This document shows, one piece after another, positions 1 through 64,000 of a DNA stretch of 64,000 nucleotides. The translations under genes and the position numbers were made by a program. Numbering within the stretch: position 1 is the first letter of the stretch; each line of letters opens with the position of its first letter. Location of the stretch: NCBI GenBank assembly GCA_051294905.1, contig CM119372.1, forward strand, positions 38,566,001 through 38,630,000, read 5' to 3'. The notes beneath the pieces were generated by a model. That model did not search any database. It had not been told where the DNA came from and saw only the letters and a program-made list of their open reading frames with translations. Source of the stretch: Botryllus schlosseri (lineage: Eukaryota).

Positions 1-552
1 AATTTACTCACGTCGGGCTGTCTTACTATAACATCCAAGAATTCGCTTAGAAAAAATCTATTCTCGGGCATTCTTCATATACATCCAAATCTCGTATACT
101 GAATGATAATCTCAAGTCATATTCATCCAGTAAGAATAATTATGTCTTACAGAATACCAACGACTTTTACAGTTAAATAAAAAAGACATATCATCGGAAT
201 TTGAATACAAAAAGGATTGATCAATCTAGTTTGCAAGTCGGAGTTTGTTTTAATTCAATATAATCCAACATAGTAGTAAGAAACTCTATTCGTATTCGTG
301 GATCTGGAATAATACTACATTGATGTCAAAGTGATAAATTACCATATCGGGATACGGTTCAGCTTTGGTTATACCGCGAGTCGCGAAAAGGAAGAATCTC
401 GCAAAAGATTTGGGTTAGAACATATGACACTTTTCTCACAGTCTGTATATTACCAAGTCAAGCCGATGGTTGTTCCGTGATGTCTTAATTACTTATTGTG
501 TACTACAATCTCCAAGACTGAGTGCGGTTTCTGTGATATCGATATTTCTTTG

Positions 553-1649
553 TTTGAAGAGCTTCTTAGAGGTAAAGAACTTCAATATACAATTGAACAG
601 TATATTCATATTGAAATGAATCCAAATATGTTCGGCTGACACTCGTCAGGAGTAATCGTCAGCAACTATATAGTAGAGAATTAGAAAGAACATTGTATAT
701 CAACAATCGCATCACAAAATATGACACCACCAGCATGAAATTTCAAATGAGAGAGCGTTGATTGTGCTATTTTTGGGTGGTACACGAACTCCTTTTGTTG
801 ACAAAGTTTTGGTTGCTGTATTTCGTAAAAGTCGACTCCAATGCACACAGATGGAAGTGTGAACGGCCCCCTCCCAACGACCAAAATCTGTCGACTCGAA
901 GATTATTCCCACAAATCGGATGCTCATAAATCGAGTGAGAGTTAACAGGAATACGTGATGAGCAGTGCTGTAGGATGGAGTGGTTTCCAGAGGCAACCAG
1001 ACAAAACAAATCGGCCAAGGAAATCCGAAATTACATTTGTTCAGTTGCGCGTAGACGTACATTAGGCTGTTGACTGCGGAAATGAGATCAGAGAAGCATA
1101 ATCCTGTTGTGATGACAGTAAAAAATCCCGACTTCATGCGTAACTAAGTAATAATCATGAGGATATTTGCGACTGACCCGACTATAGTCAAGAAAGCGAA
1201 TGCTGCCCATATTATTGACTCTTCCGTCGCGGTACGATTGGTAACATGTTCGTATTTCGAAAAATTAATCGGTGCCGCTGATAACTGGTCATAACAACCA
1301 TTGAAATTGAAATGATCCATCTCGTTGAACTCTATATCTATATTAATCTATTTACAGACCTAGACAAATTGAAAGAAAAAGAAACAAAATAGTGCATTAA
1401 CTACATTTTCCATATGTTTCATTTACAGCGATGCAGTAAGGGTTGCATTCAAAACAAAGAGTACATTTCGTGCTGGTGACGTCATATTTTGTGTAACGAT
1501 TGTTGATATACGATGTTCTTTTGAATTCTCTTCTAGTTGCTGACGATTATCCCAGACGAGTTTCAGCCGAAAATATTCGGGTTCATTTCAATATGAATGT
1601 ACTATTCAATTATATATTGAAGTTCTGTACCTCCAAGAACCTGTTCAAA
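553..1649. repeat. Inverted pair of ~115-bp dispersed repeats (553-668 and 1534-1649)
   Basis: tttgaagagcttcttagagg...cagcaacta is the approximate reverse complement of tagttgctgacg...ctgttcaaa. The same ~85-bp unit recurs at 34480-34565 and 39693-39778. Confidence 0.75.
905..1320 (-). pseudogene. Truncated class-A GPCR pseudogene, paralog of the 15458-16504 gene
   Basis: ATG at 1320 gives MDHFNF...IWAAFAFLTIVGSVANILMIIT*LRMKSGFFTVITTGLCFSDLISAVNS...HHVFLLTLTRF, colinear with TM1-TM3 of the intact GPCR (IWTAFGLLSLLGLVAN, TGLCFTDIISACNS, YHVLLLSYIRF). In-frame TAG at 1144-1146; similarity is lost after TM3. Confidence 0.85.
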
Positions 1650-4018
1650 ACAAACGGTGTTTTAAAACACCCTGTTCAAAACATGTTTCAAACAAATGCC
1701 TTTAAAAAAATTGTGTTTATTTAAGTTGTAAAATTATCCCATAATTGTGTAAATACTTTCCATTAAACATGCAACCCGATATAGCCGACGTATATCGATA
1801 TGGGATGGTTGGAACCCTGAAAATAAAATAGTCGGTTCAAAAGCAATACTTTCGAGGCATATATTTCGTCGAAGGAGATATATTTACCTTATATTTTCAA
1901 TTCTCAATGTCAAACCACTATGAAGTCGCAATTGAATATTCATGACGTCGTGGCTTTTCTCAACGCGAGTCGGAATCGAGTCGTTACAACCCTGTATTTG
2001 TTTCAGTTGGATCGATAGATTACCAAATTTTCCCACACCATTCAGAACGAATTGGACCTGGTGATGACGATGACGCGCGAGACCTTTGTTTAGTACACAG
2101 TTGTCGCCAGTTGAAGTAGGCACTAGAATAGACGCGATTACTGCTTCAATGTAATCGATTATAAATTACTACTAAAAAGCGCGATGACGATTTACTGAAA
2201 TATGTAATCACGATTTTTCACGACTACATCATATTCATTTTTCTTGGGCATTGAGAATGTACGAATACAACGAAGCTATAAGTGTTAGAAATCAGACTGC
2301 ATCATCAGGAAGAAACAATTTGAAAATGTTAACAGCATTTGCTATCACGTTTCAATGTATATATTTACACATCTTTATAGCCTACTATTTGGAGCCCGTA
2401 CCACATTTTACTGTGGCTGCAGCCCCCGTAGTGAGCAATGAGATTTCTATACTGTCAATAAACTGCTATATCGCACTGTTCCTTGATCAATTTATGTACG
2501 GATTTCAAACCAGTAAGTCGAGTATCGGTGCTATTGCAAAGCAATCGATTGTTTGTGCAAAATAATCAATTGCAATCTCAATTATATTATAACCTACTTA
2601 TTTTAAAGTTAGTCGATTGCGATTACTTGAAAATTCTGTAATTTTTGTAATTGATTGTCATTACAAATCCAGACTACCCCATGTCTTGGGCGTACAGTAT
2701 TTGTATTTGTACAGCGATAACAATAGTAAAAAAAGACGAGACAAACTAAGTGATAATAGCACGTCATTTAATGTTTATTGAAGAGGCTTTGTACGGGAGT
2801 TATATGTGGTTATCAATGGTAAACAATACACATTTATAACACAAGCATGTATATTCGGCAACATGTATGGACAAAAGTTAGACATTGCTACACTCACAGT
2901 TTAAAGCCATGCAGGATGAATTACATTGTATTTTATCGTTATTTTACCATATTATTGAAGACACGCGAAGCACACAATATTTCACTGGTTATCAACAGGT
3001 GTTCCCGGCAACCCGAGATGTTCCCCGATCAAAGCGGGACGTAAAGACACGCACTCAACTCAGTCATATGATGCGTGCGACTAGTGTGATTTTTTTAACA
3101 TGTCAAAATAAGTCAAAATTTTGTCAGAAGTACGGAGAAGTACGGAGTTTCGAATCCCAAACTCCCCTGCGTACGCTACTGCGCCGGACATACCGTCACA
3201 ACTGTCGGGCCTTATTACCTATAACTGCAATCAATGAATGGTGAAGACGGCCGTATCATCATTAATTATACGTATCAGTTGTGTGTGTTTCCTGATATCC
3301 AGGAAATCACTGAGACTGGGTCAGCGAAGCCGTAGTGTTCCGTGAAACGGCGGTTTAGTATCACTGCTATAGACTGTGGCTATATAGTGCCTACGCACTC
3401 AGCATTTCTGCGTATGGGTGAGCGTCAGCGATATACCGCCCTTTTGCGTTCATAATTAACGGTACATCCATTACTAGATCCAGATGCGACTCAATACGCC
3501 TGCATAGATGAGATCGCAAAATACACTGAGTTTAATGCTCCTTCGTACTTCGGCAACTCTTGGATTGATTGGATTGACTAGAGACAAGTCACAAAGTAAC
3601 TTAACTTGACTCGAATCAAAACGTGCAATGAATAAATTTTACTTGTTACTCAAAAGTATATAGGGACTTGTTCTTGACACCACATGACTCACATGAATCC
3701 TCTATCATTTTGTACGAACCAAGAGCAATCAAATGGTACCCTTGCACATGTGGCATACAAAAACTCAGTTCTATCGACGGTCCCTAGGAACAGGCCTCAG
3801 GATTGCCCATGCCCACGCATGCGTCCGCACTAACGGAAAAATGGCATTACTCATAAATCTACATTACGCAACGCGGTTATGTCCAAACGATAAAGACGTG
3901 GCAAACCCGTCACAGCTGAACTGATGATATCTGAGATTAAAATGCTATTCCGAAATATTTGAATGCTCCATCGGTTCCATTTCTCTCAGCGGCCACTATA
4001 ATGCAGATCGAATGTCTA

Positions 4019-7000
4019 CCCAGCAAACACAGAATATATTGCATATATATTGTGTATATGTCTCAACTACTTCAAAATATATCTAGTCATATGTATTGTT
4101 TATATAAATCTGTCGACACATTTGCACATATATAGGATATCTTCAAAGATACCTGTATGACATTGTCATGATATCTTGCTTGACCCTAGATGCCCCCTGA
4201 CCCTAGGTGACCCCTGACCCTAGTTAGGTACCTGGACCTGCCACATCCTGCACTGCCCTTATCAAGGAAGACTGACTGATAATTTTACAAATCATGCATG
4301 GCTTTGTTCGTGTATTAAATCAGCACAGAACTGCGCAATCACTTCAGCAAATATTGCTGCCTAAGCATAAGTTCGAAATCGTTGTCGGAATTGTCAGACT
4401 CTGTGATGACAGCCTTGTTCCTGTTATCTTCTTTATAGCCACCCTGTAACATAAACGAGTAGATTAGTACAATTGATTATTATCACTGTAGAATAAAAGT
4501 TGTTCTGTTTGGTTGTGAGTAAAGTGGGATGATGATCTAAGTCACATTCAATAAAAGACTTGAAGTCCTCTTTCAAAAGCGACATGACCTTTACTTTCAC
4601 ACTGAAGATATAATCAACGCAGTTACGCTGTCAAGATGAGACACCAGAACCTGTTCAATAATGCCTGTCATTATAGAGATGATTTTCATGCTATTGGCGT
4701 CATGAAGTGGCTGCTGCTGGAAACGGATTTCAAAACCTATAGTTTGGGCACGGGGTGAAGATTGTTCTCCACATTATTATTTTAATATTAATATGGTAAT
4801 AGTTGCCTGTGAGAGGCTGATGTGATATTGATCGCTCCTTCCATGCACGACACAGCAAATATATGCATTGGTTCCCAAACTGTGGTCAGCGAGACAATTT
4901 TTATGACTGCGTAGTACCTTCCAGAAATTCACACGATCCAGAAATTTTCAGAGATTTGAATTCCTTGAGTATAAAAATCTTTAGACAGGTTATTGTCTAA
5001 ACCAAAATCGAAGTTGCTTAAAATTATTTTGTAAATCAACACAAAGTAGAGTTATTCAAATTAAATTTTAATCTCCCCGTGCGAGACAAATGCGACCCGC
5101 GGAGGGAAATTGTAAAGGTCTGTCTCGTAAATTTTCTCGTAAAGTTTGGGGACCACTGATATACAATGTTCTGAAGATGAGCGGTAACAACAATTCACTT
5201 GCAGTTCAATAATATCATCAAAGACACAACTGTCACACCACACAGGCTTAACTTTACAACAAAATTACCTTGCAAGATGCAGCAACAGTTAGAGATCTTG
5301 CAACCTGATCTTTAGTTCTTTTATCTGGGATCTCGAGGTCAGGATGAGCCGATCTGCATGCTCCTAAAAAGAGATATAACTAGATGAAGATGTCCACTGT
5401 CCAGTCATGGTATATTATACATCAGACAACGAACAAGTTTCATTGATATAAGAGACTGTTGGAGGTATAGAATTCCAATATACTATTGAATAATATATTC
5501 ATATTACAATAATATATTCAATTGCAGCTGAATATTTTCTGCTAAAACTCATTAGCAACTAGAGTACTAAAGTAGGTAACTTAGCACATCACGACATCAT
5601 TATTCTTATTACCAAATATGACGTCAAACGATTAAAATGTTGAAAAATCGAGGCTAGGGCTCAACTTTTTTTTACATTGATTACGTTTAATTTCCGTCAA
5701 TAACCGTTGATAACTTACGTCTAATAGTCTTTTCAAGTGTCACTCTTGTTGTTTTCACCCTTAAGACTAGGATTTTCATACTTTCTTTACAGCTATGCTG
5801 GTCATCATATTTCCGGCAATTGTACACCCCGGATTCCCATTAGAGCAGCTACCTGTAAAACATTATATTAGTGGTACACAATACAGATGGTACTGCCTTG
5901 CATTAATGGTTTGCACCAGAATTAACAATAACATTTATGGGCATTCTAGATAAAACCATCCACACCATAAATTTCATGGTCACGCTAATAAAAGGCTTGG
6001 TTGACTTTGCGATTTTGCAATAAATCACATTGGCAATTCAATTTTTGATAATAGAACTAATTTCGAAAAGGACCCCTGCAGTGTCTGAAAATGATTCCTT
6101 GGTGTCGGCGGACACCCCTGATTCAGACTGTCAATCGCTTTGTTCGAATGAGAAACAAAAACATACCAGCGCAGACTTTGCCGTTGTTCAAAGGTGTTCC
6201 AGCTGTGACAAGGTTTCACAGGGATCTTCAATTATATCTTCCGGCAAAATTGGACACTCGATTGAGGTCTTTTAGAGTCATGGTCGATATGATGTCTGAG
6301 GAAATCCATCATCTGGTTTTTCTGCAACTTTATGTCTTTGATGCACAAGCTAAAAAGGATTCGATTACAAGAAAGTTAGATTGACCATCATATGTGATAT
6401 ACTTACCATTACTTTATGACAGGCCACATTGTTGATGGTCAAAGTTTTGTAGTTCAACGATGATTTTAAATGAAGGAGCATCTGAAAAACAGAGATACTT
6501 TATTCTCAAATTCGAGAACGCATCAAAGTGCTAGGAACTTACTGCAGGACTTAGATCTCTGGCCGTTACATTCAATGTTGGGATCATAGATCATGCCATT
6601 CTTGAACACTCTTTTCGCTAAATGATGGCAAACTTGCATTGCGAGCATCATTGATATCACTCCTGCTTGCCACACTTTCATTGCCAGAATCATAAGATGA
6701 CCGCATTCTTGAAATTGGCATGTCTTGTATCTGAATACTTGGATTACGTTTCTTCCTTGCAGTGCAGGAAAAACATCATCTACAAATTATAAACGTTTTA
6801 CATATATGTACCATATTTCACGGAATAAAAGGGTATACCTTGAGTCCTTGACCATCTGTTGACGCCGAATTATTCAAAAATTGTTTGTTCAGCTGACGTT
6901 TTCGTTTTGGCCGCTGCGCTTCATGTTCAGTCCAGACAATGACAAAGACGTGAGCAAGCCACTACTCTCCGCAGCGTTTATTATATCACTAAAAGCTACC

Positions 7001-8474
7001 TTCAATACATCTAAAACAGATGGATAATGTAGATGGCAAAAGTAGGCCCACTTGGAAAACAGTACGCTAATTCTGAGTTTATAACATACTGGATGAGCAT
7101 TTCATTTGTATCTTTTATACAGAGACCGATTGCGATTATCATATTATGGTTGCTTTTTATTCTTAGCCTTGCCGTGCTATTTGCATTCTTACGCAACCAC
7201 CAGACATGCAATACTATTATAGATACAAACAATTTCACACAATTCACAATTCATAAGATATAAGCTAGTCTGAATTAATGAGATCACTTCTACATCGGTT
7301 TTCCAGCTTTTATGTATTACAGCAACAGCAACCGATTGTTCTTGTTCAACAAAAAGCACAACAGCAAATAATTGCTCGATTTATTGATCGACTAATACCC
7401 ACCTATATTCATTTACAGCAAATCCTTAAAGTAAGGTTGGAGTAAGTTGATATCCAGAAAATGTGCTCATGATTAGCCGCACAAGTTCTATAGTTTATTA
7501 GTTGGTTTGATATGAATCAAAGAATTATATTCAGACATAGCCGCCCAGTTATGATATGGACACCATATTACCAGAAAGACTAGACTAGTTCTATGAAGTT
7601 ATATCGTATTACCTCAAGTCAAGTCCTTAACTATGATTATATAAGAAGCATAGCCTATACAGTGCAGTTTTCGGTATTCTTCTATAGAAATATGCTTGGA
7701 TTAGCCTCAATCAACTGCGATTTCCCTGAACGCAACTAAAACCAAAACGACAACGATATCTGCACTGAAAGCCGCCATTATCAGAGCGCTTCTGTCTTTT
7801 GTCTGACGATTTGAAACCTGCGCGCCGAAACGGGTGTTCGCGTGGGAGAAAGTGCCTCAAGCCAGTGAGTCACTCGGCTCCGACGGCTAGACGGCTAGAT
7901 GGTTTTCAGCGTAGCCGGAGTGGATCCGGATTCTGAATTTGCTTTGACAGTCGGATTGTAGCAGGATTTTTCTATTGAACTTTCAAATAGTATAGCAATA
8001 TTTTGGCAGCAGTTTTTCGGATTACCCAGAATTGGAAATTCATAAGACTTTCAAATTGCCGCCTGGAGCCGTAATGGATTCGGATTCCAAAATTTGGGAT
8101 GGCCAAGAATCAAAATATCTGCAAAATCACGCGAAAGCGGCGTGTGACAAAAGGAAAAACATTCGATCATAGCAATTTACAACGATGTAAATTGCTATGA
8201 TTCGATAGTGGCAATGATTACGGTGATATATAACCCCATAAGAGTAAGACATCAATAAAATTGATACTAGATAAATTATACCATAAAATGAAACAATAAT
8301 CGAATTTGATTCCTCACAAATATATTTTCGGCATTTTGACGAAAGTTGTTGGATAAGAAAAAGATGTATTCAAGATACGTTTCCGCACAAGATATGCATA
8401 AACACAATTTTGAGATAATTAGGATAACAAAAAGATATCCGAACATGTCCTGAATATATCTCGTGTTTGCTGGG
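4019..8474. mobile_element. Degenerate DNA transposon, EnSpm/CACTA-like (CCCAGCAAACAC termini)
   Basis: 12-bp perfect TIR cccagcaaacac/gtgtttgctggg with further imperfect extension, TA on both sides. No intact ORF inside. Confidence 0.7.
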
Positions 8475-9608
8475 TATGTGATGCTATTCATATGTAAAAT
8501 CTGACTACAGCAGGTTGCATCGTGTAATACAATTCGCATATCATTCTCTCGATGGACCAGGTTTTACTTATATCTCAGGGCTACCAAACTCTTCATGAAT
8601 GCGACCCCAAATTTCGATTTGACAATGCTGCGTGACCCCAACTCTCGATTAGGCGTGCTGTTTACTAAAAAAATGGTCAGCATTTTCACAACTGTGCGCA
8701 TAATAGCATTTATGAACTTGTCAATCTCCGTCCCTTATTATGAAACTCAACTAAGACTACAGCAACGTAACACGAACGAAGGAACGAAGCATAGTCAAGT
8801 AGGGCCTACAGCTACGTAGAATAGCTTACTGAGTCACGCGAAATACAGATAACGATTCATAAGTTATTCAGCCGCGTCGGGCACGTGTGTATGTAATATA
8901 GTGTTAACGAATAGCGCTACCGATCACTTGTAGTTTTCTAGGAGTGACAAATTATAGTCTTATTGATTTTTATTATTCTTCCGACTCTTTAATCTTCATA
9001 GCGATGGCCAGACACCAACCTTAAGTTATAGCAGGGGGCATTTTAAAATGACGCTTCGACTGATCTGATAACTTGTTTAGCGGATTCGCATTCCTCAGGG
9101 GTCATTTTTCTTTCGATTTTGAAAATAAACGAAAATATTCAGATACGGGCCTCCGATAGCATCCGCTTAATTGGCATTCTTGTAATAGTCATCGATATTT
9201 ATTGTTCGTATCCGCGGCTCCAGAGAATAGGCACGCTATCATTAGAGAGCCCCGTATTACATTGTCGAAACACGCACCTGCCTGTACACAGCGTCCATGA
9301 CACGACAACGTTGCTGTTACCGCTTCCACAGTAATACTGTTTTCATTATCCCAACATTAATTCGAATGTGTAAGAATGTAATTATTTCACAACAACGCAT
9401 ATTCATGCGAATACGAAAGTATAACAGTTCCTATCAATTTTTCTCACGCGAAGCATGAGCGTCCTATAGGGCAGTGGTTCTCAACCTTTTTCACCTCGTG
9501 GACCGGTAAAATTTCAAAAGATATTCGGCGGACCGGTGGACAATAAAAGTATGAAATCAACCGTAAATGTAATGTATGCAGCCATTTTCTCCAAGTATGG
9601 TACTAGAG

Positions 9609-10449
9609 GAGAGTGGTCAACCTTTTTGCTATTCATGACCGCATTTCGATTACTTATACGGCCTACGGCCGCATTCCAGGACATAGTCGCACTTAACTAA
9701 CTTGACACCAAATACCCATGCTAACTGTCCATGTCCATTTCTGGTGACCGCCGGACTAATCTTTTTCACATCCTCTTCTTACTATACGCATCGAAATCGC
9801 TACATAGTGGTCATGTTACGAATAATGACAAGAACCTGCTATGGTCGCGCGAAACGCGAATTTTTTTTTCAGATTCACGAATGAATTTCGTCATTAATAT
9901 TCGTAGTTTCCCATATTACTATCAAAAGTTTATCCTATCTCAACCAAAGAGATTAGATTCATCGGTAGAGTTGATGGAGGGAGTGTTTTCGAAAATTGAG
10001 AGCAGATGATGCATCTTCGGGTGGACCAATTGTTAGTACAGTCACTTTGGTGCATGTTGTTATTTCGTGCCCTCCCATCAGGATTGTCGGTATAGTGGAA
10101 AGACATTGGAACCTCCCAAACATACCAGAAACAAATTGCTTTCGTGAGGAGCGCACGATTCCAAATTGTTATTTCTATATGGGGTGCATCATTTTCCTCC
10201 GCTGCTCGCATCTGTACTGTGGAACTCAGATTGTGATGGGTGCTACGACTATATTAGAATCGAAAATGAAGTCTCATTGAATTGCGCCTAGCGTGAAGAA
10301 AATTTGAAGATTGAATAAAATATCTTAAAAATCCGGGAGTTAATTCGTAAATTAAATTTTCATGACGACTGCCGCCAACACATACTAATTGAATCACGTG
10401 TCTACTGCCGCGCAAATTTCCTTCTACGGTCGCGGGTTGGTCACCCCTG
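9609..10449. mobile_element. Nested hAT-type MITE
   Basis: 8-bp TSD tactagag on both sides; right end gggttggtcacccctg, degenerate left end. Confidence 0.7.
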
Positions 10450-10674
10450 TACTAGAGAGTGAAATTTCAAGGGTTTTGTTCGTAATTATATATGTTTATG
10501 GTATTCATTTGATTTTACTGTAGAGCCTGCGAGTCGCTCGTTTAGCGAGTCAGTTCGTACTTAGCGAGTCGCTCACATGTCGTCACTGGAGACAGCTTAA
10601 ACTTTAAGTCAAATCGAACATGTTTCCGGGCCTAATTTTTCCTCGCGAAGTTCTGCATCAGTTTAAAATATGAC

Positions 10675-11215
10675 GTTTTACTTATTTTACCAATGGACAA
10701 GCCTTCAATGTCCCTCATATTTCAACGACAATACTTCACCTCGGAGACAAAGCGCACAAGTACAGCACACGCGCGTCAACGAAGAGCAACTACCATATGA
10801 TCAGGACTGAATACAAGAAAACGCATTGCTCTATCAAGTATGCCGGACCCCAATTGTGGAACAGCATCTCGCCGGCTATCCGACAGTCGCCGAGCATGTC
10901 TGCATTCAAGTCGAAATACAAGCAATTTCTTCTAAATGAATACTAGCCAGTCTTCAGGACTACCGGACCACGACCTAACATCGACCTCGCCCTCCGCCAC
11001 ATACCACCTTATTTTGTCGCTTGCGCCTTATTTTCTCTGCATTACTTTTCATTCAGTGTACATGCCTCTTATTTGCTTCGCCTAGGCTAATGGGGGTGTT
11101 TGATCTTAAAGGCTACTCCAAGTTGTTTCGACACCTTCCTATCTTTTCATTGTATCGCAGTCTTGTGATGTTTTTAAAACGATGAAAATATTAATAAACC
11201 TGATTGATTGATTGA
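10675..11215 (+). mobile_element. 3' fragment of a CR1/L2-group LINE
   Basis: Translates HKYSTRASTKSNYHMIRTEYKKTHCSIKYAGPQLWNSISPAIRQSPSMSAFKSKYKQFLLNEY* (stop 10944-10946), a typical ORF2 C-terminus, followed by a 3' UTR, aataaa and an (attg)n tail. Confidence 0.8.
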
Positions 11216-11641
11216 ACATCTTGCATCTTGATATTTGGTTATAAAATCTCAATATACCTCGCGGACCGGCAGAAAAGTCGTCGCGGACCGGCACCGGTCC
11301 GCGGACCGGCGGTTGAGAACCACTGCTATAGGGTATTTCTTGGAAATCGGTTATATTTCGAGATAATGCGAGGCGTTTACCATTTTTTATGTATCTTTTG
11401 CGCTTAACTGAGTCACAAAATGGCGTCAATATACATTCCGTTAAAGCCACTTCTAGATTCGTCTGTCTGACCTAAGCTGCAATATGAAATTCGGATCACG
11501 ACATTTTTAAATATGGATCTAAATGGATCCACCAAATGGACAATGGCTCAGGTTCAGGCTAATGATTGTTTCAGATAAATACTTAATGAGATATTGCTAC
11601 AAGCGATGCAATTGCACGATAACATGTGTGCAGACATTGAT

Positions 11642-11736
11642 GGGACATGGATTAACATTTGTAATGTGTAATGAGTTAATGAGACATGGATTAACATTTG
11701 TGATGTGTAATGAGTTAATGAGACATGGATTAATAT
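11642..11736. repeat. 39-bp minisatellite (~2.4 copies)
   Basis: gacatggattaacatttgt(a/g)atgtgtaatgagttaatga repeated in tandem. Confidence 0.85.
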
Positions 11737-12952
11737 GATGGGATATGAATTGAAAATTTTGACGCTTAATTTGTCAGTATAGTAACTGTACAATGTGTGT
11801 GTTTTGACACGATAACATGATAATGTATTTCGATACTAAACAGGAAAGAATTGCCTTGATGTATCCGAAACATAAATGGGGTTATTCATACCAGTGTAAC
11901 ATGTGCCTTTGTATAGAATGAATTCATGAATGTAAATGTGAAAATGAAGAATGGCTTGCTTATGACACAATCATAAGTAAACGTGCCTACAATATACAGT
12001 AATAAGGATGCAACTCAATTGGTTACCATTGATTGATGGAAAATACCTTTGGCTGAATTCTGTATATTGTAGATGTAATTGTGTGTGGTAATAAAAAATA
12101 ATTGTGTTGATATTGTAACTTGATAATGACATGTTTGCTGAATTAATGAATGGTTAGACTTTGTATTAAGTTGACATTAGTTAATGCAATTTACATAATT
12201 AAGGATAGGAAGGATGTTGGAATTTGACTATGTCGAGAGAGATTCATATATTCTGAATTGGATGAACCTAAGCTTAATATATGACGAACTGGACGAAGAT
12301 GACATACAAAAACACAATTCGAATGACGAAATTGCACATCGATGCAATCGATTTATAAATAATTCTTTGTAAATCTTACGTTAGTAGAATGGAGTGCTCC
12401 TAATGACATCTAATCCGACTGCAAGGCAATGGAATGTGACCAGGGATTAAGCGACTCTGGGTGATTTCGGAATGACGCGGAATTCAATTTTGGTAACTGG
12501 TGAGTCCGTTACTACATATCAACGATGTTTAACTTGCGGTAGTCGATGAACTATTATGCGACCGATATCACGCCATCCAAGAAGCATGTTTTGCGGTTCA
12601 ATAACATGCAATTCAAATTTACGAATTGACCCGCAAGCTGACATGCAGAATAAACAGCGTAAATGTCTTCAAGCAGACAGGAGGTAATCGTGATTAGCAA
12701 TCATAGCTGATTGCGACGGTTACAGCATTTTCAAGTAATCGTAATCGAAACAGATCATTTCATTTGAGTAAGAACGATAGCAATTTGTTTCTAAAAGGAC
12801 TATGACAGAAGCTGAAAATTCGTGAACAATGAAGAGTGCGACATTACACCACGGTATTGATGGAGGAAAACGTCGGATTTTCAAACGTCGCTGTTCATTA
12901 TTACGTCACGAGTATTGACTTTACGGGTCATTGCTAAAATGTTACTTTACAT

Positions 12953-15204
12953 CAGAGGCGGGAAAACTACGGCCCGCGGGCTGCATGCGGCCCGCAACAC
13001 CGTTCTGTGCGGCCCGCGAGGGTCTGAAGAAACCTTTTGAATATATTGATAAAATGCGTAATAAAAATCGAATTAATGCAGGGACTTGATTAATTCTTTT
13101 TCAGTATATTTCACTATGATAATTCTAAGACAGTGGTTCTCAAACTGGTGGGCGTGAAAGCATCTGAAGGGGACGCGAAGCTGAGCTTAACTGAAAAAAA
13201 TTTTCGCGATAGGCGCGATTTATATATAATTCAAAGTTATTGCTCTGTATTTAGTCTGAATTACATATTTTAAAATCTCTCATCCACAGTCGTAACCTTC
13301 CATGCCATCAAACTACCCGTTAGGTTTGCTAGCATCCAGGTTGCGTTTTGTGATATGACGATAAGGGGGCGCGAAATCTTTCACCGTCATAAGGGGGGAT
13401 GGGGGGGGGGGCGTGTCTTAAAAAGTTTGTAAAGCACTGATCTATGGTTATTACTTAATATCACAGCGGGATGGCTGCAACGAGATTGAAATAATTCGGA
13501 TCACGAGTGGGATTTCAGATTGACCACTCCATTTTTAATTATTTCAGTGTTGTGCTCATATAAAATAGGGTTGCCATACGTCCGGAATTTCCCGGACATG
13601 TCCGGAATTTCACTGTTAAAACTGCGTCCGGGAGGAATTTCTAAAATATGCCTAAATGTCCGGAATTTAGAAGGCTTGAAGGAAGCTCATATTTTTTTTC
13701 CTACCTAAACAAGACTATTTTGGGCAGATTTTTGCTACTTGACATTTTTCTTCGCGGTGTGCGCGATTTAGTATCGTATATATTGGTTTTAATATGGGGA
13801 CTACCGCCCTCGCAAAAACTGCGATCAAAAAATAAATAAAAAGTAACATTCATTTACAAAAAGAAGTCTAATTGTAATCGCAATTACAAGATAACGGTAT
13901 TCATAGAGTCGTCGTTTTAGGTCGTTTGGATGCTTAATTCAAAGATGATGGTTCTAAACCTGGGAGTAGTTTGTCTTCATTCTGGGGTTCGCGAAGATGT
14001 TGAACGTAATTATAGCTTCCAAAATAGGCTGTGAGTAGGTCTGGGCAAATGTGCTTACCTTTAATTAGTAATCATTTCATCAAATTTTGAGCTGGGCCTC
14101 AGCACATTTTCAAATTGGAAATGGATTCGCTACCATAAAAGGTTGGAAACCACGGGATGTGCGGTGTTTATATAGCTCAGTGGTGAAGTGCACACCCGCA
14201 TTAGGCTGATGAATAATCTTATCGGCGTGACATGAGCATGACTTAACAATGTACAATTACGCCCCTTGCAGTTTCGAAGTCATCATCCTACACCAGCTCT
14301 ATTCTACCGCTGACTCTGATTATGTGGGCGGAGAGAGGATTAAAATTATACGGTAATATATGGAAGAACCAATATTATTGACACAATTCATTCAAATCAT
14401 GTAACGACCAGATGCATATTGTAAACACCCAGAAGTTGTATCGAATACCCTACGATGGGCCCAAGATCAATGTTTATTTGGGCGGGATGGGGCTGAAAAT
14501 ATGTGGCTCCGGCCCAGGTTACAACATACAATACACAACAACATACTCCTGAACCGGATCGCGACCACCTCTAGTCGATAGACAAAGCGTTGCTCGTGTG
14601 ACGTCATATTGATCGACAATGCGCTCACACCTCATTTTGAAATCCGCTAGTGGGCGCTGAAGAGCGTTCGGAATTTGTGAAACAAAAATATGGTAACCCT
14701 AATATAAAACGATTCGGGCGTGTTTTAGGTAGATTCGTTATCTGTATGCGCAGAATTGGGGTATTTATATTTTATCTACACATAGTAGAAGCAGGTTTGA
14801 AGCTAACATGGTTATGATGCTGTCAGCATTGTGTGTTCTGGAACTGGACCAAAAGTGGAATCAGTAAATCTATGAACAGATCGCTGCTCACAGATTTGAA
14901 TTTCAATCCTGTTCTAAGAATCGGGCCAACCGACTTTCATCTCTATAGTTTTGACAAATTGGTTATCGAGGTCCGCCAGACTATGAAATCTCGCCACTAT
15001 AAGTTTCTGACGCATGTACGATATCATCAAAGCAATGTTTGGCGTGTTTTGAATATAGCACATATATTATCTCCTTGTCCTCATTATAATAATCAAATAT
15101 CAATATTGCGTTTTGGTTTATAATCCCAATTTTATATACTGCGGCCCGCGAATGGATTCAGATGTTGAATGCGGCCCGCGAGCTCAAAAGTTTGCCCACC
15201 CCTT
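12953..15204. mobile_element. hAT-type MITE with nested elements
   Basis: Ends cagaggcgggaaaact / agtttgcccacccctt, cggcccgcg subterminal motifs, TSD ctttacat. Confidence 0.8.
13566..14701. mobile_element. Nested hAT MITE (TAGGG type)
   Basis: TIR tagggttgccata/tatggtaacccta; TSD atataaaa. Confidence 0.85.
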
Positions 15205-15457
15205 CTTTACATGTCAGTTGGATGCTTTCATGCGTCCCGATAAATAATCTGAAGTGCACTATTCAGCCCAGATACGAAAACAGGTTGTGAGCGACTGATT
15301 TATACCAACAAAGAAAATGATGTGCTACTGTGTCAGAATGGTGATAGTGCTAAATTCACTTGTTCGTTCTTTGTAACGAAGTGGCACTGAAATATTTTCC
15401 GGCGACATGTTTACGAAACAACAACATGTGAATGCATTTACAATAATATAGATTATA

Positions 15458-16504
15458 TCACACTGTTGTTTCAGCCTGTCCGGAGTTTGTAGGTTCGGCG
15501 TTACGCACCTTCGATGCGTTCACTTCTTGCTTATTGTCATAAGTTGCAGCGCATATTATTTTCCTCCGTAGCTCATTCCATGCCTGCGCTGTCGCGTGCC
15601 TTATCTCACTCGAACTGAAGTAGTAGATCAAAGGGTTTAGGCATCCAGTAATGCGGATCGCTGAATGTGAGACGAGAGATGGCGCTGTATATTCTGTGGA
15701 CTTGTCGTTAAATGCAGTCATGTATATCGCGGTACCGTATCCCGTCCCATATCCTATGAATAAGCTTGTGGTTATCATTCCAAGTTGACGAAACACTTGT
15801 ATATCTCTATATTGCGATGCAGAGCTCTTCGACTTCATAGCAGTTGATTTCTTCTTGGTCGCCAGGAAAATCATGATCGTGAAGCAAAACCCAATGACGA
15901 GCATGCTTGGGATGGGTATTCCAACAGTAAGCGACGATATAAGAAGATAGAGCCAGAAACCAGCCTTTTCCGGTTGGAAGTCGCATGCATTGATACCACT
16001 AGTTGTTTGTTCGAGATCAAGAATGAATAAAAATGGAATGGTTGCTGCTACAGCAACCAGCCAAGACGCGAGCACCAATCTAGTACATTTTCCAGGATTC
16101 ATCTCACCACGGGACGAGATAGCGTAGACGACGCCTCTGAAACGAATGTAACTCAGTAGAAGGACATGGTAGATTGTAGCGATCGTAGTAACTAAGTCAA
16201 CCGCAATTGGTAACGTACATACGATAAGAGGGAACTTGAAATCATTGATTGACTGCATTACATACACGTACAGAGGGCTGTTGCAAGCAGATATGATATC
16301 AGTGAAACAGAGTCCCGTCACAATGACACGAAACGTTGTCCTTTTCATCCGAAATAGAATTGTCACCATCAATGCATTGGCGACCAATCCAAGAAGAGAC
16401 AGGAGTCCAAAGGCAGTCCAGATAGACGCGTATGTAACGGCACTGAAAGGCGTTGGATGATCGGTGGTGTTCCTGGTTTCGTTGTCAGTTAACCCGGCTA
16501 ACAT
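15458..16504 (-). CDS. Intronless rhodopsin-like (class A) 7TM GPCR, orphan, ~348 aa
   Basis: Seven hydrophobic segments: TM1 GLVAN, TM2 LCFTD, TM3 Cys and SYIRF, TM4 W, TM5 P, TM7 NPLIYY; N-terminal N-glycosylation sequons (NET, NTT). First ATG is at 16504; the ORF track starts at an upstream TTG (16588). Confidence 0.92.
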   Translation of the reverse strand: MLAGLTDNETRNTTDHPTPFSAVTYASIWTAFGLLSLLGLVANALMVTILFRMKRTTFRVIVTGLCFTDIISACNSPLYVYVMQSINDFKFPLIVCTLPIAVDLVTTIATIYHVLLLSYIRFRGVVYAISSRGEMNPGKCTRLVLASWLVAVAATIPFLFILDLEQTTSGINACDFQPEKAGFWLYLLISSLTVGIPIPSMLVIGFCFTIMIFLATKKKSTAMKSKSSASQYRDIQVFRQLGMITTSLFIGYGTGYGTAIYMTAFNDKSTEYTAPSLVSHSAIRITGCLNPLIYYFSSSEIRHATAQAWNELRRKIICAATYDNKQEVNASKVRNAEPTNSGQAETTV

Positions 16505-17995
16505 CCTCTCGATTGGCCAACCTATATCATCCACGAAACTGAAAACGTCATGAACATTGCATCTTACGATCAGAATATCATTCCACAAATTACTTCATTC
16601 AATTCAACCTAATTATAAGAGAGAAGTGGAGCCTACCTAAAACAATATTTCAATTCCATGTAAACGTGTTTCCATAATGAAATAATTTAGTTGAATACGG
16701 TGGTTGCATGTGGGAAATTGTTGCTGACAAAATGTATTCACACTTTTATTTTTAATTTGAGACATCAGGTCTAGAGTGCAGTCGTCACCTCGTAAGTCAT
16801 TTCAAAAGTTTTCAAGTAATGCAGCTTTTCAAGGTGACTCGAATCAAGTAAAGTCATCTCAGATCTTCCGATTCCATGTCAACCTCACATTCCCCTAATG
16901 TCTGTATCATTTTGTGTGGATGCAGATGCCTGCATGGGCTAGACCTCGCTAGGCCTTGTCATGCTTGCTGACTAAACTATTACTGCGATATGATTCACGG
17001 GTTATTTATGTAAGTCACTGAGAATACTGGCAACGGTGAATAGGCTACTCAGTAATGGAAGGTTTATACATTATTATTTATTTTTACAGACACCAAAGTC
17101 AATTTTTTCATCTTTTTCGATTACAGAAAGTAATTGTCGAAACCCAGTAATGTATACCGCTTCCCTAATATGAACGTCCGATTACGAGAAAAACTCATGA
17201 CTTTTCGACTCCAGCGGCACTTTTTAGTACGATTTGTGGATATTTGGTTTGATTTAAGTAGTTGGAGTAGGATTCATAACGTTTTACCCAACTGCAACCG
17301 GTATTAAAAACTTTCCGTGATTCTTATTCCACCAAATGAAAATTTCACAAAACTGTTACTTCACTGCCGTGCTCTTAACTGCGTGTGATCGCAACTGTAG
17401 TACGACCGCTATGGGTCGACACCAACTTCAACTGCCGCAACTCTTTGAACGCACACTAACCGTATATGTGACCCGGTCACTGACAAACCCTATTAAGCCA
17501 TATCGCAATATTGTATTGTCGACAAAGTATGAAATCAGAAATCAATCTTACTCACTGTCTTACGATTATGAAGTCATGAAACTGACTGAATCGCAAAATA
17601 TAAGCTATGCTGCAGGCAGGCTGCAAGAAGTGGTCTCGCGAGTTGCGTGGTAGCGGACCCTTTGGCCAGTATAACTCGACCAAAAATTCATTCACATACA
17701 AGTTGAACTAGATATATGCGGACGAATCTCAGCTGTAATAAAGTCAGAAAGCTTTGAAATCGTCTGAATATGCCTGTAACAAAGCTTTATTGCGATGGCT
17801 AGATAATAGGTCAACTCCCTATCTTTATAATTTGCTGCCTCATAAAAAAAATTATGTCAGGTGAGCTGTATTACTTGGACGTATTGGCAGAACAATACCA
17901 TATCGAAATCAACTAACGTTTGTTTTCACAAGTTTACTGGTTTCGACGATAGTAGATTAAAGTGATTCGAAGTGATCAAGAAACATACTTTAGAG

Positions 17996-18860
17996 CAGGG
18001 GTGTCAAACATACGGTCCGCGGGCCGCATCCGGCCCGCCAGACGATTTCATCCAGCCCGCGAAGCAATTCTGAGTAGATTGAAAAATGTGTGTATATTAG
18101 CCAGCACATTTTTAACAAATGTTGGTATTTTTAGTACGAAATACTTCCATTAATCCCTAATCACATCATCTGTAGAGTAGCCTATGTTCATATACCACAT
18201 TATAACTAACCAATAGCGGTGTTGTGATTTAACTCTAGTCACCATTAGGATTATTAGGAACAACTAGCAAACATTTACCCCAATTCCGAGACGGCAAAAA
18301 GTGCATACAGATTTCAGTGTTTCATGGAAAAAATTGACTAAAAACTAGTTATTCAGAGAAGTGAAATGGCTAAATTGAAACCGCTATATACAGTTTATAG
18401 GAGAATATAATAGTTACGCAGAAATATTATTCAATTCTGACTCAAAAGATCCACGGACTCGAGAGAAACCCTTATCTCGATTTAATAATAATGATGTAAA
18501 TTTCAACGTCCGCGCTTACAGTTAAATCTGCTGTATTACTCAAAACGCATACGCAGGGTTGACGCCAGTATACTAAAACAAGGGCAGCATAGAAACATGC
18601 CAACTTATATCATCGTTAGAGCCAATCAACGTATTATTGCCTATTCCATTGTTTGCGAATAGAGATGTAGCAAGAATAGAACGCTTATTATCCGTAATAA
18701 AATGTAATATACTATTGTGATGGTAATAATAAGACATTCAAATGAAAAACAAGGTCATGGATTTTGAGGTGATATTTTGGAATCACTTGATTGGTGCGGC
18801 CCGCGAGCGATCTGAAGGTTTGAATCCGGCCCGCGAGGCAATTTGAGTTTGACACCCCTG
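17996..18860. mobile_element. hAT MITE
   Basis: Perfect TIR caggggtgtcaaac/gtttgacacccctg; TSD ctttagag. Confidence 0.93.
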
Positions 18861-20207
18861 CTTTAGAGCATCGATCTCATCATGTAATTGAATAGTCTTA
18901 GCAAGTGGGGGCATGGAACTATAGCCCAACGTACCTTTACGACCTATTCAATGGAATTGTTAGTGGTACTAGCATGTATTACGCCGACATATATCACAAA
19001 TCTTGCACTACTAATTTGAAAACGAGGTGTTTTTTCGCTTGCTGAAGTTAACATCGTACTACGTCACAGCGTACTGATCCAATCACTTTCTTCTTCACAA
19101 ATTGCCATTACGGTCGTCACTTCTACTTACTAGTGATTGGTGTAAATGCACTAAAGAAGTGAGCGAGGGTACTAATGCCTTTTAATACATGTCTTGTGAA
19201 ATCCTAATTCCCTTATATACCTCAGTATGTAATAATAAGCTGCACACATGAGCTGCGATGAATATACTGGGTTGCGCATCAGGTGTAGAACTTGATGCGC
19301 CCTAAAATGGGTTCTTATAGCATTGGGCGCTGATTTTTTTATATATTAAGTGCTCTCAATGAGATACAATTTGGACTTTAAACGACTATCTGAGCCCGGT
19401 AATCTTTTAAATGGTATTTAAAATCACGATTTCGGATTGACTTGAAATCTACTCATTCCAGGCGCATTAGTGAAGATTATATGGCTTTAAACTAAAACGG
19501 AAATTAAACGCAGGCGATTTAATATATCTATTGAACGTATGTATGTAAGAGCACTGGTTCACAACCGTCACTTGACCAACATGGCGAACACTTGCGATAA
19601 TCAGCAAAAATCAACACTCTTAACGTAAAATGTGTTCATTTCCATCCGTTTACCATCCCTGATATACGCGTGTGAATATCACACTCATGACAACACACGA
19701 AACCAGAACATATCAGACTTATGCGTCAGTATAAATCGAGTACAGCATTTTTACCCAAATTATGCACGTTGGGACGTATAGGATGGTGTGCACTGTGCAG
19801 GTGCACTTAGGCAAGTAGGATTTGTGACCGGCGTACATAATTTTGAGTTAGGTTTCGTTTTCGTGCACCACCCTTTTCGGCCCTTTGGATGTGAATACAC
19901 ACTCTTTACGCTAAGGCTGTACCACAATACGCATCTATAATACGTCAGTGTTGATTACTGTTGCACAAATTGAACTATGTATCAACATAGTGTTATAAGA
20001 CGAAAATCATTAAAATATGATGTTCGCAAGATTCCTTAAACGTTATAATGAATATTTATTGCAAACTAGTCTGACTTCTGTTGCTCTCTTGATACCAGTT
20101 CAGAAATGCGTGGCTTCATCTTGGAAAGTGCTATCGTATTGTCCGGTAGAACCGTATCAGTGTGATGCCAATTGCTTACCAAGTATATAAATATTGATGG
20201 TAGAAGC

Positions 20208-20382
20208 TCAAGCTCACAGCAGAGAGTCACTAAATATTCACAAACAAACATTGGTAGGTTCTGCACTAAGAACCTTGCACCTTGACAATCTCAAAAATTT
20301 TACTTGCTTTGTTGCAGAAGTTTGCTCGATATATCCACCTTTCCGTTTGTGAATATTTAGTGACTCTCTGCTGTGAGCTTGA
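20208..20382. repeat. Perfect 38-bp inverted repeat with 99-bp spacer
   Basis: 20208-20245 is the exact reverse complement of 20345-20382. Confidence 0.9.
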
Positions 20383-22195
20383 TGCGCAATCACACAACAT
20401 CAAGAGCGAAATACACTACATGTAGTCAGCGAATGATGCTTATTCAGCCAATCAATGAAATTGATATCACTGTCTGATGTAAAAAAAAATCTAGCAGGCG
20501 TACAGGGTCAATCTTGACTTCATATATTTATCGTATGATAAAACCCAAATCCGTGCGATTAGAGTGTTGGCTACTGCTGTATAACTTGTTAATGGGGTAC
20601 TATATCGGTAGCAAGTAAAGAAGCCCGTTTTACACTCTGCTCAATATCGACGTAGCAATATTCGGACACCGAATACATTGTCCGGTCTGGCGGGCTGGCC
20701 TAGAACGTAGAGGCGTAAGCTTATATTCCCTTGCAAGTCCTCGTCGAAATTATGTTGGCAAAGCCACGGAAGATATTGATTATATGGGATTATTATAGCA
20801 TTCGATTGCTGGTGTTGATACATTTGGCGACGCTTGAAAAGTCAGCATGCACTTCATAATCCATTGCAGCAGATACGACGACCATCGAACTTCGCTTAAA
20901 AGAGCCGTAGATCACTCAGGCATCTGCTTGCAATGGACAAATAATTATCCGACCCCGGAATGTTCCTAAATATTCTGGAATTTGTAAGTACCACTGGGCG
21001 AGTCATCTGATTGCTTGGCTATCTGAACTTTATAATGCGCCCTTGAGTCATGGTGCGAATTTTCTCCTCATCCAACCAACCAACATGATACGAAAACATG
21101 TTATCTTTAAATTTCGTGTAATATAAGGTAGTAGCCTATGCGTATAGACCGACTGGCGATATAGCATGTACCATGATAATAACATGATATAAAAATCATT
21201 TCTATTCGAAACATAATTATTGAATACCGTATTGGTAAATATCAACCGCAAACAGAATTCGTCGACTTCTTAGTTTATCACAAAGTTTCACACTCATATT
21301 GGCCTCTAATGGCCATAGAATGTTTGCTTACTGAACTTGAACATAGACGCCAATATTGAAATTGAGAACTTTCCGTATAAAACAAAAGCCACACATGTCG
21401 TTTTACGAAAATCTATATCGACGATTGACGGTCTTCATTTTCCACGCAATTGAAATTCACAATGTAGCATACATAAAAGTGACTAAACACAAAAATTAAA
21501 GTTTGGATTTCTATCACAAATGTAGACTTTCGCCAATCGGCTTCCACGACATTGAATAACTTATCTCATAATACATTTGAATAATATATGGTTATATTTA
21601 TTCCCGCAGTTTTTCGGGTAGACACATTCTGTGGTTGACAATTCTTCCATCGACAAACACTAGCTGGAAAATCCAATGCATGCTGCCAGTTATTATGAAG
21701 CTAGGTTCTCCATATTCGCAAAAGGCGCAAGTTTATGCCAACACAAAGAATTTGCGTATCGATTAAAAACCACTGAATAACTTTTTCCGTTCATGCATGT
21801 GCTATTGCTTTATCGTATTTTGAATTTTGCACTTCAATCTGTTTGACAGTATACTTATCAACACCGATTGTTGTGGACAAAGTTTTGAATGTTCGAATGT
21901 TGTTTGTTGATATTTGTTCTGTTAGATGTCTTCTTTTCATTTATCCAAGTCTTTCAATGATTGGATCAGCACACCGGTCTGTCAATCCATCCGTCACGCG
22001 CAGCATATTGTCGAAAACAACCGCCGATTCCAGTCTGGATCATAACAAATTATCTCGTGATTAACCACATCTCCGTGCTGTGTGCACTGTGCAGCCACAT
22101 TTTGCCGCCCCTGGCGTAGAGCCAGAACCACCAAGTAGGTGGGTGGCAGCCCATCCATTAGGGGTGTATGTGTTATAATTGTTGCTGTTGCATTA

Positions 22196-22205
22196 TTGTT
22201 GTTGC

Positions 22206-22280
<75 letters not shown>

Positions 22281-22288
22281 ATTGTTGT
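22196..22288. repeat. (GTT)n microsatellite
   Basis: Direct reading of the sequence. Confidence 0.98.
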
Positions 22289-22533
22289 TAATACTGAGGC
22301 CACCAAGTGTCTGTTTCCTACAAGGTGGAATGGACACTTGGTAGACGCATGAGTGCATGCTTTCTTCTTGTCTACGCTGGTACCTTGATGAGGTTTATTA
22401 AAGCTCTCTGAATACGACTCGCGAATCTCTTTACATCTACAATATCAGAGGTCTTCCACAGCTGCTGCGCCACTGGTTGTCATATAGTGAAATGTTGCGT
22501 TCATTTCGTCACGTCAACAGTGACGCCAATTGC

Positions 22534-23804
22534 CATTGTTGGGATCACGTCTCTGTCTTCGAGTCACAAGTCATGTCGAGTCCATGTACATTTTGATTCG
22601 AGTCAAATCAAATCAAATCAAGTCAAGTCACGAATGAAGTCACAAAGTCATGTCGAATTTTTGAAGTAAGAGACATGCTGGAGGTGATTGCATTTTGCAA
22701 GATGATTGCAGTATACAGATGAGGTCGCTATTGATTCTGAATCGGTTAACAAATAACTCGATAATATTTGCGTAGAACGGGGCGTTGTAAGGCTCACATA
22801 TACGTGAAACTGATAAACCACGTTTGCAGATGTCAGTCAAATGGATAATAGAATATGGAACCTCAGAATGTTGAAACAATTTGATGTGATGCAATCCACA
22901 ATCCACCTACATCTCCATACGATACAATTTAAGCCGTCACCGAATGTTGACAAGTAATAAAAATGTATAATTTATATCCAGCCCGATTCAACTCATACAA
23001 GAGGTTATCTTCAATGTGAGAATTAAGCACTCCATAGAACAGAAATATGTGATGTGATGTGAAATTTTGTCGGATTGGGATTGGATTAGGATTAGAGATT
23101 TTTTTTGCTGAACGGATTACGATTTTGATTGGATTTACCTATTTTCCTGGAGATTGATATCTCCTGTGGCGAATGGCGACAAAATTTATTCAGATCAGTT
23201 ACTAAGGTACTTATGGTACACTACACTACAGTGCCAATGAATATGAGATATGCAAAGTTATCGTAAATCAAGAGAATCGTTGGTTGAGAAAGAAAAATTT
23301 CCAATTCATTCCTTGTATAAATGAGCATGTTTTCTAAATTTCAAGTTAGAATCGGACTTGGATTGGACGCGAATTTGAATATACAAAAGTTCTGGAGTAG
23401 GATTTGGATTAGGATTTGAATCTTCGGATTTGGATTTGATTAGGACATATAAATTCAAAATCCGCTCATCTCTGGTGTACGACCACGTAATCTCTAATCA
23501 CTTCTCTTACGGTCAATATATTTGTGATATACCGACGGAGGCTCAGTAAAACCAGGCTGCTCAATCGTTGAATGACTGGCTGCTCACACATGTCATATCA
23601 GCGTGTCGAGGACATGTATACTGCTACTGCTACTTCTACCAAATTTTTCGGCGAGTATTTGATGACTTGAAATGGACTCGAGAATTTTCCTTCGAGTCAC
23701 GAGTCAATCCACATCTTATAAATGACGAAGCAAGTTATTTTTGCAACGTGACCAGAGTCAAATCAAGTCATCTAAAAAAGTTGACTTGTGTCATCCTAAC
23801 ACTG
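22534..23804. mobile_element. Old copy of the GACTCGAGTC-rich hAT MITE family
   Basis: Ends cattgttgggatc / tcatcctaacactg with gagtca/gacttg subterminal repeats; homologous to 56683-57587; TSD not preserved. Confidence 0.65.
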
Positions 23805-24025
23805 ACAAACACATCCATAAGGTCAGTAGTGTCAATACTGGGATTTGTAGAACTACGGGATCGCTGACAGCGTAAAACGCGACATCGCGACTATGCAAAA
23901 GTAGATCTGTATTAGAGCGCTCGTTTCAGATCGCGTGGTGACGGTGCTTCGTTTGTAACTTGAAGGCTGGGAATTTCCATTTTAAGGAGAGCGATCGGTA
24001 AGTATCGGTAGCGTATGATCTAAAT

Positions 24026-24415
24026 CAGTGGTTCCCAACCTTTTTCGACCTATCGCCCCCATTTCAAGCTCAACACCGATCATCGCCCACCAAATTTTGT
24101 GAGCCGAAAAATGGGCATACAAACTGTAATCACCGGCGGGTTGAATAAAAAAAAAAGGTCAACTTTCCGGCTCGATGTCGAATTTTACACTTTTGCAACT
24201 AAATTTTCGCGGGATGACTGAAAAAAAAAGGTCATTTCTCCGACTTGACTGCAATATAGCCGTTTTAACGCGTCATCGCCCCCCCTATAGCCCCCTTTGT
24301 TATTTTCGTCCCTGTGTCCATTTTCGCCCCCCTATCACCCCCTTCGTCATTTTCGACCCCCTAGACCGCCAAATCGCCCTCTGGGGGGCGATATCGCCCA
24401 CGTTGGGAACCACTG
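24026..24415. mobile_element. hAT MITE
   Basis: TIR cagtggttcccaac/gttgggaaccactg; TSD atctaaat. Confidence 0.93.
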
Positions 24416-25936
24416 ATCTAAATCTTTGTGAATGCGAGAGGACACATTTGATGGTCAGGGGATTGGTAATTTTAACAGTTTTGATCCTATCATTGAGCAG
24501 CGGGTTATCGGTATGATGAATTTAGGTACCGATATACCGCCAATCACAGGTACGACATATTGCTCGTCTTTGGAATATCTATCAGATAGTTCTCGAGCCC
24601 AAAGGCCACCTGCAAAAACCTTCGTGGGCATCGTCATCCGTTTACTTTCTATGAAGATTTTCCGACGTAGCGTTGAAGATATTATACACTTCGAACAATT
24701 CAATGGATCTCCATCGACTGCTAAAACTTTCACATTTGGGATAATTCGAAATGACAGCGATATGATGTGGACCAGTTGACGACGAAATGTGAAAGTAAAT
24801 TCACGTCAGCACCAAAAGACCAAAGCTGCTGACAACTCGCCCCCAAGGAATAATCAAACTAACAAAGATCAGTATATATTTTCGTTCCATGCTGACCCCG
24901 ATTGTGACGTATACCCTATTGCAGGGGACTGCAATCTTTTGTGTGCAGCGTGCCAAAATGTCAAAAAATGTCAAATTTTTATCAGCTGGCGTGCCAAACA
25001 TTCAATTTATTAATATTTAACGTTTCAAGCAAGGAGTACAACCAGCCGTTTTTCTGCGGCTGGCAACGGCATCCGTTACGCCAGTGATTCTTGAATTCTT
25101 ATTGGTCGCGACGGGAATCAATTTTGGTCGCTACCGCACCAGACCTATCGCTTAATGTACGTAATATTTACATAAATATAATTTCTCATTCGCGCAATGA
25201 TCAATCTTCTGTGGTTGATTTGGTCATTTCCAAGTCCACTGTGTTCGGTGCCATATCCAATAAGTGTCACGACAATCAGTGTTGTTACGATGATATATGG
25301 TCTGATGATGATGAAAATGTACTCACCCCCGTATCATTCAAGTCGGTTTGGTTTCACATTAAGATTCGTCTGACACTAGATTTGTCTGCAAAGGTCGCGG
25401 TAAATATTGTCGTTGTTCCAGATATATAGGAATCGCTTGATGGAAACCAGACTAAATTAAAATAATATCTTCTTCGGAGAGACCAACACGATTCCAAATT
25501 CCCATTTCGACACTGGGCCAATTATTTTCCTTGAAAAGTCTCATTTGATACGTACGGCTCAAGCTGCGGGCGCCGGATTATTCGGTGCTGGTCACTTCGG
25601 CGCCTTGACGGTGGACTTATGAATGTCGAACGCTTTGGCCATGGCCATGGCCTGCAGCATGCGCCGGTAATTTTGTTTCTAGGTTTTATCGCCGCCAATC
25701 ATTTTGGCAACGCATACACCGCACGGGAGTCGCATGTTGCCCGAAACGTGATTGAATTATTGACGGGTTGATTTTGAATCAAAGTACTTTGCCAGAGAAA
25801 ATGCCATAGACCACCAACTTGTATACGACATAAGAAATTTTATTCACCACTAATTGAGCTTTATTGTTCATTTTATACTCAAGTTGCGATCGATAAAGTC
25901 GACTTGAAGAAATCAATCGAAATCAAATTTTCTCAC

Positions 25937-26033
25937 CAAGCCAGAAATCTCCTTCAGGATTCCCAAATCCTTTCACGTATTCATACCAGCCGCGGTAGAA
26001 ATCAGCGTCTCCGTTGACTCTTCACTGAAAAAC
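25937..26033 (-). pseudogene. Orphan fibrinogen-related domain (FReD) exon with in-frame stop
   Basis: tgcag|VFQ*RVNGDADFYRGWYEYVKGFGNPEGDFWL(G)|gtgag, matching the FReD core VFQRRxDGSxDFxRxWxxYxxGFGxxxGEFWLG with canonical splice sites. Confidence 0.85.
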
Positions 26034-26648
26034 CTGCAACGGGATTTAGCTAGAAATACCATACGTCCTATTTTTTCAAGAAAGTGAAAATGTCCTCGGA
26101 GGACTACCAAATGTCTTATTTGTTCGGAATTTATCCTTTTTTTTTTACAAAAATTGTTGAAATACGAGAATGAATGGAACTCCGACGCACCGAACGCCAG
26201 GGTGGACTATAAAATAAACGAAAAATACGCCCTGACGGGTATTTCGGGAGAGAGATTGCAAACTGAACATATTTCGCTCCGGTATTGAAGCTTCCACAAT
26301 TTTTGAAAAGTGATCTCAAAATATGTTCACCCTAATTTACCAAACAATCAATGTTTTACAAATCTCATGAATTCTGTTTTCTCAGTCTGCGTTCGACGTT
26401 ATTGTATAAGACTTTCCGCCGATGCGAACTAGTTCAAACGCTTGGTTATCATAAACAGAGATTGCTCGAGACGTTGCCGACGCTCCATCTTCCCTACACC
26501 AGTTAGGTGGGAAACCGTTACACGATTGGTTGGGTGGGGTCAAATTGACCCTTTCAGTTAATATGCTATTTTTCTTACTAATTTCGTTACACAGCTGTCT
26601 AATAACCTCCTGCAGCACGTTATAACGATGAATCGTCCTTTTTTTTAA

Positions 26649-26920
26649 CCCTGGCCTACTGTCTACCGATTTCAAAGATCCCCCGGAGGCGTAACACCAT
26701 TACACGAATGGCGAGGTGGGGTCAAACACACCCCATCAGTTAATTATAGCAGTAAAGAAATTACAATAATACAATACAACAATACAACAGAGTAACAACA
26801 ACAACAAAGTAAATTCAATCCAAATCCTCCGGTTCCATGCATGTTTGACATGTGACTTTTTTCCCAGAGTGTTCTGGGCAGACAAATTGCCCACATACTC
26901 CACATTTTCGCTTGTTTTCC
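26649..26920 (-). mobile_element. piggyBac 3' end remnant
   Basis: TTAA|CCCT terminus at 26645-26652, ggggtcaa...cccc subterminal motif, minus-strand KRKCGVCGQFVCPEHSGKKVTCQTC* (piggyBac C-terminal Cys-rich domain, stop 26815-26817). Confidence 0.7.
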
Positions 26921-27656
26921 GGAGCCGGAGCCAGTTATTTGAGGGGCAGCTCCGGCTCCGACGTATTTCATAAGATTCTATTATACATGCAACAACCATC
27001 TATGCCGAGTTCACATAATTCAATTGCAGGCCTTCGCGAAATTAAGAATCTTTTCCTCTTTGGCGCTACCTTTTCCGACTAACCATGTTCCTGGGGATTC
27101 AACAGCAGAGCAGTCATATGTTCAATGTTCAATTTTCATACATGCGTGCCGAACCTCGGTATGCGAAATATGCCTGCGAATATCATGGGTATTCGGCATA
27201 CCCGCAATTTCATCATCAGCACAACCTTGTTGGCCAATTGTATACGGTTCGAAAATAATGATCACTATGTATTACGCGAAATGGAAGAGATGATAAAATC
27301 GTGATGTCGTTGCACATGTCGATATGACGAGCACGAGCCGAGAAATTCCATCTCATCGTTGCTATGAATCGGATGAGCAAATACTCGTTCTTTCGTGATA
27401 GTTCTTTAATCGGGCCGCGATATTGGACAGTGTTATTGAGTATGCAATTATGCATGCTAATTGGAATTCATTACTGCGCATCATCGTCATTCACTCCAGT
27501 AAGGATTTTCGAGCGTAGATAGGGGATGGCAGAAGAGTAGCCCAAAATCACATGGTATTTTATGCTGGAGACAAGTTACTGCTTTGATACGCGATTTCCA
27601 ATTTGTAATCATCTGTTTCGTTAATTCATTCTTGATGTATTCTTGATATTCTAGTA

Positions 27657-28998
27657 CAGTGGTTCCCAAATGGTGGGGAATTCCCCACTGGAGGGATTTC
27701 AATGGTTTCTGGTGGGGAATAGACGCATTTGTTCAAAATTATATAGAGGAGAGTCTACATATTCGCGGAGACACATGCACAATTACCGTTAGCAGTTTAC
27801 TGCTCTGGAATATATGTATCGGAAATTATATTGCGTGTTGTTCACAAAACCTCATTTTTAACTGTGGATTGGCAATGATGGCGTCACAAACGCATCCAGA
27901 ACGACTAGTTTGACGTGAAATAACGCTTTCGCGAAATTTTGAGTGTTACTGGTATCGGTTCACAATACGTTTTATGTTGCACTTATTGGCGATTGTCTTG
28001 CGTACTGGCATGGTTGTATGTCTTGTGTGGTCAAACCAGCAAATAGCTGCTCTGTGATGACAAAAGTGTTGGGCAGTGGGGAACAGGACCGTGACTGCCG
28101 CACCCCAAACTCCCCCGCGATTTAATATTGCCGAATATCTGATTACTGGGCACCTTTCCCCACGAAAATACGTACAATTTATAGAAATGCCGACTTCGCC
28201 GTCGGCCATTACTGCGCCACGACGCACCAAGTCATATGAAGTTATAGGCCATGCAACATGCAACTCTGAGAAGTGTGCCAGAACGATCAGCAGCGAGAAG
28301 ACCTTGGCCGAGAAGGAATGCCCTTGTGGTGACCCAAAACTTCGATGTATATACAATATACATATATGTTTAATTGGATAAATTGCTGGCGCCGAATGTT
28401 CCTGTCCTGGCGATCTGAACCGCACACGACAAATGCCATCCCGCAGGGAAATATTATTTGCCAGTAAAGCAATACCAATTTGAAATCGTGTGTGCCTTTT
28501 AGTTTTGGTGATTCCCATACCTTTTGACATAGCAGATATGGGAGGTCACGAAATAGCACAATGTAGCGAAGTCAATATACCAACGGGTCCACCCGAAGCT
28601 GTTCAATTTTTATATTTAGGGGTCCTACCTTTTCCAATACACCTCACTCAGCTCTACCGGCAAATCTGATTACGTGAGCAGAGCGGGGATAAAAAAATTA
28701 ATAGCAAAATATATGCAATTCCCGATCACATTGGCTGATTCAAACACGAATTATATCAATTTTTCGCGCTTCGCGCATTCAGTCGAAATAGGGTGACGCA
28801 CTAAACAGTAGACCCAATGTAGCTAATAAGTTGCAGGGAAAAAGCGTACAGGCTCAGCGGGGCTGAGGTGGTTCTGGGGGCCCAAGACCAACGTTTTTTT
28901 GATGGGGATGACAAAGTGCTGTTACGGTCCTGGTGGGGAATGAAGGCTCGGAATAAATCTGAAGTGGGGAATGAAGACAAAAAGGTTGGGAGCCACTG
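27657..28998. mobile_element. hAT MITE containing a nested MITE
   Basis: TIR cagtggttcccaa/ttgggagccactg; TSD ttctagta. Confidence 0.9.
28084..28932. mobile_element. Nested hAT MITE (CAGGACCGT family)
   Basis: TIR caggaccgtgac/gttacggtcctg; TSD gtggggaa; homologous to 48285-49599. Confidence 0.92.
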
Positions 28999-31900
28999 TT
29001 CTAGTATTCCCGGATTATCGCGCACTGTGACTTGTAAATGTGCAATGTGCATTGTGCATAGGCTACTGCATAGTTTAATTCGTTATGGGCATGGCGCAAT
29101 GTGCATGGCACAGTGTTTAATTCGATTATTCGATTTGTTTCAACCGGAAAATATTATATTCAGATAAACTTGATCGACACCGGATGGACTGGTAACGAGT
29201 GCACCAATATCGAACGTCAAACCATTGGCCATTTGGTACAAGTCGAATTTTTATTGATCACGTCGTTATATCAACCATATCGCTCTTACTACAGTTACAG
29301 TTGAATAATAATCGCACATTTAAAGTTGAATTGAGCTGTATGGCTTAATGTTAACGAGTACAGTGCCAGTGTTAAAACGCCGCATCAGAATTTTAATGCT
29401 GTACAAGTAGTGAGGGTATCGACTTTATACGCAGGCCATTCCCCTGCCTGAGGCTATTTACGTTCGTCATCACCCTAATTGCCACGCCTGACGACCAATG
29501 CCACGCCTAGATATTTTAATGTTTTGTGAATTTCAATACCGATTTTCCATGTGTATTTAGCAATATGTATTGAATAACTTGGTTCCGAGAAATAAATAAC
29601 ATTCATTATACGTTAGATGATTAAATTCCGCATTATTCGTTAGATGATTAAATTCCGACACTTTATCTTAACTTGCTTTCGAAAAATAAATATAAATTCA
29701 GATTATACATAAGTTTCCAAAACTCTTGATGTCTATGCAAGGCTATATTCGCCAGATAATATTATTATGTGTATTTGGACTTTGTATTTTAGCGGATGAC
29801 ATGAGCTCTCAGATAATACTCATCAACGTTGAACTATTGCGGCGGTTTTATGATGATTACGTTAGAAGATTAAATTCCAATCTCGCGCAATCAATTTATG
29901 TGTATTTAAGACTATATATGATACACAAGACCTCTGTAAATATTGAGAAATGGCATCATCACTAATTAATTAATGTTCATTTATTTCGAAAAAATTGCAT
30001 AATATATCAGTAATACCGTTAACGTCACAAACGCATCCAGCACGACCAGACGGCGTGAAACAACGCTTTCGCTCGATTCTTGTAGTCGCGACATTTCATA
30101 CGATTCAGTCCTTTTCATGTCACTAGAATAAGGGTAATTAAACCGACAGTGAAACGCCGCCGGCGTCCAATAACGTAATAATGTAAGCTGCGTCGGGTGC
30201 TGCTCTAATGTTAGGAGCGAATATACTAGAAATTCCACGTCTGGACACCTGTAAGCAGGTGAGCATACTACCGTAGTAAAACGCATAACAGAATTCACGC
30301 AAAAGTCGATATTGCTTTGTGATGATTTTGATGTTGTTCCATATCGATTGGGAAGATAGGACTCCTAATTTCCTAACTAACTACATAATCCCTAGTAACG
30401 CAGTCAGACGCATAACGGAATTTACGCAAAATCGGTATTGCTCTGCGATAATTTTGATCACTATGTTTTGATAATAACTTGCTTTGATGTTGTTCCATAT
30501 CGATTGGGAAGATAGCACACCTAATTTCGTAACTAACTACATAATCCCTAGTAACGTAGTCAGACGCATAACGGAATTAACGCAAATCGGCATTGCTCTG
30601 CGATAATTTTGATCACTATGTTTTGATAATGACTTGCTTCCGAGAAATAAATAACATTCATTATACGTTAGATGATACTTTTCCTTTATATTCTATTATG
30701 TGTATTTAGGTCTAATGCGACATCCCTATGTTGGCGACAGGCCTGGTTTGAACACACTAATTTTGCAAATTAAACTTATCACTCACCACGGACACTCAAT
30801 GAAGAGCACCCTGGAGCACCCACATAAATGCTCTACAATTCTTGACTTATAAGATACTGAGCATATAATAAGCTGACAAAACTGATACTTGAGTACTCCG
30901 AAGTGTACAAGTACTTTACCTTTACACGACGTTTTGTTAAATGAATACTAATGGTACGCGAATGATCATAGACTAAGCTTGCTTTCAGAGTTGGAAACTA
31001 AATGCATATGAAAATTTAACTACGTTTTCCCCACACGCATCAAATGTAGGCCTCCTCAAGTGTTTATGAGGCGGCAAATAGTTCGAAGGTTGTTGGTATG
31101 CAAGGACGTCACATAGAATTGTGGAGTTTTCTGTAAACTATAATCCAGTGATCTATTTTCAATCACTATACTTTTATTAATCTAAACTAAGTACTGTTAG
31201 TAGGCAGACCCTAGGAAAATATCCTCTGATAAAAGCTGGAGTAATTCGTTATCCGTGAAATAAATAGATAACGCGCAATATGAGCGGTGTTACGATGACT
31301 GACAAATACTTTGAATTAATGTATAGAAGTAGCGATTTCGAACTACGTGAAAAGTTAGTCGAGCTCACGCATTTTCCATTTTCAAAAGTCAAATTACGAC
31401 GATTTTTGTAAAATGAATACTTATTTTAATAAAAATTAAAAAAGAGCGAAAAATTACATTTTATCCCGTAACGCAACAAGAAAAACCGTATGAATTTAAA
31501 CTACTTATTCATGACATAATAATAATTCTGCTTGTACACTTTTTCACATTTGATAACACTTTTAGTAGTACTTAAAAGTTTCAGTTTTAAATAAAATTCG
31601 GAATATAAACTAATCAAAAATTTCGGTAACCAATTTCGCGTAGGCTATGCATACAAATGAGGAAAGTTACATCAACGCGTGATAACTAGTTGTATTATGT
31701 AGCTTGTAATTCATGCGAGTTTCGAAACTTTTACACTGAGTCTTTTAAAGTAGATGGAAACGAAAAAAAACTAATCGAAAAAATTTGCGAAGTTTGGACG
31801 CGGCATATTTAGGTTTTTTAAAAATTATTCATACCCATGACTCGAAATATTGTTAACTAACTTATGTTTTCGACATAAGATAAGCGTGAAGTGAACAAAT

Positions 31901-33140
31901 TTCGATGTTGCGCAAACACCACAAACTTTGCTTGCTTTCAGAGCAGGCAACTAAATGCAAGACAGACTTTACGCAAAAGTCGCTGTTCTGAAAATTTTGT
32001 CAAGTTAATAGTTTGAAAACTTATACTTGAGCACTACGAAATGTACAAGTACTTTACCTTTACACGACGTTTTTTGTAAAATGAATACGAATTTTAGTAA
32101 AAATAAAAAATAAAAATGAGCGAAAAATAACATTTTATCCCGGAAAGCAACAAGAAAAATCGTATGAATTTGTAAACTACTCATTAACGACATAACAATA
32201 ATTCTACTTGTACACTCTTTCACATTTTATAACACTTTTAGTAGTACTTAACGGTTTCAGTTTTAAATAAAATTCGGAATATAAACCAATCGAAAAATTC
32301 GGTAACCAATTTCGCGTAGGCTATGCATACAAATGAGGAAAGTTCGCGTGTTAACTAGTCGTATTTTGTAGCTTGTAATTCATGCAAGTAAGTCGGACAA
32401 ATTCGTCGCAAGAACACGACTCTAATGGACATAACTAAATGAAAATTTTGTCAAGTAGATATTTTTCGGTATGCTTAATTCGATGTTGTTCCATACCGAA
32501 TAGCACTCGTCAAGGTTATACAAGCATAACCCTAAACTACTCTTTACTTCACAAAATATAAAGTTAATAAAGTAAGCAGATTTGTATGAAAACTCGTTAA
32601 ATAGAAGTAAAAGTAGCCTAGAAACATAACTGCTTACTGAAAAATCGTTACGTAGAAGTGGGGTTAGTCTACGAACATAACCACTTACTTACTTTGAAAT
32701 CTCAACTTGTACTTGTATTCGTACTTTACCTTTGCACGGCGTTTTTGTATAATGAATACTAATTTTATTAAAAAAGTAAACAAAAAGCGCAAAAATTACA
32801 TTTTATCCCGGAACGCAGCAAGAAAAATCATATAAATTTTATAAAGTAGATAGAAAACTACACTATTCCGATGCACTAAAGACTCTTACACTCTGGATTT
32901 TGTGTAGTATATACTAATTTTACATTGCGGAGTATTCCATAGAGGTTAATCCAGTGATCCTCCTTCTGTTTTCAATCACGATCCGCTTATTATTCTAGGC
33001 TTCGAACCCCACACCCAGTACGTTTTATGGGGATTAATATTTTTAGATTAAATATAGCGTATCGAGACTTCGTGAAACTTACTTGGAAATAGTTATTTCT
33101 ACCCTAATTTAAAAGATTTCTCAGATATCGTAGCAACGGA

Positions 33141-33223
33141 ACTGGGTTGGCCGAGCGGTTAAGGCGTTGGGCTTAAGTTTCAATGAACAAGTGTTCATGT
33201 AGGTTCGAACCCCACACCCAGTA
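33141..33223 (+). tRNA. tRNA-Leu(TAA)-like gene/pseudogene in left arm
   Basis: Acceptor stem ACTGGGT/ACCCAGT, A box TGGCCGAGCGG, anticodon loop CT-TAA-GT, long variable arm, GGTTCGAACCC, TTTT terminator; one T-stem mismatch. Confidence 0.7.
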
Positions 33224-33993
33224 CGTTTTACGGGGATTAATATTTTTAGATTCAAATATAGCGTATCGAGAACTACTTATTCATGACATAATAATAATTC
33301 TACTTGTACACTTTTTCGTATTTTATAACACTTTTAGCAGTTCTTAACAGTTTAAGTTTTGATTAAAATTCGGAATATAAACTATTCCAAAAAATTCATG
33401 AAGTCCTGATACGCTTTATCTGAGTTTAAAAAATTATTCATCCTAATCTGCCTCATCATCATATGCTTGTAACTAGTTCCGGACTTGCTTGCATCATCGG
33501 CTGCGCGGTGCTAGTCTTCTTGGCCACATGAAATAGGATGTTTTAGCTTCAACCTCAACGCATTAGCACACTGAATTTAAATATTGGCGATAAATAATAT
33601 ACAGTAGCTCCAATTTTAATGAAAAATAAAAATAAAAAAGCGCGAAAAATTGCATTTATCCTGGAACGCACCAAGAAAAACCGTATGAATTTGTAAAGTA
33701 GTTAGAAAACTACACTATTCCGCTACACTAAAGACTTTGACACTCCGGATTTTCTATAGTGTATACTAATTTTACATTGCGGAGTATTCAGTAAAGTATA
33801 ATCCAGTGATCCTCCTTCTATTTTCAATCACGATCCTCTTATTTGTCTAGGCTACGAACCCCACACCCAGTACGTTTTATGGGGATTAATATTTTTAGAG
33901 TCATGTATGGCGTATCGAGACTTCGTGAAACTTACTTGGAAATAGTTACTTCTACCCTAATTTAAAAGGTTTCTCAGATATCGTTGCAATGGA

Positions 33994-34076
33994 GCTGGGT
34001 TGACCGAGCGGTTAAGGCGTTGGAATCAAGTTTCAATGAACCGGTGTTCATGTGGGTTCGAACCCAACGCCCAGTA
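33994..34076 (+). tRNA. tRNA-Leu(CAA)-like pseudogene, duplicate in left arm
   Basis: Same layout as 33141-33223 with loop AT-CAA-GT and more mismatches. Confidence 0.55.
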
Positions 34077-37000
34077 CGTTCTACGGGGATTAATATTTTT
34101 AGATTCAAATATAGCGTATCGAGTACTTTTTCTCAACTGTGCTAAAACTTTTTTCACTCCGTATTTCTGTAGTATATACTAATTTACAATACCGCATTTG
34201 TAATTCGTGCAAGTACAGGAATATCATAGTTCTTGTAACAATGTTGTATGCGCACAATATATGTTTATCATAAGTCCTACAAATTCATGATTTCGCCCTA
34301 GTTTGAGTTTTAGAAAATATTATACCTACATCGCGACATCTTTCAAAAACAAAACCATGATCAATGCTTGAGAGATCATGTTTGCTATTTTTCATTGGCA
34401 TAAGTCATTCTGGACCGCAAAAACGCATTGTACGATATAGATGAAACTTAAGAAAATCCTAGTATCCTCATTTTCAAAGTAGCCGAAAATATTCGGGTTC
34501 ATTTCAATATGAATATACTATTTAATTGTATATTGAAGTTCTGTACCTCCAAGAAGCTCTTCAAAGTAGCTTAGATCTCGAAATAAGCCCTGACTCGCTA
34601 TTCTCCTCAAACCATGGAATTGTCACGAGTATCACCTTCGATCACTGAAGAAAAGGATGAAATTATATCCGAAGCATATTTCTTGACCAGAAATTTTATC
34701 ATGTACGAACTCGACTTATAATATAGGCCTGTTTCAAATTCAAGACAGTTTCAGTGTTAAACAAAAATGTACCTTGAATACTAACTTTTATGATGTGAAA
34801 TATTATATGCATCAACGAAGAAACGTCACTTTTACAATGGTTCGGTATGATTTCTATATTATTACACTCTCGTTATTGGACTGTGGTGTGACGCTGAGCT
34901 ATATCTCGATGCCTGCGCTTCCGCATTTATTTTTTCGATGTATTCTGCCCTATGTAGATTTAACATAAGGAAGGTTACTTCACTCATAAAATTCGAAATA
35001 CGTATTTGCTCGAGTTGAAGCCATAACGCTTGGAGTGAAATTTTACGTGATTTTCGTTAATATCCAACCGGGCTAATTTCGAAATGTAAATTGAAAAACT
35101 CAAATACCGCATAGTAGGACTTCGCAGATTTTCAATTCATTTTTGCTATTTTTTCATGGTGATAAGTCATTCGGGACGGTGAAATGTATTGTAGGAAATA
35201 GATGAAACTGATACAATTCATCACGACCCCTGAAAAAAGTACATTACATTTAAACATTTTATTAGCAGGAAATCGAAATACCACAAACTGTGCTAACCTT
35301 CGGAGTTGTTAAGTAAAGAAGTACTCATACTTCTTCGGAGTACCCAAGTAGGTTTTTCGCCTACACGCACCAAATACTCTCAAGTCCTTATGATATTGGA
35401 GTGCTTCAACTTCATGATAGTTATAGTATTAAGCAGAAATATACCTGGTGTACTACCGTTTTGCTTACTCAGAAATGACTACTTCGTTCTTATTTTGAAG
35501 GATTCCTCGCTCGACGCGAAATTTTATTAAGTTTTGAATAATATCCAACATGTAGGTTCAATTTGAAGGGTACTTCGTCAAACTCAAATATTGCACAGGG
35601 AGAGTTCGCAAATTCTCGATGTATTATTGGTATTTTTATTGCAGTAAGTCATTCTGCAGTGCGAAAATGCATCGTAGGATATAGATGAAACTGACACCGC
35701 TCACCAAGACCACTGGACCACCGAAAAAAGTACATTTCAACATTTTAGTAGCAGTAAATTCCTAGTAAAGTACAAGAAGTGATGATTTCCGAGTGAGTTG
35801 AAAAGTAAGTATTGAAGGTATAGTTTGCTCGAACACCGAAAACTCAAAAATAGAAGAAGATGCAGTGTAAATAGTTGATATCTTGATTAAGTTTAGCGCA
35901 AGCAGGCCGAACCTATACTTCAGTACTCCAAAATGTACAACTACTTCGCTATGAACACCCTCCACGTAAAACGTGACTAGGTTTTAGTCTTTTAGACTAC
36001 TTTATCGCTACTTGGCAGTTTCAGTTTTAGATAAAATTTGGAATAAAAAAAAAACTAGCTCATTCACCCACTTGGAAATCTCTTCTTCAACCTTCACTTG
36101 AGTGGAGCAAGTAGATCTCATTTATTTTTAATTCCACATGTACACTCGACCATATTTTATGACTTACATAATTAATTTTCTCTATATTTGAAGTCAAGTC
36201 TGTCAAATAGCAGTATATGTTACGATGAGCTTATATTCGTTATGTTTGATCATTCTGACTAACGATATTCATTAGGTGAGCTCTCCAGTGATAGTCTTAG
36301 GACTTGGAACAGTGTTATATGACATCATAGCGATACGAAGTTACGACAGTTTATAATTAGCTACCTTACGAAACCAAATTTCGTTAGTTCATCTCCACCT
36401 TCAAATATCGCGTTATACAAATATTGTTTATACGGAACAAATACATATATGGCTATGTTGTTGCAATCTTCAAAAAAGTACCTCCCTCAGTATCCAATTT
36501 CTCGTGGGCTATGCATACAAATGAGGACAGTTACATCAACGAGTGGTAACTTGTTGTATTATGTAGCTAGTAATTAGTGCAAGTAAGTCCGCAACTACTG
36601 TTCAAGGCCTTTTCCGCGTTCTTAATAATATCACCTCAAGTTTACTCAAGTATCTCCAATTTGATACTCGAGCACTAAATCCTTCTTTTCCGCGGGCATG
36701 TTAGAGGACATAGGGCGATATTCAAACAATTCGCAATTTTGCTGGAATACAAGTACAATTAGGGATCTAAAAGTAACTAATATAGATGGTTATGTTTGTA
36801 GATTACTTACCCTTCTACTCAGAGGTTTTTCAGGTGGAACTACCTACCTTTAGGACTTCAAATGCTAAAGTAGTTAGAGCTTACGTTTGTATCACCTTAA
36901 CAAGTGGCATTATCAGATATGAAAATGATATTATCACATAATACCAGAAGTTAACACACGTCAATGTGTTTCGGACTTCACGAGAAATTGGTTACTAAGA

Positions 37001-37107
37001 GAAGTATATTCTTGTATACACAATAGCGGAGAGAATCTTTAAATTGTAGTAAGCAGGCCGATGGGTATTCATTGAGTTGGATAAGCATAAAAAACATTCC
37101 CGCGCGC

Positions 37108-37151
37108 TTCTAAACCTAACTCTGCCTAACCCTACCACCTAATCCTAAGAC
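37108..37151. repeat. Non-palindromic central loop of degenerate telomere-like CCTAA repeats
   Basis: ttctaaacctaactctgcctaaccctaccacctaatcctaagac, closed by cccgcgcgc/gcgcgcggg. Confidence 0.8.
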
Positions 37152-40100
37152 GCGCGCGGGAATGTTTTTTATGCTTATCCAACTCAATGAATACCCATCG
37201 GCCTGCTTACTACAATTTAAAGATTCTCTCCGCTATTGTGTATACAAGAATATACTTCTCTTAGTAACCAATTTCTCGTGAAGTCCGAAACACATTGACG
37301 TGTGTTAACTTCTGGTATTATGTGATAATATCATTTTCATATCTGATAATGCCACTTGTTAAGGTGATACAAACGTAAGCTCTAACTACTTTAGCATTTG
37401 AAGTCCTAAAGGTAGGTAGTTCCACCGGAAAAACCTCTGAGTAGTAGGGTAAGTAATCTACAAACATAACCATCTATATTAGTTACTTTTAGATCCCTAA
37501 TTGTACTTGTATTCCAGCAAAATTGCGAATTGTTTGAATATCGCCCTATGTCCTCTAACATGCCCGCGGAAAAGAAGGATTTAGTGCTCGAGTATCAAAT
37601 TGGAGATACTCGAGTAAACTTGAGGTGATATTATTAAGAACGCGGAAAAGGCCTTGAACAGTAGTTGCGGACTTACTTGCACTAATTACTAGCTACATAA
37701 TACAACAAGTTACCACTCGTTGATGTAACTGTCCTCATTTGTATGCATAGCCCACGAGAAATTGGATACTGAGGGAGGTACTTTTTTGAAGATTGCAACA
37801 ACATAGCCATATATGTATTTGTTCCGTATAAACAATATTTGTATAACGCGATATTTGAAGGTGGAGATGAACTAACGAAATTTGGTTTCGTAAGGTAGCT
37901 AATTATAAACTGTCGTAACTTCGTATCGCTATGATGTCATATAACACTGTTCCAAGTCCTAAGACTATCACTGGAGAGCTCACCTAATGAATATCGTTAG
38001 TCAGAATGATCAAACATAACGAATATAAGCTCATCGTAACATATACTGCTATTTGACAGACTTGACTTCAAATATAGAGAAAATTAATTATGTAAGTCAT
38101 AAAATATGGTCGAGTGTACATGTGGAATTAAAAATAAATGAGATCTACTTGCTCCACTCAAGTGAAGGTTGAAGAAGAGATTTCCAAGTGGGTGAATGAG
38201 CTAGTTTTTTTTTTATTCCAAATTTTATCTAAAACTGAAACTGCCAAGTAGCGATAAAGTAGTCTAAAAGACTAAAACCTAGTCACGTTTTACGTGGAGG
38301 GTGTTCATAGCGAAGTAGTTGTACATTTTGGAGTACTGAAGTATAGGTTCGGCCTGCTTGCGCTAAACTTAATCAAGATATCAACTATTTACACTGCATC
38401 TTCTTCTATTTTTGAGTTTTCGGTGTTCGAGCAAACTATACCTTCAATACTTACTTTTCAACTCACTCGGAAATCATCACTTCTTGTACTTTACTAGGAA
38501 TTTACTGCTACTAAAATGTTGAAATGTACTTTTTTCGGTGGTCCAGTGGTCTTGGTGAGCGGTGTCAGTTTCATCTATATCCTACGATGCATTTTCGCAC
38601 TGCAGAATGACTTACTGCAATAAAAATACCAATAATACATCGAGAATTTGCGAACTCTCCCTGTGCAATATTTGAGTTTGACGAAGTACCCTTCAAATTG
38701 AACCTACATGTTGGATATTATTCAAAACTTAATAAAATTTCGCGTCGAGCGAGGAATCCTTCAAAATAAGAACGAAGTAGTCATTTCTGAGTAAGCAAAA
38801 CGGTAGTACACCAGGTATATTTCTGCTTAATACTATAACTATCATGAAGTTGAAGCACTCCAATATCATAAGGACTTGAGAGTATTTGGTGCGTGTAGGC
38901 GAAAAACCTACTTGGGTACTCCGAAGAAGTATGAGTACTTCTTTACTTAACAACTCCGAAGGTTAGCGCAGTTTGTGGTATTTCGATTTCCTGCTAATAA
39001 AATGTTTAAATGTAATGTACTTTTTTCAGGGGTCGTGATGAATTGTATCAGTTTCATCTATTTCCTACAATACATTTCACCGTCCCGAATGACTTATCAC
39101 CATGAAAAAATAGCAAAAATGAATTGAAAATCTGCGAAGTCCTACTATGCGGTATTTGAGTTTTTCAATTTACATTTCGAAATTAGCCCGGTTGATATTA
39201 ACGAAAATCACGTAAAATTTCACTCCAAGCGTTATGGCTTCAACTCGAGCAAACACGTATTTCGAATTTTATGAGTGAAGTAACCTTCCTTATGTTAAAT
39301 CTACATAGGGCAGAATACATCGAAAAAATAAATGCGGAAGCCCAGGCATCGAGATATAGCTCAGCGTCACACCACAGTCCAATAACGAGAGTGTAATAAT
39401 ATAGAAATCATACCGAACCATTGTAAAAGTGACGTTTCTTCGTTGATGCATATAATATTTCACATCATAAAAGTTAGTATTCAAGGTACATTTTTGTTTA
39501 ACACTGAAACTGTCTTGAATTTGAAACAGGCCTATATTATAAGTCGAGTTCGTACATGATAAAATTTCTGGTCAAGGAATATGCTTCGGATATAATTTCA
39601 TCCTTTTCTTCAGTGATCGAAGGTGATACTCGTGACAATTCCATGGTTTGAGGAGAATAGCGAGTCAGGGCTTATTTCGAGATCTAAGCTACTTTGAAGA
39701 GCTTCTTGGAGGTACAGAACTTCAATATACAATTAAATAGTATATTCATATTGAAATGAACCCGAATATTTTCGGCTACTTTGAAAATGAGGATACTAGG
39801 ATTTTCTTAAGTTTCATCTATATCGTACAATGCGTTTTTGCGGTCCAGAATGACTTATGCCAATGAAAAATAGCAAACATGATCTCTCAAGCATTGATCA
39901 TGGTTTTGTTTTTGAAAGATGTCGCGATGTAGGTATAATATTTTCTAAAACTCAAACTAGGGCGAAATCATGAATTTGTAGGACTTATGATAAACATATA
40001 TTGTGCGCATACAACATTGTTACAAGAACTATGATATTCCTGTACTTGCACGAATTACAAATGCGGTATTGTAAATTAGTATATACTACAGAAATACGGA

Positions 40101-40181
40101 GTGAAAAAAGTTTTAGCACAGTTGAGAAAAAGTACTCGATACGCTATATTTGAATCTAAAAATATTAATCCCCGTAGAACG

Positions 40182-40264
40182 TACTGGGCGTTGGGTTCGA
40201 ACCCACATGAACACCGGTTCATTGAAACTTGATTCCAACGCCTTAACCGCTCGGTCAACCCAGC
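40182..40264 (-). tRNA. Mirror copy of the tRNA-Leu(CAA)-like sequence
   Basis: Reverse complement of 33994-34076. Confidence 0.55.
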
Positions 40265-41034
40265 TCCATTGCAACGATATCTGAGAAACCTTTTAAATTA
40301 GGGTAGAAGTAACTATTTCCAAGTAAGTTTCACGAAGTCTCGATACGCCATACATGACTCTAAAAATATTAATCCCCATAAAACGTACTGGGTGTGGGGT
40401 TCGTAGCCTAGACAAATAAGAGGATCGTGATTGAAAATAGAAGGAGGATCACTGGATTATACTTTACTGAATACTCCGCAATGTAAAATTAGTATACACT
40501 ATAGAAAATCCGGAGTGTCAAAGTCTTTAGTGTAGCGGAATAGTGTAGTTTTCTAACTACTTTACAAATTCATACGGTTTTTCTTGGTGCGTTCCAGGAT
40601 AAATGCAATTTTTCGCGCTTTTTTATTTTTATTTTTCATTAAAATTGGAGCTACTGTATATTATTTATCGCCAATATTTAAATTCAGTGTGCTAATGCGT
40701 TGAGGTTGAAGCTAAAACATCCTATTTCATGTGGCCAAGAAGACTAGCACCGCGCAGCCGATGATGCAAGCAAGTCCGGAACTAGTTACAAGCATATGAT
40801 GATGAGGCAGATTAGGATGAATAATTTTTTAAACTCAGATAAAGCGTATCAGGACTTCATGAATTTTTTGGAATAGTTTATATTCCGAATTTTAATCAAA
40901 ACTTAAACTGTTAAGAACTGCTAAAAGTGTTATAAAATACGAAAAAGTGTACAAGTAGAATTATTATTATGTCATGAATAAGTAGTTCTCGATACGCTAT
41001 ATTTGAATCTAAAAATATTAATCCCCGTAAAACG

Positions 41035-41117
41035 TACTGGGTGTGGGGTTCGAACCTACATGAACACTTGTTCATTGAAACATAAGCCCAACGCCTTAAC
41101 CGCTCGGCCAACCCAGT
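41035..41117 (-). tRNA. Mirror copy of the tRNA-Leu-like sequence with anticodon TAT
   Basis: Reverse complement of 33141-33223 except that the loop reads CT-TAT-GT. Confidence 0.6.
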
Positions 41118-44100
41118 TCCGTTGCTACGATATCTGAGAAATCTTTTAAATTAGGGTAGAAATAACTATTTCCAAGTAAGTTTCACGAAGTCTCGATACG
41201 CTATATTTAATCTAAAAATATTAATCCCCATAAAACGTACTGGGTGTGGGGTTCGAAGCCTAGAATAATAAGCGGATCGTGATTGAAAACAGAAGGAGGA
41301 TCACTGGATTAACCTCTATGGAATACTCCGCAATGTAAAATTAGTATATACTACACAAAATCCAGAGTGTAAGAGTCTTTAGTGCATCGGAATAGTGTAG
41401 TTTTCTATCTACTTTATAAAATTTATATGATTTTTCTTGCTGCGTTCCGGGATAAAATGTAATTTTTGCGCTTTTTGTTTACTTTTTTAATAAAATTAGT
41501 ATTCATTATACAAAAACGCCGTGCAAAGGTAAAGTACGAATACAAGTACAAGTTGAGATTTCAAAGTAAGTAAGTGGTTATGTTCGTAGACTAACCCCAC
41601 TTCTACGTAACGATTTTTCAGTAAGCAGTTATGTTTCTAGGCTACTTTTACTTCTATTTAACGAGTTTTCATACAAATCTGCTTACTTTATTAACTTTAT
41701 ATTTTGTGAAGTAAAGAGTAGTTTAGGGTTATGCTTGTATAACCTTGACGAGTGCTATTCGGTATGGAACAACATCGAATTAAGCATACCGAAAAATATC
41801 TACTTGACAAAATTTTCATTTAGTTATGTCCATTAGAGTCGTGTTCTTGCGACGAATTTGTCCGACTTACTTGCATGAATTACAAGCTACAAAATACGAC
41901 TAGTTAACACGCGAACTTTCCTCATTTGTATGCATAGCCTACGCGAAATTGGTTACCGAATTTTTCGATTGGTTTATATTCCGAATTTTATTTAAAACTG
42001 AAACCGTTAAGTACTACTAAAAGTGTTATAAAATGTGAAAGAGTGTACAAGTAGAATTATTGTTATGTCGTTAATGAGTAGTTTACAAATTCATACGATT
42101 TTTCTTGTTGCTTTCCGGGATAAAATGTTATTTTTCGCTCATTTTTATTTTTTATTTTTACTAAAATTCGTATTCATTTTACAAAAAACGTCGTGTAAAG
42201 GTAAAGTACTTGTACATTTCGTAGTGCTCAAGTATAAGTTTTCAAACTATTAACTTGACAAAATTTTCAGAACAGCGACTTTTGCGTAAAGTCTGTCTTG
42301 CATTTAGTTGCCTGCTCTGAAAGCAAGCAAAGTTTGTGGTGTTTGCGCAACATCGAAATTTGTTCACTTCACGCTTATCTTATGTCGAAAACATAAGTTA
42401 GTTAACAATATTTCGAGTCATGGGTATGAATAATTTTTAAAAAACCTAAATATGCCGCGTCCAAACTTCGTAAATTTTTTCGATTAGTTTTTTTTCGTTT
42501 CCATCTACTTTAAAAGACTCAGTGTAAAAGTTTCGAAACTCGCATGAATTACAAGCTACATAATACAACTAGTTATCACGCGTTGATGTAACTTTCCTCA
42601 TTTGTATGCATAGCCTACGCGAAATTGGTTACCGAAATTTTTGATTAGTTTATATTCCGAATTTTATTTAAAACTGAAACTTTTAAGTACTACTAAAAGT
42701 GTTATCAAATGTGAAAAAGTGTACAAGCAGAATTATTATTATGTCATGAATAAGTAGTTTAAATTCATACGGTTTTTCTTGTTGCGTTACGGGATAAAAT
42801 GTAATTTTTCGCTCTTTTTTAATTTTTATTAAAATAAGTATTCATTTTACAAAAATCGTCGTAATTTGACTTTTGAAAATGGAAAATGCGTGAGCTCGAC
42901 TAACTTTTCACGTAGTTCGAAATCGCTACTTCTATACATTAATTCAAAGTATTTGTCAGTCATCGTAACACCGCTCATATTGCGCGTTATCTATTTATTT
43001 CACGGATAACGAATTACTCCAGCTTTTATCAGAGGATATTTTCCTAGGGTCTGCCTACTAACAGTACTTAGTTTAGATTAATAAAAGTATAGTGATTGAA
43101 AATAGATCACTGGATTATAGTTTACAGAAAACTCCACAATTCTATGTGACGTCCTTGCATACCAACAACCTTCGAACTATTTGCCGCCTCATAAACACTT
43201 GAGGAGGCCTACATTTGATGCGTGTGGGGAAAACGTAGTTAAATTTTCATATGCATTTAGTTTCCAACTCTGAAAGCAAGCTTAGTCTATGATCATTCGC
43301 GTACCATTAGTATTCATTTAACAAAACGTCGTGTAAAGGTAAAGTACTTGTACATTTCGGAGTACTCAAGTATCAGTTTTGTCAGCTTATTATATGCTCA
43401 GTATCTTATAAGTCAAGAATTGTAGAGCATTTATGTGGGTGCTCCAGGGTGCTCTTCATTGAGTGTCCGTGGTGAGTGATAAGTTTAATTTGCAAAATTA
43501 GTGTGTTCAAACCAGGCCTGTCGCCAACATAGGGATGTCGCATTAGACCTAAATACACATAATAGAATATAAAGGAAAAGTATCATCTAACGTATAATGA
43601 ATGTTATTTATTTCTCGGAAGCAAGTCATTATCAAAACATAGTGATCAAAATTATCGCAGAGCAATGCCGATTTGCGTTAATTCCGTTATGCGTCTGACT
43701 ACGTTACTAGGGATTATGTAGTTAGTTACGAAATTAGGTGTGCTATCTTCCCAATCGATATGGAACAACATCAAAGCAAGTTATTATCAAAACATAGTGA
43801 TCAAAATTATCGCAGAGCAATACCGATTTTGCGTAAATTCCGTTATGCGTCTGACTGCGTTACTAGGGATTATGTAGTTAGTTAGGAAATTAGGAGTCCT
43901 ATCTTCCCAATCGATATGGAACAACATCAAAATCATCACAAAGCAATATCGACTTTTGCGTGAATTCTGTTATGCGTTTTACTACGGTAGTATGCTCACC
44001 TGCTTACAGGTGTCCAGACGTGGAATTTCTAGTATATTCGCTCCTAACATTAGAGCAGCACCCGACGCAGCTTACATTATTACGTTATTGGACGCCGGCG

Positions 44101-45302
44101 GCGTTTCACTGTCGGTTTAATTACCCTTATTCTAGTGACATGAAAAGGACTGAATCGTATGAAATGTCGCGACTACAAGAATCGAGCGAAAGCGTTGTTT
44201 CACGCCGTCTGGTCGTGCTGGATGCGTTTGTGACGTTAACGGTATTACTGATATATTATGCAATTTTTTCGAAATAAATGAACATTAATTAATTAGTGAT
44301 GATGCCATTTCTCAATATTTACAGAGGTCTTGTGTATCATATATAGTCTTAAATACACATAAATTGATTGCGCGAGATTGGAATTTAATCTTCTAACGTA
44401 ATCATCATAAAACCGCCGCAATAGTTCAACGTTGATGAGTATTATCTGAGAGCTCATGTCATCCGCTAAAATACAAAGTCCAAATACACATAATAATATT
44501 ATCTGGCGAATATAGCCTTGCATAGACATCAAGAGTTTTGGAAACTTATGTATAATCTGAATTTATATTTATTTTTCGAAAGCAAGTTAAGATAAAGTGT
44601 CGGAATTTAATCATCTAACGAATAATGCGGAATTTAATCATCTAACGTATAATGAATGTTATTTATTTCTCGGAACCAAGTTATTCAATACATATTGCTA
44701 AATACACATGGAAAATCGGTATTGAAATTCACAAAACATTAAAATATCTAGGCGTGGCATTGGTCGTCATATAGGCGTGGCAATTAGGGTGATGACGAAC
44801 GTAAATAGCCTCAGGCAGGGGAATGGCCTGCGTATAAAGTCGATACCCTCACTACTTGTACACCAGTGTTGGGATGACTCGAGTCTTGACTTGACTCGAG
44901 TCACCTTTTTCGTGTGACTTGACTTGACTCGAGTCACTTTGCAAAAATGACTTGACTTGACTCGGCGCTTCAAAAATGTGTATTGACTCGTGACTCGGAG
45001 CAAAATTCACGAGTCAATTTCAAGTCATTAAGTAAACTGTGTCGATTAAATAACCATATCTTGTTTATGTTTGGGTTGTTCGCGATACGCCGATGTCACT
45101 TGTGAAAGCAACCGGTCATTCGCTGATTGCTCGTTTCACTGATTCTCCATTGTCACATCACAAATAATTTGACCGCTAACGAAACAATCACAGCTTACGT
45201 TATCTTAGTAGCAATAGATTAATCTAATAGCAACGTGTATCCTTGTTTTTAAGACATTACATTGCGGATGTGCTCACATTTACCAACCATCTTGTTTGAT
45301 AT

Positions 45303-46780
45303 TATTATATTCTTTATTCACAGTAAGAAACTGGTCAATACACTCATAATCCGGGGAGCAACCTGCACCCAAAGGAAAATGGCGAGATTGGAGTAAATTT
45401 TTTAAAATTTCAGTAATGCAGTCAAATTGTTATTCTTATGCAATACATGGAGAAGTCAGATTACAGAATTGCAGTAGATGAAGCATTGGCAAGGGTTACA
45501 GAGCAGAGGTAGAGATGATTGAAAATGAAGAATAGAAATTACAGAAATGATGCTGTGATTCACTAGTATAATTTTAGTCCAGAGGTGCATTCAACGCCTT
45601 TCAATCGTTGTGCTTTGGCGCATATTCTCATTTTTAATTCTTCTTGCAACATTGTCAGTTTTTCTGTTGACTGCAGTTTGGTTTGGTGCTCCAGTTCTAT
45701 TCTTTTTACTTTATTTTTTACTTTGCGGGAAACATTTCCTTTTTTTAGTTCTGAGAGTATCGCAACGTCACACCTTGGTTTTGCGATTTTGTTTTCAATT
45801 CTGCGTTGCCAAACTGGCGTATGCCTTCCCCTTTTTTGTTGATAGTTCTTGGTATTTTGCAGTGCCTTTCTGAGATAACTGCCGCAGTGCTATAAATGAG
45901 GTTGTTGATTGTTGTCAAGGGACATTGTGGTTTTTCTCCTTGTTTGTCATTTAGAGTTGCAGGCAGTATGGTTTCTGTCAAAATTTTGTTCGCTACTGCA
46001 ATATCCGTTTTCAGTTTCTTTGTAATTTGTAAGTCAGGTAACTGCACTCTGTCATTTACATTCAATGTGGATTTCATTCGGTCGATGATTTGATTTTTGA
46101 TCTCCAATTCTAATTCCGTGTCTATGTCGCCATCATTAGGTGTTGTTGATTCATTCGGGTGCCCGGTGGTATTTTGTAATTCTACTTCTGCGATGTTCGG
46201 GTCATCAAGTGATTGTTGTGGATCAGGTGATCTTGGCCGAATTGCAGTTCCATTGCCTCAGAGTTTTCTATGTTTTTGTTACACATTTCTCCCTCGATTT
46301 CTGCGAATTCTTGTTCAGATAATTTTTTATTTTTTATTACACAACGTCTCATTGTTGCCAGGGTATTGGCAGTCATGGTTGGAGAGTTGTTCGTTCTCTC
46401 TTTCCATTTTTGAAAAGTTCCTTCGGTTACTCCTGCCGAGTTTTCAAATTTGGTTAAGAAGTAACATCTCATTATTTCTTTATACTCTTCTTTACTCCAT
46501 CTGTGTCTCTTCTTTTTTTCTTTTGCAGCAGAGCTGTTTTGTGAGCCACAGTTCGGTGTTGCACAGGCGCCATGTTGAGAAATATCTTCTCTTTGGTGTT
46601 CCTGTGTGGTCGGAGTTGACGAGTCCTCTGGGGTCATCCGCTTGTTCCCGCGGCGGGTACGTCCAGGTGCGATATATCCAAATCGTTTCGCAGGCATTCA
46701 CAGCAGTGATGCGTCAGTTCAGAAGTTAGGTTAATTTAAAGTAATTAATTAATTATTAATTAATTCCTTAATACAACCAA
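45303..46780 (-). mobile_element. Internally deleted R4/Dong-like non-LTR retrotransposon
   Basis: KRHRWSKEEYKEIMRCYF...W...LATMRRCVIKNKKLSEQEFAEI and RVQLPDL...INNLIYSTAAVI resemble the R4/Dong ORF N-terminus; (TAA)n-like sequence at both ends; frameshifted, no RT domain. Confidence 0.7.
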
Positions 46781-47122
46781 ATATTATTATTATTATTAAT
46801 AGCACATTTACAGTGGCGCTTATCGCCTTTTTCAGGCTTTGTGCACCACGACACGAATATTTGTAATGTTCATTGGTCTTTGTCTTCAGTAATCTTGGGG
46901 ACGACTTCTTAGATCTTTCGCTCATTCATACGTCAGACTCTCTCACATCCATGCGTCCCGGTCGTGGTCTTTACTGCCGACTTCTAGCGCGGCTCACTTT
47001 CGTTCTGGGCTTTTCAATGCACTGCAACGGCAGTGAGGTCGGCGATGAGGAGCCCAGAAAAACCTCCGACACATAGAAGTTGATCCGAACCGGGATTCGA
47101 ACCACTACCATTGGTGTCGTGA
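46781..47122 (-). mobile_element. 5'-truncated tRNA-derived SINE with (TAA)n tail
   Basis: B box GGTTCGAATCCC and 3' gataagcgcca, shared with 53285-53477; 15-bp TSD catcttgtttgatat at 45288-45302 and 47123-47137. Confidence 0.8.
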
Positions 47123-48284
47123 CATCTTGTTTGATATAAAACGAACGAATATAGTTTACGCGTTTATATTCTCACGGATGTGTATTTGGGCAGTGTATTG
47201 TACCACATCAATTTCTTCAACTTCTCGAGGCTTCGTATTCGATCCCCTATATTGGCTGATAAAATCAGACTGTAGATGTAACTATACAATTACTCGCGTA
47301 TTTTATTAGCAGTTCCACGTTTGCGTGAGTGCTGCAACATCGTTTTGCATGTATGTTTATCTTTATATTCGTTATTTGATTCAAGATAAATGGCCAATTC
47401 ATCTGTCCTTAATCTAGTTAGCAAAATGTAATGACTTTGCATCATCACTCATACTTCGAATTTTCAATTTGACTTGAATCGTGACTTGACTCGTGACTTG
47501 ACTTGACTTGACTCGATTTGACTCGAGTCACCTCCAAAAAACGAGCGACTTGACTTGACTCGAGTCACCTTTGAAAATCGATTGACTTGACTTGACTCGA
47601 GTCAAAATGTGCAATGACTCGAGATGACTCGTGACTTGAAGGTAGTGACTTGATCCCAACACTGCTGTACACAGCAATGGTACGGAGTAAAGTGCGTTGT
47701 GCAACTATAGAGTATGACTGGAGTGACGACTCGATTGTTCTCCCATTGTTAGCCGGCAGAATGGTCACGGTCAGATGGATCCACCCAAAACAGGATCGCT
47801 CAGTGCTTGTTTCAATGGCGTTCAAGGCGATTCGCCGTGTATTTCTTGAAGTTGCGTCGGAATTAGTTAGACAGTTCAACATTTAGGTAGCGGTGGCGAG
47901 TCGTTATGACTAGTGAATAATACTGTGCAGCCTATGTTACATTTCTCACGAGATTGATGTGATATTGTGGCTTTGATCCTTTGTAGAGTTTGCTACGTAT
48001 ATGAATATAATGACAGAAGGTATAGATTCTATATAGAATAGCTGGTTCGTGTGCATTGGCTATTGTGAGATGAATTCATGGAAAGAAAGACTGAAGAATA
48101 CTACAAAGTGAACAAGTGGAAAGATCTTGAACTATACCGATATGCAATTCACGATATCGTTGATTGAAAATATGTCCTATATTAACTGCAGAAACTCGAG
48201 TATGAATATAACAAATAATATTGCAACTGTCTTGTAGTCTTATATAATGCCTGTCAGATAACCGCAGAAACTGAGTATGACTAG

Positions 48285-49599
48285 CAGGACCGTAACTGCC
48301 GCACCCCAAACCCCCCAATTAGGGGGGGGCGAGCTCGAAGGGGGCCCAAAATTATTTCGCGAATTAGCATAAATTATTGAGTATTTTTCAAAAATTTATG
48401 CAACTTTTTCAAAAAAATTTCGCGCTGCGTGTGATTTCAAGTTGCCAACTTTCTTAGTTATTTGGTAGCCTACTCTTCCCCAAGACAAAATACGCAAAAT
48501 TTATCGAAATGGGCATATCGGCGAGACATTTAAAGTTTTAGAACATGTAACATGCGACTCCAAGAAGTGTGCCAGAACGATCGGCAGCGAGAAAACCTGG
48601 GCCAAAAAGGACTGCCCGCTTACGCTGACCGAAAACTTCGTTATATATGCAAAATGCATATAGGTATAATTTTCCATAGGCGCCTAAATGACTGGCGCCG
48701 AATGTTCCTGTCTTGGCAATCTGAACCTCAGAAGACAAATACCATAATCCGCAGGAAAAAATTGTATGCCCATTGCCCATAAAGAAATACCAATTTGAAA
48801 TCACGTTCGTCGTTAGTCTAGTACATTTGGGCGATTCTGTATTTTTTTATATAACAGACAGGAGATCACAAAATGACATCATGAAACGAAGTCATACCAA
48901 CGGGGCCACCCGCCCGAATATGTTTAATTATTATTTAGGGGCCCTACAGTTTCCAAGCCACCTCATTCAGCCCTACCGGTAAATCTGACAACGTGAACAA
49001 GAAATTGATAGCAATATATATGCAATTCCCAATATTATTGACCGATTTTATCATGAATTATCGAATATTTTCGCGCTTTGAGCTGGCTCACTAAACTGTG
49101 GCCCTTATTTCGTGACAAAAGCGAACAACGTGATGGGGGGGAGGGGCGGTTTATCACCCTATGGGAGCCCAAGACCCAAGTTTTATTGGGGGGGGGCTGG
49201 CCAAGTGCTGTTTCGTTCCTGCGAACGGGTCAACGCCCGATGATGTTCAATTATTATTGAGGGCTCCTACCATTTCAAACACACCTCACTCAGGTCTACC
49301 GTTAAATCAGATTACGTGGGCAGAGAGAGGATAAAAATTGATAACAATATATATTCAATTCCCAATCATATTGACCGGTTAAATCATGAATTTTTAAATT
49401 TTTTGCGCTTTGCGCGTGTGGACGACTAAAGCTGCCCCACTAAACGGACGGTGAACACAGATGATGAGTAGCGGTACACAGCGTATAGCCAATGGGGGGT
49501 CTGGGGGGCGAGGCCCCCAGAAGTTCGGTTTATCACCCTATGAGGGGCCCATGACCAACGTTTTGGGGGGGGGGCTGACGAAGTGCGGTCACGGCCCTG
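48285..49599. mobile_element. hAT MITE (CAGGACCGT family) nested in the P-like element
   Basis: TIR caggaccgtaac/gtcacggccctg; TSD atgactag. Confidence 0.9.
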
Positions 49600-49886
49600 A
49601 TGACTAGAACAAGAGCCTTGTGTAATGTTAATGTTCTGCTTGAGCTCGACTCACAATAGCCAGAGCTTACTTCTTGAAAGTGTGCAAAATCGCACTTGAA
49701 GGGAATTCGTTTTCATTGCCATGAACACAGGAAGACGTCTGCCGGTCGACATTAGTAGTAAGCCAATGCACCACGTCAAGGTTTCGACCAATGCATTGGT
49801 TTCCTTTTTTAGGTAGGGAACCTCAATGTGGATAGGCAGCATTTGCCACAGAGAGAAAAAACTACCATACTAAAAGAGCATATTGT

Positions 49887-50915
49887 TCATTTTTTTTTCA
49901 AGCCATCTCGCAAACTTTTGGAAAATTTGGAGGACTTTTTTTGCTTCTCATGCAATGCAAACTTCGCAAAATTGTGAGACAAGATGTTATTCAAGTGTCT
50001 CATTGCCTTATCCATGACATCCTCGACCTCATTTAGGTCTGAGCCAGATTGAAGTGACACAGTATGAATTAATTTGTTAAAGAATGGATCACAGTGAATT
50101 GAGTCAAGTACCCTGAAAAAATTGATCTTTTTCAGGGGTTTTGCCATTTCTTTACTGTGGATAACATAAAAGCGGAGAACCATGCCATGAAACTGTTCAG
50201 ACGGGCTCTTCAATCCATCGACTTTCTTCTGCATCACTTTAATGAGGTTTCCCGATGGCGCTGCAGATGTTAGGCATGTGGCAATTGCTTCGTTAGCTTG
50301 CTTAGAAATGGCTCCAAAAAGCACTCCACCAATATATTCAAGTATGTCTAAAAACATGTCAAAGTTTTTCCATGGAAAGGCAAAGTATCAAAGGCTATTG
50401 ACTTACCAGATTCCTTGCTGTTGACTCCTCCAATCTCTGTGATTGGATCCTGTTCTTTACCGCACACGAGAGAATCAAACATCTTCAAAAGTAATGCTGA
50501 AGCTGGCAATTGCGGCAAACCCAGCAACTTGTTAGCTTGGTGACAGATATTAGAATAATGTTGATAAAATCCGTCAACACCAAGTTTGCAATATTCAGAA
50601 TGGAGTTGTTTCACCGATGGAACAGCTTTGATCACGTCTAGTTCCTCGAATGATGGGGCGCATTTAAAGTATTTTTTGGTATACACAAGCCCTATTCAAA
50701 ACAGCAATTACAGCATCCTCGGATATATCCCAAGTAGTGGTGGGAACTTTATGATTTTTGTAATGTTTTTTCAGAGCTTTCACAGTCGGAAAGGATGCTT
50801 CGCATTCCTCACAAATCACACCTTTCCAGTTATCGAGTCCTTCGAAACATTCTTCAATTTCCATTTCAGTCAGTCCCTCCCAGTCATCCCAAAGTGATGC
50901 AGCTAAATCAGTCAT
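49887..50915 (-). pseudogene. Frameshifted transposon-borne ORF with N-terminal C2H2 zinc finger
   Basis: Three overlapping ORF pieces: CEEC-x12-HYKNH finger, then LEYIGG and GLKSPS motifs like the YIAGY...GGLxxPS of P/THAP9-type transposon proteins. Confidence 0.6.
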
Positions 50916-51366
50916 GATACCGATTTCTATCCGTGACGAAATATGATCTAAATCTGGCGAAAAATATAACAGAGGCTACACGGTATTATTCACTAGTCAC
51001 AACGACTCGCCACCGCTGCCTAAATGTTGAACTGTCTAACTAATTGCGACGCAACTTCAAGAAATACACGAAGAATCGCCTTGAACGCCATTGAAACAAG
51101 CACTGAGCGATCCTGTTTTGGGTGGATCCATCTGACCGTGACCATTCTGCCGGCTAACAATGGGAGAACAATCGAGTCGTCACTCCAGTCATACTCTATA
51201 GTGCAACTATGATGTTATCGACAATTGACTAGTATTCATTATGTCGTCACAAGCCGATACGGCGGCACCTATGTGTTCGTTGCTGCATCCGATGTTACTG
51301 ACGGCTGACAGACTCTAGATTACTATAGATAACAAACCTACGGGTAAATTAGTAATCTATATAGAC

Positions 51367-52055
51367 CAGGGGTGGCCAACCTTCTCGGCTAAAGGGCCAC
51401 ATGAATTGAGTGCGCTGCCCACTAGCCGCGCCAAGCGCTTAAAAGTTTCGAAGTTAATATTATAATTACTTGGGTATATTGCGAGTCGACTGTATACCGC
51501 CCGCTGGGCTCAGTTTGCAAGGACAGGACTATTCGGCATCTGGACATATCGATATCGAAGATTTCCGCTAATATACGACAATCATTTTGTGCCTACATTT
51601 CATCGCCGACGATCTTTCTGCGAGTGTAAACGCAAAATACATTCTCTCGTAATTACGAATATAGTTCTACTCAATCGGCTAAATCAGGCGTTTTTTCATT
51701 TTCAGGTGGGGTAGGCTACAAAGAAAGAAATCGTGTGACAATTAAACACGCGAAGCGTGAAGAAAAATTTTACTACTAGTTTAGTTTATTGTAATGTATG
51801 ACGATTTACTAAAACTGTGACTGGACCCTGGATCTACCAATGCGTCGAAACTGATATTGTAGTCATCAACATCCCAAGTGTCGCGGCCAGACTAATCATA
51901 TTTTTGGTTGGCCTTGCAAGTTCACTATCTGACCATACAATTTTGATAATATAACAGAATTTCGATAATATAATGGGAAATTAGCTCGCGGGCTACTCAA
52001 AACCTTCTCGCGGGCCACATATGGCCCGCTGGTCGCGGCGGGTTGCCCACCCCTG
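51367..52055. mobile_element. hAT MITE
   Basis: TIR caggggtggccaacc/ggttgcccacccctg; TSD atatagac; same insertion present at 62932-63626. Confidence 0.92.
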
Positions 52056-52215
52056 ATATAGACAGACACCTTCGATGGTTTTCAGAGCCGGAGCCGGAGC
52101 TGGAGCCGGAGCAGTGGTAGCAATGCGGCTCCGGAGCTGGAACCGGAGCTAATGTATGATAGAAGAAAGCGCCGGAGCTGGAGCAATGCAAATTTACGGC
52201 TGCTCCAAAGCCCTG

Positions 52216-52702
52216 ATTAGTACCTTTTCGTCTTCGCGAAATGAGCGTTTCTTCAATATCAAACACTGAACCCCCGCCCAGTTGACTTGTGTCCCGCATG
52301 AGTGCCTCGGAACATATTTCCCTCAAGAAATTGCACCAATATATTATTGATCTGGCACAAACCCCACTTTCCGACACAATTCTATGCTGTCGTGCTTCAG
52401 CCACCCAAAAATAAGTCACCTAATAACTTCTTCAATCCCAGATTACTCTTTGCAAAGAAGGATCCGTTTCGTATGCTTGAGGTAGTGCGACATGATGCAT
52501 TAATGCATCGAAATCGGTAGCCATCTTTTGTGCAACCGGTAACTTCTTGTCGCATCGTAATACCACACAGCGAGCAATCAATAGATTTCGCCAATAGTCC
52601 ATGACCTCTCATAAATTGTATGCAACAATCCAGGTTCGTAATAACTCCCGTCACTGCCAATTGCTGTATATTCATCATTTCCCTCGATTCCCAAATAACC
52701 AC
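52216..52702 (-). pseudogene. Merlin (IS1595/ISXO2-like) transposase N-terminal remnant
   Basis: CSLC...DGYRFRCINASCRTTSSIRNGSFFAKSNL, frameshift, YFW...IYWCNFLREIC...QLGGGSVFDIEET..RRRK; cut at the hAT end (52215). Confidence 0.85.
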
Positions 52703-53101
52703 TCACTTATCCTGGTGATTCGTGATCGATGATCATCTGATTATAATGACTGCGACGCCCGCTTTTATTATCGGCTCGTGCAGATATCCTTTTATTACTT
52801 GCGCTATATTATAGTTCACCTGCAATCATATATCTGTATTTGTAACAAATTTCATGACTTTACGGGGCTTGATTTGCTAGTACTACTTATGTAGCATTCG
52901 TAACGTTAGATCCCATTTCTACTATAAATCTACCTCTGAGGTTGATAAGTTGTTGTAATATCCAACCGGTAAAAGACAGTGTGCTCATTAATAATTTACC
53001 GTTTATGAAGCGGTGGATTTTGCGTGAGCGCCGGTACGGAAACCATGGTGAACTTACACATTTCATTCAGTGTGCATGCCTCCTCTTTACATCGCCTAGG
53101 C

Positions 53102-54083
53102 CAGGAACGGGCAACACGACTAGCGGGCCGGATCCGGCCCGCGACGTGACTTTGAGCGGCCCGCAGAGAGTTTCCGCTAGTACATATGATAATGTGGCCC
53201 AAGGCCACAGTCAGCCGTAATCACCCACTACATATCAAATTGCAGTGACTGTAGGTTATTCTTTAGCGTACGTGTCTGTGGGTAAGCGAGTGGCGCAGTG
53301 TGCTAATCGACATCGTCACGACACCATCAATATGGTTGCCGGTTCGAGTTTCGGCTCTGCCATGTTTCTATGAGCGGAAAAAGACCTCTAAAGACAAGGA
53401 CTCATGAAATTACTGTGCGTGCGCAAATGACCCAAGTATTGATAAGCGCCAATTGTGTTAATAAAACAAACAATAACGGCGTTCGTGAGTGAGTAGCGTG
53501 CAAGAGTGGAGCTTACGCGTAAGCTCGTCATCGACGACACGAAAAGGCTTGCCTCACCGGCATTTACGTGTGTACTCAACCCTAATGAATTGACATCTTC
53601 GTAATTTTGAACCAACTCTTGAACCCTCCTTCGTATACAATATATTACACAGGGGTGCACATCATGCGACCCGTCGTTACAGTCACAGCCACAATTCTCT
53701 ACTACTTGCTCACTACGTCAAATTATAATGACTGTAGGAGTGTAGGTTATTCATTCTTTTTTCGGACATAAATAATAGCGTTTTTAGTTATTCCTTGGTA
53801 CTTTGTTTTCCTTGGGTGCGACATGTCGCCAGAGCTCAAAGAACTTGGTAACAACATTGATCTACCGCAGATCGACTTCAACAGCTATTGAAATTCATTA
53901 CGTTTTAGTAAATTCATTGAATACTGTTTTGGTTTCTATGCTTCAAACTTATAAGGTTAAACACGATTAATCCTTGTGCAGGTGGATGAATACACGTTTT
54001 TTGTATCGATTCAGGATTTTGGCCTGCAAAGTACTTCATTTCCCCATATCCTGCCCGCCGACTGGAGCAGTTGCCCGCACCTG
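53102..54083. mobile_element. hAT MITE upstream of IRF
   Basis: Ends caggaacgggcaac/gttgcccgcacctg; TSD gcctaggc. Confidence 0.8.
53285..53477 (+). mobile_element. tRNA-derived SINE
   Basis: A box tggcgcagtg, B box ggttcgagt, 3' gataagcgcca and A-rich tail. Confidence 0.65.
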
Positions 54084-54215
54084 GCCTAGGCCACGGTTGG
54101 TGTCTGATTCCAAAGACTACAAAGTCGTTTCGACACCTTCCTTTTTTCTCCTTGTATCGCAATTTTTGTAGTGTATTGAAATGATAGAAATTGCTAATAA
54201 AACAGCCAACACACA

Positions 54216-54372
54216 GAAACCGAGCTGAACAGGACGGACAGGTCCGTCCGACCGACCGTATAAGTGACATGACGAAGTTAGTTTCCGATTATTACCAATG
54301 GTATTCGTGACTCACGTCAGCTAGTCGGGTATTCCCCTTATCCGCTCTGGTGTCTGGTGAGGTGATTTCCCC
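54216..54372 (+). promoter_or_regulatory. Putative immune-inducible promoter of IRF
   Basis: GGGTATTCCCC (54327) and GGTGATTTCCCC (54361) are NF-kB-like; TGACTCA overlapping ACGTCA (54308) is AP-1/CRE-like; GAAACCGA (54216) is an IRF half-site. Confidence 0.5.
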
Positions 54373-54505
54373 GTGTCCTAACAATTTTCTCTGCTCGCCT
54401 TTTTCATCCATGGTGTAACCAGCTGTCTTTTAATGGGTAAAGTGGTGCCAAACCTGTCAAAACATGTCGATTGGACTCTACGAGTAGGTACATTAACTAT
54501 AAATC

Positions 54506-56038
54506 ATGGCTGCCGGCGACGAAACGTTCAAACTGCCCATGAGAATATGGCTTTGTGATTTGGTCGACAAGGCGAAGATTCGCGGTTTGGAGTGGTACGA
54601 CCAGGAAAAACGGCATATCAAAGTACCGTGGGCTAAGCGGCACGAGCCGGGCTGGGAGAATTGTGAAGAAGTCGTGACCGAGTGGGCTAAACATCAACAC
54701 CGCGAGGAAAAGAAAGGTGTCAAGTCCGATTTTTCAACGTTGAAGGCCAACTTCAGAAACGCGATCCACAAATCGGAAGATTTCACCGAAGTAAAAGAGC
54801 TGTCTCAACTCGACAGACAGACTGGAAACTTTAAAGTGTACAAGCTATTCACCCGAGCGGAGGTGGAGCAGAAAAAACTAGAGAAAAAACAGGAGGGCCG
54901 TAAACGTAAAACAGCAGCGAAATCTCCATCAACAGGAAAGCTTCTCTGCAGCCCGCACAATTACGATGATGGCATGCTAAAAGACGTGCCTGAAAAAGAC
55001 TTGAACTTGCCACTCAACACGACGCAATCTCTGATCGCAGCTGATTTGCTGGAACTGCAAAATGTCAGTTTCGCTGCAGCGTCCGGTAATAATATTGCTT
55101 CTCCTGTTTATCACCAGCAAACTACGAATGGTACAACTTTTCAGGATCAGGACTTTGAGAATATGTACCCAAGCACTACGACAGTTCCTACGCCGTGTAC
55201 CAGCGACGGCAGTCTTGTTGATCCTTTGTCTCAAATTATCCAAGACCACGGTATCCATCCATGTACCGGAGATATCACCGCTACAGGGTTCCTTCACAGC
55301 CAAAAAGTGGATGCAGAGAGTCTTTTAAAAGCTTTTGATGTCAAAATCAATGACATCCGTCGATGCAGGCTAACAGTCACATATAACAGCGGTCAGGTGT
55401 TGGATAACGAATTGCGAGACACATTCCCTGGCTACAGACTACATTATGGTGACGAGAAAGACTTGAAGCAGGCGTTGGAATATCACCAGCACGGCCGCCA
55501 AGTTTCAGAAATAGACCCAAATGATTTTAAATATCAATCAGTCCGGTTGCCTAATCCAAAAAGCGAGTACACACATCTTCAGGGTATCCTGAATGTTACA
55601 GAGCTGGGTTTAACTTTCCGCTATGATCCCGCAAGCTATTCGTTTTATATGAAGAGACTTTGTCAAAGTCAAATATTCTATCTTGACCCGCACACGCGGA
55701 TGGGTTGTCAACAGCCCATTAAAATTGAGAGAAATCAAGAAATATGTATTTTCTCATATGAGAGGTTTTTACAGTCTGTGTCAAAAGCTATACAGGAAGG
55801 CAACTGCAATCATCTGGCTCTGTACCCGATGCTTCAACTCTCTATTGGATCAAAATCCAACCTGGAATTACAAAATCCCAGTCCTCGGGGAATCAAAGTG
55901 ACGATATACATCTGCTGCCTGAAAGGTTTCTTTGAAGAAAATGATATTAACGGAGAGCTGTCCATTAAACTCAGCACGCCCAACGAAATGGAGCAAATTC
56001 TACATCGATTGAAGAACATGAGGATGGACACAAATTAG
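54506..56038 (+). CDS. IRF: Interferon regulatory factor family transcription factor (DNA-binding domain + IAD), intronless, 510 aa
   Basis: N-terminal tryptophan-repeat DBD (MRIWL...GLEW...VPW...EWA...KANFR..I.KS...KVYKL) and C-terminal IAD/SMAD-like domain (LTVTY..., YMKRLCQSQIFY, KIERNQEICIFSY..F). Specific orthologue not assignable. Confidence 0.95.
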   Translation: MAAGDETFKLPMRIWLCDLVDKAKIRGLEWYDQEKRHIKVPWAKRHEPGWENCEEVVTEWAKHQHREEKKGVKSDFSTLKANFRNAIHKSEDFTEVKELSQLDRQTGNFKVYKLFTRAEVEQKKLEKKQEGRKRKTAAKSPSTGKLLCSPHNYDDGMLKDVPEKDLNLPLNTTQSLIAADLLELQNVSFAAASGNNIASPVYHQQTTNGTTFQDQDFENMYPSTTTVPTPCTSDGSLVDPLSQIIQDHGIHPCTGDITATGFLHSQKVDAESLLKAFDVKINDIRRCRLTVTYNSGQVLDNELRDTFPGYRLHYGDEKDLKQALEYHQHGRQVSEIDPNDFKYQSVRLPNPKSEYTHLQGILNVTELGLTFRYDPASYSFYMKRLCQSQIFYLDPHTRMGCQQPIKIERNQEICIFSYERFLQSVSKAIQEGNCNHLALYPMLQLSIGSKSNLELQNPSPRGIKVTIYICCLKGFFEENDINGELSIKLSTPNEMEQILHRLKNMRMDTN

Positions 56039-56682
56039 TCTAGATCACAGCCACACAGAAGTGAGAGTTTAATATCAATCTAGTCGATTTTATCCACCCA
56101 AACCACTTATTGAAGCAATTTTGTTCCAAGACCACTGATTGGCAAATAACGTATGAAGAAGTATCTCTTGATAACTCGAAAGGTTGTTGATGGCAGGTCC
56201 GAGGCATTGCTGCAAACTAATATTCCAGGACAATCATTTGTACATGGTAGGCATAGGCACTCTTTAAACCTTTGCATTGTAAGTTAAGAAAGGACTGCTC
56301 TTGGAAGGGACTATTTTTAATGATTGAATGGTCTGGAATGATGTTAGATGTGGTATACCAAATGAAGGCTCTTCAATTTTAATCGTGCAAATTCTAACCA
56401 TAGCCTACCCATACTGGAATACCCGTATATTACTTTTACCGGAATCAGGATATTTGTTGTATACGAATGCAACTCAGTGTCATGTTACCATGTAGGCCTA
56501 CAATTTATTAGGTTATATTTAAGTTGATCCCGTCGCTTAAAAGCACATTCTCACGTAACAGTTCCTTATTGGTTTACGATTTTACCAAGATTGACTTTTT
56601 CAATAGATGTGTTGGTGTTGTTGCACTCGTTAGTATAATGTAGATTGCAAGGATTGTTGCCGTCAAAATATTAGCTGTGACT

Positions 56683-57587
56683 CAGTGTTGGGATGACTCG
56701 AGTCAACTTTTTCGTATGACTTGACTCGAGTCACTTTGCAAAAATGACTTGACTTGGCGCTTCAGAAATGTGGATTGACTCGTGACTCGGAGCAGCATTT
56801 ACGAGTCAATTTCAAGTCACCAATAAATAAATTGTGTCGACTAAATCACTGTGTGTATGTTCGGATAATTCCCGATACGCCAGTGGCGCGAGAGCAACCA
56901 GTCATTCACTTATTGTATGTTCCACTTCCACTGACCTTCCATTGCTACATCACAACTAAATTGGCCGCAAACGAAATGATCAGAGCTTGCGTTGCTGTGG
57001 TAGTAGTAGATTAATCGAATAGCTAGGTTTCTTAGATGGCGCGGTGCTAACCTTTACCAACCCTCTTGTATGACTTAAATCGAATGAATATAGGTTATGC
57101 GTTTACATTCTCACAGATGTGTAGATGGGTAGTGTATTGTACCATAACATATCAATTTGTTTAAACTTTTCACGGCTTCGTATTCGGCCCTCTGTTTTGG
57201 CTGATAATAACAGACTGTAGCATGCAACTATTCAGTTACTCACGTATTTAGTGCGAAACAACGCCTTTTTGCTTGTATATTTACCCTTATATTCGTTGTT
57301 TGGTTCAAGATGAAGGTTTATTATTCTGTTTGTCACACAGCTGGCAAAATGTTACGACTTTGAACCATCACTCATCCTTCGAAAATTCAATTTGACTTGA
57401 ATTGTGACTTGACTTGACTCGAGTCACCTCCAAAAATCGAGTGACTTGACTTGACTCGAGTCACCTCCAAAAATCGAGTGACTTGACTTAAGTCACCTTC
57501 GAAAATCGATTGACTTGACTTGAGTCAAAATCTGCAATGACTCGAGATGACTCGTGACTCGAAGGTAGTGGCTTGATCCCAACTCTG
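56683..57587. mobile_element. GACTCGAGTC-rich hAT MITE
   Basis: TIR cagtgttgggat/atcccaactctg; TSD ctgtgact. Confidence 0.92.
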
Positions 57588-59990
57588 CTGTGACTAGACA
57601 GTGAATTCTTGTGTTGATCAAGTTTATTTTTTGGTGTTCCGTTCACACATATCTCCATTCAGATTGCATGTCAACTCATTTTCTTTTGAGTTCGAATTTG
57701 TCAGCAACAGGAAATTGGTTGCTATGTTACTTCAAGTCTCGCCACGGTTCGATAGTGCGTAATGAACTATTCATAACTTGAAGTTGGGTTAAGATGGTAG
57801 TTATTCTATAGGTATGTTTTCATAGATATGATTCTGCACACATTGAAAGGGGCTCACTGTACTGTACAGGGTTGCAATTCCAGCCTATACCGTACAGTTA
57901 TCGTATTGTGGATATGATATAATAAAATATTCTTGTATATATCGCTTGATTTTATGAGATTATACATTAGAAGATCATATTATCAAGATATGTGGACATA
58001 CTGGACATTTTAATTTGCAAGTTTACTAGGCCGATACCATACAGAGATCATGATTTATAGGCACAGTTCGACAAGGTATAAACTAAGCTTTTAAAAGTTG
58101 AGCTTTAGGGTGCCTGAAATCAGACGTGACAAGGCAGTACCATCCACCATATCTATGTAGCCTACGACTTGCCATGCAATGAACGCTTTACCTAGATATG
58201 CACGGCTTATAAATTCTGCAGATTTTCACTTGCAATTGTATTTACACTGCTGAGATGACTCACCTAGATATGAAATTTGGCATTAGCTTGAAGGAGGATA
58301 ATGTAGGCTTATAGTGTACATCACCGCTGACCATGGTATGGCTATAAGTGCAGTTGCTATTAACTTTTCATTTAACACATTATTTGAAGCAATTCAAATC
58401 TCGCATGTTGCATAGAGTGATCTCATAGTAGTGTCTAGTCAAACACGTTGCTGCTAATGAGTTTATGACACAATAGGCCTACACCAGATTCATGTATCTT
58501 CAATTCGGCAGTATGGACATGGTCAGCAATGTTGAAGAATTTTGTTTGGAGAGGTCACACCAATGTCCCTGACTCTATATTGTTGCAGTGTTTAAATATC
58601 AGTATCAGTGTTAATACCTATCCTGCGAATTAATTTACTATTAATGATAGGCCTAGTAATAGAAAACCTATGTGTAATGAAGCAGTATACAGAAGAGTAT
58701 CGTATTTATTGCTGAATACATGTATGTATACAAATTTGCTCACACATTACGAATACACGAGACTGATAAGATGTACAGACTAGAAAAATTATTTCTATCA
58801 AAATACAGAGTTATGTGCGCAATAAATGAGTCTAATACTAATACCGGACATTGTGTATCGAGCTGGAATTAACAATCACAAAATCAAACACTATTTGCTA
58901 TAACGAATCTAGGTTGTGCAATACAGAGTATGAAGTAATCGACCACACAGTATTAGAGAAACATAGAAAGGTATGTTGAATACTAAATAAGCTACTTGTA
59001 AACATATAAATGAATCAGTTGGTGCAAACAATGCTGACAGAATTTTATCACTAATACATATACGCAGAGCAACCATCAAATAGTTCTATTATAAAGTCAG
59101 AATCAATACCGCGCTAGGTAAAGTGTGAAATGCCAAGGAAAATTTCCAGTCCAATAATATTTAACCTAGTGTCAATATATGAATGAGCAAATGTAAACAT
59201 TTTCATTAGAATAGACCTTTAAAGCTGAAACACCAGTATACAGAGATGAAGATAAACAGCACTTAATTGCTATCTACCAATATTACAGAAAGTATTTCGC
59301 TAAGTGCTAAGTAAGGCAAGATATATACAGTTACAAAAATATGAATTTTCCTGCAACAATGACACTTGACTTCAAATTGCAACAGTGGTTCACATGTTTT
59401 CAAACACAATAGCGGACTGTAATCTGACATCGAATAGGTGAAACTGAACAAGGGTAAGACAGTAGCCGAGAGAGACAGAAATTTCAATATTACGGGCCTT
59501 GTCGGAAGTGCAGTCACACACAATATTCCCTGAAATCACTGACTACTGATTTTTTCATAATCCATAGACGGACTAGCTCAAGGATTATAATTATTAACCT
59601 GGGGTTGATAACCCCTTAGGGCCCAAAGAGCAGTTTTAAGGGGTCCATGAAAGGTCAATGTCGAAGTCTCATTTTGAGCATATCGACGCCAAAAATAATA
59701 ATGATTGCACTCCAACTGATAATCAGGCCATTTCTTTTAGTCCCCAGCACCCTAATTCCACGATGACAGGTTCACAGAACCACCGAAAAAGATTTAGGAG
59801 TCCATGCTCACAAAAGGAGAGAGAAAACCTCTGGACTAGCTGATATATGTTAGCTGTTAAGAAGCCTGTGTACCATTCACTTACATTTGCGTTTGCAGTG
59901 AGTGTGCCTATTTAAAAAATAGTTCCAGGAGTTGAACGTATAAGACACATTCTATACGCTGGTGTGATACAGGACTTGGATTACGTATGT

Positions 59991-62331
59991 TTAGTAATAT
60001 CTTTTTGGCATGTGCGCCTCTGGCTGAAAAGAGACGTGGCTCGAAGACATGACAGATTGTCGCGCTGACGACCTATTGTCATTATCCTGCAGAAGTGCCA
60101 TCGCTTTGTCCAAATTCGTCCACATGTGATCTGGGTTGGTCGTGCTAAAAAAAGCACAAGTTACGATACCAAGAACAGACTAGTAAAAAATAAGTGGATT
60201 TTCAAAATACAGAACCACAACTAGAACTATCGTACGGTACTCATTTTCAAAACTGTCAACTACAACTAGAACTAACCATGCATCTAACTAAAACACAAAC
60301 AACTAACAACTGATAAAACTAATTAATTACTGACTTGCAAATGAGACGAGAAATACTGAAGATAGAATCTGTGTTTCAAGTTTGAAATGAGAGGGTCTCT
60401 AGACCCACCAAAACCCAGCCCTGGCTACGCCAGTGTAAATATTGATGACTTTGACCTAGCAATGATCGCACGAGCATCACACAACAGAACACAGATACCA
60501 CCATTCACGCCACACAATGGCACATGTTTACGTGTTGTTAAAAAACTAATTTTTCTCAAAATGAGCAAGTAGAACTAGAACTGGAACTACTGACGATATC
60601 AAAATGAACAACAAGAACTATTCACTTTTGAAAATCCACAAATAGAACTAAACTACTGAAAAGACCAATAGTTAGTTGACAGTCATCTAACCAGATTGGT
60701 CTGTCCAAGAAAGTTCGACTCTCTCTTGGCTATTGCGGTTGGGTTTCAAATGCAATTTCAGCTGTTCAATAGCCGAAAATAATTTCCAAAAGTACGACAG
60801 AAGCCAAAGTTTGCCTACTGTAGCATTTTCAGTGAAACCGGGAATTACATTAGATTTATAATGAAAGCATGGAATCATTTCACAAATTAGATTACCGCCG
60901 ATTTGCTGGAACTAGTTTAATTACACAACTATTTCAGACTTGTGACCGGGTCCCGAAATTGTCTTGCGCATTAGGGCTGTTCAAAAAAAACTTTTCCTTC
61001 AGATTTCACTTGCTACATGATAAAATTGTTAGATTGGTGAAGCAACGCTGCACACCAACTTTGGCTCAATTCCAACCACTAGAAGGGAAGATATTGCAAT
61101 AGAAAGTTTGAATTTATCATTAAAAATAAAATTTAAAAAGTTTTCTGTCAACCCAATGAAGTTGTTAGGCTGTCAGTAGAGACTATGCACACCAAATTTG
61201 GCAAAATTCCAACCACAAGAAACGAAGTTACTGCATTAGAAGTATTTCCAATTCCATGATTTTAAAATAAATAATCAAAGTGTTGGTCACCTTAAATACT
61301 ATTTTATTCCAATCCAAATTTTTCTACTGCAATATCTTCGCTTCTAGTGGTTGGAATTGAGCCAAATTTGGTGTACATCATCTCTACTGACAGCCTAACA
61401 ATTTCATGAGGTTAACGGAAAAACTTTGAATTTTTAGTTATATTTTTGATGATAAATTCAAACTTTCTACTGCAATATTTTCGCTTCTACTGGTTGGAAT
61501 TGAGCCGAAGTTGGTGTGCAGTGTTGTTTTAACCAACCTAACAATTTCCTCACATAGACAGTGAAATCTGAAGAAAAATTTCTTTTTTAAACAGCCCTGT
61601 TGCGCATACAAATATTCACCCGAAATATCCCGGCGGAAGGTTTTCTTTGGCTTGGCCCGGTCTATACACGTCCTTGAGTTCTTCGAGTAAAGACATGGCG
61701 TTCATCGTCCAATTGTCCTTCGGTTTTGCTTTAGTGGAGCTGAATACGCAAACGCAGACAATCAGCACACAAAATTTGAACATTCATTCACGCCACAAAC
61801 ATAGGTGATTACAATTTACGTCTTGTAGTCTGCTATCAACTCGAGCGGGTATTCTTTGAGACTACTCTCAATTGTACTTCTTTAGGTAAAACTAATTACT
61901 ATTAGACCTTACGAGTAAATATCGTAAGTAGACAACAAAACCTACTTTAGTGGGATTTTGTTACTGACCCCCTCTGTAAGATCTGCATTCTTTGAAATAC
62001 CTTAGTTTTTCAGACTTTGCTTGCTTATGCGTAGGATATTTTCCTTGTTTTACTTGATTATGGTCGGTTTTGATCTCATTCAGCAAACCCATCGCGTCAT
62101 CGATCCTGGCATCTACGTCGGCATCTAGTTTTCTGGGATGAATTAAATTATTTCCGTGAAATCCATTGGCACAGAAAGGAAGCTTGGCCTGAGTACTTTG
62201 ATTTTTTCTTGTTGAGTTCAAGTTGCTTTGACGTCATCCTTGGCGTTTTGGGTGGGATATTCGGTTTCTCAGACTGGAGTTCGTGGAGCGGCTGCATCGC
62301 ATCGCGCATTCTTTCGTCAACGTTGTCCGGG
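59991..62331 (-). CDS. Last four exons of an unrecognised spliced gene with one helical repeat per exon (62331-62197, 62132-62001, 61739-61620, 60144-59991)
   Basis: AG/GT boundaries, all phase 2, lengths 135/132/120 bp plus a terminal exon ending in TAA. Open frame throughout; repeats MRDAMQPLHEL, IDDAMGLLNEI, MNAMSLLEEL, LDKAMALLQD. Confidence 0.75.
60972..61599. mobile_element. Fold-back hAT-like MITE in an intron
   Basis: TIR tagggctgtt/aacagccctg extending as an imperfect palindrome with two ~120-bp internal units per arm; TSD ttgcgcat. Confidence 0.88.
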
Positions 62332-62795
62332 CTGCGAGAATTAGTAGAAATTTTAAAAAATATCAAAATTTAAATATTAAATTTATGAATATTTGGAACC
62401 AGCTTGAAAATATACCGCAACGATGGGTGTTGAAATGATTCTTTCCAAAACATACTCTTAGAGGTACAGAAGCACAATACACCATTGAATAACTCAGTTT
62501 GTGCGCATGACTCGACCAAGTCACGGGCCTGTGACCCGGCAAATTCTATATGGCTTATTCAAGACTCGTATATCGGGACCAACAATTGAAAAATAATCTT
62601 GGAAACAATCATTTATCTGTTTGGAGTGAGAAAAATGAGCACGTTATGAATCAGAGGCCCTTGATATCCGCCAAGAATTGACCAGAAGTGAGTGGAATCT
62701 GACTTGGACTCGGTGGTGAAATGAAAATGACTCAAATTCCAAAGTATAAAAGTCAAATTGACATGTGACTTGGAAACATTTGACATGGTTACAAC

Positions 62796-64000
62796 CAGGG
62801 CTTTGGAGCAGCCATAAATTTGCATTGCTCCAGCTCCGGAGCTTCCTTCTATCATACAGTAGCTCCGGCTCCAGCGCCGTATTATTACCACTGCTCCGGC
62901 TCTGAAAACTAACGAAGGTGTCTGTCTATATCAGTGGCGGGCAGCCCGCGGCCTGCGAGCCATATGTGGCCCGCAATAAGGTTTTGAGTAGCCCGCGAGC
63001 TAATTTCCCATTATATTATCGAACTTCCCTGTTATATTATCGAAATTGAATTGCTCAGATTGTGAACTTGCAAGACCAACCAAAAATATAATTAGTATGG
63101 CCGCGACACTTGGGATGTTGATGACTACAATATCAGTTCCGACGCATTGACAGATCCAGGGTCCAGTCACATTTTTAGAAAATCGTCTTACTTTACAATA
63201 AACTAAAAAAGTAGTAAAATAATTCTTCACGCATCGCGTGTTTAATTGTCACGCGATGTCTTTCTTTGTAGCCTACCCCCACCGGTAAATGAAAAAACGT
63301 CTTACTTAGCCGATTGAGAATTATATTCGCAATTACGAGAAAAAGTCTTTTCGCGTTTGCGCTCGCAGAAAGATCGTCGACGATGAAATGTTGGCACAAA
63401 ATGATTTTCGTATATTAGCGGAAATCTTCGATATCGATATTTTCAGATGCCGAATAGTCCTGCCTTTGCAAACTGAGCCCAGCGGGCGGTATACAGTCGA
63501 CCCGCAATATACACAAGTAAAAATAATATTAACTTTGAAAATTTACGCGCCTGGCGCGGTTAGTGGGCAGCGCACTCGTTCGTCAATTTCATGTGGCCCT
63601 TCAGCCGAAAAGGTTGGCTACCACTTGTCTATATAGACTATAGACTACTAATTTACCCGTAGGTTAATTATCTATGGTAATCTAGAGTCTGTCAGCCGTC
63701 AGTAACATCGGATGCATGAAGACATAGGTGCCGCCGTGCCGGCTTGTGACGACATAATGAATATTTGTCAATAGTCGATATCATAGTTGCACTAGAAAAT
63801 ACTTTACTCCGTGCCATTGCTGTTGTATAGCATTCAAATTCTGATGCGACACTGGCACTGTACTCGTTAACATTAAGCCATACAGCTCAATCCAATCTTT
63901 AAATATCCTATTATTATTGAACTGCAACTGTAGTAAGAGCAATATGGGCGGATATAACGACGTGATCAATAGAAATTCGATTTGTACCAAATGGCCAATG
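62796..64000. mobile_element. Second, inverted copy of the GGAGCC-rich element (runs off the window), with nested MITE 62932-63626
   Basis: Starts cagggctttggagcagcc, the reverse complement of the 52215 end; nested MITE TSD gtctatat. Confidence 0.85.

Follow-up and report, generated by a model that had tools for sequence, protein, structure and literature searches.

Gene-less, near-perfect 15 kb palindromes with Maverick/Polinton-type ends form a dispersed family in the Botryllus schlosseri genome

Organization of the palindrome

The window analysed here is a 64,000 bp stretch of the B. schlosseri genome (contig CM119372.1, positions 38,566,001 to 38,630,000) without N bases, and an inverted-repeat search and base-by-base comparison show that it contains a 15,451 bp palindrome at 29406–44856, with arms of 7.7 kb each (Table 1). 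The search reports three paired segments: 29489–35071 with 39187–44769 (5,583 nt, 100%), 35065–37111 with 37148–39194 (2,047 nt, 100%), and 29397–29489 with 44773–44865 (93 nt, 99%). Base by base, the arms differ at twelve places, ten of which are substitutions outside the loop (30903, 31787, 33176, 34681, 34916, 35004, 35291, 36648, 36814, and 36832); the other two are indels, one of 4 nt around 29490 and one of 1 nt around 35065–35071. An initial annotation had described a near-perfect palindrome with about 13 arm differences, a 44 nt loop, AGTAGT and ACTACT ends, a flanking TGTACA on both sides and boxes repeated near the ends; all of these features are confirmed, and its count of differences is close. 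A loosened form of the box motif matches at only three further positions in the 64 kb window.

Table 1. Features of the palindrome and its right-hand neighbour (window coordinates)
Feature	Position	Strand	Details
Left target-site duplication copy, TGTACA	29400..29405	.	6 bp
Left arm, non-coding, begins (AGT)2	29406..37107	+	7,702 bp; repeat search, frames, Pfam
Left terminus, AGTAGT	29406..29411		
Two GCCACGCC boxes, at 29481 and 29500	29481..29507	+	76 and 95 nt from end; similar boxes repeated in coding-Maverick ends
tRNA-Leu-like sequence in ~853 bp internal direct repeat	33141..33224	+	Rfam tRNA, 48 bits
Second tRNA-Leu-like copy	33994..34077		
Central loop, bounded by ATTCCCGCGCGC and GCGCGCGGGAAT	37108..37151	+	44 nt; apparent degenerate host telomere repeats, C-rich strand
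Right arm, reverse complement of left arm, closes with (ACT)2	37152..44856	-	7,705 bp
Mirror copy of tRNA-Leu-like sequence	40181..40264		
Mirror copy of tRNA-Leu-like sequence	41034..41117		
Right-end pair of GCCACGCC boxes, reverse-complemented, at 44751 and 44774	44751..44781	-	4 nt insertion between boxes relative to left end
Right terminus, ACTACT	44851..44856		
Right target-site duplication copy, TGTACA	44857..44862	.	6 bp
Older neighbour element, 12 bp inverted ends (CAGTGTTGGGAT)	44864..47664	.	2.8 kb; 8 bp duplication CTGTACAC
Intact right copy of the neighbour's duplication CTGTACAC; internal empty site, single TGTACA	47665..47672	.	8 bp

The palindrome has no recognisable gene, in line with the initial annotation. 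No open frame in an arm exceeds 127 aa, none of the six arm frames of at least 80 aa has a Pfam match at E≤0.1, and a tblastx comparison of the arm with 17 kb of coding Maverick DNA gives nothing at E≤1e-3, with no remnants of Maverick genes in the arms. An rve integrase is absent from the window palindrome by open frames, Pfam and tblastx against coding copies, and is present only in coding copies elsewhere in the genome.

Insertion and target sites

The palindrome is an insertion that duplicated a 6 bp target. It lies within the left duplication copy of the older neighbour, and the undisturbed 8-mer at the neighbour's right end shows the pre-insertion state with one TGTACA. Contigs of related host-repeat copies likewise pass directly from TGTACA to CAGCAATGG (58 in run X1 and 27 in X5). 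The left flank belongs to a repeat of very high copy number. In four sequencing runs, searched over 28600–30100, none of the contigs listed spans 29405/29406, and an empty allele of this exact locus is not seen. The subfamily-specific terminal 50 nt (bin 29416–29466) has depth in runs X1, X5, and X6, from three studies with the same species label. The 2.8 kb neighbour has no Pfam match in four frames.

The initial annotation cautioned that TGTACA is itself palindromic, and that a duplication of TA or GTAC could be meant. We tabulated duplications across the family, as it had suggested, and all eleven palindromic copies have 6 bp duplications, of which six are perfect, four have one mismatch and one has two. 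A TA or GTAC reading is excluded because several of these are non-palindromic: four of the six perfect ones (e.g. AACTTA, CATCGC, ATCATC), as well as a perfect CACAAG, outside the eleven, that flanks a chimeric element described below. A Tc1/mariner-type foldback, with a TA duplication beside CA... termini (CAAGTAGT), was a further candidate; no such flanks and termini are seen, and it is ruled out by AACTTA, CATCGC, ATCATC, GTCGTG and similar sequences that directly adjoin AGTAGT in other copies. AGTAGT is at the expected position in 27 of 30 family ends. The ends of one copy on C11 are not at their predicted positions.

Barreat and Katzourakis 2021 (PMC8097293) give (AGT)2//(ACT)2 or (AG)3//(CT)3 as the Maverick end motif, together with perfect 6 bp duplications. 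The window element and the same 27 family ends match this motif, and the eleven palindromic copies have 6 bp duplications, which bears out the assignment of the ends to the Maverick/Polinton type, and the evidence supports the window palindrome being a non-autonomous element with such ends and duplications.

A family of palindromes sharing one loop

A 28 nt core of the loop occurs 131 times in the 495 Mb genome (reversed control, 0); for comparison, a 31 nt site in the polymerase gene of coding Mavericks occurs 29 times. A 601 bp segment spanning the loop has matches in all 40 places scored, and the loop is homologous in 22 of the 22 copies examined. Because these 22 share one loop, the fold-back was inherited and not made at the window locus. 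The copy-back interpretation of the initial annotation thus stands as to a non-autonomous element with Maverick-type ends, but not as to a local origin. Its suggestion that the arm is 7.7 kb of folded-back helper genome is also unsupported, as the arm has no similarity to Maverick genes, blastn pairs it with nothing in the left portion of a coding copy on C2, and the terminal 100 nt of the window element show only 63% identity to the end of that copy. We consider it highly probable that the family is a large set of gene-less, non-autonomous Maverick/Polinton derivatives in the form of near-perfect palindromes of about 15 kb.

Ten of eleven copies are 11.6–19.4 kb long; a short family copy of 5.2 kb also exists and speaks against a strict size limit. 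Identity between the window copy and its closest relatives is only 93–97%, so recent movement of its subfamily is unsupported. Another subfamily has an inner arm segment of 379 bp that is 100% identical in three further copies and in the chimera described below. Among the 100 loops listed there are seven pairs less than 20 kb apart; one of these, on C16, adjoins a 100-N gap and a 100% identical 3.2 kb direct duplication, and probably reflects an error of assembly.

Alignment of the loop to (CCCTAA)n gives a score of 24, reached by none of 2,000 shuffles and none of 5,815 44-mers sampled from the window; the next-best scores (23 and 21) both overlap the loop. Runs of TTAGGG have 11,434 matches in the genome, including the end of contig C1, and TTAGG has 25. 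By these alignments the loop is evidently a degenerate tract of the host telomere repeat.

Coding Mavericks and a chimeric element

Coding Mavericks are present in the same genome. One example (C2:30437785-30455320) is 17,536 bp long, extends from AGTAGT to ACTACT and is flanked on both sides by CTTACT. At E≤1e-5 there are 78 homologues of its long open frame; PF03175 is present in 54 of them, and the frame itself scores 0.96 against PF03175 clusters in a protein atlas; on this homology its predicted product is a protein-primed polymerase. A genome-wide PF03175 profile search gave no matches from nine candidates, a miss for a polymerase later found by homology. Two pieces of the polymerase gave nothing relevant in a sequence search against solved structures, and only a sub-threshold Pox_F12L match against Pfam. 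No protease was identified in a search of the genome with PF00770 (adenain), which returned no candidates.

A second element (C5:20788136-20807016; 18,881 bp, with CACAAG on both sides) is a chimera of a palindrome arm and the 3′ portion of a coding Maverick, in which the arm plus 27 nt of loop sequence is fused to the 3′ end region of the polymerase gene. The C2 Maverick also has an rve-chromodomain integrase, a packaging ATPase and a weak capsid match; the copies of these genes in the chimera match a Pox_A32-type ATPase (35.9 bits) and an rve integrase (50.2 bits) with a chromodomain (34.1 bits), and there is a capsid candidate with a weak double-jelly-roll match. The junction is unique among the scored places, with 28 matching the coding half only and 11 the arm half only. 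The coding halves in 27 of these places are 97–99% identical to that of the chimera, and the 28th is 95% identical. The genome thus holds Mavericks with polymerase, integrase, ATPase and, by a weak match, capsid genes that resemble the palindromes in end motif and duplication length.

GCCACG(C/T)C boxes and (AGT)2//(ACT)2 are common to palindrome ends and coding Mavericks. The terminal 100 nt of the window element are 58–63% identical to four coding or chimera ends, and what they have in common is (AGT)2 and the layout of the boxes. All 13 places carrying the whole or a part of its terminal 73 nt were also scored; none is at any of the 83 ATPase matches, and the only one followed over its whole length, on C7, proves to be another palindrome. 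A coding Maverick with the window's own terminus, as the initial annotation anticipated, was therefore not found among these 13.

Similarity of the arms

Over eight copies there are 76 differences between arms in 26,151 nt (0.29%) and 4 differences between target duplications in 48 positions (8.3%; Poisson P = 6e-5), such that the duplications are ~29 times more diverged, with the reservation that assembly polishing might have raised the identity of the arms. Six of the eight have arm identities of 99.6–100%, and the other two have 98.5% and 99.2%. The arms stay more alike than neutral drift permits, most simply through arm-to-arm gene conversion after insertion. Conversion spilling from the arms into the flanks was also considered, and the one-mismatch duplications, inspected by eye, do not fit it. 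Large genomic palindromes, for example on the human Y chromosome, are kept uniform through arm-to-arm gene conversion, and as in those the arm identity of the family is well above that predicted from the state of the flanking duplications. The Y palindromes, however, are single-copy and carry genes, whereas the family consists of mobile copies scattered through the genome, in which the spacer is about 40 nt long.

Comparison with known elements

A replication model for Mavericks/Polintons was reportedly put forward by Kapitonov and Jurka in 2006. The palindrome resembles these elements in its end motif, in its 6 bp duplications and in its length, 15.5 kb being within the 12.7–24.6 kb range reported in PMC8097293. 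It also has terminal inverted repeats, but these are extreme, at 7.7 kb per arm compared with the 46–1,447 bp given there for vertebrate Mavericks and with about 2 kb in butterfly Mavericks as summarized in bioRxiv 10.1101/2025.02.07.637071. It coexists with coding Mavericks that have a predicted protein-primed polymerase, rve integrase, packaging ATPase and capsid-like gene but, unlike them, it has no Maverick gene, and the resemblance to the coding copies is confined to the terminal motif and the boxes.

Linear protein-primed DNA viruses are known to yield snap-back or copy-back defective genomes, e.g. in incomplete adenovirus particles. These share with the palindromes the inverted duplication of one end and its adjacent DNA, two identical origins, an absence of essential genes, and dependence on a helper, but they are transient products of infected cells, whereas the palindromes are inherited, are integrated in the genome in at least 131 copies, and probably descend from a single fold-back.

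Alternative explanations

Drosophila FB is a foldback-type transposon composed almost entirely of long, internally repetitive inverted repeats, and the palindromes could be classical foldback elements of this or a Galileo-like kind, mobilised by a cut-and-paste transposase that has no relation to Mavericks, with AGTAGT ends by coincidence. The composition of the palindrome, nearly all inverted repeat with internal direct repeats, is that of foldback elements, and the identity of only about 60% between the window's terminal 100 nt and the coding Maverick ends also leans this way. Galileo, as described in PMC3573991, is a member of the P superfamily with 7 bp duplications and inverted repeats of up to 1.26 kb, and has non-autonomous copies composed of long inverted repeats alone. 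In foldback transposons and in the palindrome family alike, non-autonomous copies are more numerous than coding ones and chimeras exist. The palindromes differ from it, as portrayed there, in their 7.7 kb arms and Maverick-type ends, and in duplications that are 6 bp and not 7 bp in all eleven palindromic copies. Moreover, the end motif is identical to that published for Mavericks, the hybrid of arm and coding Maverick was inserted as a single unit with a perfect 6 bp duplication, and there is no transposase-like frame in the six full-length copies read (window, C12, C3, C6, C7, and the chimera's arm), all of which makes a foldback origin very improbable.

Mavericks may instead have moved the palindromes long ago, leaving fossils without present replication or satellite behaviour whose arms owe their identity to gene conversion in place or to polishing. 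The excess divergence of the duplications, the distance of the window copy from its nearest relatives and the failure to find a helper with its terminus are all as expected for such fossils. We nonetheless think this unlikely for the family, as the other subfamily includes inner arm segments without a single difference, the coding halves are closely similar in 28 places, and perfect duplications are present in six of the eleven palindromic copies and also flank both the chimera and the coding Maverick on C2. Palindromes are also a known artefact of long-read libraries, and the gap and suspicious duplication at the C16 locus show that at least one family locus is problematic; however, that the window palindrome itself derives from a chimeric read, or from copy-back at this locus, is extremely unlikely given its clean ends and target duplication, its nesting in the duplication of an older element, the twelve arm differences, a loop common to 131 places genome-wide, and the contigs from three studies covering the subfamily-specific terminus.

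Proposed mechanism

We favour the interpretation that the palindromes probably use the enzymes of the Mavericks in the same genome, as the shared end motif and duplication length suggest. The rve-chromodomain integrase of resident coding Mavericks would insert the palindrome in trans, and their protein-primed polymerase would copy it from its (AGT)n ends. The displaced single strand could then snap back into a 7.7 kb hairpin, with paired ends that mimic a normal duplex terminus. The family would go back to a single event in an ancestor. A truncated element with about seven telomere repeats at its inner end, either present already or acquired, would have been copied back on itself at that end. 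Snap-back replication and a packaging constraint are compatible with the structure and with the lengths of ten of the eleven copies, set beside a putative helper of 17.5 kb.

A fuller interpretation, which we regard as doubtful, makes the family a satellite of a Maverick virus with a hairpin genome. At its single origin, a Maverick-ended DNA with a broken inner end would have gained telomere repeats there, and a 3′ tail would have folded and primed copy-back; in replication, the self-complementary 7.7 kb hairpin would be a ready origin for the terminal protein and polymerase of the helper; the duplex would be kept near helper length through travel in helper capsids; and the satellite would outnumber and compete with its helper, like a defective interfering genome.

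Implications

Non-autonomous derivatives are well described for cut-and-paste transposons; in the literature searched we found no description of a gene-less, full-length palindromic derivative of a Maverick/Polinton. The telomere-like loop suggests a concrete route by which such palindromes may arise, and the hybrid of arm and coding Maverick suggests that the two kinds of DNA meet during replication. If the Maverick machinery is indeed used, then (AGT)n and a few short boxes would be the end parts sufficient in cis, and the palindromes would be a natural substrate for studies of protein-primed replication and integration. More than 100 near-perfect 15 kb palindromes in one animal genome are also a natural experiment on how such structures are tolerated and how their arms are homogenised.

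Structure of the palindrome and its insertion site

The assembly comprises 495.5 Mb in 219 contigs, with the window at C2:38566001-38630000, and an inverted-repeat search of the window resolves the palindrome into three collinear pairs of arms, which cover 29397-44865. Apart from the central loop, the arms differ base by base in 10 substitutions and in two indels, one of 4 nt and one of 1 nt. The element proper runs from AGTAGT to ACTACT, with TGTACA on either side. Each end has two GCCACGCC boxes, 76 and 95 nt inward, and a loosened motif has three further occurrences in the 64 kb. The longest arm ORF is 127 aa, and none of the six arm frames of at least 80 aa has a Pfam match. The initial annotation is correct in all points that could be checked. 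Each arm also contains an internal direct repeat of ~853 bp holding two tRNA-Leu-like sequences, which could be captured tRNA genes or inserts of SINE type; an arm difference at 33176 is at an anticodon position, and the mirror copy is therefore called tRNA-Ile by ARAGORN. Contig depth is far higher for 29518-29619, within the arm, than for the sequence around it, and the arms look as if pieced together from other repeats.

A neighbouring 2.8-kb element ends in 12-bp inverted repeats (CAGTGTTGGGAT), carries GACTTGACTCGAGTC repeats in its subterminal regions and is flanked by an 8-bp duplication, CTGTACAC, of a length that would fit a hAT transposon; a Pfam search with four of its frames gave no match. 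Its left flank reads C, TGTACA, the palindrome, TGTACA and C. Because the right flank is an intact CTGTACAC and the left flank is split by the palindrome and a second TGTACA, the neighbour duplicated the 8-mer first, and the palindrome entered the left copy later, duplicating TGTACA. There is independent agreement with this insertion in contigs from two sequencing runs (58 in X1 and 27 in X5), where, in related copies of the surrounding repeat, TGTACA runs directly into CAGCAATGG, a continuation that picks up again in the window at 47672. The left flank (28600-29405) is itself a very high-copy repeat, with a summed contig depth 100–1000 times that of the terminal 50 nt of the palindrome. The genome is that of an animal, and the insertion has host genes around it, encoding a receptor and an interferon-regulatory-factor protein.

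Positions of the palindrome, its neighbours and related elements (window positions unless a contig or locus is named)
Feature	Position	Strand	Remarks
Rhodopsin-family receptor	15458-16594	minus	single intronless frame; 7tm_1, 87 bits
Left copy of neighbour's duplication, split	29399 + 29400-29405 / 44857-44863		
Element proper	29406-44856		15,451 bp
tRNA-Leu-like sequences	33141-33224, 33994-34077, 40181-40264, 41034-41117		first: Rfam tRNA, 48 bits
Central loop	37108-37151		44 nt, from arm comparison
Neighbouring element	44864-47664		
Right copy of neighbour's duplication	47665-47672		CTGTACAC
Interferon-regulatory-factor protein	54503-56038	plus	single frame; IRF, 80 bits; IRF-3, 65 bits
Coding copy	C2:30437785-30455320		17,536 bp
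BIR (inhibitor-of-apoptosis) frame of coding copy	L042:4717-5349	minus	just inside left end; PF00653, 65.5 bits
Chimera	C5:20788136-20807016		18,881 bp
Palindromic C6 copy	C6:19708731-19725260		arms 99.6% identical over 3,122 bp
Retrotransposon in C6 copy	L035:6013-9745	minus	non-LTR; one arm

A family of palindromes making 6-bp duplications

The first 301 bp of the element match at 62 places in the genome (40 of 808 first-look candidates were scored), and many of the matches form inverted pairs 11–19 kb apart. AGTAGT is at the expected position in 27 of 30 fetched family ends; 26 tallied ends divide into 19 with AGTAGTG and seven with AGTAGTA. One end, on contig C15 near 1442403, begins with (AGT)4 rather than (AGT)2, and several others are AGTAGTAGG.

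As TGTACA is palindromic, duplications of 2, 4 and 6 bp are inseparable from the window locus alone, and it is the other copies that separate them. Six of 11 palindromic copies have perfect 6-bp duplications (TGTACA, CCTAGG, CATCGC, AACTTA, ATCATC and CTCGAG), four have one mismatch (CACTAG/CACTGG, ATTGCC/ATTGCT, GTCGTG/GTCGAG and GTCGTT/TTCGTT), and an old 5.2-kb copy has two (AACACT/AAAATT); a twelfth copy, on C11, was unread, its ends being absent from the predicted positions. The perfect non-palindromic examples establish a duplication length of exactly 6 bp and AGTAGT as the terminus, and they rule out the TA duplication with a CAAGTAGT terminus that the initial annotation gave as grounds for rejecting its reading. 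Perfect palindromic hexamers make up three of the 11 targets (TGTACA, CCTAGG and CTCGAG), where ~1 in 64 would be expected, which suggests that the target preference is symmetric.

The copies read through, on C12 (arms of 7,631 bp, 99.96% identical), C7 (7,391 bp, 99.77%), C3 and C6, are all palindromes. The C6 copy carries a retrotransposon, with endonuclease, reverse-transcriptase and RNase H frames open, in one arm only; as the arms are otherwise 99.6% identical, this insert has been neither removed nor copied to the other arm. Lengths calculated from match coordinates are 11.6, 14.4, 14.9, 15.45, 15.5, 16.5, 16.7, 17.3, 17.6 and 19.4 kb, together with the 5.2-kb copy. At C16:11764500-11774499 two family loops of like orientation are separated by 5.3 kb; next to them lie a gap of 100 N and a 3.2-kb direct duplication whose copies are 100% identical, and the arrangement probably reflects a fault in the assembly. 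Six further pairs of loops less than 20 kb apart are found elsewhere among the 100 loops listed. Contigs from X10, a run labelled as another species, align to the subterminal arm within 29467-30100 at ~90% identity and none align to the terminal bin (29416-29466); the family seems to extend to one related species, though perhaps not the subfamily of the window.

A shared loop resembling the host telomere

A 601-bp segment across the loop has a match at all 40 places scored (of 795 candidates), with 86–93% identity on either strand and 90–93% on the better one. The same loop of 39–45 nt lies between the same GC-rich stems in all 18 centres compared (17 fetched, plus the window), and variants are present in the C7, C3, C12 and C6 copies; in the C12 copy ~200 bp beside the loop is absent on one side, giving a 240-bp spacer. 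The genome has 131 occurrences of a 28-nt loop core (≤2 mismatches), 69 forward and 62 reverse, and none of the reversed-pattern control. It follows that the family inherited its palindromic architecture from an ancestral fold-back, which did not form at the window locus.

The host telomere repeat is TTAGGG, with 11,434 occurrences of five tandem units, including the end of contig C1, and only 25 of TTAGG in six units. The window loop aligns with (CCCTAA)n over 40 nt with a score of 24, which is reached by none of 2,000 loop shuffles (maximum 19) and none of 5,815 sampled window 44-mers, the next best of which (23 and 21) both overlap the loop. Loop variants of other copies score 17–20.5. The loop therefore looks like the host telomere, and the opposite strand of each copy reads as an arm, seven TTAGGG-like units and the complementary arm.

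Coding Mavericks and a chimeric element

Searching the genome with the PF04665 profile (poxvirus A32-type packaging ATPase) yields 83 matches, of which many are in open frames of 205 aa. One of them is 8.9 kb inward from the AGTAGT end of a 301-bp match, in an element with a perfect CACAAG duplication on either side. This chimera encodes the packaging ATPase (35.9 bits; cut-off 22.8) and an rve integrase (50.2 bits) that carries a chromodomain (34.1 bits) at its C terminus; a double-jelly-roll match is weak (16 bits, below cut-off). Over its left 7.7 kb the chimera is an arm of the palindrome family, and the loop's first 27 nt come next. They are joined, through a short CC/ACC microhomology, to a long open frame at its middle; the rest of the element corresponds to a coding Maverick's 3' two thirds, the polymerase lacking its first ~927 codons. 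The junction is unique among 40 scored places, of which 28 match the coding half only (27 at 97–99% and one at 95%) and 11 the arm half only (three at 100%).

A typical coding copy, on C2, runs from AGTAGT to ACTACT with CTTACT on either side, and over 100 nt its two ends have 99% identity. Its long frame, of at least 927 aa and continuing into the 385-aa frame of the chimera, is identified as a protein-primed polymerase because PF03175 is found on 54 of its 78 homologues at E≤1e-5 (E down to 2e-196) and a protein atlas groups it with PF03175 clusters with very high confidence; a negative genome-wide PF03175 profile search is a miss, given this homology. The BIR frame may be an accessory gene, and a 424-aa frame has no Pfam match. 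A 31-nt site in the polymerase gene occurs 29 times in the genome, and palindromes (131) therefore outnumber this coding subfamily by at least 4.5 to 1.

Coding and palindrome ends have in common (AGT)2, a CCAATC-like word near position 35, one GCCACGTC...CTAATTGCCACGCC unit and more GCCAC-type boxes, with a global identity over the first 100 nt of only 58–71% (58–63% for the window copy). The chimera has one end of each type; by eye they are the same for roughly the first 51 nt (BLAST, 95.6% over 68 bp). This shows that ends of the two types function as a pair in a single insertion. The window's terminal 73 nt, whole or in part, are present at 13 places, all scored; none coincides with the 83 ATPase matches (a pair on C7 is again a palindrome), and no coding helper with a closely matching terminus was found among them.

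Arm homogeneity and mismatched duplications

Both measures are available for eight copies. Mismatches affect 76 of 26,151 aligned nt in the arms (0.29%) and 4 of 48 positions in the duplications (8.3%), where arm divergence predicts 0.2 (Poisson P = 6e-5). The C12 arms differ at three positions in 7,631 nt, and its duplication is nonetheless mismatched. We favour gene conversion as having homogenised the arms after insertion. Repair of hairpin heteroduplexes could possibly also have homogenised them at that stage, the duplications could have acquired mismatches by error-prone gap repair at insertion, or short-read polishing could have blurred the arm differences.

Proposed mechanism and relation to known elements

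The palindrome is a gene-less mobile insertion with Maverick-type ends, a 6-bp duplication and a fold-back, inherited throughout the family, at a telomere-like tract, and the same genome has coding Mavericks and one recombinant of both kinds. The rve-chromodomain integrase would act in trans, and the protein-primed polymerase would replicate from the (AGT)n ends. Slide-back initiation is a feature of protein-primed replication, and such a start fits the variation from two to four AGT units. Displaced strands would snap back into hairpins, and the elements may be packaged, judging from sizes (10 of 11 copies are 11.6–19.4 kb, against a 17.5-kb helper). The fold-back may have originated when a telomere-extended 3' end turned back on its own strand and primed synthesis along it; alternatively, an internal telomere-like tract may have stalled the polymerase and provoked a strand switch, with the same outcome.

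Vertebrate Mavericks share the end motif and the 6-bp duplications, are 12.7–24.6 kb long and have inverted repeats of 46–1,447 bp (part of PMC8097293), and butterfly polintons have inverted repeats of ~2 kb (part of a 2026 preprint, bioRxiv 10.1101/2025.02.07.637071), whereas the 7.7-kb arms of the window element make up the whole of it. Galileo and FB are structural analogues, although Galileo, of the P superfamily, makes 7-bp duplications (part of PMC3573991) and this family 6-bp ones. Full-text literature searches found no palindromic or foldback Maverick derivative, an absence that is not proof. For this family, the new additions are the table of 6-bp duplications, an internal empty site and a census, together with a coding partner with its own duplication, an arm-coding chimera and a telomere-like loop.

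Follow-up and report, generated by a model that had tools for sequence, protein, structure and literature searches.

A 15-kb gene-less palindrome with Maverick/Polinton-type ends in Botryllus schlosseri, probably a non-autonomous fold-back satellite

Maverick/Polinton elements, according to a vertebrate survey, end in 5'-(AGT)2//(ACT)2-3', are flanked by a perfect 6-bp target duplication, and measure 12.7-24.6 kb, with terminal inverted repeats of 46-1,447 bp (PMC8097293). What is known of their replication comes largely from a bioinformatic model, in which the intermediate is a folded single strand (PMC4196379). We found no published description of Mavericks that are palindromic over their whole length; Kapitonov and Jurka 2006, Pritham 2007, Repbase and supplements, which may list some, lay outside the search, and the accessible parts of PMC10045372, PMC6431247, PMC8502044 and PMC8504770 contain no such description.

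The palindrome analysed here lies in a window of 64,000 nucleotides (the whole stretch of DNA analysed; contig CM119372.1, positions 38,566,001 to 38,630,000, to which all window coordinates below are relative). It shares with Mavericks the (AGT)2//(ACT)2 ends and a length of 15,451 bp, which is within the surveyed range, and may share the 6-bp duplication, whereas its inverted repeats are 7.7 kb long around a 44-bp interior instead of 46-1,447 bp (PMC8097293), and it has no polymerase, integrase, ATPase, protease or capsid genes. We consider it likely that the palindrome is a genuine mobile element, present in many copies, devoid of genes and bounded by ends of Maverick/Polinton type, and probably a non-autonomous fold-back satellite that was integrated by the integrase of a helper Maverick with a 6-bp duplication, and probably after a hAT-type element, into the left copy of the 8-bp duplication of the latter.

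Insertion site and order of insertions

The features of the locus are as follows.

29223..29399, + strand: left host flank, belonging to a host repeat and separated from 64000-63824 by 13 substitutions over 175 ungapped columns, ending in AATGC (29395-29399) directly left of TGTACA
29400..29405: left TGTACA of the target duplication, coinciding with bases 2-7 of the left hAT 8-bp duplication, which is interrupted
29406..44856: whole palindrome, 15,451 bp, its AGTAGT...ACTACT ends lying between two TGTACA copies
29406..37107, + strand: left arm, beginning AGTAGT, with no recognisable protein gene and many internal direct repeats
33141..33224, + strand: tRNA-Leu(TAA)-like gene, then a short T run (ARAGORN; Rfam 48 bits, gathering 29)
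33994..34077, + strand: second, tRNA-Leu(CAA)-like copy (ARAGORN; Rfam 28.9 bits, just below gathering); mirror at 40181-40264
34473..34569, + strand: tail of a very high-copy, retroposon-like host repeat (34483-34559) between the copies of a 10-bp duplication; mirror at 39689-39785
37108..37151: central spacer (hairpin loop), 44 bp
37152..44856, - strand: right arm, ending ACTACT; record 21 of run X2 matches 44734-44886 exactly
44857..44863: right TGTACA (44857-44862) and C (44863), the last base of the interrupted left 8-bp hAT duplication
44864..47664, + strand: non-autonomous hAT-type element with ends CAGTGTTGGGAT, 2801 bp, consisting of a 966-bp MITE core and a nested insert
45303-47122: nested insert in the hAT-type element, 1820 bp, with a 15-bp duplication
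47665..47672: uninterrupted right copy, CTGTACAC, of the hAT 8-bp duplication, on whose first base the inferred order depends
47704..51202: third insert, which the sister lacks, 3.5 kb, with 263-bp inverted ends (16 differences in 263) and ambiguous exact ends
51203..52218, + strand: right host flank, which follows the sister colinearly and is separated from 63790-62793 by 84 substitutions over 978 ungapped columns
62793..64000, - strand: uninterrupted host-repeat paralogue ("empty site"), with the target at about 63835-63802, extending past the window end

The mirror symmetry of the palindrome ends precisely at TGTACA, with 0 further bases, and AGTAGT (29406-29411) and ACTACT (44851-44856) lie directly inside the TGTACA direct repeat; the chance of AGTAGT at a given site is 3.3e-4. 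TGTACA on both sides is self-complementary and fits a 0-, 2-, 4- or 6-bp duplication, so that this copy alone leaves the duplication length unfixed, and a 6-bp duplication is the best reading of the site.

With the three inserts removed, the flanks were colinear with 62790-64000 read as reverse complement: 1077 of 1252 aligned columns were identical, with 8.65% substitutions in 1179 ungapped columns, or 99/1182 (8.4%) when counted by segments. The sister string quoted in the first-pass annotation is literally present on the minus strand at 63835-63802. The annotation had described this site as an in-window empty site; it is indeed uninterrupted and carries the target once, but it is an 8%-diverged paralogue in which the target reads TATACAAC and not an empty allele. 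The other end of the host repeat was looked for and not found. The earlier description of the palindrome as a real and precise insertion is supported by the colinear flanks together with an exact contig over the 44856/44857 junction, described below.

An 8-bp duplication and short inverted repeats at the ends characterise hAT elements. If the palindrome is disregarded, the element at 44864-47664 is flanked by the duplication CTGTACAC and has a 12-bp perfect terminal repeat; a second in-window copy at 56683-57587, at 14% divergence, has its own 8-bp duplication, CTGTGACT, on both sides. No transposase was found in the copy at 44864-47664, and the hAT label is suggested by the ends and the duplication length. 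The earlier name "hAT MITE" fits the ends and the 8-bp duplication, but the element is 2801 bp long, with a 1820-bp insert in its 966-bp core. Loose ends with mixed flanks were present in public-run reads at 44864 and 47664, the ends of this element.

The right 8-bp copy reads CTGTACAC, whereas a hAT-type element arriving second would have copied TTGTACAC, which suggests that the palindrome came after the hAT-type element, inside the left copy of its duplication, as had been proposed. The crude odds for this order are 40-70:1 and rest on one base, and the order is the same under all four duplication-length partitions. The insertion had also been called late, which probably holds relative to the hAT-type element; as to absolute age, the 0.13% divergence between the arms dates the insertion only if the arms were not homogenised in place.

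Arms, gene content and read support

The arms had been noted to carry distinct substitutions and indels, and we counted 10 substitutions, one 4-bp indel and one 1-bp indel in 7707 columns, with one extra mismatch at the spacer edge. These differences are scattered along the whole arm, some less than 300 bp from the centre, and amount to 0.13%, compared with 8.4% between the host-repeat sisters. The retroposon-tail region is identical between the arms at 131/131 letters, and its in-window host copies at 553-637 and 1565-1649 show 92-94% identity. A depth spike and loose ends in public-run reads are found at 39693 and 39777, in the mirror copy of this tail. Because the two arms carry this host retroposon tail, including its 10-bp duplication, in identical form, they appear to have been copied from one template, and the two halves of the palindrome were likely re-copied from one another. 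At the arm sites where at least 87% of the X1 depth reads another letter, both arms have the same letter in 32/32 cases (40 of 568 rows listed), compared with 10 substitutions between the arms; such symmetry is expected anyway at 99.9% arm identity, and the count shows only that symmetric change exceeds asymmetric change.

The longest frame in the palindrome has 127 aa, compared with a mean of 103 and a 95th percentile of 132 in shuffles. None of the core genes (pPolB, integrase, ATPase, protease, capsid) was recognised, no palindrome frame being above shuffle level; Pfam matched 0/23 palindrome frames and 0/6 read-through frames, PHROGs matched 0/6, and the frame, Pfam and PHROGs scans found neither an SSB gene nor a small conserved gene in this copy. 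Each arm has two tRNA-Leu-like genes. The mirror of the tRNA-Leu(TAA)-like gene (41034-41117) differs in one anticodon base, and the tRNA-Leu(CAA)-like copy sits inside a 518-bp internal duplication, in which the tRNA-like genes show no sign of selection (10/84 differences, compared with 37/377 upstream in the same duplication). Viral contigs contained no match to a tRNA 22-mer or to the terminal 18-mer. The sole match of the terminal 20-mer in metagenome contigs, L001, was rejected as a 21-base chance match in an unrelated GC-rich contig.

A search of public runs with 37110-45400 found part of the sequence in 18 of the 21 listed runs, none with half or more of the words. Four of the five runs with a share above 0.2 were compared, over 37095-47900 only, on the basis of the best 32 of 208,733 records; runs below a share of 0.2 (marine and seawater metagenomes, organisms B-D) constitute no evidence and were left out. 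The 44856/44857 junction is covered by record 21 of X2, a 153-letter contig at a depth of 13.6 that equals 44734-44886 with no difference and crosses both the junction and the 4-bp indel found only in the right arm, with 30 letters on the short side against a bridging rule of 31, in a run that is possibly the source sample. Among the junction-spanning 31-mers, 24/30 occur once in the window. It was also observed that record 21 passes 44862 without the break in the assembly graph expected from two arms with different flanks, which we cannot explain beyond graph cleaning, and none of the 24 loose ends listed (5866 further rows exist) lies at 44856.

In X2, the summed depth over the arm bins was 1,092-24,611, compared with 6-22 for single listed records, and X18, a second sample, had a similar arm cover; each of the 21 bins that lie entirely within the arm or centre had a summed depth of thousands or more in 4/4 runs from two samples, although these depths are not copy numbers. 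The palindrome arm is multi-copy in two samples. Record 25 of X3 is a relative of the palindrome centre, with 12 letters different.

Alternative explanations and a proposed mechanism

The alternative to which we give some, albeit small, probability is that a real Maverick-derived insertion acquired or kept its mirror in the chromosome, either through repair of a break or through gene conversion from arm to arm. Breaks are frequent in long inverted repeats that are nearly identical and closely spaced, and the Y chromosome offers a known case of palindrome arms converting one another (PMC7999016). Such a process would explain the mirrored retroposon tail equally well, and in-place conversion also yields identical arms; if the halves were rebuilt after insertion, arm identity would not date it. 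However, the diverged relative with the same centre and the presence of the whole arm in multiple copies in two samples point to a family moving as a palindrome, the arm has no trace of Maverick core genes, and the 10 scattered substitutions and 2 indels, some less than 300 bp from the centre, have been left uncorrected.

It is considerably less probable that the palindrome is a fold-back element of another superfamily, starting CAAGTAGT with a TA duplication, or having a 4-bp duplication or none. Elements of the Tc1/mariner type have a TA duplication. All four symmetric partitions fit the sequence, but only the 6-bp one sets AGTAGT/ACTACT, with the low chance probability given above, at the very ends, where Mavericks have them (PMC8097293), and the TA reading needs four host bases that match the element ends by chance. 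We regard as similarly improbable the reversed order, in which the hAT-type element landed at the edge of a palindrome already in place, after which the T that began the right 8-bp copy became C. The two orders differ by one base only and the change would be a transition, but the observed base is the ancestral one, seen in the sister as well as on the left side of the palindrome, the crude odds are those noted above, and the hAT copy has a nested insert and differs by 14% from its in-window relative, compared with 0.13% between the arms. Least probable, by a narrow difference, is an artefact of fold-back reads or assembly, given the exact right-junction contig and the multi-copy arm in two samples. 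Fold-back reads make up about 0.55-0.6% of Nanopore genomic reads, with virtually none in HiFi (PMC12870357), and no record among the best 32 of 208,733 spans the whole palindrome; nevertheless, as had been argued at the outset, an artefact would not resume the flank, and the symmetry stops exactly at the duplication, where the correct flank takes up again. Moreover, the junction contig includes the right-arm-only indel, the 44-bp spacer is also present in a diverged relative, and one arm difference affects a tRNA anticodon, which a real mutation could do.

For the preferred reading, a fold-back satellite of a Maverick, we propose that the strand displaced in protein-primed replication would fold back along its whole length or, alternatively, that one half would be copied back from the centre. 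Every new copy would then leave with two identical arms, like the two LTRs of a retrovirus, and would be inserted with a 6-bp duplication by the integrase of a helper Maverick, the helper, its enzymes and any packaging being presumed; the 12 arm differences would postdate the insertion. It may even be possible, although we put this forward tentatively and consider it rather doubtful, that the palindrome represents a natural self-complementary satellite genome of an animal polintovirus, namely, a helper-sized gene-less hairpin that a Maverick replicates, integrates and perhaps packages, with the arms reset in each round to provide a per-copy insertion clock and the tRNA-Leu genes as its only cargo.

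Significance and comparison with known systems

Multi-copy whole-length hairpins with Maverick ends are the defective product expected from the folded-intermediate model (PMC4196379). Pipelines discard near-perfect 15-kb palindromes of this kind as fold-back artefacts, but the present one is very probably a true insertion, and its place among four nested elements can be dated. The host insertion that occurred once and is now found in each arm is a direct trace of arm-to-arm copying. A 44-bp spacer is tolerated between 7.7-kb arms. If the arms are reset at each move, their divergence should date each insertion, as LTR pairs do, and document when Mavericks were active in a living lineage of animals.

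MITEs and foldback elements such as Galileo are non-autonomous, with long inverted arms and internal repeats, and use the enzyme of a partner. The palindrome would resemble them in all of these respects, but it is about 10 times larger than most and has Maverick-type ends, probably with a 6-bp duplication, instead of those of a cut-and-paste superfamily. Snap-back or copy-back genomes consist entirely of a duplicated end that forms a hairpin, with the origin on both sides and the genes lost. Snap-back/copy-back defective viral genomes and self-complementary AAV, the latter being perfectly palindromic (PMC12870357), may thus be likened to the palindrome in having one end duplicated into a hairpin, a terminal origin on both sides and lost genes, whereas the palindrome exists in multiple copies and has entered the germ line by integration with a target duplication, the likeness being structural only. 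Finally, tRNA-bearing Polinton-like viruses also have tRNA genes, including Leu, as cargo of a Polinton-related element, but they are described as gene-bearing elements of protists (PMC12220804), whereas the palindrome is a gene-less animal element with tRNA-like genes that show no sign of constraint.

Insertion of the palindrome into a host repeat

A self-comparison of the window gave a single inverted match of 15.47 kb (29397-44865); two further segments, 29223-29406 and 51199-52218, match 62793-64000 on the minus strand. The first-pass annotation had reported an uninterrupted sister site near 63800-63860. The string quoted is indeed present at 63835-63802, but the sister, whose target sequence is TATACAAC, is a paralogue displaying the ancestral state of the site rather than an empty allele. 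The order at the interrupted site is as follows.

Order of features at the insertion site
directly left of 29400: AATGC
29400-29405: left copy of TGTACA
29406-44856: palindromic element
29406-37107 and 37152-44856: its two arms
44857-44862: right copy of TGTACA, followed by C
44864-47664: hAT-type element
47665-47672: CTGTACAC, after which the host flank resumes
47704-51202: third insert, cut out for the flank alignment

With the palindrome, the hAT-type element, and the third insert removed, the flanks are colinear with the sister; their alignment spans 1252 columns, of which 1077 are identical, and shows 8.65% substitutions (99/1182 when counted by segments). The contigs of four public sequencing runs (X1-X3 from one sample, possibly the source of the assembly, and X18 from another) were mapped to 37095-47900, and the best 32 of 208,733 records were considered. 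Record 21 of X2 (153 letters, 44734-44886, depth 13.6) matched with zero mismatches and no gap. It crosses from position 44856 to 44857, extending 123 letters to one side of this junction and 30 to the other, the latter being one below the bridging rule of the tool. It contains a 4-bp indel found in the right arm only, and 24/30 of the 31-mers spanning the right junction are unique in the window. The record also continues through 44862, where arms with different flanks should fork; we can only ascribe the absence of a break there to graph cleaning. Record 25 of X3 spans the spacer with 12 other letters, and a relative therefore shares the same centre. The summed arm depth was 1,092-24,611 in X2 and 3,985-79,860 in X1 (one spike excluded), with depths of 6-22 for single X2 records among those listed; these values fit many copies in both samples, depth not being a copy number.

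The earlier claim of a real and precise insertion is borne out by the colinear flanks, by the exact contig across the junction, and by the mirror symmetry, which ends precisely at TGTACA. Fold-back artefacts are described in PMC12870357 as genuine in Nanopore data and nearly missing from HiFi data; such an artefact, however, would neither end at a target duplication nor return to the correct flank, and this origin of the palindrome is very unlikely.

The element is 15,451 bp long, starting with AGTAGT and ending with ACTACT. Its 44-bp spacer (37108-37151) consists of CCTAAC-like units, which we take to resemble degenerate telomere-type repeats. TGTACA is self-complementary, a point missed by the first-pass annotation, and duplications of 0, 2 (TA), 4, or 6 bp are all compatible with the site. 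A duplication of 6 bp is preferred, because it alone places at the element ends a known motif, the chance of which at one given site is 3.3e-4. According to PMC8097293, 5'-(AGT)2//(ACT)2-3' is the most frequent Maverick end motif, occurring with perfect 6-bp duplications, and the repeated motif is linked to protein-primed replication.

Several other features were observed nearby. The third insert (3.5 kb), missing from the sister, has 263-bp inverted ends (16 differences), an ambiguous duplication length, and, near 50667-50975, an interrupted frame that includes a C2H2 zinc finger. A nested MITE-like element occurs in both sister repeats (51367-52056 and 62932-63626) with identical 8-bp flanks and is therefore older than their duplication; both repeats stop at the same 14-base terminus (52202-52215, 62796-62809). 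Just past the host repeat, a short frame with two CxxC motifs and no Pfam match (52400-52702, minus strand) may be a transposase fragment. An imperfect palindrome of 640 bp (60965-61606, 79%) is probably a MITE. Near this nest of elements, an intronless 511-aa frame (54503-56038, plus strand) matches the Pfam domains IRF (E 2e-22) and IRF-3 (E 9e-18) and is, by these domains, an interferon-regulatory-factor gene.

Order of the two insertions

The palindrome had been placed inside the left copy of the 8-bp hAT duplication and after the MITE, which is supported, with the order hanging on one base. The hAT-type element would have come first, doubling its target CTGTACAC, and the palindrome would then have doubled TGTACA inside the left copy; this order yields the observed sequence with zero mutations. 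The reverse order, which is very unlikely, has the hAT-type element duplicating TTGTACAC and requires a later change to the ancestral C in the right copy; the odds for the hAT-first order are ~40-70:1, with half of the sister divergence as the upper time bound.

The hAT boundaries are fixed by X1 records with mixed loose ends, 105 of them at 44864 and 100 at 47664. A second copy of the family (56683-57587) is flanked on both sides by CTGTGACT, supporting its 8-bp rule; the name hAT is our assumption from the ends and the duplication length. The copy at the site comprises a 966-bp core and an 1820-bp insert bordered by a 15-bp duplication, and this nesting fits a hAT-type element older than the palindrome. 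The 1820-bp insert (45303-47122, minus strand) carries a tRNA-like box close to the 5' end, and its two 170-aa frames, which lack a Pfam match, resemble the N-terminal part of a non-LTR retroposon protein. A further fragment of this hAT-type MITE (22534-22755) adjoins a TTG microsatellite (22179-22289, ~37 units).

Likeness of the two arms

Ten substitutions and two indels, of 4 bp and 1 bp, separate the arms (about 0.13%), and one more mismatch, the eleventh, lies at the edge of the spacer. The arm, as seen at 30327-30639, 31396-32389, 32761-34127, and 35037-35759, is composed of direct duplications of 157 bp (95%), 333 bp (88%), 518 bp (89%), and 244 bp (70%). A host-repeat tail (34483-34559 and its mirror) is flanked on both sides by a 10-bp duplication and is identical across the arms at 131/131 letters; host copies of the same repeat are at 553-637 and 1565-1649. 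The X1 depth of its bin was 549,675, compared with 15,375 and 18,262 in adjacent bins; the loose ends at 39693 were mixed, and at 39777 they shared one common continuation. We read the tail as a truncated retroposon insertion, a one-time, one-sided event; being found in both arms, it indicates that one arm was afterwards copied from the other. Furthermore, at 32/32 arm sites, from the best 40 of 568 rows, both arms have the same letter where at least 87% of the X1 depth reads another. Arm change is thus more symmetric than asymmetric.

In a published model (PMC4196379), Polintons replicate via a folded single strand. A whole-length hairpin would be rebuilt with identical arms at every replication round. 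Gene conversion in place, which occurs between the arms of Y palindromes (PMC7999016), is a less probable but conceivable way of keeping the arms alike; if it were true, arm divergence would no longer be usable as a clock.

Gene content and relation to Mavericks

No gene was recognised in the element. Its longest stop-to-stop frame was 127 aa, compared with a shuffle mean of 103 and a 95th percentile of 132. Pfam matched 0/23 element frames of at least 55 aa, and Pfam and PHROGs matched 0/6 read-through frames. Two tRNA-Leu-like genes are present per arm.

tRNA-Leu-like genes of the left arm
33141-33224: tRNA-Leu-like gene (TAA), Rfam 48 bits
33994-34077: tRNA-Leu-like gene (CAA), 28.9 bits

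Both copies sit in one internal duplication, and the anticodon of the first holds one of the ten arm substitutions. They differ at 10/84 positions, against 37/377 in their surroundings; the divergence is comparable, and tRNA function is therefore not demonstrated. They seem to belong to the element family rather than to a host insert, because the read depth there is similar to that of adjoining bins. Polinton-like viruses carry tRNA genes, as described in PMC12220804.

An autonomous Maverick was ruled out, the core genes being absent and the repeats filling the whole element. Its features suggest that the element likely behaves as a non-autonomous derivative of a Maverick, dependent on a putative helper. 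The literature search, with the founding papers, Repbase, and supplements outside its reach, returned no account of whole-length palindromic Mavericks. The empty-site argument is routine validation, and the novelty lies in the validated element. Compared with Mavericks as described in PMC8097293, it has the same end motif, (AGT)2//(ACT)2, and its 15,451 bp fall within their range of 12,723-24,620 bp, whereas their terminal repeats measure 46-1,447 bp and the inverted repeats here occupy the entire element.

What the first reader, a model, noticed from the sequence alone, without database searches (positions are those of the whole stretch)
37095..37165. Telomere-like loop clamped by a CG-alternating stem at the symmetry axis
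Seen: the only unpaired part is 44 nt with four CCTAA units and one CCCTAC (TTAGG-rich on the other strand), closed by cccgcgcgc/gcgcgcggg in otherwise AT-rich DNA. Known: TTAGGG is the usual animal telomere repeat. Inference: this is a hairpin end or turnaround point of a linear replicon, a telomerase-healed end that primed fold-back, or a resolution site. The G-rich strand might form a two-tier G-quadruplex.
Basis: partly seen in the sequence, partly recalled or inferred. Interest (0 to 1): 0.72.

Follow-up and report, generated by a model that had tools for sequence, protein, structure and literature searches.

The report
Hairpin turn of palindromic Maverick satellite
The short telomere-like loop is the shared turning point of a gene-less, 15-kb mirror-image jumping element that carries the ends of virus-like Maverick transposons in a sea-squirt-like genome; it probably lets the element fold into one long hairpin, and its telomere likeness is real but of unproven use.

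Summary
The loop (37108-37151) and CG stem are real. They are the centre of a 15,451-bp palindrome (29406-44856) whose arms differ at only 10 substitutions and 2 indels. It has AGTAGT//ACTACT ends, a 6-bp TGTACA target duplication and no core genes: a non-autonomous Maverick/Polinton derivative in an ascidian-like host. The scan found this family before on other DNA. In contigs of four public runs the centre is multi-copy, shows no depth spike, and is kept in a copy lacking 1.1 kb of inner arm, so it is inherited, not a separate MITE. Both arms share this copy's private letters (40 of 40), so symmetry is renewed. The CG clamp is the strongest 9-bp stem among 7,685 arm 9-mers. Best reading: the loop is the closed end of a snap-back hairpin replicon, and a spacer that makes the integrated palindrome tolerable. 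Telomere likeness is significant (33 of 41 columns against TTAGGG; one POT1-type nonamer), but only 10 nt are perfect and all four TTAGG lack the third G. G-quadruplex support is weak, a resolvase site is unlikely, and flip/flop cannot be tested in a symmetric insert. Telomerase origin and capping by host proteins stay open.

The parts
37108..37151 (.). Central 44-nt asymmetric segment (36-nt loop 37112-37147, 3 inner pairs, one mismatch). C-rich on +, TTAGG-rich on -. Holds TAGGGTTAG on the - strand (37126-37134).
37099..37107 (+). Left half of the CG clamp (CCCGCGCGC), the most stable 9-bp closing stem in the arm
37152..37160 (+). Right half of the CG clamp; a variant lacking one CG step is seen in other copies
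   Evidence: table 4
29406..37107 (+). Left arm, 7,702 bp, starting AGTAGT; internal sub-repeats; longest stop-to-stop frame 127 codons; no Pfam match in the six frames scanned
37152..44856 (-). Right arm, mirror of the left (10 substitutions, 2 indels), ending ACTACT
29400..29405 (+). Left 6-bp target-site duplication TGTACA
44857..44862 (+). Right 6-bp target-site duplication TGTACA
44864..47672 (.). Older TIR element (CAGTGTTGGG...CCCAACACTG) with its 8-bp duplication CTGTACAC at 47665-47672. The palindrome sits inside the left copy of that 8-mer, which fixes the empty site and the order of insertion.
33141..34077 (+). Two tRNA-Leu-like sequences in the arm (33141-33224, 33994-34077), mirrored at 40181-40264 and 41034-41117

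Best explanation
The loop is the inherited turning point of a gene-less, fully palindromic satellite of a Maverick/Polinton. SHOWN: Maverick-type ends and a 6-bp duplication; no core genes; near-identical arms; a centre shared by many copies; a clamp at the strongest short stem of the arm. INFERRED: a helper Maverick's terminal protein and protein-primed polymerase copy the excised element by strand displacement. The displaced strand snaps back into a 7.7-kb hairpin, whose open end is again a double-stranded origin and whose closed end is this loop. The CG clamp nucleates and holds the fold-back in AT-rich DNA, and the C-rich or G-rich loop cannot pair with itself and stays an open turn. Passage through the hairpin (mismatch repair in the stem, or re-synthesis of one arm from a 3' end folded back at the clamp) renews the symmetry, and the helper's integrase inserts the duplex. 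Once integrated, the 36-44-nt spacer with a GC-rich base lowers cruciform and lagging-strand hairpin formation, so the host tolerates the palindrome. On this reading the TTAGG motifs are a drifted relic or a binding motif and are not needed for the basic cycle.
For: Ends and duplication match the (AGT)2//(ACT)2 and 6-bp hallmarks (passages), and the empty site is recoverable from the neighbouring element's 8-bp duplication. The arms differ at 12 places in 7.7 kb, while 5,173 of 6,091 contigs laid from run X1 are under 99% alike to the stretch. At all 40 listed variant sites the mirror arm carries the same letter as the left arm, and at 25 of them at least 95% of X1 depth reads another letter. 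The loop bin is covered in 4 of 4 runs, at 0.22-0.37 of the adjoining arm bin, with no spike. One X19 contig joins 35986 to 37170 on the opposite strand, which I read as a copy lacking 1.1 kb of inner arm but keeping stem and loop. 0 of 7,685 other arm 9-mers close the loop as stably as the clamp. The isolated loop is unstructured on both strands. Precedents: short palindromic DNAs arise in phi29 terminal-protein replication (passage); a 42-bp inverted repeat primes the Tetrahymena rDNA palindrome by fold-back (passage); a 52-bp spacer, unlike a 12-bp one, prevented frequent fork stalling in eukaryotic cells (passage).
Against: No free hairpin molecule, helper element or enzyme was seen by me: no genome was available, and the terminus search found no relative. 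A shared centre can reflect common descent alone. The loop-to-arm depth ratio is below the 0.5 expected if every copy carried this loop. Contig depth is no copy number, and one search showed only 40 of 244 variant rows and 15 of 24 joints, so loop variants were mostly not visible. As a 12-bp stem the clamp is not the best (11 of 7,679 are as stable). Earlier unchecked notes report subfamilies with 0.86-0.9-kb centres, so a short loop is not required for the lifestyle. Arm homogenisation could also come from gene conversion in the chromosome.
Confidence: 0.68

Rival explanations
1. Origin by telomerase healing (compatible with the best explanation): a broken Maverick end received about seven TTAGGG repeats, the 3' end folded back and primed synthesis of the second arm, and the tract then drifted.
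For: Of eight repeat units tried, the loop aligns best to TTAGGG: score 46, 33 of 41 columns, 0 of 2,000 shuffles; TTAGGT scores 42, TTAGGC 40, TTAGG 38. TTAGGG is the telomere repeat of the tunicate Oikopleura 'as in other chordates' (passage); an earlier unchecked note reports TTAGGG ends in this genome.
Against: The longest perfect run is 10 nt. 4 of 4 TTAGG are followed by A, T, C or T, not G; neutral decay at 15-30% would give this with p about 0.0005-0.008 (post hoc). Only 3 bp (TCT/AGA) could have primed the fold-back. Strand polarity says nothing in a palindrome.
Confidence: 0.3
2. Functional telomere mimicry: the single-stranded loop of the hairpin form binds host telomere-strand proteins (POT1/CST, or hnRNP A/B-type TTAGG binders), which shield it from hairpin-opening nucleases. 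Loss of the third G keeps binding motifs while avoiding a stable three-tier G-quadruplex that would stall the polymerase.
For: The window's only TAGGGTTAG nonamer lies in the loop. It is the title motif of Loayza et al. 2004 (seen only in a reference list) and 9 of 10 letters of the tight POT1 decamer TTAGGGTTAG (passages). The loop is open in the fold. None of the 40 best-supported variant rows falls in the last 242 bp (p about 0.0008 if uniform).
Against: The decamer has a G at position 1. Binding data are for human POT1. Only the G-rich strand's hairpin would be capped, not the C-rich one. The row ranking is biased and 204 rows were hidden. Other subfamilies reportedly lack such a loop (unchecked).
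Confidence: 0.17
3. A foldback-type cut-and-paste DNA transposon (FB/Galileo-like architecture) in which the loop is an inert remnant and the arms are homogenised in the chromosome.
For: The arms carry internal sub-repeats, as foldback elements do (FB structure recalled), and there is no polymerase gene.
Against: The end motif and 6-bp duplication are those of Mavericks. FB-type duplications are 7-11 bp (recalled). Near-contiguous 7.7-kb arms and the clamp are not explained.
Confidence: 0.12
4. The centre is a resolution site (protelomerase, telomere resolvase, or a poxvirus-type concatemer junction) that is cut into two hairpin-ended half molecules.
For: It lies exactly at the axis and is shared among copies. 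Earlier unchecked notes report a telomere-repeat-associated tyrosine-recombinase element in this genome.
Against: Protelomerase targets are perfect palindromes across the axis, and poxvirus junctions are AT-rich (both recalled). Here the centre is a 36-nt asymmetric loop with a GC-rich base, and no resolvase is encoded.
Confidence: 0.06
5. Loop plus stem is a small dispersed repeat (MITE or Helitron piece) that happens to sit at the axis.
For: Very high summed depth over the loop in X1 and X19. CCTAA-rich tracts occur in some insect repeats (recalled).
Against: Depth falls, not rises, at the loop. The share of laid contigs running on into unlike sequence is 0 (X1) and 0.05 (X19), although 0.27 and 0.32 in the two thinly covered runs. 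There is no target duplication around it, no second copy in the window and no Rfam family.
Confidence: 0.04
6. Assembly artefact from fold-back reads.
For: Near-perfect giant palindromes are a known long-read and amplification artefact (recalled).
Against: Different unique flanks, a clean 6-bp duplication nested in an older 8-bp duplication, 12 arm differences, and the loop present in runs of four studies.
Confidence: 0.01

Closest known systems
Maverick/Polinton elements with (AGT)2//(ACT)2 ends (Barreat and Katzourakis 2021, PMC8097293; passages read)
   Same: End motif, 6-bp target duplication, length in the 12.7-24.6-kb range, terminal inverted repeats
   Different: Inverted arms are 7.7 kb (against 46-1,447 bp), meet at a 36-44-nt loop, and hold none of the core genes
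Short palindromic by-products of phi29 terminal-protein replication (cited in PMC2175359, passage; Esteban et al. 1997 seen only as a reference; origin by template switching recalled)
   Same: Palindromic, helper-dependent replicons in a protein-primed system
   Different: Those arise in vitro when single-strand binding protein is lacking; this one is a natural, integrated family with one inherited centre
Tetrahymena rDNA palindrome (42-bp inverted repeat, fold-back-primed synthesis; PMC3734650 passage)
   Same: A giant palindrome with a short non-palindromic centre closed by a short inverted repeat that can prime fold-back
   Different: Programmed chromosome breakage, telomeres at the outer ends, no integration; here a transposon with the telomere-like tract at the centre
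Terminal palindromes of Halocafeteria virophages and polinton-like viruses (bioRxiv 10.64898/2026.07.28.741278, passages)
   Same: Hairpins proposed to prime replication in Polinton-related elements
   Different: 52-nt palindromes at the ends, mostly in elements without pPolB; here the whole element is the palindrome and the hairpin is central
Hairpin telomeres and resolution sites (N15/Borrelia resolvases, poxvirus flip/flop ends, parvovirus hairpins) (recalled)
   Same: A covalently closed turn at the end of a linear duplex
   Different: No perfect axis palindrome, no AT-rich loop, no resolvase or Rep gene
Foldback transposons (Drosophila FB, Galileo) (recalled)
   Same: Long inverted arms with internal repeats; non-coding
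   Different: Different ends and duplication length; arms here almost meet and are renewed to 99.8% identity

Membership tests
Maverick/Polinton (autonomous) | Conserved 6-bp end motif (AGT)2//(ACT)2 | tested here: met
   motif
Maverick/Polinton (autonomous) | 6-bp target-site duplication | tested here: met
   TGTACA on both sides; empty site confirmed by the neighbour's 8-bp duplication
Maverick/Polinton (autonomous) | Core genes (pPolB, integrase, ATPase, protease, capsid proteins) | tested here: not met
   longest stop-to-stop frame 127 codons; 0 of 6 arm frames match Pfam
Non-autonomous Maverick derivative | An autonomous partner with the same termini in the host | not testable with these tools
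   no genome held; terminus scans found no true relative; earlier unchecked notes report such partners
Non-autonomous Maverick derivative | Multi-copy with a shared structure | tested here: met
   6,091 (X1) and 473 (X19) contigs laid on the inner 1.5 kb, loop included; not a copy count
Telomerase-added telomere tract | Perfect tandem host repeat (TTAGGG)n | tested here: not met
   10-nt perfect run; 33 of 41 columns; 4 of 4 TTAGG lack the third G
Telomerase-added telomere tract | Significant likeness to the host repeat, as expected of a decayed tract | tested here: met
   0 of 2,000 shuffles reach the score; TTAGGG best of 8 units; host repeat inferred
POT1-type single-strand binding site | TTAGGGTTAG decamer or TAGGGTTAG nonamer on an unpaired strand | tested here: inconclusive
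   nonamer present, decamer 9 of 10; binding not testable here
G-quadruplex-forming sequence | Four or more G-tracts and a high G4 propensity | tested here: inconclusive
   six tracts (five GG, one GGG); G4Hunter 0.70 whole, 1.04 best 25-nt; none predicted by ViennaRNA
Protelomerase/resolvase target | Perfect palindrome across the axis (recalled) | tested here: not met
   36-nt unpaired centre
Dispersed MITE/Helitron | Occurs in unrelated flanks, with its own target duplication and a depth spike | tested here: not met
   the tables are truncated and no genome-wide search was possible
Poxvirus-type hairpin end | Flip and flop isomers | not testable with these tools
   in a symmetric integrated duplex both orientations are present by construction

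The most novel reading that the evidence does not exclude
A virus-like transposon's satellite replicates as a 7.7-kb DNA hairpin whose closed end was taken from a host telomere tract and is kept as a telomere mimic. The single-stranded loop recruits host POT1-type proteins to hide the hairpin from repair nucleases, while selection has removed the third G of most repeats so that no stable G-quadruplex blocks the helper polymerase.
Probability: 0.13. Interest if true: 0.85.

Novelty: new variant of a known kind. Interest (0 to 1): 0.55.

Why it matters
How Mavericks/Polintons replicate has rested largely on a model (excision, panhandle, protein-primed synthesis; as drawn in the legend). A natural family of fully palindromic, gene-less satellites with a shared central turn and renewed arm symmetry would be a genomic record of single-stranded snap-back intermediates and a way to test that model. 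It also shows how a genome may tolerate many 15-kb palindromes through a roughly 40-nt spacer. If the loop binds telomere proteins, it would be a case of a mobile element mimicking a telomere at an internal hairpin. Searches listed no paper on such elements by title or abstract start, but the library lacks most subscription journals and Repbase. The scan itself noted the family before on other DNA.

Tried and rejected
Whole-genome search for other loops: no genome held. Exact 25-nt loop motif in metagenome contigs: 0 matches. Stem pattern in viral contigs: 120 or more loci; none of 121 spacers had more than one CCTAA/TTAGG, so these are chance GC matches. 18-nt terminus: 7 metagenome matches and 0 viral; none of the 127 fetched loci aligns to the arm by BLAST. 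Rfam on the centre: only two sub-threshold chance hits. Pfam on six arm frames: none. Look-up of earlier findings by the centre sequence: nothing. My first parse ('5 of 7 substitutions hit the third G', p 0.002) depends on the alignment and was replaced by the sturdier '4 of 4 TTAGG followed by non-G'. The depth peak at 36950-37049 is partly due to a 36-nt internal repeat and is not used as evidence of conservation. Runs X5 and X7 carry other organism labels and low depth; I do not count them as cross-species conservation. No full text was found on phi29 palindromes or adenovirus snap-back genomes. No supplements were read.

Full report
OBSERVATION. The described sequence is there. 37108-37151 is 44 nt with four CCTAA and one CCCTAC, between CCCGCGCGC and GCGCGCGGG. 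Three more pairs form behind a T/C mismatch, so the strict loop is 36 nt. Folded alone, the loop is unstructured on both strands. The motif density is beyond chance: 0 of 200,000 Markov 44-mers reach four units, and 3 of 200,000 shuffles of the loop do. No 44-nt arm window is as G/C-skewed (0 of 7,659).

CONTEXT. The loop is the axis of a 15,451-bp palindrome, 29406-44856. Its 7.7-kb arms differ at 10 substitutions, a 4-nt indel and a 1-nt indel. It begins AGTAGT, ends ACTACT, and is flanked by TGTACA on both sides. The right neighbour is a TIR element (44864-47664) followed by CTGTACAC. Removing the palindrome and one TGTACA restores CTGTACAC on that element's left, so the empty site, the 6-bp duplication and the order of insertion are fixed independently. 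These ends and this duplication are the Maverick/Polinton hallmarks in Barreat and Katzourakis 2021, whose inverted repeats span only 46-1,447 bp (PMC8097293, passages). The longest stop-to-stop frame in the element is 127 codons, and six arm frames have no Pfam match. The host looks like an ascidian: the only named relative of the window's IRF protein is from Styela clava, at 32% identity. No genome was held for this window. Earlier scan notes, unchecked, describe hundreds of such palindromes in this genome, some with 41-46-nt centres and some with 0.86-0.9-kb centres.

IS THE CENTRE SHARED? I laid 35700-37180 on contigs of 4 of the 22 runs listed. X1 gave 6,091 contigs (918, 2,165, 2,270 and 738 at 99+, 95-99, 90-95 and under 90% likeness) and X19 gave 473. 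The loop bin has summed depth 17,544 (X1) and 30,560 (X19). That is 0.25 and 0.37 of the adjoining arm bin (0.24 and 0.22 in the thinly covered X5 and X7), and above inner-arm bins such as 36100-36149 (641 and 2,761). The tool warns that this is no copy number, and 0.5 would be expected if every copy had this loop, so some copies may differ. There is no spike at the loop, and almost no X1 or X19 contigs run on into unlike DNA (0 and 0.05), which argues against a separate dispersed repeat. One X19 contig joins 35986 to 37170 on the opposite strand; I read this as a copy that lost 1.1 kb of inner arm and kept stem and loop. A two-letter shorter CG run is seen in 13 X1 contigs and 1 X19 contig. 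No other turning point appears among the 15 of 24 joints shown. Loop variants themselves were mostly hidden (40 of 244 rows shown, all at 35834-36938).

ARM SYMMETRY IS RENEWED. At those 40 sites the mirror arm of this copy carries the same letter as the left arm in 40 of 40 cases. At 25 of them (counted from the table) at least 95% of X1 depth reads another letter. So the two arms change together.

THE CLAMP. CCCGCGCGC closes the loop more stably than any other of 7,685 arm 9-mers or 7,689 7-mers; as a 12-mer, 11 of 7,679 do as well or better. The turn therefore sits at an unusually strong short stem, as expected of a fold-back nucleus or primer. A 42-bp inverted repeat does this job for the Tetrahymena rDNA palindrome (PMC3734650, passage), and repeats of 5-9 bp can drive palindromic duplication in yeast mutants (PMC7999016, passage). 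The same review reports that a 52-bp spacer, unlike a 12-bp one, prevented frequent fork stalling in eukaryotic cells, so a 36-44-nt loop may make the integrated palindrome tolerable. That GC-rich centres hinder cruciform extrusion is recalled.

TELOMERE LIKENESS. Of eight repeat units tried, the G-rich strand aligns best to TTAGGG (33 of 41 columns, 0 of 2,000 shuffles), the repeat of the tunicate Oikopleura (PMC8008620, passage). But the perfect run is 10 nt, and all four TTAGG are followed by A, T, C or T. Neutral decay would seldom do that (p 0.0005-0.008, post hoc). The loop is thus either an edited telomere relic or a set of TTAGG motifs of other origin. It holds the window's only TAGGGTTAG, which is 9 of 10 letters of the tight human POT1 site (PMC8853558, passages; the nonamer claim was seen only as a reference title there). 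G-quadruplex support is weak: six short G-tracts, G4Hunter 1.04 at best, matched by 36 regions of the window, and none predicted by ViennaRNA. Flip/flop cannot be scored in a symmetric insert. A resolvase site is unlikely, because the axis is asymmetric and GC-clamped (defining features recalled).

MECHANISM. Shown: Maverick ends, clean insertion, no core genes, shared centre, strongest clamp, concerted arms. Inferred (0.68): a helper Maverick's protein-primed polymerase copies the element by strand displacement; the displaced strand snaps back into a hairpin with a duplex origin at the open end and this loop at the closed end; repair or fold-back re-synthesis renews symmetry; and the helper's integrase inserts it. 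Short palindromic DNAs are a known by-product of phi29 terminal-protein replication (PMC2175359, passage; the primary paper was not read). Rivals: telomerase origin of the loop 0.3 (compatible with the above), capping by host telomere proteins 0.17, foldback cut-and-paste 0.12, resolution site 0.06, dispersed repeat 0.04, artefact 0.01.

COMPARISON AND NOVELTY. It works like a snap-back defective replicon of a protein-primed system. It is not an autonomous Maverick (core genes tested, not met) and not a telomere (perfect repeat tested, not met). I file it as a non-autonomous Maverick derivative, with the helper not seen by me (searches found no relative). Paper searches (listings and abstract starts, plus passages of two hits) gave no description of fully palindromic Mavericks; the nearest is terminal 52-nt palindromes in protist virophages. 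The library is incomplete, and no supplements were read. Verdict: a new variant of a known kind, already noted by this scan on other DNA. The loop adds a testable question about origin and host-protein binding. Interest 0.55; the boldest reading (telomere mimicry at the hairpin end) has probability 0.13 and would deserve 0.85.

Noticed in passing
window 51198-63794: About 1-kb inverted arms (86% alike) enclose an intronless 510-aa interferon-regulatory-factor ORF (54506-56038; PF00605 and PF10401), a second CAGTGTTGGG element start (56683) and a 640-bp foldback (60965-61606, 79%): possibly a TIR element carrying an immune gene.
   Followed up: partly
window 33141-33224, 33994-34077 and mirrors: Each arm carries two tRNA-Leu-like sequences followed by a T-rich tract. 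The arm mismatch at 33176/41082 turns the mirrored copy's anticodon from taa to tat. They might be polymerase III units, loosely like adenovirus VA RNA genes (recalled).
   Followed up: partly
window 34481-34565: An 85-nt piece of the arm is 92-94% alike to the ends of an inverted-repeat element at 553-1649: host repeat cargo inside the arm.
   Followed up: no
window 44864-47672: The TIR element beside the palindrome holds a degraded reading frame (46182-46697, no Pfam match), perhaps a nested retroelement piece.
   Followed up: partly
window 15458-16588: Intronless ORF of 376 aa that looks like a G-protein-coupled receptor by eye; a related fragment at 712-1137.
   Followed up: no
window 44770-44773: A 4-nt insertion in the right arm only, about 85 bp from the end.
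   Followed up: no
window 47704-51202: 263-bp inverted repeats (94%) around 3 kb, another probable TIR element.
   Followed up: no
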